In this document: piece by piece, positions 1-64,000 of the stretch
Numbering within the stretch: position 1 is the first letter of the stretch
Layout of the letters: every line of letters begins with the position of its first letter
Source: Macrostomum lignano
Lineage: Eukaryota
DNA: 64,000 nucleotides
Reading direction: 5' to 3'
NCBI GenBank assembly: GCA_002269645.1
Contig: NIVC01001157.1
Coordinates: forward strand, 248,001 to 312,000
Position numbers and translations under genes: made by a program
The notes under the pieces: generated by a model
Told to the model about the DNA's origin: nothing
Seen by the model: only the letters and a program-made list of their open reading frames with translations
Databases searched by the model: none

Positions 1-260
1 CTGGGCCACGTAGGTCGTACACGGCAGATGAATCTTCTCCTCTGTCGTGTTATACGTTCGTACAGGATGACGCGGAGGTCCCCGGTATAGTCCGGATCCA
101 CTACGCCACCCTGCACAGTCAGACCCCGATTGGCCCAACTTGAACAGCTCGCGATCCGGCCGTAGGTGCCCGGCGGCAGGATGACGCGAAGGCCTGTGCA
201 AATTATGGCTCTGTCCCAGGCCTCCACGACCCGGTCTTCACATGTGGCTAAGTCCAAGCC
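1..260 (-). pseudogene. dUTPase fragment (runs off the window edge)
   Basis: Manual minus-strand translation (not in the ORF track): GLDLATCEDRVVEAWDRAIICTGLRVILPPGTYGRIASCSSWANRGLTVQGGVVDPDYTGDLRVILY. This matches dUTPase motifs I (GxDL), II (GRIAxRS, here R->C) and III (GVVDxDYxG). A motif IV-like VAQ follows after a frameshift. Confidence 0.85.
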
Positions 261-755
261 TAAAAAAGCTAAGTCTACTACTAACCCCCTGCACTGCTAT
301 CATCCTAGAAAATTGAAAAAAATACGAAGAGAAAGAAGGAAAGAAAGATTGTTGCATATACATTCTATAGCGCACATATATTGTGAGCAGAAAAACATAA
401 ACAGACAAAAATAGAGAGAACAATTCAAGTCAATGACCAAATGGGAGGGACGAGTAGGGATCAACCCAGGCTCGCTTCGTGTCGAAAAAGCTAAGCGCTT
501 GCTTGTGCTGCTCAAGAAGATAAAGCCGCGACGTAATCGTCCGCACATTCCTCAAAAGCCCGATGATGACAGTCCGATAGCCACCGCCTCGCGGTCTTCG
601 GCTAAAAATATCCGGCATTCTGTACTTGGACACCACGAAGAATCTCGACTGGAGTCGTGGTTTGAAGCACTCGTGGAGACTTCCTTTCGACTTTGGGAGG
701 CTTAGCAACCTTGTCTGTTGACAGCCCAAGTTGATTCTTGAGCGTCGCTAGTACT

Positions 756-1010
756 TCAGTAGTACTTCATCAGAAATCCAACCCATTGTGGAGTAAACGC
801 AGTGTTCTTTTCAAGGCACAAAGTCCGAGGTTGACAGCGCTCGTTCCATGTGGAGATAAATAGTGCCTGCCTAAATTCCATATTGAAGTGCGTAGTTGTC
901 GATCGTTTTGATCTTTTCCCGAATGGCTTCCAGTTGCTTGGCAACATTCTGGATATCTTGCGCGCCTGTTGCGAAGACTTCAGTAGTCGGTTCCAGAAGA
1001 TTGCTGCGGT
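756..1010 (-). pseudogene. Degraded member of a recurrent all-helical ORF family (paralogue of 58032-58424)
   Basis: IKTIDNYALQYGI*AGTIYLHMERALS...NTAFTPQWVGFLMK aligns by eye with LKRLNNYGVKYGIQAGAIYNNMKRHLS...STRFSNAWINFLMK. Contains stops and a frameshift. Confidence 0.7.
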
Positions 1011-1055
1011 AATCGATAGACTACCGATAGACACTATCGATAGACATCCCACTTT

Positions 1056-1468
1056 TGAACGCTGCAAAGAGAGAAGACGCAGCCCATTACTACCCGATCA
1101 GTTGTTTAATAAACAAAAAGCCCAATATTTGCTTACCGTCTCTCACATAACGCTGAGCTAATTCTTTCATTCGGGCGGATTTATCCATAGTTTTTTTGAG
1201 TGCAATGCGATTGTTAAGACAAGACTAGAAAATCTTCCGTATTACTGTCGGTTGGATATTATATTAAAATAAATTACTCAGGGGACGAGTGACCGTGCGG
1301 TGGATTAAGGAGGGTCAGGGTTTGTTGAGGTGTAAGGGGGAAGGGGTGGATCGAGTTAGGAGCCGCTAAAATTGTGCTACGCGACGTAACCTCCCCCATT
1401 AAGAGAGCAGGAAGGGGGAGGGCTGGCTGGTGAGGGGTTTCGTGTTGGCAGCTGCCGAAATTTCGCCA
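1056..1468. repeat. Dispersed LTR-like repeat, copy 1
   Basis: Co-linear similarity to 6333-6718, both starting TGAACGCTGCAAAGAGAGAAGACGCAGCCCATTA and sharing AATAAACAAAAAGCCCAATA. No TSD found. Confidence 0.6.
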
Positions 1469-4400
1469 AAAGTAGTAATATAAAATTACGTCCATAACCA
1501 ATTTTTCCAATAGCAAAATACGTAATAAGGTACCCGTCAGAAATTTTATTACGCACATAACTTATTTTTCTATTCAAAATCAAATAGTAAGGTACCGAAG
1601 CAAATGGTAGGGTATTCTAAAGGAATTCTAACTACACTGACCGCACCTACAAAGAACAAAAGAAAGTAGCTCAATAAAACGCGGGAGTCAAATCGATGCA
1701 GTCAATTTTCAGGCCCCCCTCCCCCCAAGCGAACAAAACGCAGTTCAGAGTAGCGCACAGACAGTAAATAAAGTCATTTCTGCTTTACACTCGCTCCATA
1801 ACACACATTGTCTTCTCTACCTCCCAAATAGTGCATTCTGACTACACAATCTACCGCACCACCCACCAAAAACGGCGAAAGAACGAATCTCAATTCCTAT
1901 CAACGAACTTGTCCAAAAACGCATTCACGTTTTATTTCGCTGCATTAAAAGATTTAAAAATCCAGTCGATTGCCAACACTGATTAAGGATCTCGGCGGCG
2001 CACCCGCGGCGGAGTGCGCATGTACTCGCACCAAAAGCGATTAGCGGTCTCATCCACCCGGAACGATGCTACACTCCGAATTGACACGGAGCCGTCGGAC
2101 TCCAAGCAGCGGTGATAGCCAGCGCCGTCCAAGGAAGTGCAGCGACGGTCGGGCGGCACTCCCCAAGGCGCCGTCGCTACCCCTCCCCGTGGTTTCCACG
2201 CATATTAATTCCCTCCGCCTGGCACGCCGTCCGGATTTCATCGATCCGGGCGACCGTCATCAGCTGCCGCGGCGTATAAACGACCGCAACGGACACGGCC
2301 CTGGCCACGGTGTCTGCGTGGAAGCAGCTGCGGCATTGGAATTCCGTCCCGCTGTCCATCCAGGCGCACGCGCTGGATCTGTGCGCAAAGCGCAGGAACT
2401 GAGGGGCTCCGACACCACTCATCCCGTATGTAGCGCGCTAACGTGGTGAAAACTGCCCGGCGGGACGTGCAGGGCGCGGCTTCGCTCTGTGTTGGTTCCA
2501 TTGTAATTGTAGCCGTGGCTGAAAGTCAGGAAAAATGAATTCTGTTTCTACTCACTGACAATTAATTTTAATCCACTTCTAGACACTGGGGAACAAGTGC
2601 CTAGGTATAAACAAAATCGAATAACTCTTACTGCAGCGGATCCTCTTGAGGTTGGTATTCGGCGGAGTCTTGTTGCTTGTAGGGCTAGCTAGCTTGATGA
2701 GCGGTGGCGGCGGCCGGTTTCGGTGAACAGCTGTAGTCTCTTGGAGTCCTTAACTTTATCTGTGGGTTACGAAAACGAGAGCGAATTAAACTTTTGCAGT
2801 GTTGTTGGCGTGTCCACGTACTAAGAAGGTAAGTAGTTTTTGATCTAGTAAGCTTGGTGGCTGGAAGTCTCGAGAGAACATGAGGAAGAACGGTGTGTTC
2901 TCTGTTGAACGGTATACTGCGCTGTTTTAGGCCATTGTCACTGACTGTATATATATAATCCAATTTTCAGGTTACTTATAGACTGTCAAATGCTTAAAAT
3001 ACTTAAATAAAGCCTAGAACTTATCCAACACTATCGACTAGGGTAGCAAGGTCTGAAAATAAATGAAGCCTAGCTTTGCCTTTGGTTGTCTAGCTAAGTT
3101 AAGAAAGACTAAGCCTATTATAACTGTTAAAAAACAATTCGAGGTGACTGGTGATTTAACTATTGAAAAATGACTTATAGCTAGTGTTAGGCTCTACAAT
3201 AGCCAAATATAGGCAACGTTCTAACAAGAACTATCTAACAAGGGGCAATGGCTACAAGCTCAGGAATTTAACCCATGCAAATTTGCATTATTTACGCCTT
3301 AAGTTTTATAAACGATAAATTGTATTGAGCAATACACTTCTTCTAACATAAAAATAGACTTCTTTGGGCCTAAAAAACTACAGAAAAAAATTGAAACTTA
3401 TATTTAAATTTTTCTGTCCCTCGGCTTTTTTTTCGAAAAAACAGACTTTTACCAGCTAAATAGTATTAATATTTTTTTTTTATTTTTGAGCAAAGTCGTG
3501 TCTTATTTTCTACTATAAGCAGCCTCAGTAGTAAAATATCACTATTAATATTAATGAAAGTAAAATAAGTAAAATATTGATAAAATATCACTATCACTGT
3601 TGTCACGAAAACATTGTTACAATGAAGCTGCAACATAAAATGTCACGGCAATATCTGTGCAACACTGTCAACATTGGTACAACATAAACTCACACTAGGG
3701 GAGCTCGGTTGCTTCGGAAACGTTAGAGCCAAATCTCCTGAGTCGGCAAGGAAAGTGTTAGATAGCAGTTTTCCTTTAACAGTGTGATATTTTTGTATTT
3801 TCGCGAGTCTTGTGGTTTAGCTTGTGGTTGGGCTTCTTGATAAGGCAGCGGAAGTTCAGCAATCCTCAGCGCACGATTTTCTTGATAATCTTCGACTTGT
3901 CTACTGTAATTAGCCGACCTTTTTTTTCATATGTCTTGCTTTCGATAAGAGTCTTCAGGAAAGTAATCGTATTCTTGATTCTTTCCTCTTCAACAGCAAG
4001 AATCTCTTCTGAGACGTCAGCGAATAGCGTTTTTGATTTAAGTCTTCAAAGACGATCGGAAGTTGCAGTTAACTGCATCTGTGCTGCCCTCTTCCTAGTT
4101 ATTAACGTTGCGTGTCCTGCCATTTTCCAGTGTGTTTTCGAGAAGCGCAGAAAAACTAGATTGAATAAAACTCCAGAGTAAAAGACGTTCCCACTTTAAG
4201 TATGCTTGCTGAGAATAGAGTGGTATGAAAAAATGTGCGCATGAAAGAGAACTTACTATTTGTACTCAAAATCTCTTACCCCATTGTGACAGTTTTAAAA
4301 TGTTTGCTAATTTCGGACAACTGTCGTAAAACTGCCAGATATTTGTCGGCTTAAAACGCTCTTCGTTTACTATAGGTAGTCAATCAGACATCCTCTGCAT

Positions 4401-4489
4401 GCTAACATGATCCTCCGAGTCATAATTTAAGCAAAAAAGTCATGCAAGTTTCAAACAATTTTGAAAAATAGTTTGACTTGAAAATGAAA

Positions 4490-4650
4490 ACAACATGGCT
4501 AAAATTTTCTTAGAAAAAATGGAAAGCAACAATCCGAATGTTCGCGATACACTTCCAAAAAATACTATGATTCTATTATATCCTATTATGTCGATGGTGA
4601 AATCAAGGAATACAAACATATGAAGCCAGTAGTAATGAAAAATTACACAG
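4490..4650 (+). pseudogene. Deletion-derivative fragment related to the Prim-Pol locus at 45803-46920
   Basis: FLEKMESNNPNVRDTL and YYVDGEIKEYKHMKP match minus-strand FLEKMEANSPNVRNAL (~46900) and YYVNGKIKEYKHIKP (~46030). Confidence 0.6.
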
Positions 4651-6332
4651 AGAGCCGTTTTTACCATTACGAATCAATGGGTAAGGTACCCGTCAAAAAT
4701 TGAGTTACACACAGACCCCTTTTTCCATTAGAATCAATGGGTAAGATAATGCCCCATCCGCTCGTGCTTTCGACAGAAATTGCAACGATTCTATTCTCGT
4801 TTTCTGTCACAAAGAACGAAAGAAATAATCTTTTTTCTTTTACTAACCTGTCAAAAGAAACACGATCTATATCCGATGTATAGCGGGTAGCGACGTTAGA
4901 AGAATTGAGGCAAGTAAATAAGTGTAGCAAGTTCGACTTCCATCCTAGACAGTACGACTAATTAACAAAATCCTATTCTACCCCGTGCAGATTTGTGGAA
5001 CGGGCAATAGTCCGGGAGTTAGAAGAGAAGGCTGATTCTAAGACGCTGATTCGCGTGACCTCGTTCTCTGCCCGCAATTCACCTGATGGAAACTCGAGAG
5101 AGGCCGTACCTGCAGTGCAACGAGTTACAATTGGGCCAAATTTCACCTGCCTTGCCCTTCGCTTAGACGAAAGCAACAGCCGGCCAGAGGGACGAGAGGC
5201 CAGGATTGAAGAATTTAAAGAGTTGACTGGCCGATACCATGTCAAAATTCAAGTAAATTCACTGTACTGTCCTGCTAAACCGGGGACCAACTGAAGGCTC
5301 TCGTTCGCACTTCGCTCCATTGTGCTCACCGAGTGCAACCCGAATCGGCTGGAGACATTCGCAGTGCTTCGCAGACAAGTCCAACTAATTCCAACTACAC
5401 TGTACCGCACCCACAAAGAACGAGAAAGAAAGACCCCAACAACACCGATCAACCAAGTTGCTGAAAAACGACATAGCTATTTCTGCATTACAAGAATAGA
5501 GGAAACACGCACCCACAAAGAACAAAAGAAAAGATCTTAATAAATTGCAGAATTCAAAATTGTGCCAAAATCCCTCTGCAAGCAAAACCCAGCTCAGATC
5601 AGGACACAGGCAGTAAATAAGCCACCTGCTGCGCCCAGCCTTTTGTAACATGAGTCTTTCAAGACCCCAATTTTTTAATTTTCGAGAAAAGACCATTGAG
5701 ACTTACGAAACTAAATATACTTGAATACAACTTGACTAAAATATAATACGCCAAAAGAAATATGCAGTTTTTAACTCTCAGTCACTGATCGACAAACCGA
5801 TCACATCCGAAAAACCGGGTAATTGTAAGTGTTGCTGTGACAAGATTCTTCTGAGTTCGCTACTGACGGCCATGCACAATAATAAACTGAACCATCGTAG
5901 TAAGAAACAGTCTTTCGGTCGAATCAAGTTGACATGTCTATATATTTTAACAGATCGGATACACCTTTAGTTTCATGACGTTAATTTCTTGATGCATGGT
6001 AAACCACCACAAATGAACGCAAAATTGCGATTTGACAGTCTTAAATAACTTTAAAATTCCCTAAAGAATATTGGATAAATAATTACAATACTAATATTAC
6101 CAAATTATACACGAGAAACTACATATCACTATCGTTCCATTGCACAGTCAGGCGTCCGCAGTCAAATCACAGTAGTCAACAGTAGTGAGTCTTCCCGACT
6201 CCTTCTCACGGAAAAAGAATCGAAAGCAGCCAGCACCTAGGGCTTGTACAGCCAGGGTGTATTCACCTTCACAAGCCGTCACATGCTCGGGGTACATATA
6301 TCCCGGAGGCGGCCGCACAAAGACCCCGTTCT

Positions 6333-6718
6333 TGAACGCTGCAAAGAGAGAAGACGCAGCCCATTATTAACTGATCAGCCTCTTAATAAACAAAAAGCCC
6401 AATAATTGCTTGCCGTCTCTCACATATCGCTCAGCTAGTTCCTTCTTTCGGGCGGATTTGTCCATATTCGTAGTGAGTGAGAGTGTTAAGACAAGACTAG
6501 AAAATTTTCCGGACTGCTATTGGTAGGATCTTATATTCAGCAAAATTACTCATAGGGACGACTGAGATCTCATGTGGTGGATTAGAAAGGGTCAGAGTTG
6601 GTTGAGAGGAAGGGGTGGATCAAGTTTGGAGCCGCCAACGTAAAGGGAGCGAGAAGGGGGGTTCGTTCTACCCAGTCAGCAGGGGTTTCGCGTTGGCGGC
6701 AGCTGAAATATCGCAACA
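6333..6718. repeat. Dispersed LTR-like repeat, copy 2 (TG...CA ends)
   Basis: Similar to 1056-1468. Begins TG and ends CA; flanks do not form a TSD. Confidence 0.55.
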
Positions 6719-7113
6719 CAGCACAACTATTGCCCCCCCCCAGCGTCACTTCAACGAGTTGGGGGGGGGGGGGGTGACTCATTTTGAGTGCCTGGAATTT
6801 CAACTTATTGTGCCGCTAGCTACGGCACCTACCATGCAGATCTCATGGGATTATTTCCACTTCAATGAGTCATCGCAAGCCTCGGGGAGTGGAGGATGCG
6901 TTTTGCCACGTAAACTAGACTATGTCGACTTATCCACGTTGCATTATTAGAACAATGGAGCAGCTGAGCTCACACGGGGTGGAGCGACCCGAAGCTAACA
7001 TAGCAACTATAGGGATTATTCAAGCCCAACCCCCAGAAACTGCCACGTGGCACAAAAAGCCAGATGGCGCCCCTCCCCACCAAATCCTGCTCTAAAAAAG
7101 AAAGTAGAAAAAT

Positions 7114-9509
7114 TCAAACTGCCAACGAGCCAAGGACAACAGGAAGCAAGAAATGTTGAAAAGTGTACAAGTGTACAAACTTACCACATCCCGATAGCGC
7201 AGCTCCACAGTCTCGGTGGCCTCGGCGTGCGGAACAAAAGCCTCGGTGCGGCCGCCAAACAGGGCTTCCTCCAGACGAATGGACTTGCGCTCCCTCGTCC
7301 TGATAGTCATGCTCCCACATGACACGTACATTGTAGGCAGTGGAGAGCAGGCGAGTGAAGCGCTCAGTCTCCTCATAAATTGCCCGCATTGGCTGGTTCT
7401 TGAGCGGGTGCAGCACATCGCCGTTGGGGAAGCACTTGGGACAGCCATGGTAGAAGCAGCCGTGAAATTGGAGCACCGTCCTGGTCTCCGGGTCGAAACC
7501 GTCCACCTTACGGCCCATGGCGAAAGCCTCGCCGCCAGAGTCGGCTGTCCGCAACCGGCCGCCAAACTCGGTTGCATTCAAGTGTGCCAGCCAGCACCGC
7601 GCCTTGTGCGACTGTACATCCGACCGGCGGGAAATCACCCCAAGAGTGTTGGGCTCCATAAACTTGGTGGTGAATACTGTCATTACCAGGCCCGCAATGG
7701 TGTTGGATTGTACAAATGCGTCCAGTCCGCAAATGTCCTTAATCAGGCGGCCGTACTTAAGACAGCCTTGCCGCAATATTAGCGTGTCCTGCAGGCAGTA
7801 GTCAAGTATTCCTTGTTAAAATTAAACACTTGGCCCTCCTGCTTTGCCAGCCAGTCAGCGATGGAGTCGTGCTGCTTATTCTTTTTCCCGCCATACATTT
7901 CAATCGAGCAGTAAGGCCCCACGTAGCCCCAGTTTTGCGGCTGATTAAACACGTGCGGGAAATCTCCTTTGGTCAGTTGTATGCCCAAACCAAGCGCCTT
8001 TGGGAATTGCGCCAAACCAATAGGGATAAAGTTGAGGCTGTCCTTGAACGTGATCTTGTCACTCTTCATGTACATCAGGCGGCTGTTTTGAAAAATGACT
8101 TGCGGCTTCTTCTTGGCCAGTCCATTGAGTACGGCGCCGAGCAGGAGGAATGCGTCGTACGCAGAGCCATTGTGTGCAATAGCAATAGCACCCTGCTTGA
8201 AGACACTAGTCAGCCAGCAGTAAAAGGCATCGATAGAGTGCGGCCCAACTGAAACAAACTCTCGCATCCCACAGGTACAGTCATTGTGGGAGACAGCTCG
8301 TAAAATCCAGCGCCAGATTGCGTCCCGCAATGCAATTGGCTGAGCTGTGCAACCCCCGACACGCGCTGCAGCGGAACCTGGGAAAGAGTTTGGGACACGC
8401 CTCGCAGGAGGTGGCAGCCGTAACCAAGTGTACCCGGTGCTGCTTGTCAGAGTCAACGTACGTCTCGAAATCGTAGTAAACGTACGGGGCGCTAGACTCT
8501 TTGGCTTTGGGCGGGGTGACAAAGCACTCGTAGGTGGCTGTTTCGTCGTACTGCTTGCAGACTGGATACTTGGAGTGACCGCACTGATGCTCGGGGGCCT
8601 GGCCCACTTTCAGTTCTTCTAGATAGCCACACGTGCCGCAAACGTGGACTGAATCACAGCGAGATCTACCCGCCCTATTCTTGCGCTTGTGATTCTCTTG
8701 ACACTGAGCATTATAGCAATTTAGCCCAATTTAATCATGGCATCTCACATGCGCGGTTATGCTTGCAGTTGGCACCCGGGGTCTTGCAGGTGCTGCAGGC
8801 GTCTGCGCACTTGTGCTTGGCGTTGCCGCAATCGTAGGCCATCTCGCACTTGGAGCAGTAGTGGTGGCTGCCGAAAAACGCTGGCAGCTTGGTGATCACA
8901 TTGAAGTGCTGCTCTACGAGGTGGAGGTGCAGAATCTCGGTGCCAGGCAGGTTGAAGATGCACCTGTTGGCCTCCTCAGCCCGGTACACACGTACACCAA
9001 AATCATGGCCTGGATGCAGCCGGTTCAGGGCACGGATCGCCTCGGGCAGTACATCCACCCGAAGGCCTGCGAGACGGTTTGAAGAGTGTGTGGGGGGTAA
9101 AATATTTATTTTAGTATTCCCTGATACTATGTAGGATTCTTATCGGGAAAATAGTAGAAAATGGTTCTTTTAGTATTCCATGATACTATGTCAAGTGGTT
9201 CCTTTAGTAATCCATGAAAATACTATAAACTACACTATTTTAGTTGAAATTCTTTTCGGGAACATACTAGAAACTTACCGTGTAGAGGCCAGCCTCGATT
9301 TGCAGCTTAGTCGCCAGATTAATGTGCTTAAAAACAACATTCGGCCGTCATGCGGGATGCACGCACCGGGGAGTGTGGGCCGCTTTGAGCATTTTGTCGC
9401 TCTCAAATTTCGCCGCCATGAAATCCTCGCCGGCCAAGTCTTGCTTGAAAACTTTTAGCGTGTGGGCAAACACCTCCCACAAATCTTCAGTGTTACTAAT
9501 GTGCACCAC
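7114..9509 (-). pseudogene. Protein-primed DNA polymerase B (pPolB) of an outer GC-rich Polinton; frameshifted and truncated in the palm
   Basis: Cys/His-rich N-terminal region, ExoI YYDFET, ExoII IAHNGSAYD, FKDSLNFIP, inserted PD-(D/E)xK/VSR-like nuclease KVDGF...QFHGCFYHGCPKCF, then LFGGRTE and YRDVVSLY (motif A). Ends near 7150. Confidence 0.93.
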
Positions 9510-9864
9510 AGTAGTAAGTAAAAGTACGCTTCCAGACCCAGAGGCACCTATTAAACAGCACATTTGAAGGGCTAGAGGGGGGACACGGGGGGAATCAAAA
9601 AAACACATGTAAACACTAAACAGCACAATTAAACACAATTAAACACCCCCAATACCCCCAATAACCCCATTTAATCAAAAACACTATTAACACACCCAAT
9701 CAAATCCACACATCAGAAATCAAACCCCCATGTCCCCCCTCTAGCCCTTCAAATCCATTGTTTCAATAGGATCTGATCTAGAAGCGTACTTTTACATACT
9801 ACTACATCCAAACACACACAAACACTCTCTAACCCGTCGCCAGCGCCGCAGGCGCAAAGGGTCT
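9510..9864 (+). repeat. Left TIR (~355 bp) of the inner Polinton
   Basis: Reverse complement of 20650-21005 with only a few mismatches or indels. Confidence 0.95.
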
Positions 9865-9879
9865 TTTTCTGTTACGAAA

Positions 9880-10194
9880 ATGAACCGAGTTTACACCTTT
9901 TCAGTTAGTGATACTTTTAAGACTGTTGCTAAAAATTCAGAGATTATAAAACAGCATATTTTGAATGGAATAATTGATGAAGTATATTTAAAATATGATG
10001 ACAAAAAAGATCTAAAACTTTATCCGTTAGATTTGGATGGTTTGTATGATCTAGAACGAGCGGGTGAGTTAATATTTCAACTTGGAGATTATTTAAATTC
10101 AGACGATTGGGAGGTTCGTTCAACTGATTCCGAGTCAACAAATAGTTCATATGAAACTAGTGACTCGGAGAATGAAATTGAAATTTTTATGTAA
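9880..10194 (+). CDS. Hypothetical acidic protein just inside the left TIR
   Basis: 104-aa ORF with AAAATG start context and a Ser/Glu/Asp-rich tail. No motif recognised. Confidence 0.45.
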   Translation: MNRVYTFSVSDTFKTVAKNSEIIKQHILNGIIDEVYLKYDDKKDLKLYPLDLDGLYDLERAGELIFQLGDYLNSDDWEVRSTDSESTNSSYETSDSENEIEIFM

Positions 10195-10409
10195 AAATGA
10201 ATTATTACTCAGTAACAGAAACTACATTTATTGTGAAAAATATATTTAAAAAAATGAAGGTAAATCGTATCAATGATACGCATGCTTTTCATGATTATTC
10301 CTATATCGGAAACGTGCCGGCCAATAATTATATTAGTAATAATATTGTTTTTCTTTGTTATAAAAAATTTACTACCCTGTTGCCTTAAGTAATTGTACGA
10401 ACTTAGTTC

Positions 10410-11300
10410 GCAGATATTATCTGGTTCTCATAAAAGGAACCCAATATTTCTTCACCATCTTTATCAGCAATGATATAGGTTGTAGGATTTGTATTTAAAA
10501 CTTTACTGATGGTAAATTTCTCACTTATCTTCCAATATCCTTTTCTTCCCTTTTCAAACTTATCTTTCCATTTATAAATATAAACAGAATTACCAACTTT
10601 AAAACCTTTAGTTTTCTTTTTTTCAAACTCTCCAAAAGTGACTTTAACATTTTCAGGAGTGTTATAGCTTGTTGAGGAGTCATTTTTATAGCTGAATGAT
10701 ATGAATTATTATAATCTTTCACAACGTCTGGTAATATTTTTACCCACTTTTGGTTACCATTAATACTAAACTGAAACCACAATTTCTTACCTAAAGTTCG
10801 ATTAACTCTTTCAATCAGTGCGTTTTTGCTTTCTCCATAAATAGAATAAATTTTATTAATATACTCACCATTCGCGTCTTTTTTCCTTTCTTTTCCTTTT
10901 TCAAAATGATACAATTTATACATATGATGATTGTAAAATTCTTTTCCTTCATCAACACACAACCTATCACTTTTTTCTCTAAGATTTTTAAAAGCAGCGG
11001 CAATCTCCTCTCCTTTTTTGGATTTCAAAGGAACAGCCCACGCATTTCGAGTAAGATATATCCAGATATAACTATCCAGTATGGTTAAGATATATTTATA
11101 TCCTCTTTCGTTCGGCATTGACATTAAATCAGCATATCAAATTTCATTCTTTTTGAAGTTAATGATTTTTCTATAAAATTTAGGCTTTCGGTATTCTTTG
11201 TGAAGAACCTTTGCCTCATCAGAACTTAACCCACCACCACTTAATAACAAACACTCTACACAATTATTTTCATGTTGATTGTAATTAATTCCCAAACCAA
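10410..11300 (-). pseudogene. Polinton rve (DDE) integrase
   Basis: EAKVLHKEYRKP...EI*YADL, GYKYILTILD, AWAVPLKSKKG, CVDEGKEF, ALIERVNRTL, YNNSYHSAIKMTP. Frameshifted C-terminal VGDLVRI...KFEKG...TYIIADKDGEEILGSFY. Confidence 0.92.
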
Positions 11301-11915
11301 ATTTCACTTTAGATTGCAAGATCTTTTTAACCATCCACCGAGTTAATCTCTGGCTTACCGATAATCCCTGTAAATTATCTAATCCTTCAATCATTTTTCT
11401 ATCGGCTTCATGCTTTAATCTTATGCTTCCTCAGGAGAATTCTTGTCAGCATCTCTGTATGCTAAGTCATGATAATATGCTAACCAATCAATACCATTGA
11501 TGGGAATTGAATCAGCTTTTGGAGTATCATCAGGATTTAATCTCAAATCCAGCCTAGTCCCGGGTAGTTTGCCCTCAATCTTTCGAAAGAGGCTGGAGCA
11601 CACCTTAAGCGGTTAAATTACCACCCACCTCCGTCTGCTCTCTGAACCTTCTCCTTATACTTTTATACTTAGGAGCTTGACTGCGCATTGTCACCATGTC
11701 TTCAAGCTTGTTACCTTTGGGAAGAGGAGTTACCTCTGTTCCTTCAAAAGATTTCTCAATTGAAGTGGTACTTGAAGCTGTATGACGGGTTTCACGCAAT
11801 TTGAAGGTGTCGCCACAAATAGTGACTAGCAGTAGCTTTGCTTCTACCACTCAGGCCACGGGTTAACCTGTGAAGTTCATTGATGGTAGGTGTAGTTCCC
11901 CAGTATATTTTCCAG
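11280..11915 (-). pseudogene. Parvovirus-VP1u-like phospholipase A2 domain protein, split by a 301-bp insert and apparently in frame with the integrase
   Basis: ELHLPSMNFTG | PGTRLDLRLNPDDTP...PINGIDWLAYYHDLAY...EADRKMIEGLDNL...KVKFGLG. Contains the catalytic HDxxY motif. Confidence 0.8.
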
Positions 11916-11971
11916 TAGTAAAGATTGGTGGTAAGCCTGTTAGTCCTTTTTGAACATCTAAAAATCCACCT

Positions 11972-12605
11972 TCAAACAAAAGTTGGCTCATTTTTAATAG
12001 CCTTAAAAATACAAGTTAACACTAATTGTTTTGCAAATTCTTTAATTGTTGGTTTTTTAACAAATTTAGTTTTATTATCCATAGCAGCTAGGTATCTTTT
12101 ATTTGTCCAATGTTCCGACTTTTTAATTTGTTCCTCATTGCGATAATCAAAAGATGAAGCAGGAATAAAATGATCCACATGCAAAACACCAATATAATCT
12201 TTTGGCAAATAATAATGTTTGGTGAAATTTAACCAATCTTTAAAGAATTCAATTGGGCAACCAAGATAATAAATAGTATGGTTGTCTTTTTGACCATTAG
12301 TTGATTTTAATAGTTTATTTATTCTAGTTCGCGTGTTTACAATAAGTTTGAAATTTTCATCTTCACTATATCTTGTTTTTCTATATTGATTAACTTTTTC
12401 TTTATTGTTTTGTGCATATATTAACTTTCTCTATAATTTTTTCTTTATTTTCAGCATAATATCGAGGATAGCAAATATTCTTTTTGATAAAATTTCCCAC
12501 ATTCTTTGCAATTACCTTCATATCGATTCTGGGTTATTCTATATCTAAACTCAAGCAAAAAATTCTCTTCTTTACATCTACTACAGATCTTTTTAGTTTC
12601 CATTT
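11972..12605 (-). pseudogene. Zn-finger plus HNH endonuclease
   Basis: N-terminal KICSRCKEE...CKEC. C-terminal LHVDHFIP...HWTN...L..MDN..K (HNH signature). Frameshifted. Confidence 0.75.
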
Positions 12606-12627
12606 TATGAAAAAATAAATTTAACAT

Positions 12628-13305
12628 CTAAATAATTCCTGTATGTCCAGCAGCTTTGGCAGCGGCTAAAACAAGTTTTCGTGGAGTTTTAAATCCTTCG
12701 CCAACAGCTCGTTTGTTATTTATTGATTGATCAATCCTTTTATACAAACTAGTGTTTTTAACACCCCCTACTCCTAACTCATCATAAAAAAATTTAGCAC
12801 TTACTAATTCATCCACAGTATATAAATCAGGATTAAACTTTACTCTAGGGTTCATAATAATATTATATGCTTCACCCAATTCTCTATATAGCTCATTCCG
12901 ATTTTTATCAACCCCACCAATTCGATAATTATCATTATCTAAATCCGTCACGCTAATACTTTGTGGAGAAGCTCTCTGATATTGTTCCCTACCACCCAGT
13001 TCTGCAGCCCTAATCTCTGCAACTCTCAATTGTGCTTGATCAACATCATAAGCGGGCGGTTCATCCTCAATTACATCTTCCTCTTTTGGCTCCGTATTCT
13101 TAGCAATTTTTTCAAGAAGCTCTTTATCAGTTTTTGTTAATTCACTAATTTTCCCCGTAATAGGATTAACAAAAGGAGCAGCAAATCTTTCACCAGCTAA
13201 CTGTATTCCTAACTTTCTTTTTTGTAAATCCCTAACAAAATCAGAATATCTTTGTTTCTCTTTATAAATCGCTAATTCACCATCAACATCCATAAATTGA
13301 CTCAT
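12628..13305 (-). CDS. Hypothetical Polinton protein (225 aa)
   Basis: Long open AT-rich ORF divergent from the capsid gene. No motif recognised. Confidence 0.55.
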   Translation of the reverse strand: MSQFMDVDGELAIYKEKQRYSDFVRDLQKRKLGIQLAGERFAAPFVNPITGKISELTKTDKELLEKIAKNTEPKEEDVIEDEPPAYDVDQAQLRVAEIRAAELGGREQYQRASPQSISVTDLDNDNYRIGGVDKNRNELYRELGEAYNIIMNPRVKFNPDLYTVDELVSAKFFYDELGVGGVKNTSLYKRIDQSINNKRAVGEGFKTPRKLVLAAAKAAGHTGII

Positions 13306-13339
13306 TTTTTAACATAAAAAACTTTTTTAACTTAAAAAA

Positions 13340-13900
13340 ATGGCTGAAACAAAAAACAGATGGAGTGATAAGTATTATTTCAAAAAACCACGGCAATATA
13401 TCAATGAGGTCAGGGCAAAAGATTTAAATTATACCCTACCAACAAGCGATAATTCAAACAATTTTACTACCGGAACGGTAACTTTTGATGTTGGTGCAAC
13501 TAATACGATACTAATGCAACTAAACGCATTTTCCGTGTTAGATGCTTATATACACGAAATGACGGAACAGCTCTTGCGGCCGGCGATATAGCCGATCGTT
13601 CTGGTATTGTTATCGAGAAAGATTGGTTTTATAAATGTTTTTCCCAAGCGCAACTAAGAATTAACGGAGCTGAGGTTGAGACATCAACAAACCCCGCAGA
13701 GATTAATGGAGTTCTTAAACATTTAAATTATACTTATTTATCAAAACAGGTTGGTGATAATGTTGGATGGATGCCCGATAAGGGAGATGGTGGAGCAATA
13801 AATTTTCCTACCATAGCACCAGCAGCCGGCGCAGATACCGCTGCTCTTATTAATTACCTTAATACAAACATAGTTCCCGTTGTTGTTGAGCTGTTGAGCT
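13340..13900 (+). pseudogene. Major capsid protein (double jelly-roll), N-terminal part
   Basis: MAETKNRWSDKYYF...VTFDV...FSQAQLRINGAEVETSTNP...LKHLNY resembles Polinton MCP N-termini. Frameshifted and truncated where it meets the pPolB relic. Confidence 0.65.
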
Positions 13901-15142
13901 AATTTTTTGTACATTCAGCCGTATCTTGTTGTTTAGGACATTTGAGGGGTATGTTTGATGCTTCAAAATCAGCATATATTACAATTGGTTTTTTAATTGC
14001 CATAAAATGTTGTTGGAACTTTAATATTTGTTCTTTTTCATTGGGCATTACAACATTAGTAAATAATTAGGTTTTTAAGAGCACTTTCATTCTTTTTAAA
14101 TGTGAAACAATTTCTACATATTGGCATTCTATTTCCATTTGTTCTTAATAAGGAACAAATATCTTTTATGTATATATAATGTGTATTGTTTTCATGCTGT
14201 ATGTACAATAAATCGATTTGGTCTGGTGCTGTTATATCAGTTGCTGGCTTAATAAGAAAACATCTTTTTTTTATATCATTCTTTATCGTGTGCTTTAACC
14301 CAATCGTTTGGCTGTTCAATTGAAAATACATTAATATTTAACCCATTCATTTTTTCAATCTTATATATATCATCTATGGATACTGGGTAGGATATGTCTT
14401 TCATTATTATTTCATCCACATAATCTCTAATAATATATTTTATTTACATGCCATTTTACTTGTTTGTGATATTTTTGAATTAGTAAACACCATAATAAAC
14501 ACTTATCATCTTCATTGTTGGGATTTATGATCATGGGAGATGTAAATCCTGGATCCATATGTGATCGTCCTCGAAGAACTTCAATAGGAACAATCTTTAC
14601 TGTGGCTGAGTTATAAGAAACAAAAATGAAGCCTGATCCGTTTTCTGTCATCTTATCAATCCATTTATCAAACTCTGCTTCGATATTATCAAATTGTTTG
14701 GTATATGTTCCCATTGATAAAAGTGACTTATATGATTCTTGTGAAAAGGTATTTATTACTTCAATTTCTGAAATTGCATTTATCATATTTGGTTTTTTAA
14801 ATTCTGTTTCAATTTCAATTTTATACCTAACTGGCTGCCGTTTGTTATTTTGTCTCATAGTATATTCGTCTAATACGGTCTTTAATTTTTCTTTCATTTG
14901 TTTAAAATATTCTTTATAATCTGTATTCATATCAATATTAATATTTATTATTTCAGCACCATTCGCTGGTGGTGATGCTGTTTGTTCGATAATATCTAAT
15001 TGTGTTTGTAAATTGATTTCATTTTCTGCTCTAATTCTAGCTTCTATTTCCGCCCTATCGGCAATTCGTTGTGCTTTGATTTGAGCTATTAATTGAGCTC
15101 TAAGTTCTGGGTTGTCGATTTGAGCTAAAATATTTCCATTTT
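13900..15142 (-). pseudogene. N-terminal region of a second, AT-rich pPolB
   Basis: ENGSGFIF, LRGRS, IINPNNEDDKCLLWCLL, IDLLYI...HYIYIKD...ICRNCF, and ExoI VIYADFEAS immediately before truncation. Confidence 0.85.
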
Positions 15143-15194
15143 ATAGAATAAAATTTATACAATGTTTGAATTATTGGTTTTTTAATTTTATGTT

Positions 15195-16123
15195 TTGGGC
15201 ATCCTGACCCTCCCCACAGGAGCTTATTCGAGTTCCGCTTTTGGTAACAGTAAGCCACTACCCATAACGTTTGCATTTAAGAAGATTCCTGAACCTGCTT
15301 TTGGTCGCATTTCGAGATATAATCCGCTTCCGTCATGTTTTTTAATTATGTTAAAATCTTTTCCTAATTTATTAAAAATTTTCTGAACCGCAGGTCTAAA
15401 ATTAGCTCCGATATTGTCGAAAAATCCTTTAGCTTCTTCGCCGGTTTTTCCAAGGTTTGACCGAATTCATGAAATTTGTCTGCGACAACTCCGCTTCCGT
15501 GGGTCATTCCTTGCAAGATTAAACCCTCACCGTGAGTTGTTCCTTTTAAAATTAAACCTTTTCCGGCTGCTAACCTAGCTTCTGCATTTTTTTTGTTCTG
15601 GTGTTGCTGAACTACTATTAATTGTGTCTATAAGTTTTTGTTTGAATTGTGCGTCCTGCGTTATTTGCTGTCTTTGAAATTCTGCATCTCGTTTAGCTTT
15701 TTCATCCGCAGCTTTTTTGTCATTTACTGCTTTTGCAACTCCAGCCGCTCCACCAGCGACTCCTTCAGCCGCGGCAATTCCTCCAAAAATTATTGGGAGC
15801 AAAGTTGCAAGTGGAAGTATGCCCCCTTGTTTTTCTTTTAATTTTGCTCACTGTTTTCGGTTATCATGAATCCTTTTGCCTGCTAAACCGGCTGCTCCTG
15901 CTGCCCCAAGTCCTAAAAGGATTGGTAGAAAGGGTAGTAATCCACCATCCCTTTTTATGTGAGTCTCCATTAAAAATTTTACATCAGAATCTGTTAGCCT
16001 ATAGGTTTTACGGTTGTGCTTAAATGAAATGGGTCTTCCTTCTTGTGCATATTTTGCAGCGAGTTTAAAAGTATCAATATCATAATCCAATTTTTTACCT
16101 AAACGATCTAATCTTTTTAACAT
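15195..16123 (-). pseudogene. Cluster of small core-protein-like (pX/pVII-like) genes
   Basis: GGLLPFLPILLGLGAAGAAGLAG; LPIIFGGIAAAEGVAGGAAGVAKAVNDKKAA; repeated GSGLYL/GSGIFL/GSGLLL. All are typical of Polinton core proteins. Confidence 0.65.
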
Positions 16124-16345
16124 TGAGTGACTATGTTTGTTATCATCTAAATTTAAGGTGTCTACTATTTCTCCTATAAAATAAAGACGATACTACTAAG
16201 CAACGGTAGATCCGTCGATTTTGGAGGTGGGGTGGGTGTCAACCCTCCTCGCCTCTCATTGGCTGGCGCCCCGATCACTAGGTGATAGATACCCGTATCG
16301 ATATCGGCGCTCGGCGCGCGCGCGCCGCAGGCGCGTGGCGCCAAG

Positions 16346-17746
16346 CGCCGCAGGCGCACCTACCGATATGTACCGATATGTATGCTCACCCTACCGACAT
16401 GTACCCCGATATGTACACCCTCCCGAGCCGCAGGCGCACCCTCCTGAGCCGCAGACGCCCATGCCGCAGGCGCCCCGAGTGTACACTCTCCCGAGCCAAA
16501 GGTACACTCTCCCCAGTACACTCTCCCCAGTACACTCTCCCGATATGTACACTCTCCACAGTACACTCTCCCGATATGTATGCATACACAGATATGTAGT
16601 CAACGATATTAGGCTAGTGAAAACTACTTATAGTAGGTGAAATTGAGTATATTTACATAAAAATGTAGATAAAACATATTGGTAGGTGAATAATGACGCA
16701 TATTACATATTAAAATGTACATATTGGAGCATATGAGCAGCAAAAACACACAATGTAGGTGCATATTTGACAGAAATAGACAAAGCAGGTACTGTAAGCA
16801 CTACATAGGTGGTAATACACACAGTATAAAGTAGGTTTACAAAGTGTACTTTCGATACATATCGGATTAATGTATAAAGCGGGTTTACAAGGCATGCATA
16901 TATCAGAAGGTGTAGTTGTATAATACAGGCGCGCATGTATAATCAGATTATAGGCAAACGCCCAGGTGCAATTTCAACAGACGCGTAAATAATGTCACAC
17001 CGACTAAAGAGTAAATATTGTCTAACCCGCAGGTGCATAAATATTAAACAAAAGCGGTTCGGGGAAATCCCAAAAGGGAGGTTTTAGCCGCCCGTTTTCG
17101 CCGCCCTAACCCTCTTATGGGTACAATTGCGTTGAAAATATTTCAAGTCATTAGGTTGTAAGACCCTCCATATTTTAGGTGGGTGGACTCGAGCCCGGGG
17201 CCAGCCCATTACAGTTTTTTGGGCCGGCCCCTCTGCCAATTTCCTCCCTAGGTGCGAGCTATCAGAATTGGTCTTTTAACCCCCGTGTATACACACATAG
17301 AGGCCCCCCAGCTAGCGTCCCATTCTAACCTACCCAGTGTACAGTGTTGGGTTCCCCAAACCGCGTACAAAGAGAAATACCTTATCAGTCAATCTCCATA
17401 CGCTCCCTCAGGGCTGTCTCGTACGCGGCCTCTTCCTCCACGCTCTCGAAGCAGTAGTCGGATGACTGGCAATGTGGAAATTATAACAGTCAATGTAGAT
17501 AGAATATAGGCAAGGTATATGATTAGATGAGTTGTGTATACAGTGTAATATCTTACCAAACCTAAATCCTCCTCCAGCCGCCACAGGCGTAGAGACGCTG
17601 TATAGCGCACCAACGAAAGGTGCTCCTCCCAGTTGGTAGACCGGATAGCTACTGCAGGCTCATCCCACGCAGTCGGGCGCGCTCCCGGACCGGCCAGGTA
17701 CGCCTCCGAGTCGGGGGCATACGAATTACGCCCTATTAGCCAATCC
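16346..17746. repeat. Left arm of 4-kb inverted duplication
   Basis: Reverse complement of 18972-20381; identical ORFs appear on opposite strands (16703-16936 vs 19805-20038). Confidence 0.97.
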
Positions 17747-18321
17747 TGGTGTAGCGTCTCCGCCTCCAGCACCTCCCGCAGATCAGCCCCTCGGGCCACC
17801 AAAGTATCAAGAACCCGATTAAAGGCTCTGACAAAGGTGGCTTGGGAGGGCAGGCCGCCAGGGTGGCGAGACCTCAACCAGTCAATGTCCCCGCGGAAAA
17901 ATGAGGCCACAATGCGAGGAAAGCGCTCACGAACCACGGCGATCTCCTCAGACATATCCTCGTCCTCATCGTCGAAGAGAAGGAGCGTAGAGGCTGATGA
18001 TATTGAGGCCCGGTGGGAGGTAGTTGAAGCAGAGGCGGCAGCGGCAGAGACGGGCGCAGTAGAGACAGAGGCGGCAGCAGCAGCAGGGGCGCCGTTCACA
18101 ACCCCGCCGATAGCCAGCAGCGGGAGGTCAAAAACTTCAGAGTCGGTGTCGCTATCATAGGACATGGCCCAAGCTAGATATTGATCAGCCTCCCAATTAT
18201 CGGTTCCGTTGTTTTCAGTGCCTAGGGGAACTATGTGTTCAGGGATATCACCCTCGAGGCTGGTTAACTCTTCAGTCGGGCGATTATTATCCCAGAGGTT
18301 GGATAGAGCTCGGCGGGCCAT
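17389..18321 (-). CDS. Hypothetical 310-aa protein with acidic and Ala/Ser-rich N-terminal half
   Basis: Open ORF downstream of CCAAT/TATA elements (18330-18430). Its start (MARRALSNLWDN) is conserved at 23053 (MSRRALFNLWDN). Confidence 0.7.
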   Translation of the reverse strand: MARRALSNLWDNNRPTEELTSLEGDIPEHIVPLGTENNGTDNWEADQYLAWAMSYDSDTDSEVFDLPLLAIGGVVNGAPAAAAASVSTAPVSAAAASASTTSHRASISSASTLLLFDDEDEDMSEEIAVVRERFPRIVASFFRGDIDWLRSRHPGGLPSQATFVRAFNRVLDTLVARGADLREVLEAETLHQDWLIGRNSYAPDSEAYLAGPGARPTAWDEPAVAIRSTNWEEHLSLVRYTASLRLWRLEEDLGLVRYYTVYTTHLIIYLAYILSTLTVIISTLPVIRLLLRERGGRGRVRDSPEGAYGD

Positions 18322-18432
18322 GTTGGAATCAACAGAGAGTAAAGTATTAGAGCTAGGATAGGTTCGACTCTCCAGAGAGGAAACACTAATTATATAGACG
18401 GATCGAGTGAGGCGGTGCGAACCAATAGGAAA

Positions 18433-18966
18433 CTAGCAGTCCCAACCCTCGTTATACAGATTTTCCCAGGGCGGAGATTGGTAGGGTTTGAGACCCACAA
18501 GCTGAAGAACATCCTCCTCAGTCCTGGCTACCGGAGGCGTGTCTGTCTTGACTCGCTTGGCTGGAGGGGGTGCCTCAGGTACCGGCTTGAAGAGCTTGTC
18601 CAAACGGGCGGCAAACATCCTGCGCCACAGTTCAGGCGTGAATTCGATCGTGTAGCGCCAATTAAACTTTGGGTCCTGATTGAGCCAATTGCGCAGCAAA
18701 CGGATCCTCCCTCGCGAAGCTTCAACTGCCTTGAAATTGCCCAACAGGACCCGCTTGTTCACGTGAAGGCGGGCAGCAGCCTCCAGGTCAGGGCGCGCAG
18801 CTTCGAGCTTCTTCCACTCTGGCTCGCTCAAGTAGATTGCAGGGAAGCCGTCCTTCCACACTCCGGCCTCGTTGGTGTAGAGACGCCGAATTTCAATCAA
18901 GTTGTGTTCAGTTTCAAATGTGGGCTTCCGCGCCACAAAGTTTTCGTATAGAGAGATAGAAGACAT
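18433..18966 (-). CDS. PC4-like ssDNA-binding protein (probably tandem domains), copy 1
   Basis: LIEIRRLYTNEAGVWKDGFPAIYLSEPEWKKL follows the PC4 pattern (IDIREYW...G..KPG..GISL...QW..L). A second degenerate unit ends IEFTPELWRRM. A conserved paralogue is at 22401-22946. Confidence 0.7.
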   Translation of the reverse strand: MSSISLYENFVARKPTFETEHNLIEIRRLYTNEAGVWKDGFPAIYLSEPEWKKLEAARPDLEAAARLHVNKRVLLGNFKAVEASRGRIRLLRNWLNQDPKFNWRYTIEFTPELWRRMFAARLDKLFKPVPEAPPPAKRVKTDTPPVARTEEDVLQLVGLKPYQSPPWENLYNEGWDC

Positions 18967-18971
18967 GATTT

Positions 18972-20381
18972 GGATTGGCTAATAGGGCGTAATTCGTATG
19001 CCCCCGACTCGGAGGCGTACCTGGCCGGTCCGGGAGCGCGCCCGACTGCGTGGGATGAGCCTGCAGTCTGCTATCCGGTCCGGATAGCTACTGCTATCCG
19101 GTCTACCAACTGGGAGGAGCACCTTTCGTTGGTGCGCTATACAGCGTCTCTACGCCTGTGGCGGCTGGAGGAGGATTTAGGTTTGGTTAGATATTACACT
19201 GTATACACAACTCATCTAATCATATACCTTGCCTATATTCTATCTACATTGACTGTTATAATTTCCACATTGCCAGTCATCCGACTACTGCTTCGAGAGC
19301 GTGGAGGAAGAGGCCGCGTACGAGACAGCCCTGAGGGAGCGTATGGAGATTGACTGATAAGGTATTTCTCTTTGTACGCGGTTTGGGGAACCCAACACTG
19401 TACACTGGGTAGGTTAGAATGGGACGCTAGCTGGGGGCCTCTATGTGTGTATACACGGGGGTTAAAAGACCAATTCTGATAGCTCGCACCTAGGGAGGAA
19501 ATTGGCAGAGGGGCCGGCCCAAAAAACTGTAATGGGCTGGCCCCGGGCTCGAGTCCACCCACCTAAAATATGGAGGGTCTTACAACCTAATGACTTGAAA
19601 TATTTTCAACGCAATTGTACCCATAAGAGGGTTAGGGCGGCGAAAACGGGCGGCTAAAACCTCCCTTTTGGGATTTCCCCGAACCGCTTTTGTTTAATAT
19701 TTATGCACCTGCGGGTTAGACAATATTTACTCTTTAGTCGGTGTGACATTATTTACGCGTCTGTTGAAATTGCACCTGGGCGTTTGCCTATAATCTGATT
19801 ATACATGCGCGCCTGTATTATACAACTACACCTTCTGATATATGCATGCCTTGTAAACCCGCTTTATACATTAATCCGATATGTATCGAAAGTACACTTT
19901 GTAAACCTACTTTATACTGTGTGTATTACCACCTATGTAGTGCTTACAGTACCTGCTTTGTCTATTTCTGTCAAATATGCACCTACATTGTGTGTTTTTG
20001 CTGCTCATATGCTCCAATATGTACATTTTAATATGTAATATGCGTCATTATTCACCTACCAATATGTTTTATCTACATTTTTATGTAAATATACTCAATT
20101 TCACCTACTATAAGTAGTTTTCACTAGCCTAATATCGTTGACTACATATCTGTGTATGCATACATATCGGGAGAGTGTACTGTGGAGAGTGTACATATCG
20201 GGAGAGTGTACTGGGGAGAGTGTACCTTTGGCTCGGGAGAGTGTACACTCAGGGCGCCTGCGGCATGGGCGTCTGCGGCTCAGGAGGGTGCGCCTGCGGC
20301 TCGGGAGGGTGTACATATCGGGGTACATGTCGGTAGGGTGAGCATACATATCGGTACATATCGGTAGGTGCGCCTGCGGCG
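18972..20381. repeat. Right arm of 4-kb inverted duplication (carries the 3' half of the 310-aa ORF)
   Basis: See left arm. The arms differ only by rare SNPs and small indels. Confidence 0.97.
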
Positions 20382-20528
20382 TATGTGATGTGAGCTGGGT
20401 TAATTTTTTTTTCGCTTCGTGATAAAATTGAGTTCTTCTTATATGCATTTATATAACATTTAGCTGCGTGGGTGGGGTGATGAATGTCCACATTCCATTT
20501 AGCTGCGTGGGTGGGGTGATGAATGCCC

Positions 20529-20595
20529 ACATTCCATTAAGGCCAGATTTTTGAAAACGAAAACGAAAACGAAAAATCTGGCCTTAATGGAATGT
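20529..20595. other. Perfect 24-bp stem-loop with a (GAAAAC)n loop
   Basis: ACATTCCATTAAGGCCAGATTTTT-GAAAACGAAAACGAAAACG-AAAAATCTGGCCTTAATGGAATGT. Confidence 0.9.
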
Positions 20596-20649
20596 TGAGT
20601 GCGTGGGTGAGCTGGCTAAAAATAGCTTCTATTCTTTCTCTACCATTCT

Positions 20650-21005
20650 AGACCCTTTGCGCCTGCGGCGCTGGCGACGGTTAGAGAGTGTTAGTGTGTG
20701 TTTGGATGTAGTAGTATGTAAAAGTACGCTTCTAGATCAGATCCTATTGAAACAATGGATTTGAAGGGCTAGAGGGGGGACATGGGGGTTTGATTTCTGA
20801 TGTGAGGATTTGATTGGGTGTGTTAATAGTGTTTTTGATTAAATGGGGTTATTGGGGGTATTGGGGGTGTTTAATTGTGTTTAATTGTGCTGTTTAGTGT
20901 TTACATGTGTTTTTTTTATTCCCCCCCGTGTCCCCCTCTCTAGCCCTTCAAATGTGCTGTTTAATAGGTGCCTCTGGGTCTGGAAGCGTACTTTTACATA
21001 CTACT
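20650..21005 (-). repeat. Right TIR of the inner Polinton
   Basis: Reverse complement of 9510-9864; ends ACTACT followed by the TSD CACCAC. Confidence 0.95.
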
Positions 21006-22170
21006 CACCACATATTCAACGCCCTTTGCCCTAAACTTAGGCAGGTCGCGTTGATTATACAGCCGGGCCGTAAAACCTGCAGAGAATGAATGGGGGTGTG
21101 AGTCAGCCTGGGTCTGTCTGGGGAATGGGGGCTAGATAACTCACCCGGTCCGGTAACAGATTCCGGCTGTGTTGGCGGGACAAACGCGTCTGAAAAAAAC
21201 ACAAGGAGATAAAAACCAGAAGAATCTGTCATTTTCCTGGCCCCAGCGTGTTCGGACAAAGAGGCACCCCTCCCAACTCTATCCCAGCAAGTTCCTATCA
21301 GCCCTGGCACCCCTCTGTCGCAGCACCCTAACAGCAGCAATTCACCAACTCTATCCTGCAACTATTTCTTATCAGAGTCTTTGTTTACTCTTCTGCACCC
21401 CTCCAATTCTCACAGACCCTGCAGCTGTTGCTGCTAACCCTGCTGAAACGTGTCAAGCCCTCCCCAGCAACTGTGTCTGTTTTTGCTACAGACCCCGCTA
21501 ATTTCTTATCAGTACCCCAACCGCAGCACACCCCCCGCCTGTCTGGACACGCGCAGCACCCTATCTGCAGCCCCAGTCTTCGTTTACGCTGTCCCTGCCA
21601 GCCCGTGTAGCTATCACAGCACCGCTAAATCTACCTAGCACGTGTCTGCAATTTTTTAACCCTAACGATTATCTGTTACAGACCCTGCCTATTTCTTATC
21701 AGCAACGTACCCTCCTGCCTAGCAACTCCAGTCTAGACCCCTGCAGCTTTCGCAGCAGCCCCAGTCTTTGTTTACTCTGCTGCACCCCTCCAATTCCCTG
21801 CAGCAGTTAACCCTAGCAACTCTCTGTCACCGCACCCCAACGATTATCTGTTACAGACCCTGCCAATTTCTTATCAGCACCCCAGCTGCAGCCTGTCTGG
21901 GCAGCTCCGTACACGCACCCTATCTGCAGCCCCAGTCTTTGTTTACACGCGCAGCTCACCGTGCTGAAACTTGTCTAGACAGCGCTAAACCCTTGCAGCT
22001 GTCGCAGCAGCTCACCCCACTGCTAATTCTTATCGGTACCCTGCCGCAGCACCCTAGCAACTCTAGTCTAGACTGATAAACAACTGGCCAGAAATTAATT
22101 AAAACCTACCATAAAGACGCTGCCTCTTATCAGCCAGGAAAGCAGTTGGTGCTGCGCTGCGTTTAGCCAT
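21006..22170 (-). pseudogene. 5' exons of the outer pPolB gene (exon 1 22170-22110, exon 2 21189-21145, exon 3 from 21076)
   Basis: GTAGGT...TTTCAG and GTGAGT...CTGAC...CTGCAG introns, both phase 1, splice to MAKRSAAPTAFLADKRQRLY-D-AFVPPTQPESVTGP-G-FTARLYNQRDLPKFRAKGVEYVV. Confidence 0.75.
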
Positions 22171-22400
22171 TTTAAAAACAGAGAGCGGAGAGAGAAGGAT
22201 TATCTCTCTACCCCGGTTCTGGGGGTCTGTATATATACTAAAAATCTGCTCAGCTCGACTGTTATTGGTCAAATCACCAAAAACCAACCAAAATCATCAG
22301 AAATCGTCCCCAAAATCACCCCCACCCCACCCTCCATCCGGGGGTATATAAGGCGCTGCACGGCTGTCAGAGAGCTCTGTGCTGCTGCTACTGCTAAATC
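22171..22400. promoter_or_regulatory. Putative bidirectional promoter between pPolB and the PC4-like gene
   Basis: TATATATA at ~22230, ATTGG at ~22265 and TATATAAG at ~22346, lying between two divergent ATGs. Confidence 0.55.
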
Positions 22401-22946
22401 ATGTCTTCTATCTCTGTATACGAAAACTTTGTGGCGCGGAAGCCCACATTTGAAACCGAGCACAACTTGATTGAAGTTCGGCTGCTCTACACCAACGAGG
22501 CTGGAGTGTGGAAGGACGGCTTCCCTGCAATCTACTTGAGCGAGCAAGAGTGGAAGAAGCTCGAAGCTGCGCGCCCTGACCTGGAGGCTGCTGCCCGCCT
22601 TCACGTGTACAAGCGGGTCGTGTTGGGCAATTTCAAGGCTGTCGAGGCTTCGCAAGGAAGGATTCGTTTGCTGCGCGATTGGCTCAACGTGGACCCAAAG
22701 TTTAATTGGCGCTACACGATCGAATTCACGCCTGAACTGTGGCGCAGGATGTTTGCCTCCCGTTTGGACAAGCTCTTCAAGCCGGCACCTGAGGCCCCAC
22801 CGCCTGCCAAGCGAGCCAAGACAGAGACCCCTCCGGTAGCCAGGACTGAGGAGGAAAATCTGCAGGACGTTCTTCAGGTTGTGGGTCTCAAACCCTACCA
22901 ATCCCCGCCCTGGGAAAATATGTATGACGAGGGTCGGCACTGGTAG
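22401..22946 (+). CDS. PC4-like ssDNA-binding protein, copy 2 (outer Polinton)
   Basis: 181-aa intact ORF, highly similar to 18433-18966. Followed by the same intergenic region and the start of the next ORF, truncated near 23100. Confidence 0.7.
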   Translation: MSSISVYENFVARKPTFETEHNLIEVRLLYTNEAGVWKDGFPAIYLSEQEWKKLEAARPDLEAAARLHVYKRVVLGNFKAVEASQGRIRLLRDWLNVDPKFNWRYTIEFTPELWRRMFASRLDKLFKPAPEAPPPAKRAKTETPPVARTEEENLQDVLQVVGLKPYQSPPWENMYDEGRHW

Positions 22947-23285
22947 TTTCCTATTGGCTCACACCACCTCACTGGGATCTACTATATAATTAGTGTTTCC
23001 TCTCTCTCCAGAGAGCCAAACCCCATCCTAGCTCTAATACTTTACTCTCTGTTGATTCCAACATGTCCCGCCGAGCTCTATTTAACCTCTGGGATAATAA
23101 TGTGAAAGTATGAAAGTGTGACAGTACTTTCATTTAAAAATGGCCCCACTGGTGTCCATTATAAGCGTTCTCATTGGTTGATAAGATTATACAAAAGAGA
23201 GACTGGAAATGACTTGTTACTAAAAATAACTCAACACTGCTAATGCGATCGTATTTCAAATTGGCTAAGTCATAACCCGTAACCG

Positions 23286-23940
23286 TCACTGTCTCCACGT
23301 CGCTGCATCCGCCTGGTAGCGCACCTCGTCCCGAATGAGCTTCATATTTTCCAGAACGAAGCTAACTGGTACGGTGCAGCGCTGTAGGGCCGGAAATTCT
23401 GTCAATAAGTCGTACACTCTCAACTTCTTGTCCAAAGTCTGCCTCGATACTTGTAGATTAAGCCGTCGAATTATATTCCGAACCGACTTTAGTGTAAGTT
23501 TAGGTCGGTGAATGATGAAGCCGATGTAAAATGACACAATTAATGTGCGCTTATCGTAAAAAGTCTCAAGCTGAAATAATTCCGCCAGCATGTTCTGTAG
23601 TGGGTAAAACAGTGGGTAGATGACTAAAGTTCAACGCGCGCATACTTTCCTCGATCACTGATAGCTCCCTTGTTGGCGCTTGAACTTCGACTCCATACGA
23701 AGCACGAAGGCACTGGAAAACAGCAGCTACTCGTGCTTCGTAGGCGGAAATATCGCGTTGGGTTTGTCCTTTCATGCTAGCCAAATCGTATTGTATTTCC
23801 TCCTCTTTGAATTTTTCAAACAATTGATGGAGTCCATCTCTCCGCTCTAAAGGTATTAAATTAATCAAATCGTTCACAAATGCGTTAAGTCGAGCGGTTC
23901 TAACTGTAATTCTTTCAGCCATTGCGTTTTCTAATAGCAA
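23286..23940 (-). pseudogene. All-helical ORF family member (frameshifted)
   Basis: Two overlapping ORFs. The C-terminus LLTEFPALQRCTVPVSFVLENMKLIR...QADAATW matches 50458-51027 LVTELPRLRFCSVSATLLHDNSKTIR...QSDAADW. Confidence 0.65.
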
Positions 23941-24143
23941 TTAAGTGAAAAAGGCTGGCCGGCTTCCGCCTTTACTTAAAAAAACGTTTTCCGCTCGCGT
24001 TTGAGCTCTTAGCCAATAAGCTCACCCGCAAGAGCCAATGCGGGTTTGAGGTGGTAGTGGTTGCTGAGTCTTGGTTATGCGCAGTTCAGTTAAGACGTGG
24101 CTAAAAATTTGCTAAATCATGCTAGCTAAAATCGATTATGGTA

Positions 24144-24570
24144 TCATTCTGCTCTATCAACCCCCAGCTCTTTCAGCAGTCTTCCTAGATCTTTACTTGG
24201 CGCATGCAATACAAAACCCGCCCCTTTACCCAAACAGCCGCCAAGCCCCAACCCCAACTTTGTCTTTCCAAAAATAACAGCTTTAACTAGCTTCCGAGCG
24301 ATCGATTCCTTACACCCGCTGGAAGTCCTCATATTGTCTAATCTCCTAAGCATTTCTTTGTCCCAGCAATTCTACTCTGGAAAATCCCTATACTAAACGT
24401 CGTGCCACATGCAGACAGAGCTCGTTCAACGGCTCAGGCCCAGGATTTGGATTATTGTTTTTATATAACTGAATTTCAAGCGGATTCAAAGGCCCGCAAT
24501 ATTTGTAGCCAGGAATTGTCCAGCCTTTGTTTTCGATGAGGAAGCAGTTTAATTAATCCGTGAGCATCAG
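24144..24570 (-). pseudogene. PLA2-domain (VP1u-like) Polinton protein
   Basis: GWTIPGYKYCGPLNPL (Ca-loop), PEPLNE..., WHDV, then MLRRLDNM...IARKLVKAVIFGKTKLGLG. Confidence 0.8.
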
Positions 24571-24599
24571 CCATTTTTTTGAAAAAATAAATTCTAAAA

Positions 24600-25110
24600 A
24601 TGGCAGAAGAAAAACTTAAATCTGTCTACTACAGTGACAAAGGATTGTTTTGTAGGAAAAAATGCCGTTAGTAAACTCATGGAGCTGAGTAAGGAACCAA
24701 AAGCTACAGTAGAAAAGTGGCTCTCCAAGCAAGCAGTCTACCAAGTCTATTTCCCACCTGTTCAATTTACAAGACCTCACTTTGAGATCTATACGAGCGT
24801 AAACCTAATGAGGCGCACCAAGCAGATATTCTGTTTCTCACCAATGACTCAGGCTACAAGTATGCTCTCACAGTTATAGACATTGCCTCCAGATATAAGG
24901 AAGCGAGACCACTTAAGACAAAGAAGTCAGAAGCAGTTGCAGCTGCGCCATCCAAGAAATTTACAAAAACTCTCAGCTTACATACCCCCAAACCTTTATG
25001 ACTGATCCTGGCAAAGAATTCATGGGTGCAGTCAAATCCCTTATGGAAAAGAACAATACGAAAATGCGCTACGGAAGAACTGAGCTCCACAGAGACCAGG
25101 CTGAGGCGGC
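24600..25110 (+). pseudogene. Polinton rve integrase, truncated
   Basis: KWLSKQAVYQVY, HQADIL, YKYALTVIDIASRYKEARPLKTKKS, TDPGKEFMG. Frameshifted. Confidence 0.88.
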
Positions 25111-25202
25111 GTTTGACTTAAGTTATTTGATACTCTATATTATTCTACATTATCACAACTTGTTTATTATATTTTTGTTCTTATTTTATTCCACTGCAAG
25201 TA

Positions 25203-26510
25203 CGAGAATAAGTCACTCAGAAAGTTCTTAGCTTGAACACGAAAACAGCAACAAATGAACTAAAAAACGACTACAAGTGCTCAAAATACTCTCCACCGGC
25301 ATTGATACAGGCTTGCATCCTGTGAAACCAGCTGTCGAAGCACTGCCGCCAATCCTCATCCCGGAGCTCCTCGATGATGTTTTTAAACTCATTCACAGCT
25401 TCTTCCGGTGAAGAAAAGACCTGGCCCTTCAGAATCTCCTTGCACTTCGGAAACAGAAAAAAGTCGCACGGTGCCAGGTCTGGACTGTAAGCAGGGTGAG
25501 TCATCAGCTGGACCCCACAGTCAGCCAGAAACTCCAGAGTTTGAGCCGCCGTGTGCGCGCTGGCGTTGTCGTGGTGCAGAAGCACCCCACGCATTCCGCA
25601 CCTTGGGCGCCTCTGGCTCACAGCAGAAAAGACCTTGGGCAGGCAAACCGTTGTGTACCAGTCAGCGGTGACTGTCTGGCGATCTTCAAGTGAAACGGAA
25701 GCCACATGCCCAGTGCGCATGAAGAAACAGGCCACCATCTGCTTGCCGACACTCCGGCTGCGTCGAAACTTTGTGGGGCTGTCCTCGTCTCCAAAGGTCC
25801 ACATGGCTGACTGGCGCTTGCTTTCGGGGTCGTATTGATAAATCCAGGTCTCATCGCCCGTGAGGATGTCCCAGATACGCCGGCTGGTCCCGGATTCGAA
25901 TTTCTGCAGCATGAATCGGCACCAAGCCACCCTGGTGTCCTTCTGCACGTCCGACAGCTGATGGGGGATCCACTGGGAAGCCAGCTTCCGCACTCCAAGG
26001 TGTTCGTGCATAATGGCGTGCACACTCCCCGATCCAATACCGATCTCCTGCTGGATCTGCTGGTAGGTCACTCGCCGGTCAGCGGCAATCATGCTGGACA
26101 CAGCGCAGATATTTTGTGGAGTCACTGCGTCACAGGGTCTCCCGGATCGATGTTCATCTTCGAGGCTTTCTCGACCTCGGCGAAACTCAGCAAACCAGTT
26201 TTTGACGGTTGCGTATGAAGGACATACATGGGTGAAAACGTTCTGTAAAGTTTGATACGATTCGGCCGGCGACTTGCCTTGCTTGAAGTGCAGGTACAAC
26301 ATTGCTCTGAAGTCGCGATTTTCCAGCTTCATTGTTGAATTGAAGAACTCAGGGGTGAACTGACTTTAACTCGCTGCAGTGGACTCAAAAGTGGCTGCTT
26401 CTGTTTGAAATTTTTGCTGTGATACTTTTAAAAGTTGGTCTTTACCATAGACAAATTTCATGCTTCTACGTCTCGTGGATCCTACTCAGGCTAAAGACTT
26501 TCTGAGATCG
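25203..26510 (-). mobile_element. Mariner element (~1.3 kb) with TA flanks
   Basis: TA at 25201-2 and 26511-2. One end reads CGAGAATAAGTCACTCAGAAAGTTCTTAGCTTGA; the other is an imperfect inverted copy TCAGGCTAAAGACTTTCTGAGATCG lacking about 9 bp. Confidence 0.8.
25271..26332 (-). CDS. Mariner transposase (D,D34D), intact ORF
   Basis: HTH N-terminus, WIPHQL, LTGDETW, HHDNA, YSPDLAPCD; 34 residues lie between the second and third Asp. Confidence 0.97.
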   Translation of the reverse strand: MKLENRDFRAMLYLHFKQGKSPAESYQTLQNVFTHVCPSYATVKNWFAEFRRGRESLEDEHRSGRPCDAVTPQNICAVSSMIAADRRVTYQQIQQEIGIGSGSVHAIMHEHLGVRKLASQWIPHQLSDVQKDTRVAWCRFMLQKFESGTSRRIWDILTGDETWIYQYDPESKRQSAMWTFGDEDSPTKFRRSRSVGKQMVACFFMRTGHVASVSLEDRQTVTADWYTTVCLPKVFSAVSQRRPRCGMRGVLLHHDNASAHTAAQTLEFLADCGVQLMTHPAYSPDLAPCDFFLFPKCKEILKGQVFSSPEEAVNEFKNIIEELRDEDWRQCFDSWFHRMQACINAGGEYFEHL

Positions 26511-26720
26511 TACATACTCATTTTCTCTAGAACACTCTGTCTACCTGTGTGCGCCTAGCCCACCACCCCAAATATTGTCATCTTCCACCACTGTCTCCTG
26601 ATCGCTATATGTAATATCTCGTTGTTGATTTTCGCTCATTGAAATAAAGAATTTATCTCGCCTCGCTCTAAAACTAACACTGAACAGAATGAACTTTTCT
26701 TAGTCATTTGCGACACAATA

Positions 26721-29460
26721 ATGGCGTCGCAAGCAGGCAGACAACAGAGCCAAGAGCTCGATTTGGAAAATGCAGAAATGGCCGAGGCGTGGATGCAACA
26801 GCTATCGGCAACAGCACGCATCAAGAAGCTCTCCGACTCTGACCAAGCTCGAGACAAAACGGACTTGTTTCTATCAATGGCGGGACTCCAAGCAATCCGC
26901 ATCCTGTCCCTCATGGCAGCACCCAAACAGTTGGATGAAATGACGTTTGACGACATCAAGAAACTCGTCGACAGCACAATTCGCCCTAAAAAGCGCCTCG
27001 TCATCGCTGAGCGCACGAAATTTCTCAATTTGAGGCAGGAGGCAGGGGAGAGCGTCATGCCGTACTTCCGAAGGCTGAGAGCTGCTGCATCGCTATGTGA
27101 ATTTGAGACACTGGACTAAATAAAACGACATGATCGTCATGTGACTCATCGATGGTCTGGTTTCGCCTGAACACAAGAAGCAGATTCTCGAGCGGCTGCA
27201 AGAAGGCGACATGTTGCTAGACAGCATTCTGCAGAGCCTACAGCACCTAGAGCAGATCAGGGACTACAACGCTCCCGCGACTGCGGACATCGCATTCACC
27301 GGCCAGCAGAAGAGCGCGTCACCTTCAAGGACATCGGCAATCTTTAAATGCAGATTCTATGGCACCAGCCACCCTAGAGGCAGCTGTCCGGCATACGGCA
27401 AAAAGTGCACCAATTGCCAGAAGAAGAATCACTTCGCGGCTGTCTGTAGATACCGAGCTGTCCACTTGGAGACAACAGGGTCTGCTGAGGAAGCGGAAGT
27501 GTATGCTGTAGGCCCCAGCGCAGCAAGGACTGGCCTTTTCAGGACCATTAAGATCAACGGCTGTTGCGTGCCAATGCAGGTCGACACCGGCGCGGAGGTC
27601 AGCCTCATTCCGCAGAACCTCTAGCGACAGCTCGGCCGCCCAGCCCTGCGCAAGTGCAAGAGAATTCTGCGGCAGTTTGATGGCTCCAGCATTGCTTGCC
27701 TGGGCGAATTCACTGCGTCGCTCGAGACCGACTCAAGGTTCGTGGCAGTCGATTTGTTCGTCACCGTTGCGGAAAAGAAGCACGGGTTGCTCGGCATGAA
27801 CAACATCAAGCTGCCGAAAGACGCCGTCACCATCAACGAGATACAGCAGCTCGGCTGTCTCAAAGGCTTCCAGGCCAAAATCAGACTCGTTGAGGGAGCC
27901 ATGCCGTTCTACTGCGCTGCACGATCAGTGCCGCTACATCTCAGGGACCTGGTGGTGCGTGAGCTGCAGCGAATGAAGTCTGAAGGCATCATTGAGCCAG
28001 TCCCTGCCGGAGGCAGCCAGTGGGCGTCCCCTATTATCAACGTCCTGAAGCCCAATGGAAAAGTGCGAGTATGCGCCGACTTCAAGGCTGAGTGAATCAT
28101 CAGATCTGCAACGACACCTACCCAAAGCCGGAAATGGAGACCATATTCTCCGAAGTCGCTGGCATGACGCTTTTTGCCAAGCTCGACCTCTCGGACACCT
28201 ACCTGCAGATCGAGCTAGACGAGGACAGCGAGAAGTGACCACTATTTCAACGCCACTCGGCCTTTTCAGGTACAAGAGACTGGTGCCTGGTCTGAAGTCA
28301 GCGTCATCGATTTTCCAGAAGGCCATGCAGACAATCCTGGAAGACATCAGCAGCAAAATTGTCTACCAGGATGACATTCTTCTGGGTGCGAAGTCCGACT
28401 CCGAGCTCAATCAAAAAGTGCAACGCGTACTGCAAGCTCTGCAGTCAGCTGGAATGACAATCAACCTGGACAAATCGAATCTAAGAGAAACAGAAATTTC
28501 CTTCCTAGGCTACAGAATCAGCGCCTCAGGAATAACTCCGGACCCGGAGCTGGTGGAAAAAAATCGCTCTGTGAAGCCTCCTAAGGACAAGAAGCAACTG
28601 GAGTCTTTCCTGGGACTTGCCAACTTCTTTGGTCGGTTCATCAAGCTACTCAGATGTCGTCGAGCCGCTAAATCAACTGCCAAGCCGAGCAGCAGAGTTC
28701 AACTGGGGTCCTGCTCAGCAAGCTGCTTTCTCACTGATCAAGGACATTCTCAGCCGAGGACCGGTCATTAAGCCTTACAACAAGCGCGAGGAGACCACGC
28801 TCACTACTGACGCCAGCGAGAAGGCCATTGCAGCGGTCCTGTCTCAGGCCGGACACCCGGTCATGTACTTCAGTCGGCGGTTGAGCAGCGCTGAGACTCG
28901 CTACTCCAACATTGAGAGAGGCGCTCGCAATCGTCTGGGCCATGGAGCAAGCCAAGCAATTCCTGCTGGGATCGCGCTTCACGCTGAGAACCGACCACCG
29001 CCCGCTGGAGTTCATTTTTGGCACGAGGCGCCAGCTGCCCAAGGTTGCGAACGCCAGGCTGCTTCTGTGGGCCATAAAGCTGATGGCATTTGACTATGAC
29101 ATCATCTACACCAAGGGCGAGTCGATTCCGCAAGTCGACGCCCTAACACGGCTGGACTTCGACGACGACAGCTCGGAGAATCAGGGCGAGCAGCTCGAGA
29201 GCGTCATCCACTGGACGGCAGAAGCCGTAATACCATGGCAGGAGCTCAAGGAAGAAACCCTGCGGGAGAGGCTGCTGACGGACGTTATGAAGCGAGTCGC
29301 CACTAACAGAGTTCCAACTGCTCGCCAGCCGAGAAGCCCTTCAAAGCGGCCCGATGCGCCCTGACTGTGGAGGACGGAGTTCTCTGCTACGGCGACCGCG
29401 TGGTGATTCCGGCCGTCCTCCGGCAAAAAACACTCTGGCTAGTGCACAACGATACTCAAC
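26721..29460 (+). mobile_element. Ty3/Gypsy (Mag-like) gag-pol relic
   Basis: Gag, CPAYGKKCTNCQKKNHFAAVC knuckle, protease VDTGAEVS, RT WASPII...VRVCADFK and YQDDI, RNase H TDASEKAIAAVLSQ and TDHRPL. Multiple stops and frameshifts; truncated at the start of the integrase. Confidence 0.93.
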
Positions 29461-30362
29461 AAGGATCCTTTTGAGTATCGCCCCTGCGCCCCCCTTCTTT
29501 TCTGATTCTGTCGGGGATAATATGGATGGATTTAATGGGATTATGTTCGAAGTTTTTAGAGCAAGTGCGGCCCCCCTTTTTTTATTCTGTTGGGGATAAC
29601 ATGTGTGGATTTAATGGGATAATGGAGGACGTGAAAAATTTTGTCCCAAAAGCCCCCTCATGCATTTTACTCTTCCTAATTTTCTGTTAATGAGCCTCAT
29701 TATGACGGCTCGATTGCGCCATATTGTGCAACTTTTCAGCGCCAAGGAAGGCTGCTTTGAGTGCATGGAGGCAGCAGAACAGTTCCTATTTCAGATACTA
29801 GCAGCCGACAAGTGCCTAAGATGTGACTGCGGCCCTATGCTTGCAGCACAAGGCAGCGGCCACATCACTCTCCTCCAGCTAAAATCGTAAATTGTCAACT
29901 TTATTAAAAAAGATGTTACATGCAAAAAAAGTAATTATATAATTTGGCAGAAAAGGAGAATTATTGAATTGGCGTTATGGTAACTGGCAAGCATGCAGAA
30001 ACTAATATTACACGTAAGTTAGTAAGAGGAAGAGATGGTTCCAGACAATTGAGCATGATTCCTACAATGCCTGAAAATTACTAAATTGAGACCTGAATAG
30101 TGTCGCAGAATAGTTATTAAACTTATGAAAATAAGGAAATGCTCGAAAATAAAATAATAAGTTCTCAAGCTAAATTTAGCAAATGCGGAGTTGAGGCCTA
30201 ATTGGCCTGTCATACCAATTCTAACGAAATGCAAAATTTTGGTTACTAAGATCCTAGAGTTAAATTGAGAATTACATGTTGAGATAATAGAATGACAAGC
30301 AGATGCCGATTTTGAGTTCCTGAACTAATAAAAACTAAGAGTTATCCGCGCGACAGTTCCGA

Positions 30363-30920
30363 TTAATTCTTCCCATTCTTCCTCAGCAGGAGAGCCCGAA
30401 GCGGGGGCGTCAGGCCGAGGCATCCCAGCTCATCGGCGAACCTTCGGCCGACTAGTTCGACCGCACTCGGGTCAAAGTCCCGATCTCTGAGTCTCTTGAC
30501 AGCCAGACTGGCAGCCCACTCAAAAAGGCTGACGCGGTACTGCTGATCTTCCGTCCGAAGCTGCTCCGCGGTATCGGGCGGCAAGCTCTCAAAGAGGTGG
30601 CCGCGGGTGCCAGCCAAAAGAAGCACTTCGGCGGTCCCAATCGCCTGCTTCTCCTTTACCCAGGCGGCCAAGTCAGCAGTCGACGTGGCGCGGCTGGTCG
30701 GCGACGGCGACGGAGGTTGCGCCCCAACCTCGGGAGGTGGCCCTGGTGGCCTAATGTTCTTCTCTCTTGTTTCTCCTGGCTCGGACGCAGAAGGAACGAG
30801 AGAGCAGAAGGGGAGAGGGTCTAGCGAACGCACAAGGGGAGGAGTGTAGCTTACTAGACTTGCGTACACTGAGCGATCGTACGCGGCAGGCCAGACATCA
30901 ACAGTACAGGCAAGCGCCAA
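30363..30920 (-). CDS. Unknown protein, paralogue of 44951-45379
   Basis: Shared NxRPPGPxPE...SRAxSxxDLAAWxxExQAI...YRVSLFE segments. Confidence 0.55.
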   Translation of the reverse strand: MALACTVDVWPAAYDRSVYASLVSYTPPLVRSLDPLPFCSLVPSASEPGETREKNIRPPGPPPEVGAQPPSPSPTSRATSTADLAAWVKEKQAIGTAEVLLLAGTRGHLFESLPPDTAEQLRTEDQQYRVSLFEWAASLAVKRLRDRDFDPSAVELVGRRFADELGCLGLTPPLRALLLRKNGKN

Positions 30921-31099
30921 ATTTGGCAGCTTTCACTAACTAACCCTAGGCTAGGATAACTTCCTATTTCCTATGTTAATGAGCCTCAATATGACGAATC
31001 GATTGCGCCATATTGTGCAACTTCTCAGCGCCAAGGAAGGCTGCTTAGAGTGCATGGAGGCAGCAGAACAGTTCCTATTCCTATTCCAGTTCCTATTCC

Positions 31100-31945
31100 T
31101 ATTCCTATAGACCAGGAACGTAAAAGACCTCAAATTCAACGTCAAAACGCAGACAGAGCAACGCAACAGACTGCAGCAACCACATCAGACGCGCCTTGGA
31201 GACACCTCGCCTTAGAATCCAACACGCCGTCTCATTGTCGCAGTACACAGCAAGCCGACGTCCAGCCTAGGATCGGCACCATCTCAAAACAGCCAGCAAG
31301 ATAACCACAGCCTCCTTGTAATTGATGCAGTAATCCTGAAAAACACCATTTGCGTCGATCTGCCAGTCAATGAAGCACCAATCACGAATTCCATCACCGT
31401 CACGGAGCACCGCCGCGGCGCCTGTAGACGATGAGTCAGTCTCTATGGCAACACAAGCCCTCGGCGAAGTCCACAGGCCAACACCGATGCGATGCTGCAA
31501 AGCCAAACGCCACCAGGAGATGTGGTGCACCACGGAGGGGCTAACAAGAACTCTGTCATGAGGCCGATGCAGCTTGTTGACAATGTCGATAAGAGGTCGG
31601 AGGAAAACTCTCCCGTGCCGAACAACTTGCGACGCCCAGTTTAACTTGCCGATCAACTTCTGCAAACACGACTTTAACAGCCTTTTCTTCGAAGAGCAGA
31701 GGAATAAAACACGCAACAAGTCTTGGACTTTGTCGGCAGGAAGAGACATCTGGCCTGCCACGCTATCAAATAAAGTGCCCAGGAAGGTCATCCGCGTTGT
31801 CGGCGCAACACACTTGCTACGATTAACGGTGAAGCCTAGCCGCTCGAGCAGATCGATGAGATGGTTTTAGAACTTCCAGCAGGACTCCAGATCTCCACAA
31901 AAGGCGAAATCATCCATGTAGGCTTCCATAGCGTAGCGTGCCTTC
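31100..31945 (-). pseudogene. DIRS/Ngaro-type RT-RNase H fragment (element B)
   Basis: YMDDF, GFTVNRSK, MTFLG, SLPADK, IGKLNWASQV, ETDSS, INYKEAVVILLA, VYCDN, FYVPG. Confidence 0.9.
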
Positions 31946-31949
31946 TGGG

Positions 31950-32263
31950 GCGGCCCGTCCCAAGAGCGGAGGCGACCTGAAAGCGGAGGGCGGCGCGAGA
32001 GGACACCGAGAGCGCGTGCATGGCAAAATTGTCAGGCAAAAGGCAGATGTGGTCATAAAAATGAAAGCAAAAGTTAAGCAATTCAGCATCAGAACCGAGC
32101 ATACGAGACGCAGCGTCACTAAAAATTTGCATACGACCCGGCAGGTGATAAGCTTTTATACAAATACCATCACGAATGCGCAGCAAAGCCACAGTTTGAT
32201 AGATCCGAAGGAGATCGGGATGACTGCAGGACAGGCGCTTTATCATGCCGACAGCGGCGGTAC
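31950..32263 (-). pseudogene. RNase H C-terminus and probable start of the recombinase ORF of DIRS/Ngaro element A
   Basis: STAAVGMIKR...KAYHLPGRMQIFSDAASR. Continues in frame from VVVYSD on the other side of the hAT. Confidence 0.75.
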
Positions 32264-33135
32264 TATCAGAGCAGTGGCGTACTCAGGATTTAGTTTGGGG
32301 GGGGGGGGCCGCAATCCTTAGGGGCGCCAATGTTGGCTGTCTTGTGGGGGCGCCATTTACCAATGTTGCGTGCTTAAAATTTAAATCATGAATATTGAAC
32401 AATTTGAGCACTTTTGTATTTCGACTTGTACTTATTTATTAGAAAATAACTATTATGCTTAATTTGTTTATTGGACTTTATGTATGATCACGTAGGAACA
32501 ACCGCGAAATTGGCATTCAAGGCATCAATCAGAATCGATTCAAATGCGCGCAAAAGTTAAGTACAATAACTAAACTCACATGCAAATATAGACAATATTT
32601 TGTACTGACAGATTAAAAAAACTCATAGCATGGGAAAGTCGTTTTACGATGTGAGAAATTTTCATTAAATTTGAGCATGAAAAGTTTCAGAGTAATGAGA
32701 AAGGTATGAAACATTCGCCGAATTTTGCACAGACACTTCTATAGAAACTTTTTAAAGAAACATAAATAAATGTCCAAATATAATAGGCAACTCCTGAAAA
32801 CACTGCACATATACTTTTATCGTCCATGCTTGCAGATTTTTTAAAGCAGTTTTCATTGAATAGAATGATCTAGAAGCCTCGCAAAATGACAAAGAACTTG
32901 TTTTACTACACCCAGTCACCCATTATTTCTTGGAAATCAACTAAGTATATAACAAGTATCTGTGGAAGTAATAAATAAGCCTATTTGAACAGCTTGCTAA
33001 AATGTCAATACACAGAATACGCAAAGCAGGAAAATGTCAATACATAAGATCCGGTAAATGGCACCTACTACAATAGTATATGACGGCTCGTACTCGTACG
33101 AGCTAGGATCGCAAATTAAAACAATACCTAACACT

Positions 33136-35574
33136 TCAAAGTAAAAGTTCTATCCGTCTGGGCTGCGACGCGAACCTTTGAAGAACTTCTTCAGGAGTTG
33201 GGCAAGCGCTACGGTGGCATTGGAGCAGCAGAATCGATTGCAGGCGATCCTCTCCCATTGTGCTGCGCTCAACAGTTAAAGTCCTTTTTAGCTTGGAAAA
33301 AACTCTCTCTGGCTCACACGTTGAGACTGGAAGAGTAGCCAGGATCATGAGTAGTCGCTGAATGTTTGGAAATTTATGCACGCTACAAGTCTTTAATGCT
33401 TCAAGTGCTGACCCAGGACGGTCTCGCGTCGACACTGCTGCCCACTGTCGACGCCATAGCAGGTACTCTTGCTTCACCACTGAAGGTGGGTCTGTAAGTT
33501 GGCAGTTGTACTTCAGCACAGCTTCCTGCACTTTACTCCATTGCTCCTCCATGTCAACAAGCTTTTCGTGAAAAAACTTTGGTATCAGAAGCGTCAAGTT
33601 GAAGGCACGCTTTTGTGGAGCATCAAATCGCAGTTTGATATCTGATATGATTGCTGCTACTGCCGGATAGAAAACCGTTTCTCTGTAATGCTGCTCAGCT
33701 GTTACCGACACCGGTTGCCGGGATCTTGTAGTTGCAAATGCAAAATGTTCTCGTGCAGAGCGAATTCTTGGCGGCCTTACTTCGATATCAAATTCTGCAG
33801 CGAGCTGTTCAACTTTAGAGAATACTTCTCTAAATCGCACCTCACTTTGAAGCTCTTCCAGTTCAGCCAGGACATGATGAACATCTGCTAAAGCTTCTAC
33901 CAGTTCGCTGCTAGATGATTGCAGTCTTCGGGAAACAGGCAGCAGAAGACTGGCCAAGGTTTCAAGGACAATCATCCCAACAATAAAGTCCAAATTCAAA
34001 ATAGCTGAATGGTGGCAAGCTGCAGAGCGAGCAGCATCGGTTCCTGGCCAGGAGCTGATTTCTTCTAAGGCTTGTTCAATGAAAGGAAATAGCAATCGAA
34101 AGGTGACGACAGCGGTGTGGCGCTCCAAAAATCGAGTTTCACACAAACTAATGAGATGCCGCTTTGCCGTTTCAACTTCGTGATCATTTGATTGTATTAG
34201 ACGTTTGAGCAAAGTAGTCCTTTTGCTGCTTGACTTGAAGCCTGCTACAACCTCTTGAATGACTCCCATGGAATTTCTGATGATATGGACCTTAATGGCA
34301 TTTGCTGCGCTTAAATTCAACCAGTGAGCCATACAATGAAAGTAGTCCGCTTGAGGGGCGTCTTTGCGGATAAAAGCAGCAACTCCAATTCTCTCACTCG
34401 CCATGGCAGCGGCACCATCGTAGCATTGTGCTACGCACTGATTCAAATCAAGTCCAAGAGTGCGTAGGCGCCTGACAATTGCGGATGAAATATTCGCACC
34501 ACTGAGTCGCAAATTCTCCCATCCATCACAATTTTCAGCTATATCAGCAACAACATCTAGCATTGCAACTGGCTCTTCGAATTGCTGAAAAGCACCATCT
34601 TCAGTTTGTTCTACAAATCGAACAACGATGACCAGCTGCTCCCTCTTCTGTACATCCATCGTTTCATCGACAATCAGTGCCCAGAACATAGCATTCCTAA
34701 CTCGAGCGACAATTCTTTCTTGAATAAGTTGCAACGCGACATCCAAAGTTTCATTCTGAATTCGAGGAGAAAAATATGTCGCGTTTAACGATGCTTGTCT
34801 AGCATGTGCTCCCAAGACACTGTCCCCAGCTCGAATACGAAATCGTAAAAGCGCTCGGAAATTTCCATCATTGACTTTTGGCTCTTCTGCCTCTTGAGAA
34901 TTGTCTGATTTTGGGAATAAAGGCTGATTTTCTCCGCGGTGCCCACGCAAACTGAGATTTTGTCTTGCGCATGTCAGCACTGTGTCAATCACTGATATAA
35001 GAATTTCCCTGTTTTTACTGATTTGCTGTTGACGCGTCTTCTCAATTTGGGAGCGAATGTCGTTGGTTTCTTCTCCAAATAATGTGCGCTTCTCAAACTC
35101 CTTCATTTTTTCTACATTTGCTAGATGAAAAGCGGTCTTCTCGTGACAACTAAGGTGTCCACTCTTGCCAGTGAGTTCGTCAAAACGCTGTAGTGGCTTC
35201 ATAACTAATACGCCAGGCATTTGTCCACCCCCATGAGAGCGCCCTCCAACTCCAGCTGCTGATGAAAATAATACACATGGGGTGCAAAATACGCCTTCAA
35301 GTCCAGAGACTCGGCTCACAGACAGCCAGGGAAACTCTTCAAGATGACTGGGCATAATTTTTCGTTTTCTCTGACGTCCTTGACATCGATGCATTGAAAA
35401 TGGAAAATGCTCTTGCTTTTTCGGCACCCACGGTTTAAAAAACTTTCGTCGAATTTCGATATTAATTGAACTTAGTTTAACAGCAAGACCGAAGTCATTT
35501 TCTGAAAGTGCTGAAAGTGAATGGCTGAAAGTGCTGTGACTGAATTCTGTCTTCAATGATAAGAGCTGAGCCAC
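33136..35574 (-). CDS. hAT transposase (TTF-type Zn finger, DUF4371-like core, dimerisation domain)
   Basis: FPWL...FCTPCVLF, LSLRGHR, GNFRALL, LIVDETMD, QCYDGAA, HCMAHWLNL, LCETRF, FPNI..LL.ILATLPVSTCEPERVFSKL. Confidence 0.95.
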   Translation of the reverse strand: MAQLLSLKTEFSHSTFSHSLSALSENDFGLAVKLSSINIEIRRKFFKPWVPKKQEHFPFSMHRCQGRQRKRKIMPSHLEEFPWLSVSRVSGLEGVFCTPCVLFSSAAGVGGRSHGGGQMPGVLVMKPLQRFDELTGKSGHLSCHEKTAFHLANVEKMKEFEKRTLFGEETNDIRSQIEKTRQQQISKNREILISVIDTVLTCARQNLSLRGHRGENQPLFPKSDNSQEAEEPKVNDGNFRALLRFRIRAGDSVLGAHARQASLNATYFSPRIQNETLDVALQLIQERIVARVRNAMFWALIVDETMDVQKREQLVIVVRFVEQTEDGAFQQFEEPVAMLDVVADIAENCDGWENLRLSGANISSAIVRRLRTLGLDLNQCVAQCYDGAAAMASERIGVAAFIRKDAPQADYFHCMAHWLNLSAANAIKVHIIRNSMGVIQEVVAGFKSSSKRTTLLKRLIQSNDHEVETAKRHLISLCETRFLERHTAVVTFRLLFPFIEQALEEISSWPGTDAARSAACHHSAILNLDFIVGMIVLETLASLLLPVSRRLQSSSSELVEALADVHHVLAELEELQSEVRFREVFSKVEQLAAEFDIEVRPPRIRSAREHFAFATTRSRQPVSVTAEQHYRETVFYPAVAAIISDIKLRFDAPQKRAFNLTLLIPKFFHEKLVDMEEQWSKVQEAVLKYNCQLTDPPSVVKQEYLLWRRQWAAVSTRDRPGSALEALKTCSVHKFPNIQRLLMILATLPVSTCEPERVFSKLKRTLTVERSTMGEDRLQSILLLQCHRSACPTPEEVLQRFASQPRRIELLL

Positions 35575-35589
35575 AAAGTGAAGCTGTGC

Positions 35590-36390
35590 TTACATTAGAG
35601 AAGAGAGCGCTTGGAGCTGAAGCGGCTGGATTGTCTGGGGCGCCGCCGACGTCAAGGGCGGCAGCTGAAGCGGCTGGATTGTCTGGGGCGCCGCCGACGT
35701 CAAGGGCGGCAGCTGAAGCGGCTGGATTGTCTGGGGCGCCGCCGACGTCAAGGGCGGCAGCTGAAGCGGCTGGATTGTCTGGGGCGCCGCCGACGTCAAG
35801 GGCGGCAGCTGAAGCGGCTGGATTGTCTGGGGCGCCGCCGACGTCAAGGGCGGCAGCTGAAGCGGCTGGATTGTCTGGGGCGCCGCCGACGTCAGGGGCG
35901 GCAGCTGAAGCGGCTGGATTGTCTGGGGCGCCGCCGACGTCAAGGGCGGCAGCTGAAGCGGCTGGATTGTCTGGGGCGCCGCCGACGTCAAGGGCGGCAG
36001 CTGAAGCGGCTGGATTGTCTGGGGCGCCGCCGACGTCAAGGGCAGCAGCTGAAGCGGCTGGATTATCTGGGGCGCCGCCGACGTCAAGGGCGGCAGCTGA
36101 AGCGGCTGGATTGTCTGGGGCGCCGCCGATGTCAAAGGCGGCAGCTGAAGCGGTTGGATTGGGGCGCCGCCGATGTCAAGGGCGGCAGCTGAAGCGGTTG
36201 GATTGTCTTGCTCGCAGAGGGCGGTGCTTGAAGCAGCTGTGATGGCTTGTGTAGCCTTGTCGCCTTTATCATCTGAACGACTTGAAAAATACTGTCGGAT
36301 CTGGGCGCTCTCTTTTGCGCTGTCTTTGAGCAATCGAGCACGTTTATTTCTTCTACCTTCAGCTCCAGATAATTTTCTTTTTGTCGACAT
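35590..36390 (-). CDS. Probable 5' part of the hAT transposase, containing the 48-bp repeat array
   Basis: MSTKRKLSGAEGRRNKR NLS-like start. Same frame as the main ORF and separated from it by one TAA; a candidate 69-nt GTAAGC...TTCAG intron removes that stop. Confidence 0.6.
   Translation of the reverse strand: MSTKRKLSGAEGRRNKRARLLKDSAKESAQIRQYFSSRSDDKGDKATQAITAASSTALCEQDNPTASAAALDIGGAPIQPLQLPPLTSAAPQTIQPLQLPPLTSAAPQIIQPLQLLPLTSAAPQTIQPLQLPPLTSAAPQTIQPLQLPPLTSAAPQTIQPLQLPPLTSAAPQTIQPLQLPPLTSAAPQTIQPLQLPPLTSAAPQTIQPLQLPPLTSAAPQTIQPLQLPPLTSAAPQTIQPLQLPPLTSAAPQTIQPLQLQALSSLM
35615..36206. repeat. 48-bp minisatellite, ~12 copies
   Basis: Unit AGCTGAAGCGGCTGGATTGTCTGGGGCGCCGCCGACGTCAAGGGCGGC. 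Confidence 0.97.
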
Positions 36391-37224
36391 GAATCCGTCC
36401 AGAGTCCCGACTACGCTCTCAAATGCATTCTCGATTCGATAGGTTGAATTGGATTAATGCGTTTTTTAAAGCTTATTTGCTTGGTTTTGCTTTGCATAAG
36501 GAATATTCCGTGAATGAGTCAAACACAGACGCTTTTATTTACAAGTAAGCGTACGTTCATCATAGTACTTTCTTTCTACGTACTTTCAAGCGTAGCTCTT
36601 AGGGCTTAGGGCGTTGGGGGGGGGGGCAGGCAGTCCTTGTTTTGCCTCCTCTCTCTCAACTCAACCCCGCGCGATCGATAATGGACGGGAGACGGTTTGC
36701 TTCATGTGGTGAGGGTATGCACACGATTTTAATGTACAGCGGAGAGCTTTTTAGCTAACATGTTTATCAGTAGAGAATGGGTCGATTAAATTCAGTGGAG
36801 AGTTGTCTATTTGCCAAACTTATTCAATTGATGTTAGAAAAATGTGTACATTCTGACTGACGCCAAGTACAAGCATGCATATAGAAAGCGAGAATTGAAC
36901 AGCTAGTTATTTGCGAAGTTCTTAAAAATTGAGTTATTTCTGCTTAATGGAATGAAGAATTTTCAGTAAATGATTAGAATCTACATTTAGTATAGGTAGC
37001 TTTTCAAACTGATTAGTCATACCTTCATGATATTTGTTTCATTTATACGCACTTATTACAAAAACAAAATTAACTATCTGTTGGTGGGGCGTGGGCGCCT
37101 GTCGTTTGGTGGGTGGGCACCCTGTATCTTACAGTGCGCCCTTGTCTCTTAAATGGGCGTCCGTGTCCCTTAGGTGGGCGCCCCTATCATTCATCGAGCT
37201 TATACCCCATCGTTTCGTTGTTGG

Positions 37225-37645
37225 AGGGGCGCAATTTTTGTGGGGGCACAATTTTTTTAAGGGGCAATTTTTGTGGGGGCGCAATTTTTGTGTGGCCGCA
37301 ATTTTTGTGCGGGGATCGATGGGCGGCGGGAGCTTACGGCACCGGGGGCACGTTTACCGCACGGGCGGTAATTTTTAGTCCCTTTTCTGATATTTTAGGC
37401 CCTAATTATTAGCAGCTTATATAAAGGTACCTGTGCTGTGCCCCCTTGCCCTGTGCCCAGTGCCCCCCTAAAATATTAGGCTCTGCCACTCCCTGGGGAG
37501 GGGGCAATTTTAGTGGAACTGTGGGGGCGTAATTTTTGTCAGGGGGGCAATTTTTGTGAGGGCGCAATTTTAGTGGGGAGGGGGGCAATTTTTGTGGGGG
37601 GCATTTTTGTGGGGTGCGCAATTTTTGTGGGGGCGTAATTTTTTG
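37225..37645. repeat. hAT subterminal repeats
   Basis: About ten copies of GCAATTTT(T)GTGGG-like motifs near the 5' end of the element. Confidence 0.75.
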
Positions 37646-37712
37646 GGCGGGCGATTGGGGGGGGGCCGCGGCCCCCCCCCGGCCCCCCCCTGCGTACGCC
37701 ACTGTATCAGAG

Positions 37713-38800
37713 TACACCACAACCTTGGTGTTGACCAAGGTATCACCAAGGTATCAAGGTATCACCTTGGTGTTGACCAAGAAGCATTTTCAACTCGGAT
37801 GTAACCAAAATTGGAGCCTTGCAGTCAAAGTCCACGGAGGCAATCAGCGGCCGAAGGAAAAGCCGCAGCTGGCCATTGATTTGACACAGCCACGCTTTCT
37901 CACCAGCTTCTGCATAGTCTTGAGGCGAATGGTCTGCATGCGGCCGCAGTCCCTCAGCAGGCTATCGATCTCACTGGCTTTGTCAGCAGGAAGACTCATA
38001 GTGCCCTTTCGCGTATCGATGCTTATTCCCAGAAAAACCAACTGTTGCACAGGTTGAGCCGACTTATCCCAGTTAATAGTGAATCCCAGCGACTGCAGCG
38101 GATTAGTCAGAAAATCATAGGCCCGCCAGGCCCCGCTCTCCGCGTCAGCTGCGATCGCCCAATCGTCCAGGTAGTTGACGGTGGCATGAAAACCGTACCG
38201 CACCATGTGGCACCTCACCGCTGATGAAAGCCGGTGAAAAATCTCACAGGAGGCGCGCGAACCGAAAGGCAGCCTGGTGTCGAACATCGTAGTTTCGAGT
38301 CCTGGCTTAGAAAGCGCCACTTTAAACCAGTAAGACAATGGTCATCAGGACTGATGGCGACGGACCTGTAGGCATCTTTAAAATCCACTTTGGCCATAAA
38401 GGAACCGGGCTTTAAATGCTTTTTGAATTCTCGAACAGAGCCAAAACGGATGCCTTTCTCCTGCTGATAGTAGTCCTTAACAGAGTCGCGGAGCGGAGCA
38501 GATGGATCGTGAATGAGGCGAACTTTCCCGTTGGCTTTAGGCAAGGCACCAATGGGTTCACTTTCACAGGCTCCTGAGTAACGGTGTAGCGGCCGAGCCG
38601 AAGCTCATCCAGAAGCTGAGCTTCCACCTTGGCGGCATTCTGGCTAGTGGATGCGTAATTATCTCTCAGAGTAGTAATATTAGGTTGCTTATTATTAACC
38701 AGACGAAAGCCGTGAACAATACCATTCATCAAATACTGCTTGTCGGGGTCGTTATGCAACAGTTTCTCCCAAGTAGAAGCCTTAAAGTCGCCAGCAGAGG
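37713..38800 (-). pseudogene. DIRS/Ngaro-type reverse transcriptase (element A)
   Basis: DPDKQYLMNGIVHGF, GKVRLIHD, MAKVDFKDAYR, RLPFGSRAS, NYLDD, GFTINWDKS, FLGISID. Confidence 0.92.
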
Positions 38801-39043
38801 AGTTAAAATTTGGTTGACGCGGAGGATTAAAAGCACTATAAAATTCACTCAGTTTTTTGTCTCAAAAATGGGTAACAATCAGTTAAAAAAACAAACGGAT
38901 AAAGTTCAAAAAGCAAAAAAAATAAAAACTTCATTAACAAAATTAAGACAACTTCAAGCCGAAAAAACGAAAAAGGAACTATTAAAACCACCAACGAATA
39001 AACAAACAAAATCAAAAAAGTTTTTCAATAACTTAAAATAACT

Positions 39044-39460
39044 TTGAGTTGGGATGCTTTTAAACAAAGATATGGAGTTGACACAACTAATAATATTGAG
39101 TTAACAAAGTGGGCGCGGCAATTAAAAATAAAACCATTCAGATGTGTTATGCGCGATGAAATAAAAGATTTACCAAAATATGGGTCTTTCATTGTCAATA
39201 TTGAAACGACTAAAGAAAACGGTGTACACTGGTCAGCAGTTTATTCAAAACCAAAAGTTGTTTACTTTTTTTATTCTTATGCATTACCTCCATTGCAGGA
39301 ATTGGAAGACAAATTTAATCATACAAAAAATCGTTTATGTGGAGATCATAATGAACAATTTCAAACCTTTGATAAAAGTTATTGTGAACAGGCGGCGTTG
39401 TATTTTTTACATCGAAATAATAATTCTAACCAATCGCCCGAAGATTTAAAAATATTTTAG
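39044..39460 (+). pseudogene. Adenain-like Polinton cysteine protease
   Basis: IVN...GVHW (His), YFFYSY (Asp position altered), Q...SYC (Cys), FL. The catalytic environment looks degenerate. Confidence 0.85.
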
Positions 39461-39481
39461 ACTCTATAAAATAGACTAAAA

Positions 39482-40038
39482 ATGTTATTTTCTGGAACAC
39501 CCTCATGAAACGGAACAGCACGAACCGGTGGTGGAGAATCAACCGGCGTTTATGTTTCATTTGCAGATGGCAGATATATAAATGAAGATGTAGGTTATAA
39601 AAAAGTGAAATAGATACTAAATTAAATTTAAAACGGAATGTTGGAGATTCGTATACCAAAACTGAAATAGATAATTCATTAAACTTAAAATGTAATACAG
39701 CAGATTCCTATACCAAAACAGAAATTGATGATTCCTTAAATTTAAAACGGAATGTTTTTGATTCATATACCAAAACAGAAATTGATGATTTATTAAATTT
39801 AAAACGCAATATATTAGATTCTCATAGTCAAGCTGAAGTTGATTCTGCAGTTAATGCAAAAAGAGAAATAAGCGATTCCTATTCTCGAACCGATTCTGAT
39901 TCGCGTTATGTTCAAACCACAGCAACTGGAACCTTGGATATGAGTAACAATAGAATTATAAATGTTGCAATTACAACGAATAACTCAGTAGTTGATAAAA
40001 ACTTCAATGCAAAAAAGTCAATGCACGAGCTAATGTAA
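39482..40038 (+). pseudogene. Fibre-like protein with 19-aa repeats
   Basis: About five repeats of LNLKRNxxDSYTKTEIDxx, followed by LDMSNNRIINVA. Confidence 0.7.
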
Positions 40039-40045
40039 CTGATGA

Positions 40046-40580
40046 TTATATTTTTGACACGCCACTTATATCATATACATCAAATCCTGATTTTATTCTT
40101 ACAGCTTCTGAAAATAACAATGACGCAATTAAGTGCCCCTGCTCAAACTGCATCAGGGCCTTCGCAGTTGACAGATTCTCGATAGAATAGGTCAGCTTCT
40201 TAAACCTCGTATCCAAGTCTACCTTTGTCGTTCCATTCAAATTCATGGCGATCAAGTTGAGACCTTCGGAAATTGCACCCAGAGACAACTTTACACCGCG
40301 ACTCTCATTCTCTTCCAGCTTCGCGTATATCCTTGCAATAACTCTCTCTCTCGCTCGCTCTCTTCCTTTTTCTTGGGAAGCGCCCTCTTCTTATCCGGAA
40401 TCAATTCAAGCTCTTCCAAGCTCGCCTGGAACCTTACCAACTCTTCTTTCCAGCTGCTCAGTCTGCTTCTCATTGCCGACCTTTCTTTAGATGACAGCGA
40501 GACCGCCAGTTCGGCAATCGTTGCAATTCTTGTCTCTTTTGAAGAAGAAAGTTCCGGTTTGACTATGGTGGAGTAATCAT
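40046..40580 (-). pseudogene. Possible member of the all-helical ORF family (truncated)
   Basis: Charged coiled-coil followed by IENLSTAKALMQFEQGHLI, which loosely parallels NNYGVKYGIQAGAIY. Confidence 0.35.
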
Positions 40581-43174
40581 GCAGCTATTCAACACGTTCG
40601 TTTTAATAGCATATTTGGGGGGAGGGGTAGAGCCAACCGGGAGTGGCTACCATCGCCGCTCGCGCTATGACAAGAAACAGCTGCCATACCTATTCCGATC
40701 AACACCCACCCGCCACACAGCAAAATACCACGCGTAAAAATATCTATTTTAATGCAGTCTAAGTCTTAAGCGTATTGTAACGACATTCTACAATTGCCTA
40801 ATGATTTCTGCAAAGTTATAGTAGCTGTCGTAATCTTTTACGTAGGTGACTCCATACTTGAGAAACCAGTGTCTTTGGAGAGCTAGATTAACATTAGGGA
40901 CATTTATTGTGTAGTCGGGCCAATATTTCCTCATGTACTCGCTGCATTCTAGTTTGCATCGGTACTTACTCTTGTAATTAGGCTCGCGCGCCTTATAATA
41001 AGAACCTGGAGAGACGATTGAAGCATTTTTATTGAGAATTTATTTTTTTGCGGAGGATGAGCACTCTATTGAGTTTGGGGATTGGCGCTAATTTGATTGT
41101 CTTAGCACACTTTTTGCAAGGCTGGGAGGCTCCTTATGAGACTAATATTTTGTGCTATACTGCGTAAATTTTTGATAATAAAAGTAGAAGTTAGAATAAT
41201 TTTTTTAGAGGCAGGTACCCTTTTTGCGGGAATAATAAAGTTATTTTTGAGGCTGTGATATTTTTTGTCCTAGAATACTATGCTCACAGAACGCAACTCA
41301 CAAACTGATCTGGAATAATAAAAGTACAGAATTTAGAATATGGAGACAGATTTTTTGGAGAGGCATGTGACGTTCTTAGTTGTAGGTTCCAAAAAAGATG
41401 GTGAACTCAACAATGGCGGAGTAGATTTCTAGCGGTAGCACTTGGCAATTCAGCGGCAAGATAAATAAGGGCCGCAGCTTGTTTATTGTAATTGTAAATA
41501 TAAGTTAGTACAGAGGCTATGGCACGCGGGGGCGCTGGCGACTGCAACAATGGGTTTGAATTTAATAGATTAAGTAGGATGATGAGCAGATTGATGAAGG
41601 TGATGCAAATAGTAGAGCGATGGCGGTGAGTAGACAGTGATGGCAGTCTTCGGTGGCAAACTGGCAGGTAGGAAGGCAGCGTAGCAGGGCCTAGCGAAGG
41701 TAAGGCTAGCCCGCGGTGGAGTGAGACAGAGAGAGAAAAGAAGGCATAAACAAGTCTGGCCCAGACGGAGCGGGGCCGTGGCGAGAGATAAGGAGATAAC
41801 AAACTGAGAGCCAGAGCGCGCAAGCCGAGGAGAGGAGTGAAGGAAGGAAGGAGAGGGGGGAGAAAAGAGAAAACCCCTAGCCCGCCGCCAGGCGGGGTTA
41901 ATAAAGGAGCGCAGGAGGGTTAGCATAATATATGCGCGGAGTTTCCATTGGCTGGCGGTGGAAAAGCAAAAACAAAAAGTATCGATCGCGCGAAGACCCT
42001 ACAGACGTACGCAAAGATTACAATGTACGCAATGATTAGCAATTGATACAGATTCGTTGGGCGCTACTACAAGTAAACGTGCGCATACAAGATTGGAGAA
42101 TGTTAAATGAGAAATTGTAGTCCAACGGCCCTTTTGCGGGACCACTTTAAACTGACAACGTCACAGGCAGGTACCCTATTTTCCTGATCTCTTCGGGAAG
42201 AATGAAGTTAATCGTTGGTGCATTATGGAGGCTGCGATAATTTTTGTCCTATATAGCCCCTTTCGCATACTACTTTTGCAAGATATACTCTGAATGAATA
42301 CAAATATGGGGGGCGTTTACAATCGGTGTATTTTAATATTTCTTCTTTCCGCCGGAAAAAAGAGGACTTCTTGTTTCCGCCGGATTCCGAATCGCCATCT
42401 CCATTCTTGTCACTTGCTTTCAGAACGAGAGTGTCTAGTGTCTTCTTGAAATACTCACGATCATCTTTCCGAAGATCGTTTAGGAGAAGCGTGAGCGAAG
42501 TCTCAGTCTTCTTAGTTAAATTCTTCAAATGTGTCATTATAGACCATATTTCTTTATCAGCCATTTCAAGCACTGCGAAATAAAATATTTGCTAAAGAAG
42601 GCGGAAACTAGAAAATGAAGAGCCAGATTCTCAAGGCAGCAAAGATTTAAATAAACACATTCCAGAATCTTCTTGAAGTGGGTTGATAAATGGCTGTTCG
42701 CAGCTAATCTAAACCTTTAATTCTTTGCATGATGCTGGAGGCTTTTTGAGTGAGTCATAGAGTATAGAAGACAGAGGGTGATGGATATATAGAAAGTAAA
42801 GTGATATGAAAGAAGCCATGATTCTTAGTCATCGTGACAACAATGTCTACAATTCGAATACATTCAGTCGCACAGGGTAAAAGAGAATTTTTTTGAAATT
42901 CAGAAGAAATTCTATTGTGCAAAAATCTGCATCAGAAGTTTATTAATGTTTTAGCTTTTCATTGTTAACGAATAAATTGTAACTTCTGTTGGGGTTACTA
43001 TCGTTAAATTGGTTGACACTTTCATATTGTTTATTCTTGAAAATAGATTATATTAACCCCCTAAACCACACATTTCTCATGGTTTTACTCACGAACTCTC
43101 GAAAATTGCACTTTTTATAATATTTGAAAATCACAAAAAATCACTGTTTTCAGACCATTTTCACGTGTTTTTAG

Positions 43175-43634
43175 TCAATTTCACATATCTTTAGTGATTT
43201 TTAAATGAGTGAGGGCATGAAGCGAGGGAACGCTTCTTTTTTGAAAGTATAAAAATTCTGAAAAAATCTGTGTTTCGCATGCCCTCACCCTCAACACCCT
43301 CAATATATATATATAAATATACTAAATATAATAAATATAAATATATATGTCGTATATATATAGCTCGTATGGATACAATATCTGTGAAAAAAATCTGTGT
43401 TTCGCATTCCCTCACCCTCAACACCCTGTATTGTATGTATATTGTATGTATATATTGTATGTATTGTATGTATATTGTATGTATATATATATATGTATAT
43501 ATTGTGAGGGTGTTGAGGGTGAGAGCATGCAAAACACAGATTTTTTCAGAATTTTTATACTTTCAAAAAAAGAAGCGTTCCCTCGCTTTCATGCCCTCAC
43601 TCATTTAAAAATCACTAAAGATATGTGAAATTGA
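43175..43634. repeat. Inverted duplication (~130-bp arms) around a TA-rich core
   Basis: TCAATTTCACATATCTTTAGTG... is inverted as ...CACTAAAGATATGTGAAATTGA. An additional partial direct copy sits at 43381-43425. Confidence 0.9.
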
Positions 43635-43864
43635 GTTGCAGTACAATACAGTTGCAATATATATTTTTATTGTATTTATATTGTATTATATTTATTGTAT
43701 TTATATTATATTAGTATATTTGTATTGTTGATTATATTTATATATTTATATATTATTTATATATTTATATTCACATGTTGTGTATATTCACAACAATATA
43801 TACAGTATATATTCACACACACAATATTTATCCCCCCACCCACTTGCAACTGCGACTTCCTGGT

Positions 43865-43960
43865 AGTAGTAGCATGATGTAAGGGGATGAGTCATCTGCG
43901 AATGGAGCGAACTGCGCCCGAGCGATCAATGTGGCTCCTCCCCTTACATCATGTACTACT
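43865..43960. other. Terminal hairpin AGTAGT...ACTACT (96 nt)
   Basis: AGTAGTAGCATGATGTAAGGGGA pairs with TCCCCTTACATCATGTACTACT (one bulge). Confidence 0.85.
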
Positions 43961-44950
43961 CTTCTCTTCTTTCCTAGCCTTTTCCATGTGACGTGGTTTA
44001 GGTTTTGTTTGCTCATATGGGCAGTGTTGATATTGCCGTGAGTCTCAACGCTGCCACCAGTATTGTGCTTTTTGGTTTGGCTCTCACTACTGTGGCGGGT
44101 TTTTGACAGGTACTGCTGATGCCTGAAGCAACCTTACCTAGCACGTGTATGGGGACTGAGACTGGGGAAAAGTCTAAAATTAACGGTAGTGCTGCCACCA
44201 GCCTAGGTACCGTAGGATCCGCAATGAAGGGGTTTGTTTGGGTTCCACGCAAATAAATAACGCTATAAAAACTAGTCTCAGAGATTTCAATGTCAAGATA
44301 ACAGGAGTCAATGGTACCAAATGGCCTAAGCGGCGCAGTCCTGGCACTGACTAAAATGGTCAGTGCTTGAGCGTGTCTGAGTTTTGCTGTCAGAGGACTC
44401 CTAACTCCTGATAACCTTGATGCTAACTAGTCTCACGCAGATGGGTGGCGAGGATAGGTCTATGCGCCTGAAGCAGCATATAGCGGATGTTTTTGTTGTT
44501 TATCCACTACCTTCTGTCTACGACAGCAAAGGATGGATAGAACACAATACACTGATTTTAATTGCCTAGCTACATTTTTCCGGAGCCACGAGCCTACGGC
44601 CGAGCTCAGGCCCGTAGTGGAATCGCGCACGTGTGCTGCGACGGCACAATCACTCTCACTCTTGAAGTTCGAAGTTCGAAGAATGATAATTACTATTTGG
44701 CACGCGTATAAATAGAGTATAAATTGGTTACGAGATTGAGCATAGTTTAAAACAATAGATTGCCCTGAAGGTTGAGATTGCTATACCCTGAAAAATAATG
44801 GCTACAATGCCTAATTTGAGACCTAAGTGGCCTGTCACGGCGACAATAAGTAAAGTAACAAGAGAAATGCATAGAGGAAAAATTAGATTGAATAAAAGAA
44901 AAGGTTAATGCGTTCCTGAAATTGTAATAGTTGTTAAATTGCACCGTCAG

Positions 44951-45700
44951 TTAAATTGCCTTCAAAGTTCTATTCCCGCAGCTCGGCTTTAAGCAAAGGT
45001 GGCAGGCCCTGGTAACCTTGCTCGGCGGCAATTCTGTGGGCCACTGATCCGGCCGCCTGCCGGTTGAACAGTCCGCCCGATAGCTTTTCAGCGGCCAGGC
45101 TGGTGGCTCATTCAAAGAGGCTGACCCGATACAGCCGGTCCTCAGCCCGGAGCTGCGCCGACAAGTCCGGTGGCAACCCCTCGAAGATATTCCCGCGCAC
45201 GCCGGCCAATAGATGATGTCGGCGATTTCAATCGCCTGCCGCTCTCTTATCCACGCGGCTAAATCCTCCATCGAGGAGGCGCGACTAATCGGCCACGACG
45301 GCGGCGCCTTTGCCCTAGCCTCTGGGCAAGGTCCTGGCGGCCTGACGTTACGAGCATGTAACGGGGTGACCGTAGCCACCTGGGCAGCAGCGCGGCGCAG
45401 CTTAATAAAGAGCTGCTTGCCCGCCGGGCCGCAAAATCGCCCTCCTCTTCTACCACGTTTTCGCGAGTTTGGTGGGTGCCCTACGGGGTCGCTCCATCCT
45501 TTGAACTGCGCGCCTGTTTTGCCGCGCTGGCTCCTATCAGGCGCAAGCCCCCGGCTTGCTGCACCACTGCATCGCCGCTATCAGATGGCACCAGCCGGTT
45601 AAGGCGTAGCGGCGAGGCAACAGTCTCCATCGGTGAGTCTGGAGCTCCATCGATAGTAAGTCTGTCCTCTCGATCAGCGGAGCTGGTACTGGTGCTATTC
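44951..45700 (-). pseudogene. Unknown protein, paralogue of 30363-30920 (frameshifted)
   Basis: NVRPPGPCPE...SRASSMEDLAAWIRERQAI; the alternative frame gives FEGLPPD...LRAED...YRVSLFE. Confidence 0.55.
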
Positions 45701-45802
45701 CACGCCTTTTTACATGACTCAGAATCGAACTTTTCATAGTTTACTTTTCAGTGAATACTTTGTACATTTCATCACCACTGTCTATGTCGCGGAGTATGAG
45801 TG

Positions 45803-46600
45803 CTACCTTGTACCAAGAATCATAGTCTTGGTCTTGGTTTTTGTGTGCATTATATTTAACAACTTTGAAACTCCTTCACAAGTGGGTGGTGGAACGTCGC
45901 TTTTTAGTGCCTTTTTATCGGATTCTTGGTTTTCCGTTTTATCCTGTGGCTTAATTAATCTATTTATCTCATCAAGAATTACATCTGGCATGTCTATTAA
46001 GCCTTCGGGCTTTATATGTTTGTATTCCTTAATTTTACCATTCACATAATAGAAACCTGGTGGAGCAAATACTAAAGCCGGAATATCAAAACCCACTCTT
46101 TGTTGAATTTTTTTTTATCTATCTACCTTGTTAAAGTAAAAGTGGTGACCCTTGTTTGTCTGAACAATCCAATCACAATGAGTCATACACAGTTCATTCA
46201 ACTCAGGGCATAGGTCAGCATCATCAATATCGATTACGGTTATATTTGAATTTCGAGTATCTATCCAAATCATGTTGTCTACCTCTGGTCGAAATGGTGG
46301 GGAGGTTGAATTCCTATCTGCTTTGGTTGGCATTCCTGACGGTATTTTTTTCTTTGTTTTACTATTCCATGTTATACTGCAACTTCCGAATCTAAAATTA
46401 AGTTCTCCATAGAGATTAATTAGTTTATCGTACAATTTTGTTTGTTTTAAATTTCTCAACCTTGGTGGTGGGGCATCATGGTTTTGAAGGGGATCCTGTA
46501 CGATCACAGGAGAGAAACTTAAATCGTTTTGATTTTTTCCTTCCATTTTATTAAAAATAAATTTAACAATATAATTCATCAGTTGCAATGTACTTCTCAA
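45803..46600 (-). pseudogene. Primase-polymerase (Prim-Pol, AEP superfamily) domain gene
   Basis: NITVIDIDD (DxD), VQTNKGHHFYF (sxH motif), then after a poly-A frameshift GFDIPALVFAPPG and MPDVIL. Confidence 0.78.
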
Positions 46601-47109
46601 GGGTTATGGGGAGTTTGAAAATGTTCAATTTCAGCATGACGAAAAATTCATCATTCCCTTTGTGCTGTCTCGAAGTCGATGCCCATTTATCAACATGTGC
46701 AAGATATACTCTAATGAATACAAATATGGGGGCATTTAAAATCGGTGTGTTTTAATATTTCTGCTTTATATTCATCGTAAGCTTATCAATTTCTTCAATT
46801 CGTCGAGCCTTTCGAGTGGTGTTTTTATTTGAGAAAATGATTTAATATAATCATAGTACTTTTGTGATAGAGCATTTCGTACATTTGGGCTATTAGCTTC
46901 CATTTTTTCTAGGAAAATTTAAGTCACAATCTGATTCAAGTGGAAGTGAACCCGTTACCAACAACAGACCTCATGCTGAGAATATGTAAATGCAGACTTA
47001 TCGAATCGGCTGTAGTGTGTTTACAAATTTCTGAATATAGTGGACTTACCCCCAGATTGTTACATTTAGTAGTTGACTGAGCCTTCTCTTCTTCCTTTGG
47101 TGTTGCTTT

Positions 47110-47547
47110 AAGCCCTTTACGCTTGTATAACTTTCAACATCTCTAGGGGTTCGTTGTAGCCTTTCAGCTTTTTTAATTCTTCGGCTGCTTTTGCTGCGTC
47201 AATTTCTCCTTTCACAGCGGTAGCTATAGAACCTGCTGCTGCTCCTGCTTGTGCAATTAGAGGTTGGTTGTCTTTTACTAAGTTTCCTACTTGCCTAGCA
47301 AAGATGCAAAACCCTCTCCTCGTGTATTTTCGTCTCTATACCCAAGTCTGCCATATTGTTCTTTTGTTATATTCATTTCAGCTTCTATTTTTAGGGGGTA
47401 GAAAAATTCGTGCTCGCGAGCCCAGTAGTGGTCAATGAGTAAGACAGGAATGCAAAAGACTCTTAAGACACAAAAGAGGGCTGACTCAGCCTGAGCGGAT
47501 CTGGTGGAGCACGCTGGGCGCCGTTTATTCAAATAGATGGTGTGCAT
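47110..47547 (-). pseudogene. Core-protein-like gene relic
   Basis: RGEGFASLL...NLVKDNQPLIAQAGAAAGSIATAVKGEIDAAKAAEELKKL resembles 15575-15802; GEG...NLVK recurs at 57528-57740. Confidence 0.45.
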
Positions 47548-48789
47548 TTTACTCTATCAAGTAAAATTAGTCAGACACTAGCACAATGTTCTGCTATATT
47601 TTAAAAAGATGCGTTCTTGGATATAATTCAAAGCGATTCAGTCACTATAATGAATCTTGATGAAGAATTATGAATCCTGATTCATTGGCTCCTCTATACC
47701 TCCTGTTCGTCTTGGTCGCGGGAATTCTCGAATGTGGTGGTTCCTGCTGTGGCGGCGGCGGCGGAGCGTATAGAGTGTAGTGTGCGTACGCACAGTATGG
47801 TACGCCCGGGCAGTCTGATTGGCTGCGGAGTGGGGTGGGTGCCGCCACCCCAATTCTAACTCCATAATATATAGACGCGTGCCCAGCGCGGCGAGATTTG
47901 TAAGAGTTTGGCTACACAGCAAACACGGCCTCTGACTCAGTTACTAAATGGAGGTGGTGGTTTAATTGGAATTAAAGCAGCGGCATTACCAAGTATTTGC
48001 TCCTGCTGTAGCTGATTATGAACACTATCAATAGAGCGCTCTTTTCGTATGAGCTTTTGAGCCAGCTTCAGCAGTGCTATATCCGCGTTGATCTCGTTGA
48101 AATTATCTCGACATCGTTGAAGAAATTGTTCGGCCGTCATTGTGAAGACAAAATGTGTCTTTGAATACTGATCCATATAAACGGCTAGAAATGTGTTGGC
48201 TTCAACTCTGTATGAGGGATGTTGCGCGCGAAGAGTTGGTCTCCCGGCTACCATTTCGTTTTTTCTTAGATGACAGCCTTATATAATAACTTATTTATGT
48301 ATAGTGATAAAACCATCTTTGCGCCAAAACTTATATATGCAAACGCGCACCAATCTACACTCATTCCGTTTTCACAAGTAATTTTTATTGGTTGGCAAAA
48401 TATTGTCACTGGCAAAAATTTCATTCTGGCAAAAATTATAATTCTGCCAGTGTTTCTAAGAATAGACTTCCTAAAACCTGCTGAATCCTGTATAATCAAG
48501 GATTGTGTTAGATTTTTTTTCATTGTGGCACTGAATGCGAGTGCTCGGGGTTGGTCAATCTGGCTATTTTGTATGGTAGATTACTACTGCCAGTGAAAAA
48601 AATATCATGTAACATACTAGGGGTGAAAATGAATAATTCTAACACCCACAGGTTTAGAGAAGTGTGACTTACTGCGGAAGCTTTGGATTGTGCACTTATA
48701 CGCAGTTAACTAGTTTTCGCTTGCCCATTGAATGGTTTAGAAAGAAATAATGGTTTACTGAAGGCCATTATATACATATATTAATTTAC

Positions 48790-49129
48790 TAATTTACTAT
48801 CGTTAAATTGGATGACACTTTCATATTGTATATACCTGAAATTGCATTGAATTGACCCGTGAATCCAACTTTTTTCATGGTTTTACTCTCGAAATCGTGA
48901 AAATTGCACTTTTTTTAATATTTGAAAATCACAAAAATCGCTGTTTTCAGACCATTTTTCCATATTTTTATTCATTTTCACTTATTTTTAGCGATTATCA
49001 AAATGAGTGAGGGCATGAGGGCGAGGGCACCCTCCTTTTTAAAAAGTATAAAAATTCTGAAAAATCTGTGTTCTGTGAAATATACCACAGGCCAATGCCC
49101 CCACATACCCCCACCCTCAACACCGTCAC

Positions 49130-49168
<39 letters not shown>

Positions 49169-49323
49169 ATAATATTTATATTTTTATACTTATCACACAC
49201 ACCTTGCAACAATGACCTCCTGGTAGTAGTAGTGTTATATAAGGGGCTGAGTCATCCAGCGAGCTGGCGCGCAATGCGCCCGAGCAATAAGTGTGGCGCA
49301 GCCCCTTTTATCATACTACTACT
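48790..49323. repeat. Subterminal region plus 99-nt terminal hairpin (49225-49323) of the same Polinton-like family
   Basis: Homologous to 43000-43280 and 43840-43960. AGTAGTAGTGTTATATAAGGGGCTG pairs with CAGCCCCTTTTATCATACTACTACT. Confidence 0.8.
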
Positions 49324-49631
49324 GATATTATCCCTGACACAATCATAAAAAGGGGGGTCGAATTTGCTTCGAAAAATTCGAAAATAATCCTCCTAAATCC
49401 ATCCATATTATCCCTGACAGAATCAAAGCATAACAGGTGTCCTAAATAATCCACTGACATCCGCCCATAGCATCTTCGAAACAATCGAAAAATAATCTGC
49501 ATTTATCTCCCCACATTCAATTCGCAACGCGAAACCAGATCCCTAAGACTTTAGCGAGGGCGCTCATCCTCCGAAAAAAATCTTTTTTCTGAATCTTGAT
49601 TGTTTTTTATATGCTTACGAAGTATCGTGAG

Positions 49632-49931
49632 TTGAAATTTTCTGTCGCTAAAAATATTCACTCTGAACTACTACTTCTACTAGCAGTAGGTTAAAAATGT
49701 ATTTTAGCATTTTCTGCTTTTTTATTAGAGTTTACAAAACTTCGTAAATTGAAATTTTCTGTCGCTAAAAATATTCACTCTGAACTACTACTTCTACTAG
49801 CAGTAGGTTAAAATATATTTTAGCATTTTCTGCTTTTTCATTAAAGAGTTTACGAAGCTTGGTAAATTGGAATTTTCTGTCGCTAAAAATATTCACTCTG
49901 GACTACTACTTCTACTAGCAGTAGGTTAAAA
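49632..49931. repeat. ~117-bp tandem repeat, ~2.5 copies
   Basis: Unit starts TTGAAATTTTCTGTCGCTAAAAATATTCACTCTGAACTACTACTTCTACTAGCAGTAGG at 49632, 49749 and 49867. Confidence 0.92.
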
Positions 49932-50272
49932 CTGCTAGACATGTGTCAAGATTCCAATTAACAAAATAACCAGATTATCTTGATTCAGTTATCATTTATT
50001 TTAATAATTAAGCAGGCTTTGAAGTTAGAAAAGGCTTAAAAATTACAACCATAGTGTCTTTAGATTAACGACTATAAGTCCATGTTAACAATGCTCAGTT
50101 GTTCAAAAGAGCTCAGTTGTTCTGAAGATCGGCTTCATCCATAGCTGCTTGACCTTCTCCATCACCAGCAGGCTGGCCAGCTTCATCATATGCAGCGAAA
50201 AGTTGAGTGGTAGTATTCACATTAGAGTACTATAGTTTTATAAAAGAGAGGCAGAGGGGAGAGCGCAGCATA

Positions 50273-50462
50273 CATATTGGCCTGCCTAATAATACACACG
50301 GTTTTTCCTTCACTTCACGCATATTGGGTGGGCCAATAATACACACGGTTTTTCCACCGCCTCACACATATTGGGTCTACCAATAATACACACTGTTTTT
50401 CCTTCATTTCACACACATATTGGGTGGGCCAATAATACACACGGTTTTTCCGTCACTTCACA
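50273..50462. repeat. 47-49-bp tandem array, 4 copies
   Basis: CATATTGGGTGGGCCAATAATACACACGGTTTTTCC core at 50273, 50320, 50367 and 50416, each followed by a variable 11-13-nt tail. Confidence 0.9.
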
Positions 50463-51170
50463 CAGATAACTCACAGTAATCATCGAGAAGGCCCTGAAGT
50501 TCAGCCGCTGATGGAGGTCTTGTTGGGGGAGTCGGATCTAGCCAATCTGCTGCATCCGATTGCCACAACCTTTCGCTCCGAATCGTCTTTGAGTTGTCAT
50601 GCAGTAATGTAGCCGAAACAGAGCAAAAGCGGAGCCGCGGAAGCTCGGTCACCAGAGTATAGATGTTATGGCGGGATTGCACGTGGAAGTAACTCACGCT
50701 GAACAGTTCTGCCAAGCTTTTTAATGTCTGCTGATGCCTTGTAATAAATTGGTCATGCACTTTTCTAAGAAAAAATACTGCCACCCAAGTTCGCTGGTTG
50801 AATATTTGGTCCTGCTTAACCAGGTTTTCATGCAGTTCCGGCACCCCATTGTCAACAGGACCTCGGCGTGTGATGTCGTTGCAGATGGCTTCTAACTCCC
50901 CCTCACTAATAACCTCTGCCTGAGCCGCTTGCTCGTTCTCATATTGAAGCGAACTTCGAAGTTTATGAAATACATCCGTGGCTCTCTCCTTTATCTTCCG
51001 TATTTTCATTTCTTCACTGACTCGCATATGCCTTTCTTCATCTTCAGATAATCTTGCCCAAAGTTCTCAAACCATGTCTTTAACGTTATCCTTATGCTCT
51101 TCAACAAAAAATTGATCGATGAAATCGATAAAACCTGTCAGATCTTCCATGGTGATTCTGGCTGTAGTTG
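50458..51170 (-). pseudogene. All-helical ORF family member
   Basis: 189-aa ORF that extends upstream through one stop to MFNATTARITMEDL; homologous to 23286-23940 at both ends. Confidence 0.65.
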
Positions 51171-51773
51171 CATTAAACATTTTGTCTACAAATATATATA
51201 AGTAGAGTGTTTTAAATAGTTTAGAATTAAAAAGTAACTGAAAGTTACAGAAAATGGTTTAAAGTAAATCAGGATTTACTTACGAAGATACTATGCGAAT
51301 TCGAGCGTCCGCTAGAAACAATTTCTCCTATTTCTCCTATTTCTTTCAGCAGTCTGCCTATTTCTTTACTGGGCGCGCGCAATACTGCTCTCTCAACCCC
51401 CAGCTATTTCAGCAGTCTTCCTAGTTCTTTATTAGGAGCATGCAATACAATTAGAATGCCCCTCTCCCATTAGAAAATTCCAGAAAATTCTAGACTACAA
51501 TCTTGGAGTCAAGCAGGGAAAAAACAATCGATATAGCTCAGTGTACGATAGAAAGTGAGGGGTGAGAATTCTCTGTACACAGAGCATAGGGTGATGAGGT
51601 GAGGAGCATGAAGGAGAAGCATGGTGGAAAGAGAGATTTTAGCCGAAACCAGTGTGCTCAAGACTGTACACTTGTGTGGAGAGAATAGAAGCGAAGGCCA
51701 GAAGGCCAGAAAACTTAACTCTTCTCCCAAACACCCGCCAATTCAAAAAATGAGCTGAATTTTCTTGCTTTAA

Positions 51774-52210
51774 TCATTCTGTTCTCTCAACCCCCAGCTC
51801 TTTCAGCAGTCTTCCTAGTTCTTCACTTGGCGCATGCAATACAAAACCCGCCCCTTCTCCCAAACAGCCGCCAATCCCCAACCCCAACTTTGTCTTTCCA
51901 ATAATAACAGCTTTAACTAGCTTCCGAGCGATCGATTCCCTCCACCCCCTTGAAGTCCCCATATTGTCTAATCTCCTAAGTATTTCTTTGTCCCAGCGAT
52001 TCTTCTCCTCAGGAAAATCCCTATACAGTGTACTTAATGTCGTGCCACATGCAGACAGAGTCTAGCTCGTTCACAGGCTCATGTCATGCCCAGGATTTGG
52101 ATTATTGTTTTTATCTAACTGAATTTCAAGCGGATTCAAAGGCCCGCAATATTTGTAGCCAGGAATTGTCCAGCCTTTGTTTGGATGAGGAAGCTTTTCT
52201 ATCAGTCCAT
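51774..52210 (-). pseudogene. PLA2-domain Polinton protein, second copy
   Basis: Nucleotide-level match to 24144-24570, including GWTIPGYKYCGPLNPL. Confidence 0.8.
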
Positions 52211-52269
52211 GTGAATTTAAGTTACCACCAGAGCGTTGCATTTTATTAAAAATTTTCTTAAAAAATTAC

Positions 52270-52640
52270 AGGGCAGAAACCTCAAAAGCTCTACTACAGC
52301 GACAAAGTATTCTTTGTAGAAAAAAAATGCTGTCACCAAACTCGCAGAACTAAGTAATGAATCAAAACAAACAGTTGAAAGATGGCTATTCAAGCAAGCA
52401 CTCTACCAAGTCTATTTCCCACCAGTAAAATTTGAAAGGCCCCATTTCAGTATTTATAAACCGAATCAGGTGCATCAGGCAGATTTACTCTTTATGCCCA
52501 ATGACTCAAGGTTCAAGTATGCTTTGACTTTCATTGACATTGCCTCCAGATATAAGGAAGCTCGCCCACTCAAGACGAAGAAGTCAGAAGCAGTTGCAGC
52601 TGCCCTCCAAGAAATTTACAAAAACTCTCCTCTAACCTAT
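52270..52640 (+). pseudogene. Polinton rve integrase, second copy, truncated
   Basis: HQADLLFMPNDSRFKYALTFIDIASRYKEARPLKTKKS. Confidence 0.88.
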
Positions 52641-55496
52641 CGGTCGAACTGTGTAGTGGCATCCGCTCGTTTGGCCGGGCTCGGATTGCGGCACTGATAG
52701 CCTCGCCCAGTTCTGTTCGGCTGAACAAGCGAGGCGGCGATGAAGCGGGTGATGGGTGGCAAAAACGCGGCGTCGGAGGCGTGGGCGGTGTCGGAAAGTC
52801 GTCTAAATTTACGACAACCGACTGCGGCGGCGGCGACAATACTCCTAAATACTGAGCAGGAGGCGGTGAGTTCTGATGAGGCGGCGTGTGTAAGACGTCG
52901 ATCCGTGGATCGAAAAGAGCTGGCGGGGCCGCGTTTGGCGAAGCCTGTGCGCCTGGGGCCATCAGCTCTTGAAGCGCTGGGAGCAACTCCTCGCTGGGCT
53001 CCTCTTGTAGAGAGCTCGACAGGCTGCTGATTAAGTCGAGCACATTCCCGGCCTTATTCAGGCGCTGCTGCACCGGTGAGCTGCGAGCCGGTGGCTCCGT
53101 GGGTGGCTGCGCTGGTGGGTAACCAGGCCGAACTGGCGAGGTTGCGGCCTCCGCGATTTGTCAGTAGTTGGTAGCCGGGTACCAGCAGCAATCACCTGCG
53201 GTGGGTCAAGCCGGGGCTTGATGGCGGCGGCTCGCTCTCTGGCGACCGCTAGGCGATCGCTAAGGTGAGGCGGCTGCAGCGGTGCTTGCATTTCGTTGTA
53301 CCAGGTTGAGGCTTGAATACCACTGAGCTCCTTTCAGTTTGGCGAAGGTTTCTTGAAGGTGCGGGATCGGGTACGGGTGCTTCAGCGTCACATCGTTGAT
53401 CGCTCTGAAGTCGTGCACAATTCGAATCGTCTTGTCCTTCTTTGGTACTAGGATCATCGGCGAATTGTAGCTGGAGTACGTTGGCCGTATGATGCCCTTC
53501 TTCAGCATATCATCGAGCATCTGATCCAATTGCGGTCGTAGATGCGGAGGTATCCGGCGAGGAGGAATCGCGATTGGCGTCGAGTCTGTGAGCACTATCT
53601 CATGAGTTACCAGGTGTGTCAGTCCGTGGTCCACTGGAGTAGAAAGAATGCCTTCTCGCATTCCTTGAGTAAATCTTGAACCTGGTGCCTCTGGTGGCTG
53701 TTCAGCTGGTCTCCGATGTCGACCTCGTTGATCCAACTGTCAGTCGTTTCTTCAGCCGTTAGCAGTTGACGGACTTCTGGCTCATTCGACTCGCTGAAGT
53801 ACTCGAGGTCCTGGGTCTTGAGTGGCGTAACTCCCATTAGCATGTTGCGACGCAAGTGAACCTCTGTATCTGATGGGTTAAGTACTTCCATCACTCCTCG
53901 ACCTTCTGTCATCGTATGCAGGACCGGGGCTGCGTCTAACTGGTGATGCTTCGCTTGCAGTCCTGATTTGAGTGGTTCGATAATCATCGGTGAACCGTAG
54001 TTCTGCTGATGACCTTCGGCTAGTTTAATGGCGACGAGGCAGGAACATTGAGGCGGCAGAGTGCATTTTTCAGCGACGTACACTCGGCAGGCCTTCAGTT
54101 CTCTCCTTGAATAGCGTACCGGAAGTCGGGTGCCTTGTCGAAATGTGAGCATTCCTTGCTGGAAGTCTAGTCCTTGGCAATGACTCCGCATGAAATCAAT
54201 TCCTAAAAGATTTTCACAGTCTCCTTTGGCGACGAAGAATTCGGTTTCCGCGACATAGTCCCAGAATTCAACTAATAGGATAACCTTGGCGGCGAGACTT
54301 AACTCGGTCCCGTCGTACATAGCGACTCAGTTAGGGTAAGCAGGTGCAACTATACAACGTGGTGGACGACGCCTAATGGCGGCCCAAGTGGACGCTCCGA
54401 GGAAGTTTCTTCTGCTTCCGCTGTCTAGCAGAAAAGCGACCTCTCGTCGAGCCACTCGTCCTGTAATAAATGGATCGGCGTCATGCGCATGGACTGTATT
54501 TACAAAGGAGGCGTTCACGAAACCTCCATCGACCGTTTCTTCGATTACTGACGACTCGGACGAGTCAGCTACCGCCGCTCCGGGGCCATACTCTTCCGGG
54601 TAGTGTTCGGGTAGTGTTCGGCTGTGGCTTGCTGTGCCAACGTGTTGAGTAGATGCTGCCGCTGCTGCATCATTGCAGATTGTTGCTCAACGACTTTTTC
54701 CAACTTCGAAAGGGCGCTGTTGTTGGGCTCCTTTGAGGCTTGTCCCTTCCCGTCCAACATTCTGACCGGGGGCTCGTTTGAACGATGAGCCAGGTCTTTG
54801 GCTAGTCCATCCTCTTCAGTGCTCGCAATGCTTCGCTGAGTGTCGTAGGTCGGATCCAGAAAAGTTTCTCGCGGCAGTCTGATTGAAGAGTTGATTCGGG
54901 AGGTGATCAGTCACCCGAAAACTCCCACTTCCAGACACTTAAGCCTGGGAACAAAATCAGTGATCACTTACTGTGGCGGGCTCTTCTTCTGTGTCGGGCA
55001 GGTTCTACGAGCTCCTTCCTTGTTTCTTCTTTGTTGCGCGCGTTTGTAGAGTTCGCTTCTTCCAATCTTCTTCTCCGGAGGAATCTTCTTGAAGTCTTCG
55101 AAGTCCAAAGTCGGCCGAGAGTGAGAGCAGAACAGTGAAGTTGACGTCGAAATATCTCCTTGAGTGCGGGATTCAGTACGTTTCTCGAGTGTCAAATCAC
55201 TATCAACAGTGCGCCCTAATAAGCTCAAATTCTAACGCGAGGTCCTCCAAAGGGGGCGTCTTCTTCTAGATCTAACGGAATCGGAGTCGTGTGCTCCTAT
55301 CGGTTAATCTAGGATAATCCAAATCAACAGTCAGTAATCCTCTAAGGGTATCGGAATCGTTCCGCAGATCCTATCCAATCCCTTAAGAAAATGGGAGGCC
55401 TCGAATAGTCTCAGTAAAGTCAACGGATCAGCAACGGCCGGCCGGCAATAAAATCGCTCTCAGTAGTATAGGAAAAGTAGGTTTGAGCGCAACCCA
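52640..55496 (-). mobile_element. Ty3/Gypsy relic (gag, protease, start of RT)
   Basis: Protease FLLDSGS, LLGIDFM, linker, RT start IPPHLR...MLKKGIIRPTYSSYNSPMILVPKKDKTIRIVHDFRAIN. Deleted downstream. Confidence 0.85.
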
Positions 55497-55499
55497 TTT

Positions 55500-55690
55500 T
55501 GAAAAATCACAAAAAAACAGATAAAAATCGACTAAAAACAGGTGAAAATTGTCTGAAAACAGTGATTTTAGTGATTTCAAAACTTTTGAAAAATTGCTTT
55601 TTGCGCGATTTCGTGACTAAAACCACAAGAAAGTTGTGATTCGTGGGTTAAAATAACCTATTTTCAGGTTTAATCATTTCAAAACTAGCA
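55500..55690 (-). repeat. Third, inverted copy of the subterminal region seen at 43050-43200 and 48830-48990
   Basis: Its reverse complement contains AATCACTGTTTTCAGACAATTTTCAC and GGTTTTAGTCACGAA. Confidence 0.7.
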
Positions 55691-56689
55691 TCAAATTTAA
55701 TAATAGTCATTTCTCCCATTGCATAACGCCCTTCAATAAGCCAATCTTACTAGCTTTGCTTTTAACGATCAGTCAGCTACCATCTATGCATAAAAATTGT
55801 CCACTCGAGGCAATACAATGCTTCTACAAAAGTCAATAATTTGCTCCACATTCGCTTTGTCCCGAGACTTTAAAATGGCTTTAATGCTGTTTTAGATTTT
55901 TACTTAAAGATAATAGAAGACATTCAAGAACATGGAGTGCTTATTTAAATTTTTCGTGGCATGCATACTCGACTACTAGAGCACTAACCGCAGCACTCAA
56001 CATTTCTATTGGCTGCCTAAATTTCTGCCAAAACCAAAATGTTTGCCAAAATTTCTGCCAAAAAGTGTTTGGTTTTGGCATCCAATAGGAGTGGCTCGTG
56101 CAAATCTTTTGTGTTCACCCTCTATCTAGCTGTAAAAAAGACATGAAGTGGGCCACGCAAGTTACAAACGAACAATGCTCGCAACCCTACCTACGGACGA
56201 TTTCACTAACCCTTTTCTAAATTATGTATCTTAAAAATGGAACAAAAAGTATGAGAAATTCTCCTCAAAGCAATTGTTATATTGTGACTCAGCTTTAACG
56301 TCGTGCGAAACCCACACTGAGTGGTCAAATAGTATGGTCAAATAGGCTCTCGCAGGAACTCTAACAATTGGTCAAGGACAGCTTCCATTACATAAAGTTA
56401 AATTTAATTCACGTAAATCAAAATTGCTTTAATGAAAATTAATTATAAAAATTTAAAAAAGATAACAGCGGAGATACTATTTTTTCACTCCTTAAAATCC
56501 GTTCTTAGGTTACACTTCGCATAACTTATGCAAATAATAATAATGGTTTTGTATTTTAAATATTAAAGTAGTGATTATTAAAACAGAAACAAAAAGTCCT
56601 CAAACGCCTATGAAGAACAAAATTAAAACATTAGAGCAATTTATTAATATTGACAAATTAGTCCATGGTCACCACAAGTCATCAATCAT

Positions 56690-57223
56690 CTAGTTTTGGT
56701 TAGGTGATGAAGCAGCAGTGCCTCGGATGTCAGCAGTGCCTCGGTTGTCAGCAGTGCCACGGTTGTCAGCAGTGCCTCGGTTGTCAGCAGTGCCTCGGTT
56801 GTCAGCAGTGCCTCGGTTGTCAGCAGTGCCACGGTTGTCAGCAGTGCCTCGGTTGTCAGCAGTGCCTCGGTTGTCAGCAGTGCCTCGGTTGTCAGCAGCG
56901 ATCTCATAGGGTGGTGGAAGGCTATCTTCTTCAGTATCCAAATCACCAATCGCTTGCATGGCTTGAGATTGGCTTTGATAGGATAGTGCAATAGCTTGCA
57001 TGCTTTTTCTTTTTGACACATTTTCCTTCAGAAGCTTCAGGAGCTTATCCTCCTCCGTAAAGGACTTGAATGTATCTAAACCTTGTAGCTTATTGATTAG
57101 TCTCTCAGAATCTAGATCTGCAAATATAGTTAATGGCATGAGCCTTCGAATCTTTTGCTTTGTGAGTTCGAATTCCTTTCGATGATCCCTATATCTCTTG
57201 CGAAGTTCATTTTCGGATGGCAT
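56690..57223 (-). CDS. Hypothetical 177-aa protein with a (GTADNR)n tail
   Basis: Helical N-terminus followed by ~10 copies of an 18-bp unit (56713-56898). Confidence 0.55.
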   Translation of the reverse strand: MPSENELRKRYRDHRKEFELTKQKIRRLMPLTIFADLDSERLINKLQGLDTFKSFTEEDKLLKLLKENVSKRKSMQAIALSYQSQSQAMQAIGDLDTEEDSLPPPYEIAADNRGTADNRGTADNRGTADNRGTADNRGTADNRGTADNRGTADNRGTADNRGTADIRGTAASSPNQN

Positions 57224-58031
57224 GTCTATTAAAGCTTTTTATTGTTGCAATGAATTTGGAGAGAATTATCAGCCATCTTTCCAAATTCATTCCTGTATTA
57301 ATATTATGTTAAAATACAAAAGCAGCGCATAAACTCAATTCTCATTGGTGCCTCATTGATGACAACCAATGAGAAAGCGACACCGGGTGAATGGAATGCA
57401 ACTTTGCAGGCTCATGCCAGATGCAGAAAAAATTCTATCCACATGAGTCAGAATTGTAGTTACTTGAGATGCATGGCATTTTTTTCTGCATTTCTTCATT
57501 TCTAAGGCATTTTCTAGAAATAATGGTTTATTGAAGGCCATTTTTATAAAAAATAAATTTAAGTAATCTACATTTAAGTGTCCTATGAAAGGAGGTAGAT
57601 TTCTCTTTTACTAAGTTGGATGTGGCGCTTATCATATCAAAAGTTTCAAAAAGACCCTCTCCATTGTACAAGTCTAGTGGCTCACCTATCTTGCGTGAAT
57701 CTATATTTAGTAACAAAAAACACAAAAGACTTTCAGACACAAAAGACCTCTCGTGAGCACAAAAGAGGCTAGTTTATTTGAACTGCACAAAATGTCTGCC
57801 AAAAAGTTTTTAATTTTAGCATCCAATAAAAATGACTCAGGCAAGTCGCTAGAAAATGTACCACGTCAGATAGAATAGATAGGTATTAATGAATGATAAT
57901 GTCTCCTTAGCATCCACCCCAAAAACAGATACTGCAGTTTTCAAATTTGAGGTTGCTGCCAATTATGCTCACATCTGTCTCATTTAACAAATAGCTCACA
58001 GCACCCACCCCAAAAACAGATACTGCAGTTT

Positions 58032-58424
58032 TCAAATTTGAGGTTGCTGCAACAACTCATCCGCTGCCTCTTCATCCAGCTTCTTCATGACTTCCGGCAG
58101 ATGTTGTATGCACGACCGAATCTGATACAGTGATAGCGTGCAGACATGTAGGCGTGGATGTGCCTGTGCCAAACTCGCAAGCTTCATTAGAAAGTTGATC
58201 CACGCATTGCTGAAGCGGGTGGATTTCTTTAGTTCCTTGAACTGATTCTTCGAGAGATGACGCTTCATATTGTTGTAAATTGCTCCTGCTTGGATGCCAT
58301 ACTTGACTCCATAGTTATTAAGACGCTTCAGCTTGTTGAATATCTGGATAAGTTGATCCTTTACAACATGAATAGTAAATCTACCAGTACAGAATTCTTC
58401 ATTCGATGGATCCCGAGCATCCAC
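58032..58424 (-). CDS. All-helical ORF family member (130 aa)
   Basis: GIQAGAIY...FSNAWINFLMKLASLAQAHPRLHVCTLSL. Homologous to 756-1010 and, at the PxLxxC motif, to 23286 and 50458. Confidence 0.65.
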   Translation of the reverse strand: MDARDPSNEEFCTGRFTIHVVKDQLIQIFNKLKRLNNYGVKYGIQAGAIYNNMKRHLSKNQFKELKKSTRFSNAWINFLMKLASLAQAHPRLHVCTLSLYQIRSCIQHLPEVMKKLDEEAADELLQQPQI

Positions 58425-58907
58425 AGGTTCGCACGATGTGCGGAAAATCTTCTTCAGTTCCTCGATTCGAGCTTCTTTTTCATTAGAGGTTTTAGGTAGG
58501 CTATCCGTGATAGTGGATAAAGGAAACCGTACTCTTGCTAAACCTAATTAAACCTAAATATTTATTTGAATATTTTAATATATTTTTACTTTTTGAGTTA
58601 GTAGTACTAGGTTTATCGTTTATGTCTATTTAATACTATTGAAATTCCCTAAGTTTATTAATTTATTTAGTATGTTTAATTTATCTAATCTAGTTAAAGC
58701 CTTGATAAATCATCTTATAATTTTTATTGGGCTTTTATTTTATTCTTTATTTATATCTAGACTTAGTCCTATTCTATATTGTTTTATCATCAAGTATTTT
58801 AATGCTATTAGCCATTAATCATATTAATGCTTGTAACCAAATTAAATAAATGCTATTTTATTTTTTCAGCTAATTATTGGTCACTTCATTTCTAACCTTT
58901 CTTTAAA

Positions 58908-60880
58908 ATGGAAGAAGAGTTTTTTGATGCTTTGGCCACTTTCAATTGTTTGAATGATCTTGATGAGCATAATGTACCATGCCATGAAGAAAGTTTGTCA
59001 AGTGCTAATATTGGCCCAAGTCAAAATGAAGAGCATTATCTAGTGGCCCATGATGTGCATGAACTAGGCATAAGTGATGAATCAACTAGTCTGGATAGAC
59101 AAGGAGCAGCACCGTGCTTTCTGCAATTGCCTAATGTATTGCAACTTGAGAGTAGTGTCCATCTGACAATGTGCATGGCAATAATGTACATTATTGCTAA
59201 TCTTGGCTTGACAGAATTAAGCATTGATTCTATATTACAAGTCCTAGCTGCTGGTAATTTGCTAACCCAGCCTTTAACATTAAGGCGAGTTAAGTCTATT
59301 GTACGCAAAGCTCTGAAACCAGAGATGTGGATCTCCATGAAGGAAGTTTGCACCAATGCTAGTTGTTCTAAATTGTTTCCTTCTGAAAAATGCTGTGGAA
59401 CCATGACAAGTAAAAATGCTTATCTTGACTTCAAATTTCAACTACATCTGATTCTAGAACAGCACTTTCAAACAATCTTGGATTACTCAACAAGTAAAGA
59501 AATGAAGACTGATATTCTAAAAGATGTTCCTAAAAGTATGGAACCTCTTATGATTTATTTTCATTTCTCAACAGATGGAGCAAAACTCTATTCATATTCA
59601 TCGCAATCTATTTGGCCCGTGCAAGCACCAATTTTGAATCTGCCCCCAGCATTACGGTCAAAGGTGGAGAACACAATCATGTTAGCTGTGTTCATTGGTG
59701 GACAAAAGCCTAAGTGGTCCGAATTCCTTGATGAATATCTGGCAAAAATTGGTTTTAGCCAGATGCACAAATTTTTAATTCACAACTGTATTGTTCCTGT
59801 CAAGTTTGAAATTTTCGCAGCAGTTTTTGATTTGCAATGGCAAGTGTAATCAACCATAAAAGCTACACTGGTCAATTTGGATCTCTTTTTTGTGATGCTT
59901 CTGGTCATGGAGTTAAAGTTGGCAAAGGTCATTCTATGAAGTTTCCAGTCTTGGGAAATTTTGTCACCAATTCAATTTATAAGCAACGTCTTCAAGCAAT
60001 TGTACAATCTGGCTGCAAATCATCACTTTTTGGTATTAAAGGTGTATCAATACTTTTTAGAGTTCTGTAGGATTCCTGAAAATGTGTTGATTGATTCACT
60101 TCATCTCTTGTATGAAAACTGTACAAAAACAATTTTGAAGTATCAATTTGAAACTCAGAACTGGCAAAAGTCATTTTACCTTGGTCGAAGTCATGAGCCT
60201 ATTAATAAACTACTGCATAGTGCAATTGTGCCTGCATATTTAACTTTTCCTCACAATATTGAGGAGCGTGCTTTTTGGAAAGCTCGAGACTACAAATTTA
60301 TTGCAATTAATTTTTTCCAGTTTTGGCTCTTAACCTTAAGCAAAGAGACAAGCATGATCATGCTAATTCTCTGCTGCTTTTTTCTATTATTTGTCGAGTT
60401 TCAAATCATGTTGATGCCTCTTCTTATTCTTATCAGTTGGATAAAATAATACACTTTTTCCTATCAACTATTGGAAATGTTTTTGATAGTAACATTTATG
60501 CTATGAATTTTCATCTTCTTTTTCACATTTTTCCACAGATTAAAAAGTTTGGGCCATTAGGAAGGTGTTCTATGTTTTCATTTGAAAACAATTTTCTATC
60601 AATTAAAAAGTTTTGTCGAGGCACACGCTACCATCTGAAGCAGACTTGTGAAAAAACTATTTTAACTAAAATGTGTTCTTTGGTTGTTTCAAAATCAAAT
60701 TTTGCTGGTAAAGAAAAACTTTTATCATTGCTTGACTTTCCAAGAAGTTGTGGTGGTACCAAGCAAATAGCATTTATTTCAAGCAAGTGTATTAGCATTG
60801 ATGGTCATAAAATGTATGCATTTAGTCCTAGTTCAAACAAGTCATGCTACTACTTTTTTTCACAATCATTCATTTGGTAA
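58908..60880 (+). pseudogene. EnSpm/CMC (CACTA-type) transposase
   Basis: STDGA...SIWPV...ILNLPP.LR, GGQKP, GIKGVS, VLIDSLH, KARDYK, NFHLLFH...FGPL...SMFSFEN. Frameshifts and a stop are present; TIRs not located. Confidence 0.85.
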
Positions 60881-61902
60881 GGTTTTGAATTTTTTAACAA
60901 TGATTCAGTTGATGCTCTTGTTCAACTGTATGATCCTATTGATGAGCCATTTTTCAATTTCCAGCATATTGATGAATCTGTTGCCAATGCCATTGATTTC
61001 TTTGTAAATAGTTTTTTTTTTCATAGGTAAGCCATCAACAACTGAATGCATGTATCCTGTTTCGGAAATAAAATGTTCCTGTGTCGCCTATGTGAATCCC
61101 CAGTCAACACTTTTACTAGTTGATGACTTAGTGCCAGACTATGGGTGAAACCATTTTATTTCACTATTTAATTAAACACATTAGCATCGTTTTTGGTTGC
61201 CTAAACTTGACTATTTTAAAACTGCAAAGTAAGGCTAATTCTGCACTAACTCTATATCAGTTTTGTGAATTTAAAAATAATCTGGCTTCACTTTTGGTGC
61301 TCCAGTTGGTTATAATTTTTTTGAACAATGTCCAAAAGCATTTTCTAACATTCTTTGCAACTGAAACTGTTTCAAACTCCTTTAAATGCTACCATAATTT
61401 TTTAAATTAAATTTGCTATATTGTACAACCATTCATGAAAGCAATTGTTAATAAAGTGGATGCATATGGTAATAACTTGTGTTTACAAGTTGCCTCTACT
61501 TTTTTCTCCATGTTTTCTTTTTAAGGAGATTAGATAGAGTGAAGTATGTCAAATTAAAATTACTCACTATTAAGGATGTGCAAACATAAATGAGCGCCCT
61601 CCCCCTTTCGCAGAGACTAGAAAAAAATCTAGAGGGGGCTAGCAAATTTTTGCCAAAATACAGAGCCACATCCTCCACCTCACTCCTGGGTCCACCACCC
61701 CCTTGAAAAATTTGTGGTAGTGCTACTGGTTATATATTTCTTAAATAATAAATATTTTTTAATTTGTGCATATCAAATATATATGATAATCGAAATAATG
61801 AAATGTAACTTATTTTGATTCTACTACACTTTATATTAAATGTAAATGTTTAAGACAGGTTAATTATATTTTTTTTTCAACCAAAATTTCATTTCAGCTG
61901 CA

Positions 61903-63106
61903 ATGAACCGGTTGCGAAGAGCTCCTAGGGAAATTGGTGATGCATTTTCCAGCGCCACATTCAACCATTTGCTACTATGGTTTAGCAAAACCAATCGCCA
62001 TAGCGGTGCAATGTATATTAACTCTGCTCCATTTCGGCATCTCTCTTCTTCTGAGAAGTCCAGGCTCCGAGAGGGACAAACTATCAAGATCCGCGACAGC
62101 GAAGGTTATCACGAGGCCATTATCCTTAAGCTAGGCAGCTACAATGATATAAAAAAAGCTGAAGAACGCGTTGAAGAGTATGCTGAGTCAGGAATGGCTA
62201 CAGACGCCATTATTGAGACATTGGGTAATGACAATGAGGTGGAAAGTGAGAGCAGCGATGCTGACAGAATCGACAGCGATGACGAGGTTAATGACGAGAC
62301 TTACGTACCGGCGCCCCCCCAAGGACAGAACTGAGCTGACAGCTGGCATTCATGAAAGAAGCGCAGCAACAGCGGTTGCTGCGACAGAGTGTCGTGAGCC
62401 GTCTGTGCACAAAGCTATGGCTGCTGAAATTGAGAAAGAGCAACATCTGCTTGCTAATTTTTCAAAAAGACCTCACCTCGAGGAGCACTCGTTACGTCAT
62501 TTGCAATCTAGAAGTTCTGGGCCTATCTCAACGCCTCCCTGTGAAAATGAAAACACTTCAAGAAAGGCATCATCTTCTAGTGTCATAACACCAAATGCCA
62601 CTAAAGAAACACCAAAAAGGCAGTCCACAGCCGAGATCAATCAGCAGGCCACATCTTCAACACAACTTCTTCTGCTAGAAGCGCGTGTTCAAACAAGCAT
62701 TTTAAAGCAAATTCTCAACAAGACGGAAGAAAACAGTTTATTAATAAGAGACATTCTAGCCCCACGCGAGAAACTGGAGCGTGTCGATAAAATTTTTATC
62801 AGCCACGATGGTTCCAACTTCAGGCTATCGCAGCTACCGTCTCAACCTACGACTTTTGCACGTGACTTCGTTTTAAAAAAGTATGGCAAAGACTATTGCA
62901 AACAGGCTATTGTCGAGCCTAAGTCCAAATCCGAGCGTGTTGTCATGTGTCCTGAAGACGTCCAGGAAATAAAGGACCTTCTTTCCAACTGGTTCGAGTC
63001 ATTCAGTTGGAGCGCTGTTCGCTCGTCTCTCAACCAGATGTTTAGAGATATGACAACTAAAGCTAAAAAAGCTGGCTCATCCGATCAGGATCCAGTCAAG
63101 GACTAG
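61903..63106 (+). pseudogene. Second ORF of the EnSpm/CMC element with a C-terminal BEN-like domain
   Basis: Frameshift in a C-run near 62315 joins two ORFs. The C-terminus TTFARDFVLKKYG...VQEIKDLL...VRSSLNQMFRD fits a BEN-type helical pattern. Confidence 0.55.
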
Positions 63107-64000
63107 CAGAAATATGTTGGGAAGCATGCCAAGCTAACGCGTAAAGTTTTTAGTGAATTGAACATTTCTCTCAACAAAACATTAACATAGTAAATTTAAA
63201 TCAAACGCAATTTATTTAAGCTATTTTTTCTACTTTTTTGGCTATAAGAAAGTATAAAAATTGTATTGTTTGATTTTTTCAATTGTTTTTATTAAATATA
63301 ATTATTTTGTTTCTTTTTGTCTGATTTTGTCTGCTCCCAGTTAAATACTACTCGTATTACAATAGCCATTTCGTTACATCCACCTATACTAAACGTCTTA
63401 TTATACTATTATTATTGTTATGGTAGCTAAAACTCCCGCTAAAAATTCTGCTGCTTCTTTGTTTGATTCGACTTGCCAGATTCAGCGCTGCTTTCAGAAA
63501 CCAAAGAAGCAGCACAAAAAACTTTAGGGAAAATTCTTGGTGCGTCGTCTTTGTCTGCTTTCTGCGCTGATTCCGCACAATTTAAGTGGACTTCAGTAGC
63601 TTATTATTCGGTTACTTCTTTTACATTTTCGAGATATGGCTGCTATGGGCTGACTCCAGCCAAATTAGTTGCGGCAAAGACGTAAACGAATTTTTAGCGG
63701 GCTATTATACTGTACTTTAAATGGCATCATTATATTTATAATTGTAATAAATAAATTTATTCAATCTTTTCTTGCGCCAACAAACAACTACATTCATTTT
63801 AACCAAATGTCTTAATCTGAAGTTTTTATGGTCAATTTTGACAATAACTTTTTAGGTAAAGCTAAACTTTGGTACATACTCGTATATTTAAATAAACATG
63901 AATAATTTTAACTTTTTTAGTTTAATTTATCTTCATGTGACGAATAAAGCGGAAGACTTTGTGTAGCGGATAATTGGGATTAATCTACGATCCAGCAGAT

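Follow-up and report, generated by a model that had tools for sequence, protein, structure and literature searches.

Both ends of a Polinton in a 64,000-nt stretch of the Macrostomum lignano genome (hereafter the window) fold tip to tip into a hairpin, each terminal inverted repeat (TIR) carrying a second, inverted copy of the terminal motif. Its conservation, the covariation of its arms and its recurrence in a second family make it very likely that this hairpin is a functional end structure rather than the trace of a single duplication. We propose, with a probability of roughly 0.45, that the hairpin at each end acts as a local double-stranded origin and as a repair template for terminal-protein-primed replication; in this proposal we infer the folding in vivo, the origin role, and the trimming and restoration of the ends.

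The terminal hairpins

The left end (9510-9803) had been described by inspection as a sequence that folds on itself, and DNA folding bore this out, giving -58.1 kcal/mol (z -13.67; none of 200 shuffled sequences was equally stable) and an interrupted stem of ~80 bp that begins with the tip AGTAGT at 9510 and closes on ACTACT at 9798-9803. The outer arm (9510-9591, plus strand) runs from the integrated tip, its first 27 bp being almost perfectly complementary to the inner arm (9725-9803, plus strand), which ends in the closing ACTACT. Between them lies the loop (9592-9724, plus strand), which had been estimated at ~130 nt and nearly G-free, and which is 133 nt long with the composition A68 C40 T21 G4; its length and sequence differ among subfamilies, while its G-poorness on this strand of the left TIR is constant. 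An AC dinucleotide follows (9804-9805, plus strand), so that the inner arm extends 2 nt past the register of the integrated tip, and the remaining TIR (9806-9864, plus strand) contains a conserved GC box at 9834-9864 with GCCGCAGGCGC.

The right end (20710-21005) forms the same kind of fold, at -58.6 kcal/mol, within the right TIR (20650-21005, minus strand), its AC extension lying at 20709-20708. The TIRs are ~355 nt long and 98% identical, leaving ~60 nt of TIR beyond the hairpin, and the element is flanked on both sides by the 6-bp target site duplication (TSD) CACCAC (9504-9509 and 21006-21011, plus strand). Loop and arms are present in contigs from four independent read sets, and the hairpin is therefore not an assembly artefact; contig X1 record 2 matches 9534-9875 with 0 differences. 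We also observed that the minus strand of the loop, which is the strand carrying the 3' end, is G/T-rich with several G runs, the polarity of telomeric G strands.

The same design had been noted in a sequence-distinct family at 43865 and 49225. Both units do fold (43865-43960 and 49225-49323, at -25.0 and -22.3 kcal/mol when read from the tip), but the two positions are inner arms; the tips lie at 43960 and 49323, with the element bodies to the left. These right-end hairpins of family 2 (minus strand) are 96 nt and 99 nt long and span 43863-43960 and 49223-49323 with their 2-nt extensions, the flank of the latter resembling the TIR repeat of family 3. Tips in family 2 carry 2 or 3 AGT repeats (L393; window 43954-43960) with a constant inner-arm run, which is consistent with slippage at initiation or integration.

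Coding content and relationships of the families

By its TIRs, AGTAGT...ACTACT motif, TSD, rve integrase, polymerase, ATPase and capsid the element is a Polinton. The copy at 9510-21005 belongs to family 1 and is broken, having an internal deletion and housing a nested insertion. It retains an rve integrase gene of broken frame (10406-11394, minus strand) that is 88-90% identical to the family protein (Pfam rve, E 4.8e-8, and E 4.5e-10 in a second scan of family ORFs), and an ORF (11975-12430, minus strand) that by eye looks like the endonuclease VII/HNH-like ORF which is free-standing in this family (L042:2961-3578; PHROG match, E 1.8e-9). These are followed by the 5' part of a putative major capsid gene cut by the internal deletion (13340-13893, plus strand), and by the broken, truncated N-terminal part (residues 3-420) of a family B DNA polymerase for which terminal-protein and OTU domains are predicted (13905-15134, minus strand). 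The nested element (16192-20381) has an ACTAC-type end and 1.4-kb inverted repeats, and is no part of the hairpin. Related family-1 copies code for the rve integrase, an A32-type ATPase (Pox_A32, E 6.3e-7 in one copy; deleted from the window copy), and a polymerase of 1320 aa that contains an inserted endonuclease VII domain (E 5.1e-7); homologs of this polymerase carry the name DNA-directed DNA polymerase. The TSDs match in 17 of 20 family-1 pairs.

From the terminal-protein and OTU domains, protein priming is predicted to be retained in family 1. A model of polymerase residues 60-420 (pLDDT 76) gave fold matches to adintovirus/MELD PolB (E 5.5e-19 and 2.2e-12); the model's matches to little-finger folds of the Y family (Z 7.9) and to OTU folds (Z 6.7) both fall below 8, and a search of the PDB with the polymerase sequence gave no match. 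The predicted TP-vOTU layout, in which one Cys is near-invariant and one His invariant, is the one given for Polinton pPolBs in the available part of a preprint (10.1101/2024.03.18.585575).

Family 2 shares 25% identity with family 1 in the capsid protein, where it has a DJR-like domain (E 1.9e-13), and 57% in the integrase. Its TSDs match in 4 of 7 pairs (two right tips were not located and one pair is a mismatch), and the three pairs of a separate comparison have no exact match. Besides PolB it encodes Prim-Pol/PriCT-2/D5 primase-helicase pieces, while family 1 gave no primase match; at window 45651-46922 and in L083 and L085, Prim-Pol, PriCT-2 and D5-N pieces stand with the protein-primed polymerase as two replication modules. 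The integrases of families 1 and 2 fall into a single clade (support 100/100), far from family 3, in a tree of 28 rows with midpoint root. A 157-aa ORF, tested as a candidate for an adenovirus-like maturation protease, is conserved in all three families and has no Pfam match. Both hairpin families have a restriction-enzyme-like ORF (Eco47II-like, weak Pfam matches) beside the integrase (L032:7605-8000, L084:5731-6363), and L084 has a partial third family-2 hairpin arm internal to the element (7497-7575).

Distribution of the hairpin

Collecting ends genome-wide, we took the first 30 nt of each, reverse-complemented them, and scored how well they match locally, at best, in the 570 nt that follow. 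This tip-pairing score was at least 35 in 29/29 family-1 ends (30 loci, L007 left out as its tip is masked) and in 30/30 family-2 ends, though many loci are near-identical duplicates and the scored ends are thus not independent events; among random starts, 12 of 2000 reached 30 or more. The hairpins of the two families differ from each other in length and sequence. None of 17 family-3 ends has a terminal hairpin (scores 11-17; 20 loci, with L329, L330 and L340 left out), and it is likewise absent from seven ACTAC-type ends of four elements (scores 11-15). The hairpin is therefore a trait of one Polinton clade within this genome. Within that clade the inner tip is altered or missing in L387/L388 and L012, and in the element represented by L036/L037, which has an intact TSD, the inner tip motif is mutated at both ends and the stem is otherwise nearly perfect. 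Family-3 TIRs (L323-L342; window 49324-49420) start with AGTAGAAG and have 82-bp tandem repeats in place of the hairpin.

Outside this genome the scan took in 95 integrase loci on viral and metagenome contigs, most of which have no visible end. A hairpin bounded by the (AC)3A//T(GT)3 motif, an end motif reported in the accessible text of PMC8097293, lies at a contig end (L298:1930-2044), and a covarying homolog of it is internal (L312:911-1025). A third hairpin follows directly behind an unpaired 6-nt ACTACT tip (L302:15330-15485), and another is internal (L236:4657-4840). All four of these metagenomic-contig hairpins are long, covary and are bounded by Polinton end motifs. Two of them sit between integrase and polymerase genes, where they could represent circular-form junctions or origins internal to the element. 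A motif scan of viral contigs covering at least 122 stretches gave no recognisable Polinton-like end among the matches listed, and no relative turned up when viral contigs were scanned with single proteins. The start of L415, GTAGTAGT, was given no weight, as by eye it reads as coding and it has no hairpin (score 22).

Covariation of the arms

Compensatory substitutions are present in the stems of both hairpin families. Among 21 family-1 ends, 65 pairs are 91.5% paired and 21 pairs have both partners changed; for the outer 27 pairs the figures are 97.7% and 10. Every one of the five whole-structure measures beats 500/500 shuffles and all slid controls. In family 2, where 20 ends are 95.6% paired and both partners have changed in 5 pairs, one measure among the five was no better than shuffles. 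These shuffle tests are inflated by the relatedness of the ends. Within a family-1 end the outer and inner arms mismatch at 0.71 of 27 sites, versus 4.02 between its outer arm and those of other copies. All four base combinations occur at position 10, the outer stems of two further family-1 haplotypes are perfectly matched, and invariant blocks are present in both arms. With stem and covariation both kept in families 1 and 2, the structure very probably does not go back to a mere one-time duplication.

The mismatches that do occur recur in many copies and are common to both TIRs of one element (C110, C326, C441, C1530, C1867). Since they are inherited and shared by the TIRs, the arms are not copied in every cycle, and the covariation seen alongside them would be explained by occasional arm conversion plus selection. 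By type, the family-1 mismatches show no strand preference (15 G.T versus 23 A.C contexts, p 0.26), and wobble pairs are not enriched.

We considered whether the hairpin is a functionless relic of ancient fold-back repair, its symmetry arising only from recurrent gene conversion during strand-displacement replication. The tolerance and inheritance of mismatches would fit, as would the absence of the hairpin from family 3, the source of most first-look candidates (837), and the L036/L037 subfamily with its almost perfect 80-bp stem looks as if freshly converted. However, the hairpin persists at the exact tip in two families despite sequence turnover, the loop stays G-poor while its sequence changes, the AC register is conserved, and other ends of Polinton type have hairpins at or close to them (L298, L302), all of which makes a relic quite unlikely.

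It was not unreasonable to consider instead that the arms are inverted duplex binding sites, or a cruciform, for the integrase or the endonuclease VII-like polymerase domain, and are used in excision. Family 1 has both this domain and the free-standing endonuclease VII-like ORF, the mismatch types show no preference for a strand, and the invariant blocks lie in both arms. On the other hand, variable positions covary rather than stay fixed, a loop of 50-150 nt is unfavourable for cruciform extrusion, and such nuclease insertions are widespread and interpreted as intein or homing relics. The link to endonuclease VII is further weakened because the polymerase region that contains it aligns also in hairpin-less family 3, and we regard a role of this kind as improbable.

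The extra AC dinucleotide

In both hairpin families the repeat of the inner arm goes on for 2 nt past the integrated tip before the sequence diverges. Pattern matching recovered 127 family-1 inner arms, which are followed by AC in 124 cases, AT in 2 and GC in 1; in family 2 the AC extension is present in 27/30 BLAST-selected ends, 0 pattern-matched inner arms are followed by a non-A base, and with a slightly wider pattern 58 are followed by AC. Two subfamilies with perfect outer stems read AT instead of AC. The longer inner copy suggests that free ends are 2 nt longer than integrated ends and are restored by fold-back, although the AC could also originate in repeat slippage of (ACT)n.

The same survey bears on the idea that the hairpin unit (295 nt or 99 nt) is a self-contained MITE or solo element, which its terminal motifs at both ends, as in a miniature element, had brought up. 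A solo unit should be followed by random host bases after the inner arm, and what is seen there is AC or TIR: the three of 127 family-1 arms without AC all run into TIR. No stand-alone short copy with its own TSD was found among these arms or among the family-2 arms, and the idea is scarcely credible.

Loop orientation and the mode of replication

Hairpin ends had also raised the possibility of a parvovirus-like flip-flop telomere. We found 0 flipped loops in 57 distinct family-1 and 48 family-2 ends; two seemingly flipped rows proved to be windows overlapping the G-rich arm, and four G-rich rows in the mismatch survey were normal ends read from inside. No HUH/Rep nickase match was found by Pfam and PHROG among the scanned family ORFs, several of which carry no assignment. 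Given that the predicted terminal-protein and OTU domains are kept, rolling-hairpin replication is unlikely, and the hairpin is likely a start and repair site for protein-primed copying and not a flipping telomere.

A related possibility is snap-back self-priming, in which, after single-strand excision, the 3' hairpin would prime the whole second strand and be resolved without loop flipping. Folds predict a paired 3' end in the terminal hairpin, and this end would face a template running into the element body. The same model is proposed for Halocafeteria virophages and PLVs in the part of a preprint accessible to us (10.64898/2026.07.28.741278), and the Prim-Pol/PriCT-2/D5 pieces of family 2 are the kind of gene that it ties to palindromic ends. 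Against this stand the fixed loops of all 57 and 48 ends, the arm mismatches inherited by many copies and common to both TIRs, the predicted retention of the terminal-protein and OTU domains, and the L036/L037 element, whose TSD is intact despite an inner tip mutated at both ends. We therefore judge snap-back priming unlikely.

Fold-back duplications near the ends, which had been taken to point the same way, are not a general feature: the inversion at 43175-43634 occurs in 3/80 loci, all holding the same end, one other inverted repeat was found among the 80 loci scanned (L024), and the pair 16346-17746/18972-20381 resembles the TIRs of the nested ACTAC-type element. Of the hairpin-ended replication mode suggested in the preliminary description, what stands is a conserved, covarying structure with a counterpart in a second family; the MITE, the flip-flop telomere and the general fold-back duplications fall away. 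In L043/L045 (C87) the same end genes are present at both ends with flanks inverted instead of direct, an arrangement that suggests copy-back or inverted duplication, or an assembly effect.

A proposal for replication and repair of the ends

In the protein-primed scheme that we prefer, an end that becomes single-stranded, through strand displacement or in an intermediate of single-strand excision, would form a duplex origin locally by folding, rebuilt at each end independently. In the strand that carries the 3' end, the terminal ACTACT would base-pair with the internal AGTAGT, and could then be lengthened by the AC templated right past that AGTAGT. Retroviral-type integrases trim a dinucleotide from the ends, and the AC extension would restore the one presumably trimmed on insertion by the retrovirus-like integrase. 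The arms would not be recopied every cycle and would be kept in step by selection and occasional arm-to-arm conversion, the two TIRs being homogenised with each other. A stronger form of the proposal, which we hold to be doubtful, makes the ends self-repairing telomeres: the free genome would carry 2 extra nt per end, the integrase would trim them, and after excision the two 3' ends would fold on their inner arms, regain the lost nucleotides by copying and present the origin to the terminal protein.

This explanation is favoured by the conservation of the hairpin in two families with 25% capsid identity, by the covariation of its arms, by the predicted retention of protein priming, by the conserved AC register, and by the precedent of fold-back repair at Streptomyces telomeres. 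It is weakened by the 0/17 family-3 and 0/7 ACTAC-type ends with a hairpin, which make the structure dispensable for Polintons generally, by the inner tips of L036/L037, L387/L388 and L012 and the AT of two subfamilies, by polymerase-model Z-scores below 8, and by the fact that wobble pairs are enriched on neither strand, so that folding as a single strand is an assumption of the scheme. Moreover, gene conversion alone can yield covariation, and the AC may be (ACT)n slippage.

The proposal bears on how Polintons exit the chromosome and regenerate usable ends, and it predicts free ends that are 2 nt longer and protein-linked, with loops that are never flipped. If it is true, an animal virus would have an end system that combines a terminal protein with fold-back, and this would indicate how a DNA element with a retroviral integrase renews its ends without reverse transcription.

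Comparison with known systems

The standard Polinton model rests on end-to-end pairing of the TIRs, and to our knowledge it has never been put to experimental test. The adenovirus ITR forms a panhandle origin, with a trinucleotide repeat tip, TIR homogenisation and protein priming; the Macrostomum ends share these last three features and differ in that a duplex origin would form locally at each end besides end-to-end pairing. In AAV and other parvoviruses, as here, both ends have a terminal hairpin and, inward of it, more TIR sequence, but the present elements have no flip-flop loops, inherit their arm mismatches, gave no Rep/HUH match among the scanned ORFs, and have a predicted terminal protein domain.

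Polintons/Mavericks are described as having (AGT)2//(ACT)2 ends and a 6-bp TSD (available text of PMC8097293 and PMC10748475). The present elements agree with published Polintons, as far as the accessible sources go, in TIRs, end motif, 6-bp TSD, rve integrase, A32-type ATPase, DJR capsid, TP-vOTU polymerase and nuclease insertion; unlike those described, each TIR here is a tip-to-tip fold-back with an inner copy 2 nt longer. The words "hairpin" and "palindrom" are absent from the main texts of PMC8097293 and PMC10748475, and no Polinton terminal hairpin appears in the accessible portions of these two papers (with the supplement of the former) or of PMC8502044, PMC11296320, PMC6431247, PMC12220804, PMC12945077, 10.1101/2022.07.28.501842 and 10.64898/2026.10.13.758929. 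Full-text literature searches, with the founding 2006 paper, Repbase and preprint supplements outside their scope, returned no tip-to-tip hairpins of animal Polintons and no paper pairing "Polinton" with "cruciform". Against these sources the hairpin is a new form of Polinton end, and a new mode of replication is only proposed.

A close precedent is the July 2026 bioRxiv preprint cited above for snap-back priming (10.64898/2026.07.28.741278), which, in its accessible part, reports TIR palindromes next to the TSDs of Halocafeteria seosinensis virophages and PLVs of subtype 4. The palindromes there measure 52 nt, were screened with a gap limit of 10, and are tied preferentially to non-pPolB elements, with hairpin priming proposed. 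While the Macrostomum elements likewise have an rve integrase and a palindrome in the TIR adjoining the TSD, they are pPolB-coding Polintons of an animal and not of a protist, their loops are 50-150 nt, and they show covariation, fixed loop orientation and the extra AC. The expectation of non-pPolB replication genes failed, as family 1 has pPolB with no primase match and family 2 has pPolB with primase-helicase pieces. Hence the mode of replication can no longer be called unrecognised as such, since hairpin priming with terminal palindromes has already been proposed there, while none is described for animal Polintons in the sources available. Palindromic ends are not confined to non-pPolB elements, and screens with a small gap limit would overlook hairpins with long loops; the present families, which are animal Polintons that code for pPolB, offer a tangible cis element whose arms covary, and families lacking the hairpin are at hand in this genome as natural controls. 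Some casposon TIRs also hold palindromes (PMC4046053, available part).

Protein-capped Streptomyces telomeres resemble the proposed scheme in combining terminal protein priming with fold-back of a single-stranded 3' end, and truncated 3' ends are repaired there by fold-back extension (accessible text of PMC5449611). They differ in being bacterial, with tightly packed short palindromes, a dedicated Tap primase and no integrase. The repair used the short palindrome I hairpin and not a longer-range duplex (PMC5449611), which weakens our explanation, and repair of the Streptomyces type would here be deduced from the conserved extra AC alone.

Neighbouring ACTAC-type elements

The 9510 element adjoins a polymerase gene of another family (weak DNA_pol_B_2 match), which belongs to shorter ACTAC...GTAGT elements with 6-bp TSDs (window 7117-9139; L086-L105). 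The family-1 TIR and the ACTAC-type TIRs have GCCGCAGGCGC in common (window 9834-9864, 16192-16360 and ~20360-20381; L095:5200-5320), which suggests a putative shared binding site or a recombination point. The right repeat of the nested element ends at GCCGCAGGCGC, where family-1 sequence resumes.

What the first reader, a model, noticed from the sequence alone, without database searches (positions are those of the whole stretch)
43865..43960. ~97-nt terminal hairpins with AGTAGT/ACTACT ends in a second family
The copies at 43865-43960 and 49225-49323 follow the same upstream sequence (TTGCAAC..GAC.TCCTGGT). Their stems differ in sequence, yet each stays largely self-complementary. The 49225 copy has two small internal arms (CCAGC-GA-GCTGG and GCGCA-A-TGCGC), giving a T/Y shape like parvoviral ITRs. 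Pairing retained despite divergence suggests selection on structure.
Basis: partly seen in the sequence, partly recalled or inferred. Interest (0 to 1): 0.72.

Follow-up and report, generated by a model that had tools for sequence, protein, structure and literature searches.

The report
Foldback tips of Maverick-type transposon ends
The two ~97-base hairpins are real. They are most likely the folded-back outermost tips of the ends of a Maverick/Polinton-like virus-like element in an animal genome, not parvovirus-type repeats, and they add an animal example to a terminal-palindrome feature reported recently in related elements of a protist.

Summary
Observation confirmed. 43865-43960 and 49225-49323 are imperfect palindromes (DNA fold -27.1 and -25.6 kcal/mol; z -7.5 and -5.6). 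Each follows the same 22-nt leader.

They are not independent units. Each is the last ~100 nt of a longer direct repeat (42995-43960 and 48794-49323), and homology stops exactly at ACTACT. A third copy in inverted orientation (55462-55707) also stops at ACTACT but has no hairpin.

AGTAGT//ACTACT is the published end motif of Maverick/Polinton elements. The window holds an 11.5-kb element (9510-21005) with that motif, 357-bp inverted ends, a perfect 6-bp target duplication, an integrase-like ORF, and a 294-nt foldback at each tip.

Three of 31 stem pairs changed on both sides (P about 0.002-0.003 under a simple neutral model). That rests on only two copies.

The parvoviral reading fails: the copies lie in direct orientation, I found no NS1 or VP genes, and the small T arms are not conserved.

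No partner end or target duplication was found for this family, and no further copies could be retrieved.

The parts
43865..43960 (+). Hairpin copy 1: 96-nt imperfect palindrome, AGTAGTAG...TACTACT. Its outer (3') arm is the terminus of repeat copy c1.
   Evidence: (dG -27.1, z -7.5). Homology to copy 2 stops at 43960.
43843..43864 (+). 22-nt non-palindromic leader of copy 1 (CTTGCAACTGCGACTTCCTGGT).
   Evidence: 18 of 22 positions identical to copy 2.
42995..43842 (+). Subterminal part of c1. It holds block A (about 42995-43303), AT/TG microsatellite, one direct duplicate (43388-43427) and one inverted duplicate (43507-43634) of the block A tail, then AT/CA-rich sequence up to the leader.
   Evidence: Self-BLAST; alignment; inverted repeats.
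49225..49323 (+). Hairpin copy 2: 99-nt imperfect palindrome, AGTAGTAGT...ACTACTACT. Its outer arm is the terminus of repeat copy c2.
   Evidence: (dG -25.6, z -5.6). The end abuts a truncated unit of another repeat that starts at 49325.
49203..49224 (+). 22-nt leader of copy 2.
48794..49202 (+). Subterminal part of c2: block A (48794-49125) and (TA)n/(CA)n microsatellite (49126-49202).
   Evidence: 77% identity to c1 over 390 nt.
55462..55707 (-). Third end of the same family (c3), in inverted orientation. Block A is followed by about 30 nt and ...TATACTACT. It has no microsatellite, no leader and no hairpin.
   Evidence: (no fold: z -0.5).
45747..46600 (-). Fragment of a D5-like primase-helicase gene, between the two hairpins. 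Only the N-terminal primase (AEP) domain and the start of PriCT-2 remain. It has one in-frame stop and is truncated at its 3' side. Its link to the hairpin-bearing ends is inferred, not shown.
   Evidence: Pfam Prim-Pol E 0.002-0.004. 97 relatives, best E 1e-29. Relatives have Prim-Pol+PriCT_2+D5_N+DUF5906. Extent from tblastn.
9510..21005 (.). Reference case in the same window ('first family'): an 11,496-bp Maverick/Polinton-type insertion. Its termini are AGTAGTA.../...TACTACT. Its inverted ends are 357 bp and 98% identical (9510-9864 and 20650-21005). Each tip is a 294-296-nt foldback (9510-9803 and 20710-21005).
   Evidence: (dG -58.1, z -13.7).
9504..9509 (.). Left copy of the 6-bp target-site duplication CACCAC of the 9510-21005 element. 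The right copy is at 21006-21011.
10528..11136 (-). Integrase-like ORF (retroviral-type catalytic core) inside the 9510-21005 element.
   Evidence: PDB sequence search: foamy-virus integrase core, E 3.7e-4, two colinear stretches. Pfam rve and rve_3 are below threshold (E 0.11).

Best explanation
The two hairpins are the outermost ~97 nt of the right-hand ends of a family of Maverick/Polinton-like (or PLV-like) integrating virus-like elements in an animal genome.

Anatomy. The outer arm, ending ...ACTACT-3', is the real terminus. The inner arm, starting AGTAGT, is an inverted copy of it placed directly inside the end. Further inward come a 22-nt leader, a microsatellite and a ~300-nt subterminal block.

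Shown:
- The palindromes exist.
- The end motif is AGTAGT//ACTACT.
- Homology between copies breaks exactly at the motif in three copies.
- One end interrupts another repeat.
- The same motif, together with foldback tips, a 6-bp target duplication and an integrase-like gene, occurs in a second element in the window.

Inferred:
- An rve-type integrase recognises the AGTAGT/ACTACT tip and inserts the element.
- When the end is single-stranded during replication, it snaps back into a hairpin. The hairpin either recreates a duplex end or offers a 3' end for complementary-strand synthesis.
- Copying one arm from the other keeps the arms complementary. That would explain the three pairs that changed on both sides.

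I give about 0.6 to the identity (Maverick-type end tips) and about 0.25-0.3 to the replication role of the foldback.
For: 1. The motif matches published Maverick ends. The most common end motif is 5'-(AGT)2//(ACT)2-3', and it comes with 6-bp target duplications (PMC8097293, read).
2. In this window, 9510-21005 has that motif, 357-bp inverted ends at 98% identity, a perfect CACCAC duplication and an integrase-like ORF. Each of its tips is a 294-nt foldback bounded by AGTAGTA and TACTACT.
3. All nine ends or arms start with AGTAGTA: outer and inner arms of both tips of the first family, both arms of c1 and c2, and c3.
4. In the finding's family, similarity between copies stops exactly at ACTACT in c1, c2 and c3.
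5. The end of c2 cuts a unit of an ~80-nt repeat that is intact elsewhere.
6. c3 shows that the same end can exist without the palindrome.
7. Three of 31 stem pairs are compensated, with neutral P about 0.002-0.003.
8. A D5-like primase-helicase fragment lies 2.2 kb inside the c2 end.
9. In Halocafeteria, palindromes at the extremity of inverted ends, next to target duplications, were reported for endogenous virophages and PLVs. They are preferentially found with non-pPolB replication genes and rve integrases. The authors proposed a hairpin-priming model (bioRxiv 10.64898/2026.07.28.741278).
Against: - No partner (left) end and no 6-bp target duplication could be found for c1 or c2. c1 and c2 are two right ends in tandem orientation, and c3 faces the wrong way to pair with either.
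- No integrase, polymerase or capsid gene is demonstrably linked to this family. The primase fragment may belong to another relic.
- Only two hairpin copies exist, so the covariation signal is thin. The tool's own shuffle control cannot discriminate with two rows (74 of 500).
- AGTAGT is a simple trinucleotide repeat.
- Homology between the tip of c3 and the outer arm is weak beyond the first 7 nt.
- Nothing here tests replication.
Confidence: 0.6

Rival explanations
1. The 97-nt palindrome is a separate miniature element. It would consist of two Maverick end tips with the interior deleted, and it would have inserted once into an older repeat (block A, microsatellite, leader). It was then carried along when that repeat multiplied.
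For: The palindrome carries a complete pair of end motifs, AGTAGT...ACTACT. c3 shows the host repeat without it.
Against: No 6-bp duplication flanks the palindrome: CCTGGT against CTTCTC in c1, and CCTGGT against GATATT in c2. Similarity between c1 and c2 ends exactly at the ACTACT of the palindrome, so the palindrome's own end served as the end of the whole unit. c3 also ends in TACTACT without the palindrome. The leader, arms and block A have similar divergence of 18-23%.
Confidence: 0.13
2. The palindrome is an inert by-product: a snap-back inverted duplication of the terminus made once during replication or repair. It has no role, and the compensated pairs are chance or local repair.
For: c3 lacks the palindrome, so it is dispensable for having this kind of end. 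Four stem pairs are broken, and the centre is the most diverged part, with 13 of 37 positions different. The Halocafeteria preprint names accidental annealing as an alternative.
Against: There are three compensated pairs, with neutral P about 0.002-0.003. An unrelated sequence family in the same window has the same arrangement at both of its tips. The feature recurs in several virophage and PLV subtypes.
Confidence: 0.17
3. It is a non-autonomous Helentron (HINE/DINE-1-like) rolling-circle element. The layout would be a left module ending in a microsatellite, then a right module with a 3' palindrome that acts as terminator.
For: The layout of left block, microsatellite, short right block and palindrome resembles HINEs (PMC4067079, PMC7492417). 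No target duplication was found.
Against: No subterminal inverted repeat links the 5' end and the region before the palindrome; the alignment scores equal the shuffles. HINE palindromes have 5-10 bp stems and lie 8-35 bp from the end. Here the palindrome is 96-99 nt and lies at the very end. The 3' flanking base is C or G, not T. No Rep/helicase was found among the ORFs scanned. The end motif matches Mavericks.
Confidence: 0.06
4. It is an endogenous parvovirus-like element bounded by T/Y-shaped inverted terminal repeats.
For: The hairpin length (~97 nt) and the 5.4-kb spacing are parvovirus-like. Copy 2 can form two small inner arms.
Against: Both copies have the leader on the same side, so they are direct and not inverted. 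The six-frame Pfam scan of 43961-48800 finds no NS1 or capsid domain. The inner arms are absent or reduced in copy 1, and the T fold is 3.3 kcal/mol worse than the unbranched fold. The hairpins are the ends of a 0.5-1 kb non-coding repeat with a third, hairpin-less copy. No match was found in the viral contig collection.
Confidence: 0.02
5. It is a host-encoded structured RNA, for example a repeat-derived microRNA precursor.
For: The hairpin has pre-miRNA size and some stem pairs are compensated.
Against: No Rfam family matches at the gathering or the relaxed threshold. Both strands fold about equally well. The hairpin's position, exactly at a repeat terminus with a transposon end motif, is explained better otherwise.
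Confidence: 0.02

Closest known systems
Maverick/Polinton elements (Kapitonov & Jurka 2006; Pritham 2007; end motifs in Barreat & Katzourakis 2021, PMC8097293)
   Same: The 5'-(AGT)2//(ACT)2-3' end motif. In the neighbouring element 9510-21005: a 6-bp target duplication, inverted ends of several hundred bp and a retroviral-type integrase.
   Different: For the finding's family I found no paired ends, no target duplication, no protein-primed polymerase and no integrase. The tip is a palindrome, which the papers I read do not list as a Maverick feature. The only replication gene nearby is a primase-helicase fragment.
Endogenous virophages and polinton-like viruses of Halocafeteria seosinensis with terminal palindromes (bioRxiv 10.64898/2026.07.28.741278)
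   Same: Palindromes within the inverted ends at their extremity, next to the target duplication. They are associated with non-pPolB replication genes (D5 primase-helicase) and rve integrases. A hairpin-priming model has been proposed.
   Different: That host is a protist, and the example palindrome given is 52 nt. Here the genome is animal-like, the palindromes are 97 and 294 nt, the ends carry the Maverick AGT/ACT motif, and the copies are decayed, unpaired ends.
HINE/DINE-1 non-autonomous Helentrons (PMC4067079, PMC7492417)
   Same: A modular non-coding repeat: left block ending in a microsatellite, then a short right block with a 3' palindrome. No target duplication.
   Different: No subterminal inverted repeats. 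The palindrome is about ten times longer and lies at the very end. There is no TT target and no Rep/helicase partner.
Parvovirus inverted terminal repeats
   Same: The size of the hairpin, and the idea that a terminal foldback can prime DNA synthesis and keep its arms complementary.
   Different: No inverted pair, no conserved T/Y arms, no NS1 or VP genes. The hairpins are embedded in a longer non-coding terminal repeat.

Membership tests
Maverick/Polinton | Conserved end motif 5'-(AGT)2//(ACT)2-3' (or (AG)3//(CT)3) | tested here: met
   c1, c2 and c3 all end in ACTACT where homology stops. All nine arms or ends begin with AGTAGTA. The motif is as stated in PMC8097293.
Maverick/Polinton | 6-bp target-site duplication | tested here: inconclusive
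   No partner end is in the window, and the 6-mers next to c1, c2 and c3 have no mate. It is met for the neighbouring element 9510-21005 (CACCAC).
Maverick/Polinton | Two terminal inverted repeats delimiting one element | tested here: inconclusive
   c1 and c2 (right ends) and c3 (a left end) share block A in inverted orientation, but they are not arranged so as to delimit an element.
Maverick/Polinton | Encodes a protein-primed family B polymerase and a retrovirus-like integrase ('by definition', PMC5499653 abstract) | tested here: not met
   Six-frame Pfam of 43961-48800 gives only Prim-Pol. ORFs left of c1 and between c2 and c3 show no PolB; the one rve hit, a fragment at 52320-52694, is not tied to this family. 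These copies are therefore not filed as Polintons proper, but at most as Maverick/PLV-type ends or derivatives.
Maverick/Polinton | Capsid, packaging ATPase and protease genes | tested here: inconclusive
   No Pfam hits. ORF 39032-39457 looks adenain-like by eye only: Pfam and PDB searches were negative and the AlphaFold model was too poor to search (pLDDT 39.6).
Endogenous virophage/PLV with terminal palindromes (Halocafeteria type) | Palindrome inside the inverted end at its extremity, adjacent to the target duplication | tested here: met
   The palindrome occupies the last 96-99 nt of c1 and c2. In 9510-21005 the 294-nt foldback abuts the CACCAC duplication. For c1 and c2 the duplication itself could not be verified.
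Endogenous virophage/PLV with terminal palindromes (Halocafeteria type) | Non-pPolB replication gene (for example D5 primase-helicase) in the same element | tested here: inconclusive
   A D5-like primase-helicase fragment lies at 45747-46600, 2.2 kb inside the c2 end. That it belongs to the same element is not shown.
Endogenous virophage/PLV with terminal palindromes (Halocafeteria type) | rve integrase | tested here: inconclusive
   Present in 9510-21005. None is tied to the finding's family.
HINE / Helentron | 11-15-bp subterminal inverted repeats near the 5' end and before the 3' palindrome | tested here: not met
   Local alignment of the 5' 100 nt against the reverse complement of the 3' 170 nt scores 14-16, and the shuffle medians are 14-15.
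HINE / Helentron | Short 3' palindrome (5-10 bp) 8-35 bp from the end; insertion between T and T | tested here: not met
   The palindrome is 96-99 nt and lies at the very end. The 3' flanking base is C (c1) or G (c2).
Parvoviridae-type ITR | Hairpins at both ends of a 4-6 kb genome encoding NS1 and capsid | tested here: not met
   The copies are in direct orientation. No NS1 or VP domain appears in any of the six frames.
Parvoviridae-type ITR | Conserved T/Y-shaped fold; flip and flop forms | tested here: not met
   The inner arms are not conserved and the T fold is less stable. Both copies have the same orientation, so flip/flop cannot be judged.

The most novel reading that the evidence does not exclude
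Animal Maverick/PLV-like elements of this kind have self-folding hairpin telomeres. These would be used for hairpin-primed, rolling-hairpin-like replication tied to a primase-helicase replicon rather than to a protein-primed polymerase. Hairpin transfer during replication would keep the arms complementary, and the three compensated stem pairs would be its footprint. The foldback would also let single, unpaired ends persist. That would be a replication mode shared with parvoviruses and poxviruses, arising inside the polinton/virophage lineage.
Probability: 0.2. Interest if true: 0.75.

Novelty: new member of a known kind. Interest (0 to 1): 0.45.

Why it matters
How Maverick/Polinton-like elements and polinton-like viruses replicate is inferred almost entirely from their gene content. 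Terminal palindromes have only just been noticed, in endogenous virophages and PLVs of one protist, where they were proposed to prime replication.

This window holds the same architecture in an animal-like genome, in two families unrelated in sequence. Both carry the canonical Maverick end motif, and one shows signs that the arms co-evolve. That suggests the foldback tip is a recurrent feature of these ends that may be maintained, not an accident.

If so, the question can be tested by descriptive surveys. One can ask which replicon types carry tip palindromes, and whether the arms covary.

In practice, the result also shows that AGTAGT...ACTACT palindromes in animal assemblies should be annotated as Maverick-type ends, not as MITEs or parvoviral ITRs.

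Tried and rejected
- **More copies, DNA searches.** Two scans of the viral contig collection with hairpin patterns found nothing. The single metagenome scan with the conserved core gave 23 loci. All were an unrelated conserved gene or chance hits, and none had the flanking stem.
- **More copies, protein route.** A protein search with the spurious ORF that spans hairpin 1 found no candidates. An exact look-up of the mariner ORF found no contig, so the source genome is not in the collection.
- **More copies, in the window.** A covariance model of leader plus stem, run with filters off, found only the two copies plus generic hairpins.
- **Rfam.** No family matched at the gathering or the relaxed threshold.
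- **Helentron/HINE reading.** Rejected: there are no subterminal inverted repeats, and the palindrome has the wrong size and position.
- **LTR reading.** I considered that the two direct repeats could be LTRs. I rejected it by reading the sequence: no TG...CA ends, no primer-binding or polypurine sites, and no target duplication.
- **A 5.4-kb element from 43865 to 49323.** Its ends are similar (20 of 24), but the flanking 6-mers do not match.
- **Partner ends.** Searches using the flanking 6-mers and the interrupted ~80-nt repeat found none.
- **Primase fragment.** The word-based protein search found nothing, and PDB and PHROGs searches found nothing. Only the exhaustive HMMER search found relatives.
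- **Contigs of primase relatives.** Most are short, and none has AGTAGT palindromes.
- **Protease-like ORF 39032-39457.** The AlphaFold2 model had pLDDT 39.6, so I ran no fold search.
- **hAT transposase search.** It showed only that the genome is animal-like. The best named hits are echinoderms and a barnacle at 37-43% identity.

Full report
**What is there**

The window is animal-like and dense in transposon remains.
- It contains a hAT ORF, a mariner ORF, reverse-transcriptase and RNase H pieces, a family-B polymerase fragment and Transposase_21/DUF4218 ORFs.
- It has no tRNA genes and no Rfam family.
- The best named relatives of the hAT protein are from echinoderms and a barnacle, at 37-43% identity.
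- The source genome itself is not in the searchable collections.

At 43865-43960 and 49225-49323 lie two imperfect palindromes of 96 and 99 nt.
- Each follows the same 22-nt leader.
- As single-stranded DNA they fold at -27.1 and -25.6 kcal/mol. That is 7.5 and 5.6 standard deviations below shuffled sequence.

**The hairpins are the ends of a longer repeat**

Self-comparison shows that each hairpin closes a longer direct repeat: 42995-43960 and 48794-49323. The repeat has four parts:
- a ~300-nt block A, 77% identical between the copies;
- a variable AT/CA microsatellite, which in the first copy also holds direct and inverted duplicates of the block A tail;
- the leader;
- the hairpin.

Similarity stops exactly at the last ACTACT in both copies. 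Beyond the second copy, from 49325, a truncated unit of another ~80-nt repeat begins. That repeat is intact at 29.5 kb, so this end interrupts it.

A third copy of block A lies inverted at 55492-55707. It runs on for about 30 nt and also stops at ...TATACTACT (55462). It has no microsatellite, leader or hairpin.

The family therefore has three ends in the window, and all three terminate in ACTACT. Two are right ends with a foldback tip. One is a left end without it.

**What the ends are**

AGTAGT at one end and ACTACT at the other is the most common end motif of Maverick/Polinton elements, where it accompanies 6-bp target duplications (PMC8097293).

The window supplies its own reference case, the element at 9510-21005:
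- It is bounded by AGTAGTA... and ...TACTACT.
- It has 357-bp inverted ends that are 98% identical.
- It is flanked by a perfect CACCAC duplication.
- It contains an ORF that matches the catalytic core of a retroviral integrase in two colinear stretches (PDB search E 3.7e-4). Pfam rve is below threshold.
- Each of its tips is a 294-nt foldback bounded by the same two motifs (dG -58.1, z -13.7).

All nine arms or ends of the two families begin with AGTAGTA. Otherwise the two families are unrelated in sequence.

A 2026 preprint on endogenous virophages and polinton-like viruses of Halocafeteria reports this arrangement:
- The palindromes lie within the inverted ends, at their extremity, next to the target duplication.
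- They occur preferentially in elements with non-pPolB replication genes and rve integrases.
- The authors propose a hairpin-priming model and name accidental annealing as the alternative.

Between the two hairpins, the only recognisable coding remnant is the N-terminal part of a D5-like primase-helicase at 45747-46600.
- It carries one in-frame stop and is truncated at its 3' side.
- Its relatives have Prim-Pol, PriCT-2, D5_N and DUF5906 domains.
- One relative sits on a scaffold with a virophage-type capsid domain.
- Whether the fragment belongs to the element that ends at 49323 is not shown.

**Is pairing maintained?**

On a common 31-pair stem:
- 22 pairs are invariant;
- 3 changed on both sides and stayed complementary;
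- 2 changed on one side to a wobble;
- 4 are broken in one copy.

Given 12 stem substitutions, three or more compensated pairs occur in 0.2-0.3% of simulations with independent substitutions.

The leader (4 of 22 positions different), the arms (13 of 62) and block A (23% diverged) have diverged to a similar extent. The centre has diverged more (13 of 37). The palindrome therefore predates the split of the two copies.

The pattern fits arms that co-evolved while the lineage was active and then decayed separately after insertion. With two sequences this is suggestive only, and the tool's shuffle control cannot discriminate (74 of 500).

- The two small arms exist in the second copy only. The T fold is 3.3 kcal/mol worse than the unbranched one.
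- The copies are direct, not inverted.
- No parvoviral gene appears in any frame of the interval.
- No inverted partner exists in the window.

**Rivals**

- **Miniature two-tip element nested in an older repeat.** Disfavoured, because there is no 6-bp duplication around the palindrome and its own ACTACT serves as the end of the whole unit.
- **Helentron/HINE.** The modular layout fits, but it fails on subterminal repeats, palindrome size and position, and target site.
- **Inert snap-back duplication.** This remains a live alternative for function, though not for identity.

**Limits**

- No further copies could be retrieved.
- No paired ends or target duplications were found for this family.
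- No integrase, polymerase or capsid gene is tied to it. By the strict definition it cannot be filed as a Polinton.
- It works like, and carries the ends of, a Maverick/PLV-type element.

**Verdict**

This is a real feature. It is best explained as the foldback tip of a Maverick/Polinton-like end, which makes it a new member of a kind described only recently. Interest is moderate. The functional reading, hairpin-assisted replication, remains untested.

Noticed in passing
window 9510-21005: An 11.5-kb Maverick/Polinton-type insertion that looks recent. It has 98%-identical 357-bp inverted ends, a perfect CACCAC target duplication, 294-nt foldback tips and an integrase-like ORF (10528-11136). 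Pfam detects no polymerase or primase inside it. It also holds an inner 1.4-kb inverted repeat (16346-17746 and 18972-20381) and a perfect 24-bp hairpin at 20529-20595.
   Followed up: partly
window 7779-8522 (-): A weak DNA_pol_B_2 (organellar/viral family B polymerase) fragment just outside the left end of the 9510-21005 element. It is probably a relic of another Maverick-like element.
   Followed up: no
window 45747-46600 (-); L024, L029: A D5-like primase-helicase fragment. Its closest relative (41% identity) is on a 5.5-kb AT-rich metagenome scaffold. That scaffold ends in a perfect 20+20-nt palindrome and carries three ~130-nt internal hairpin repeats. Another relative sits on a 22-kb scaffold with a V18-19 capsid-type domain.
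   Followed up: partly
window 44968-45352 vs 30376-30761: A GC-rich block next to the truncated primase gene. It is about 50% identical at protein level to a stretch beside reverse-transcriptase and RNase H pieces, so a retroelement fragment probably replaced the rest of the primase gene.
   Followed up: no
window 39032-39457 (+): An ORF that, by eye, has an adenovirus-protease-like pattern of His, Gln and Cys motifs. Such a protease would be expected in a Maverick. Pfam and PDB sequence searches were negative and the AlphaFold model was too poor to use. Unverified.
   Followed up: partly
window 33136-36390 (-): An uninterrupted 812-aa hAT-type ORF (DUF4371 plus the hAT dimerisation domain). 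Directly upstream is a 96-nt tandem array (35615-36208) that is open in several frames.
   Followed up: no
window 49597-49934 and 49325-49425 / 29503-29640: Two repeats lie just outside the second hairpin. One is a 118-nt tandem repeat in three copies, each containing ACTACT and a small palindrome. The other is an ~80-nt repeat shared with 29.5 kb.
   Followed up: partly
window 25271-26332 (-), 28055-29364 (+), 37844-38338 (-), 52320-52694 (+), 58908-60880 (+): Other transposon remains: a mariner ORF, reverse-transcriptase and RNase H pieces, an rve integrase fragment, and Transposase_21/DUF4218 ORFs.
   Followed up: no
window 43388-43546: A 159-nt foldback (40-nt arms, 93% complementary) made by an inverted duplication of the block A tail within the first copy. 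It draws sub-threshold Rfam microRNA hits, which are not meaningful.
   Followed up: yes
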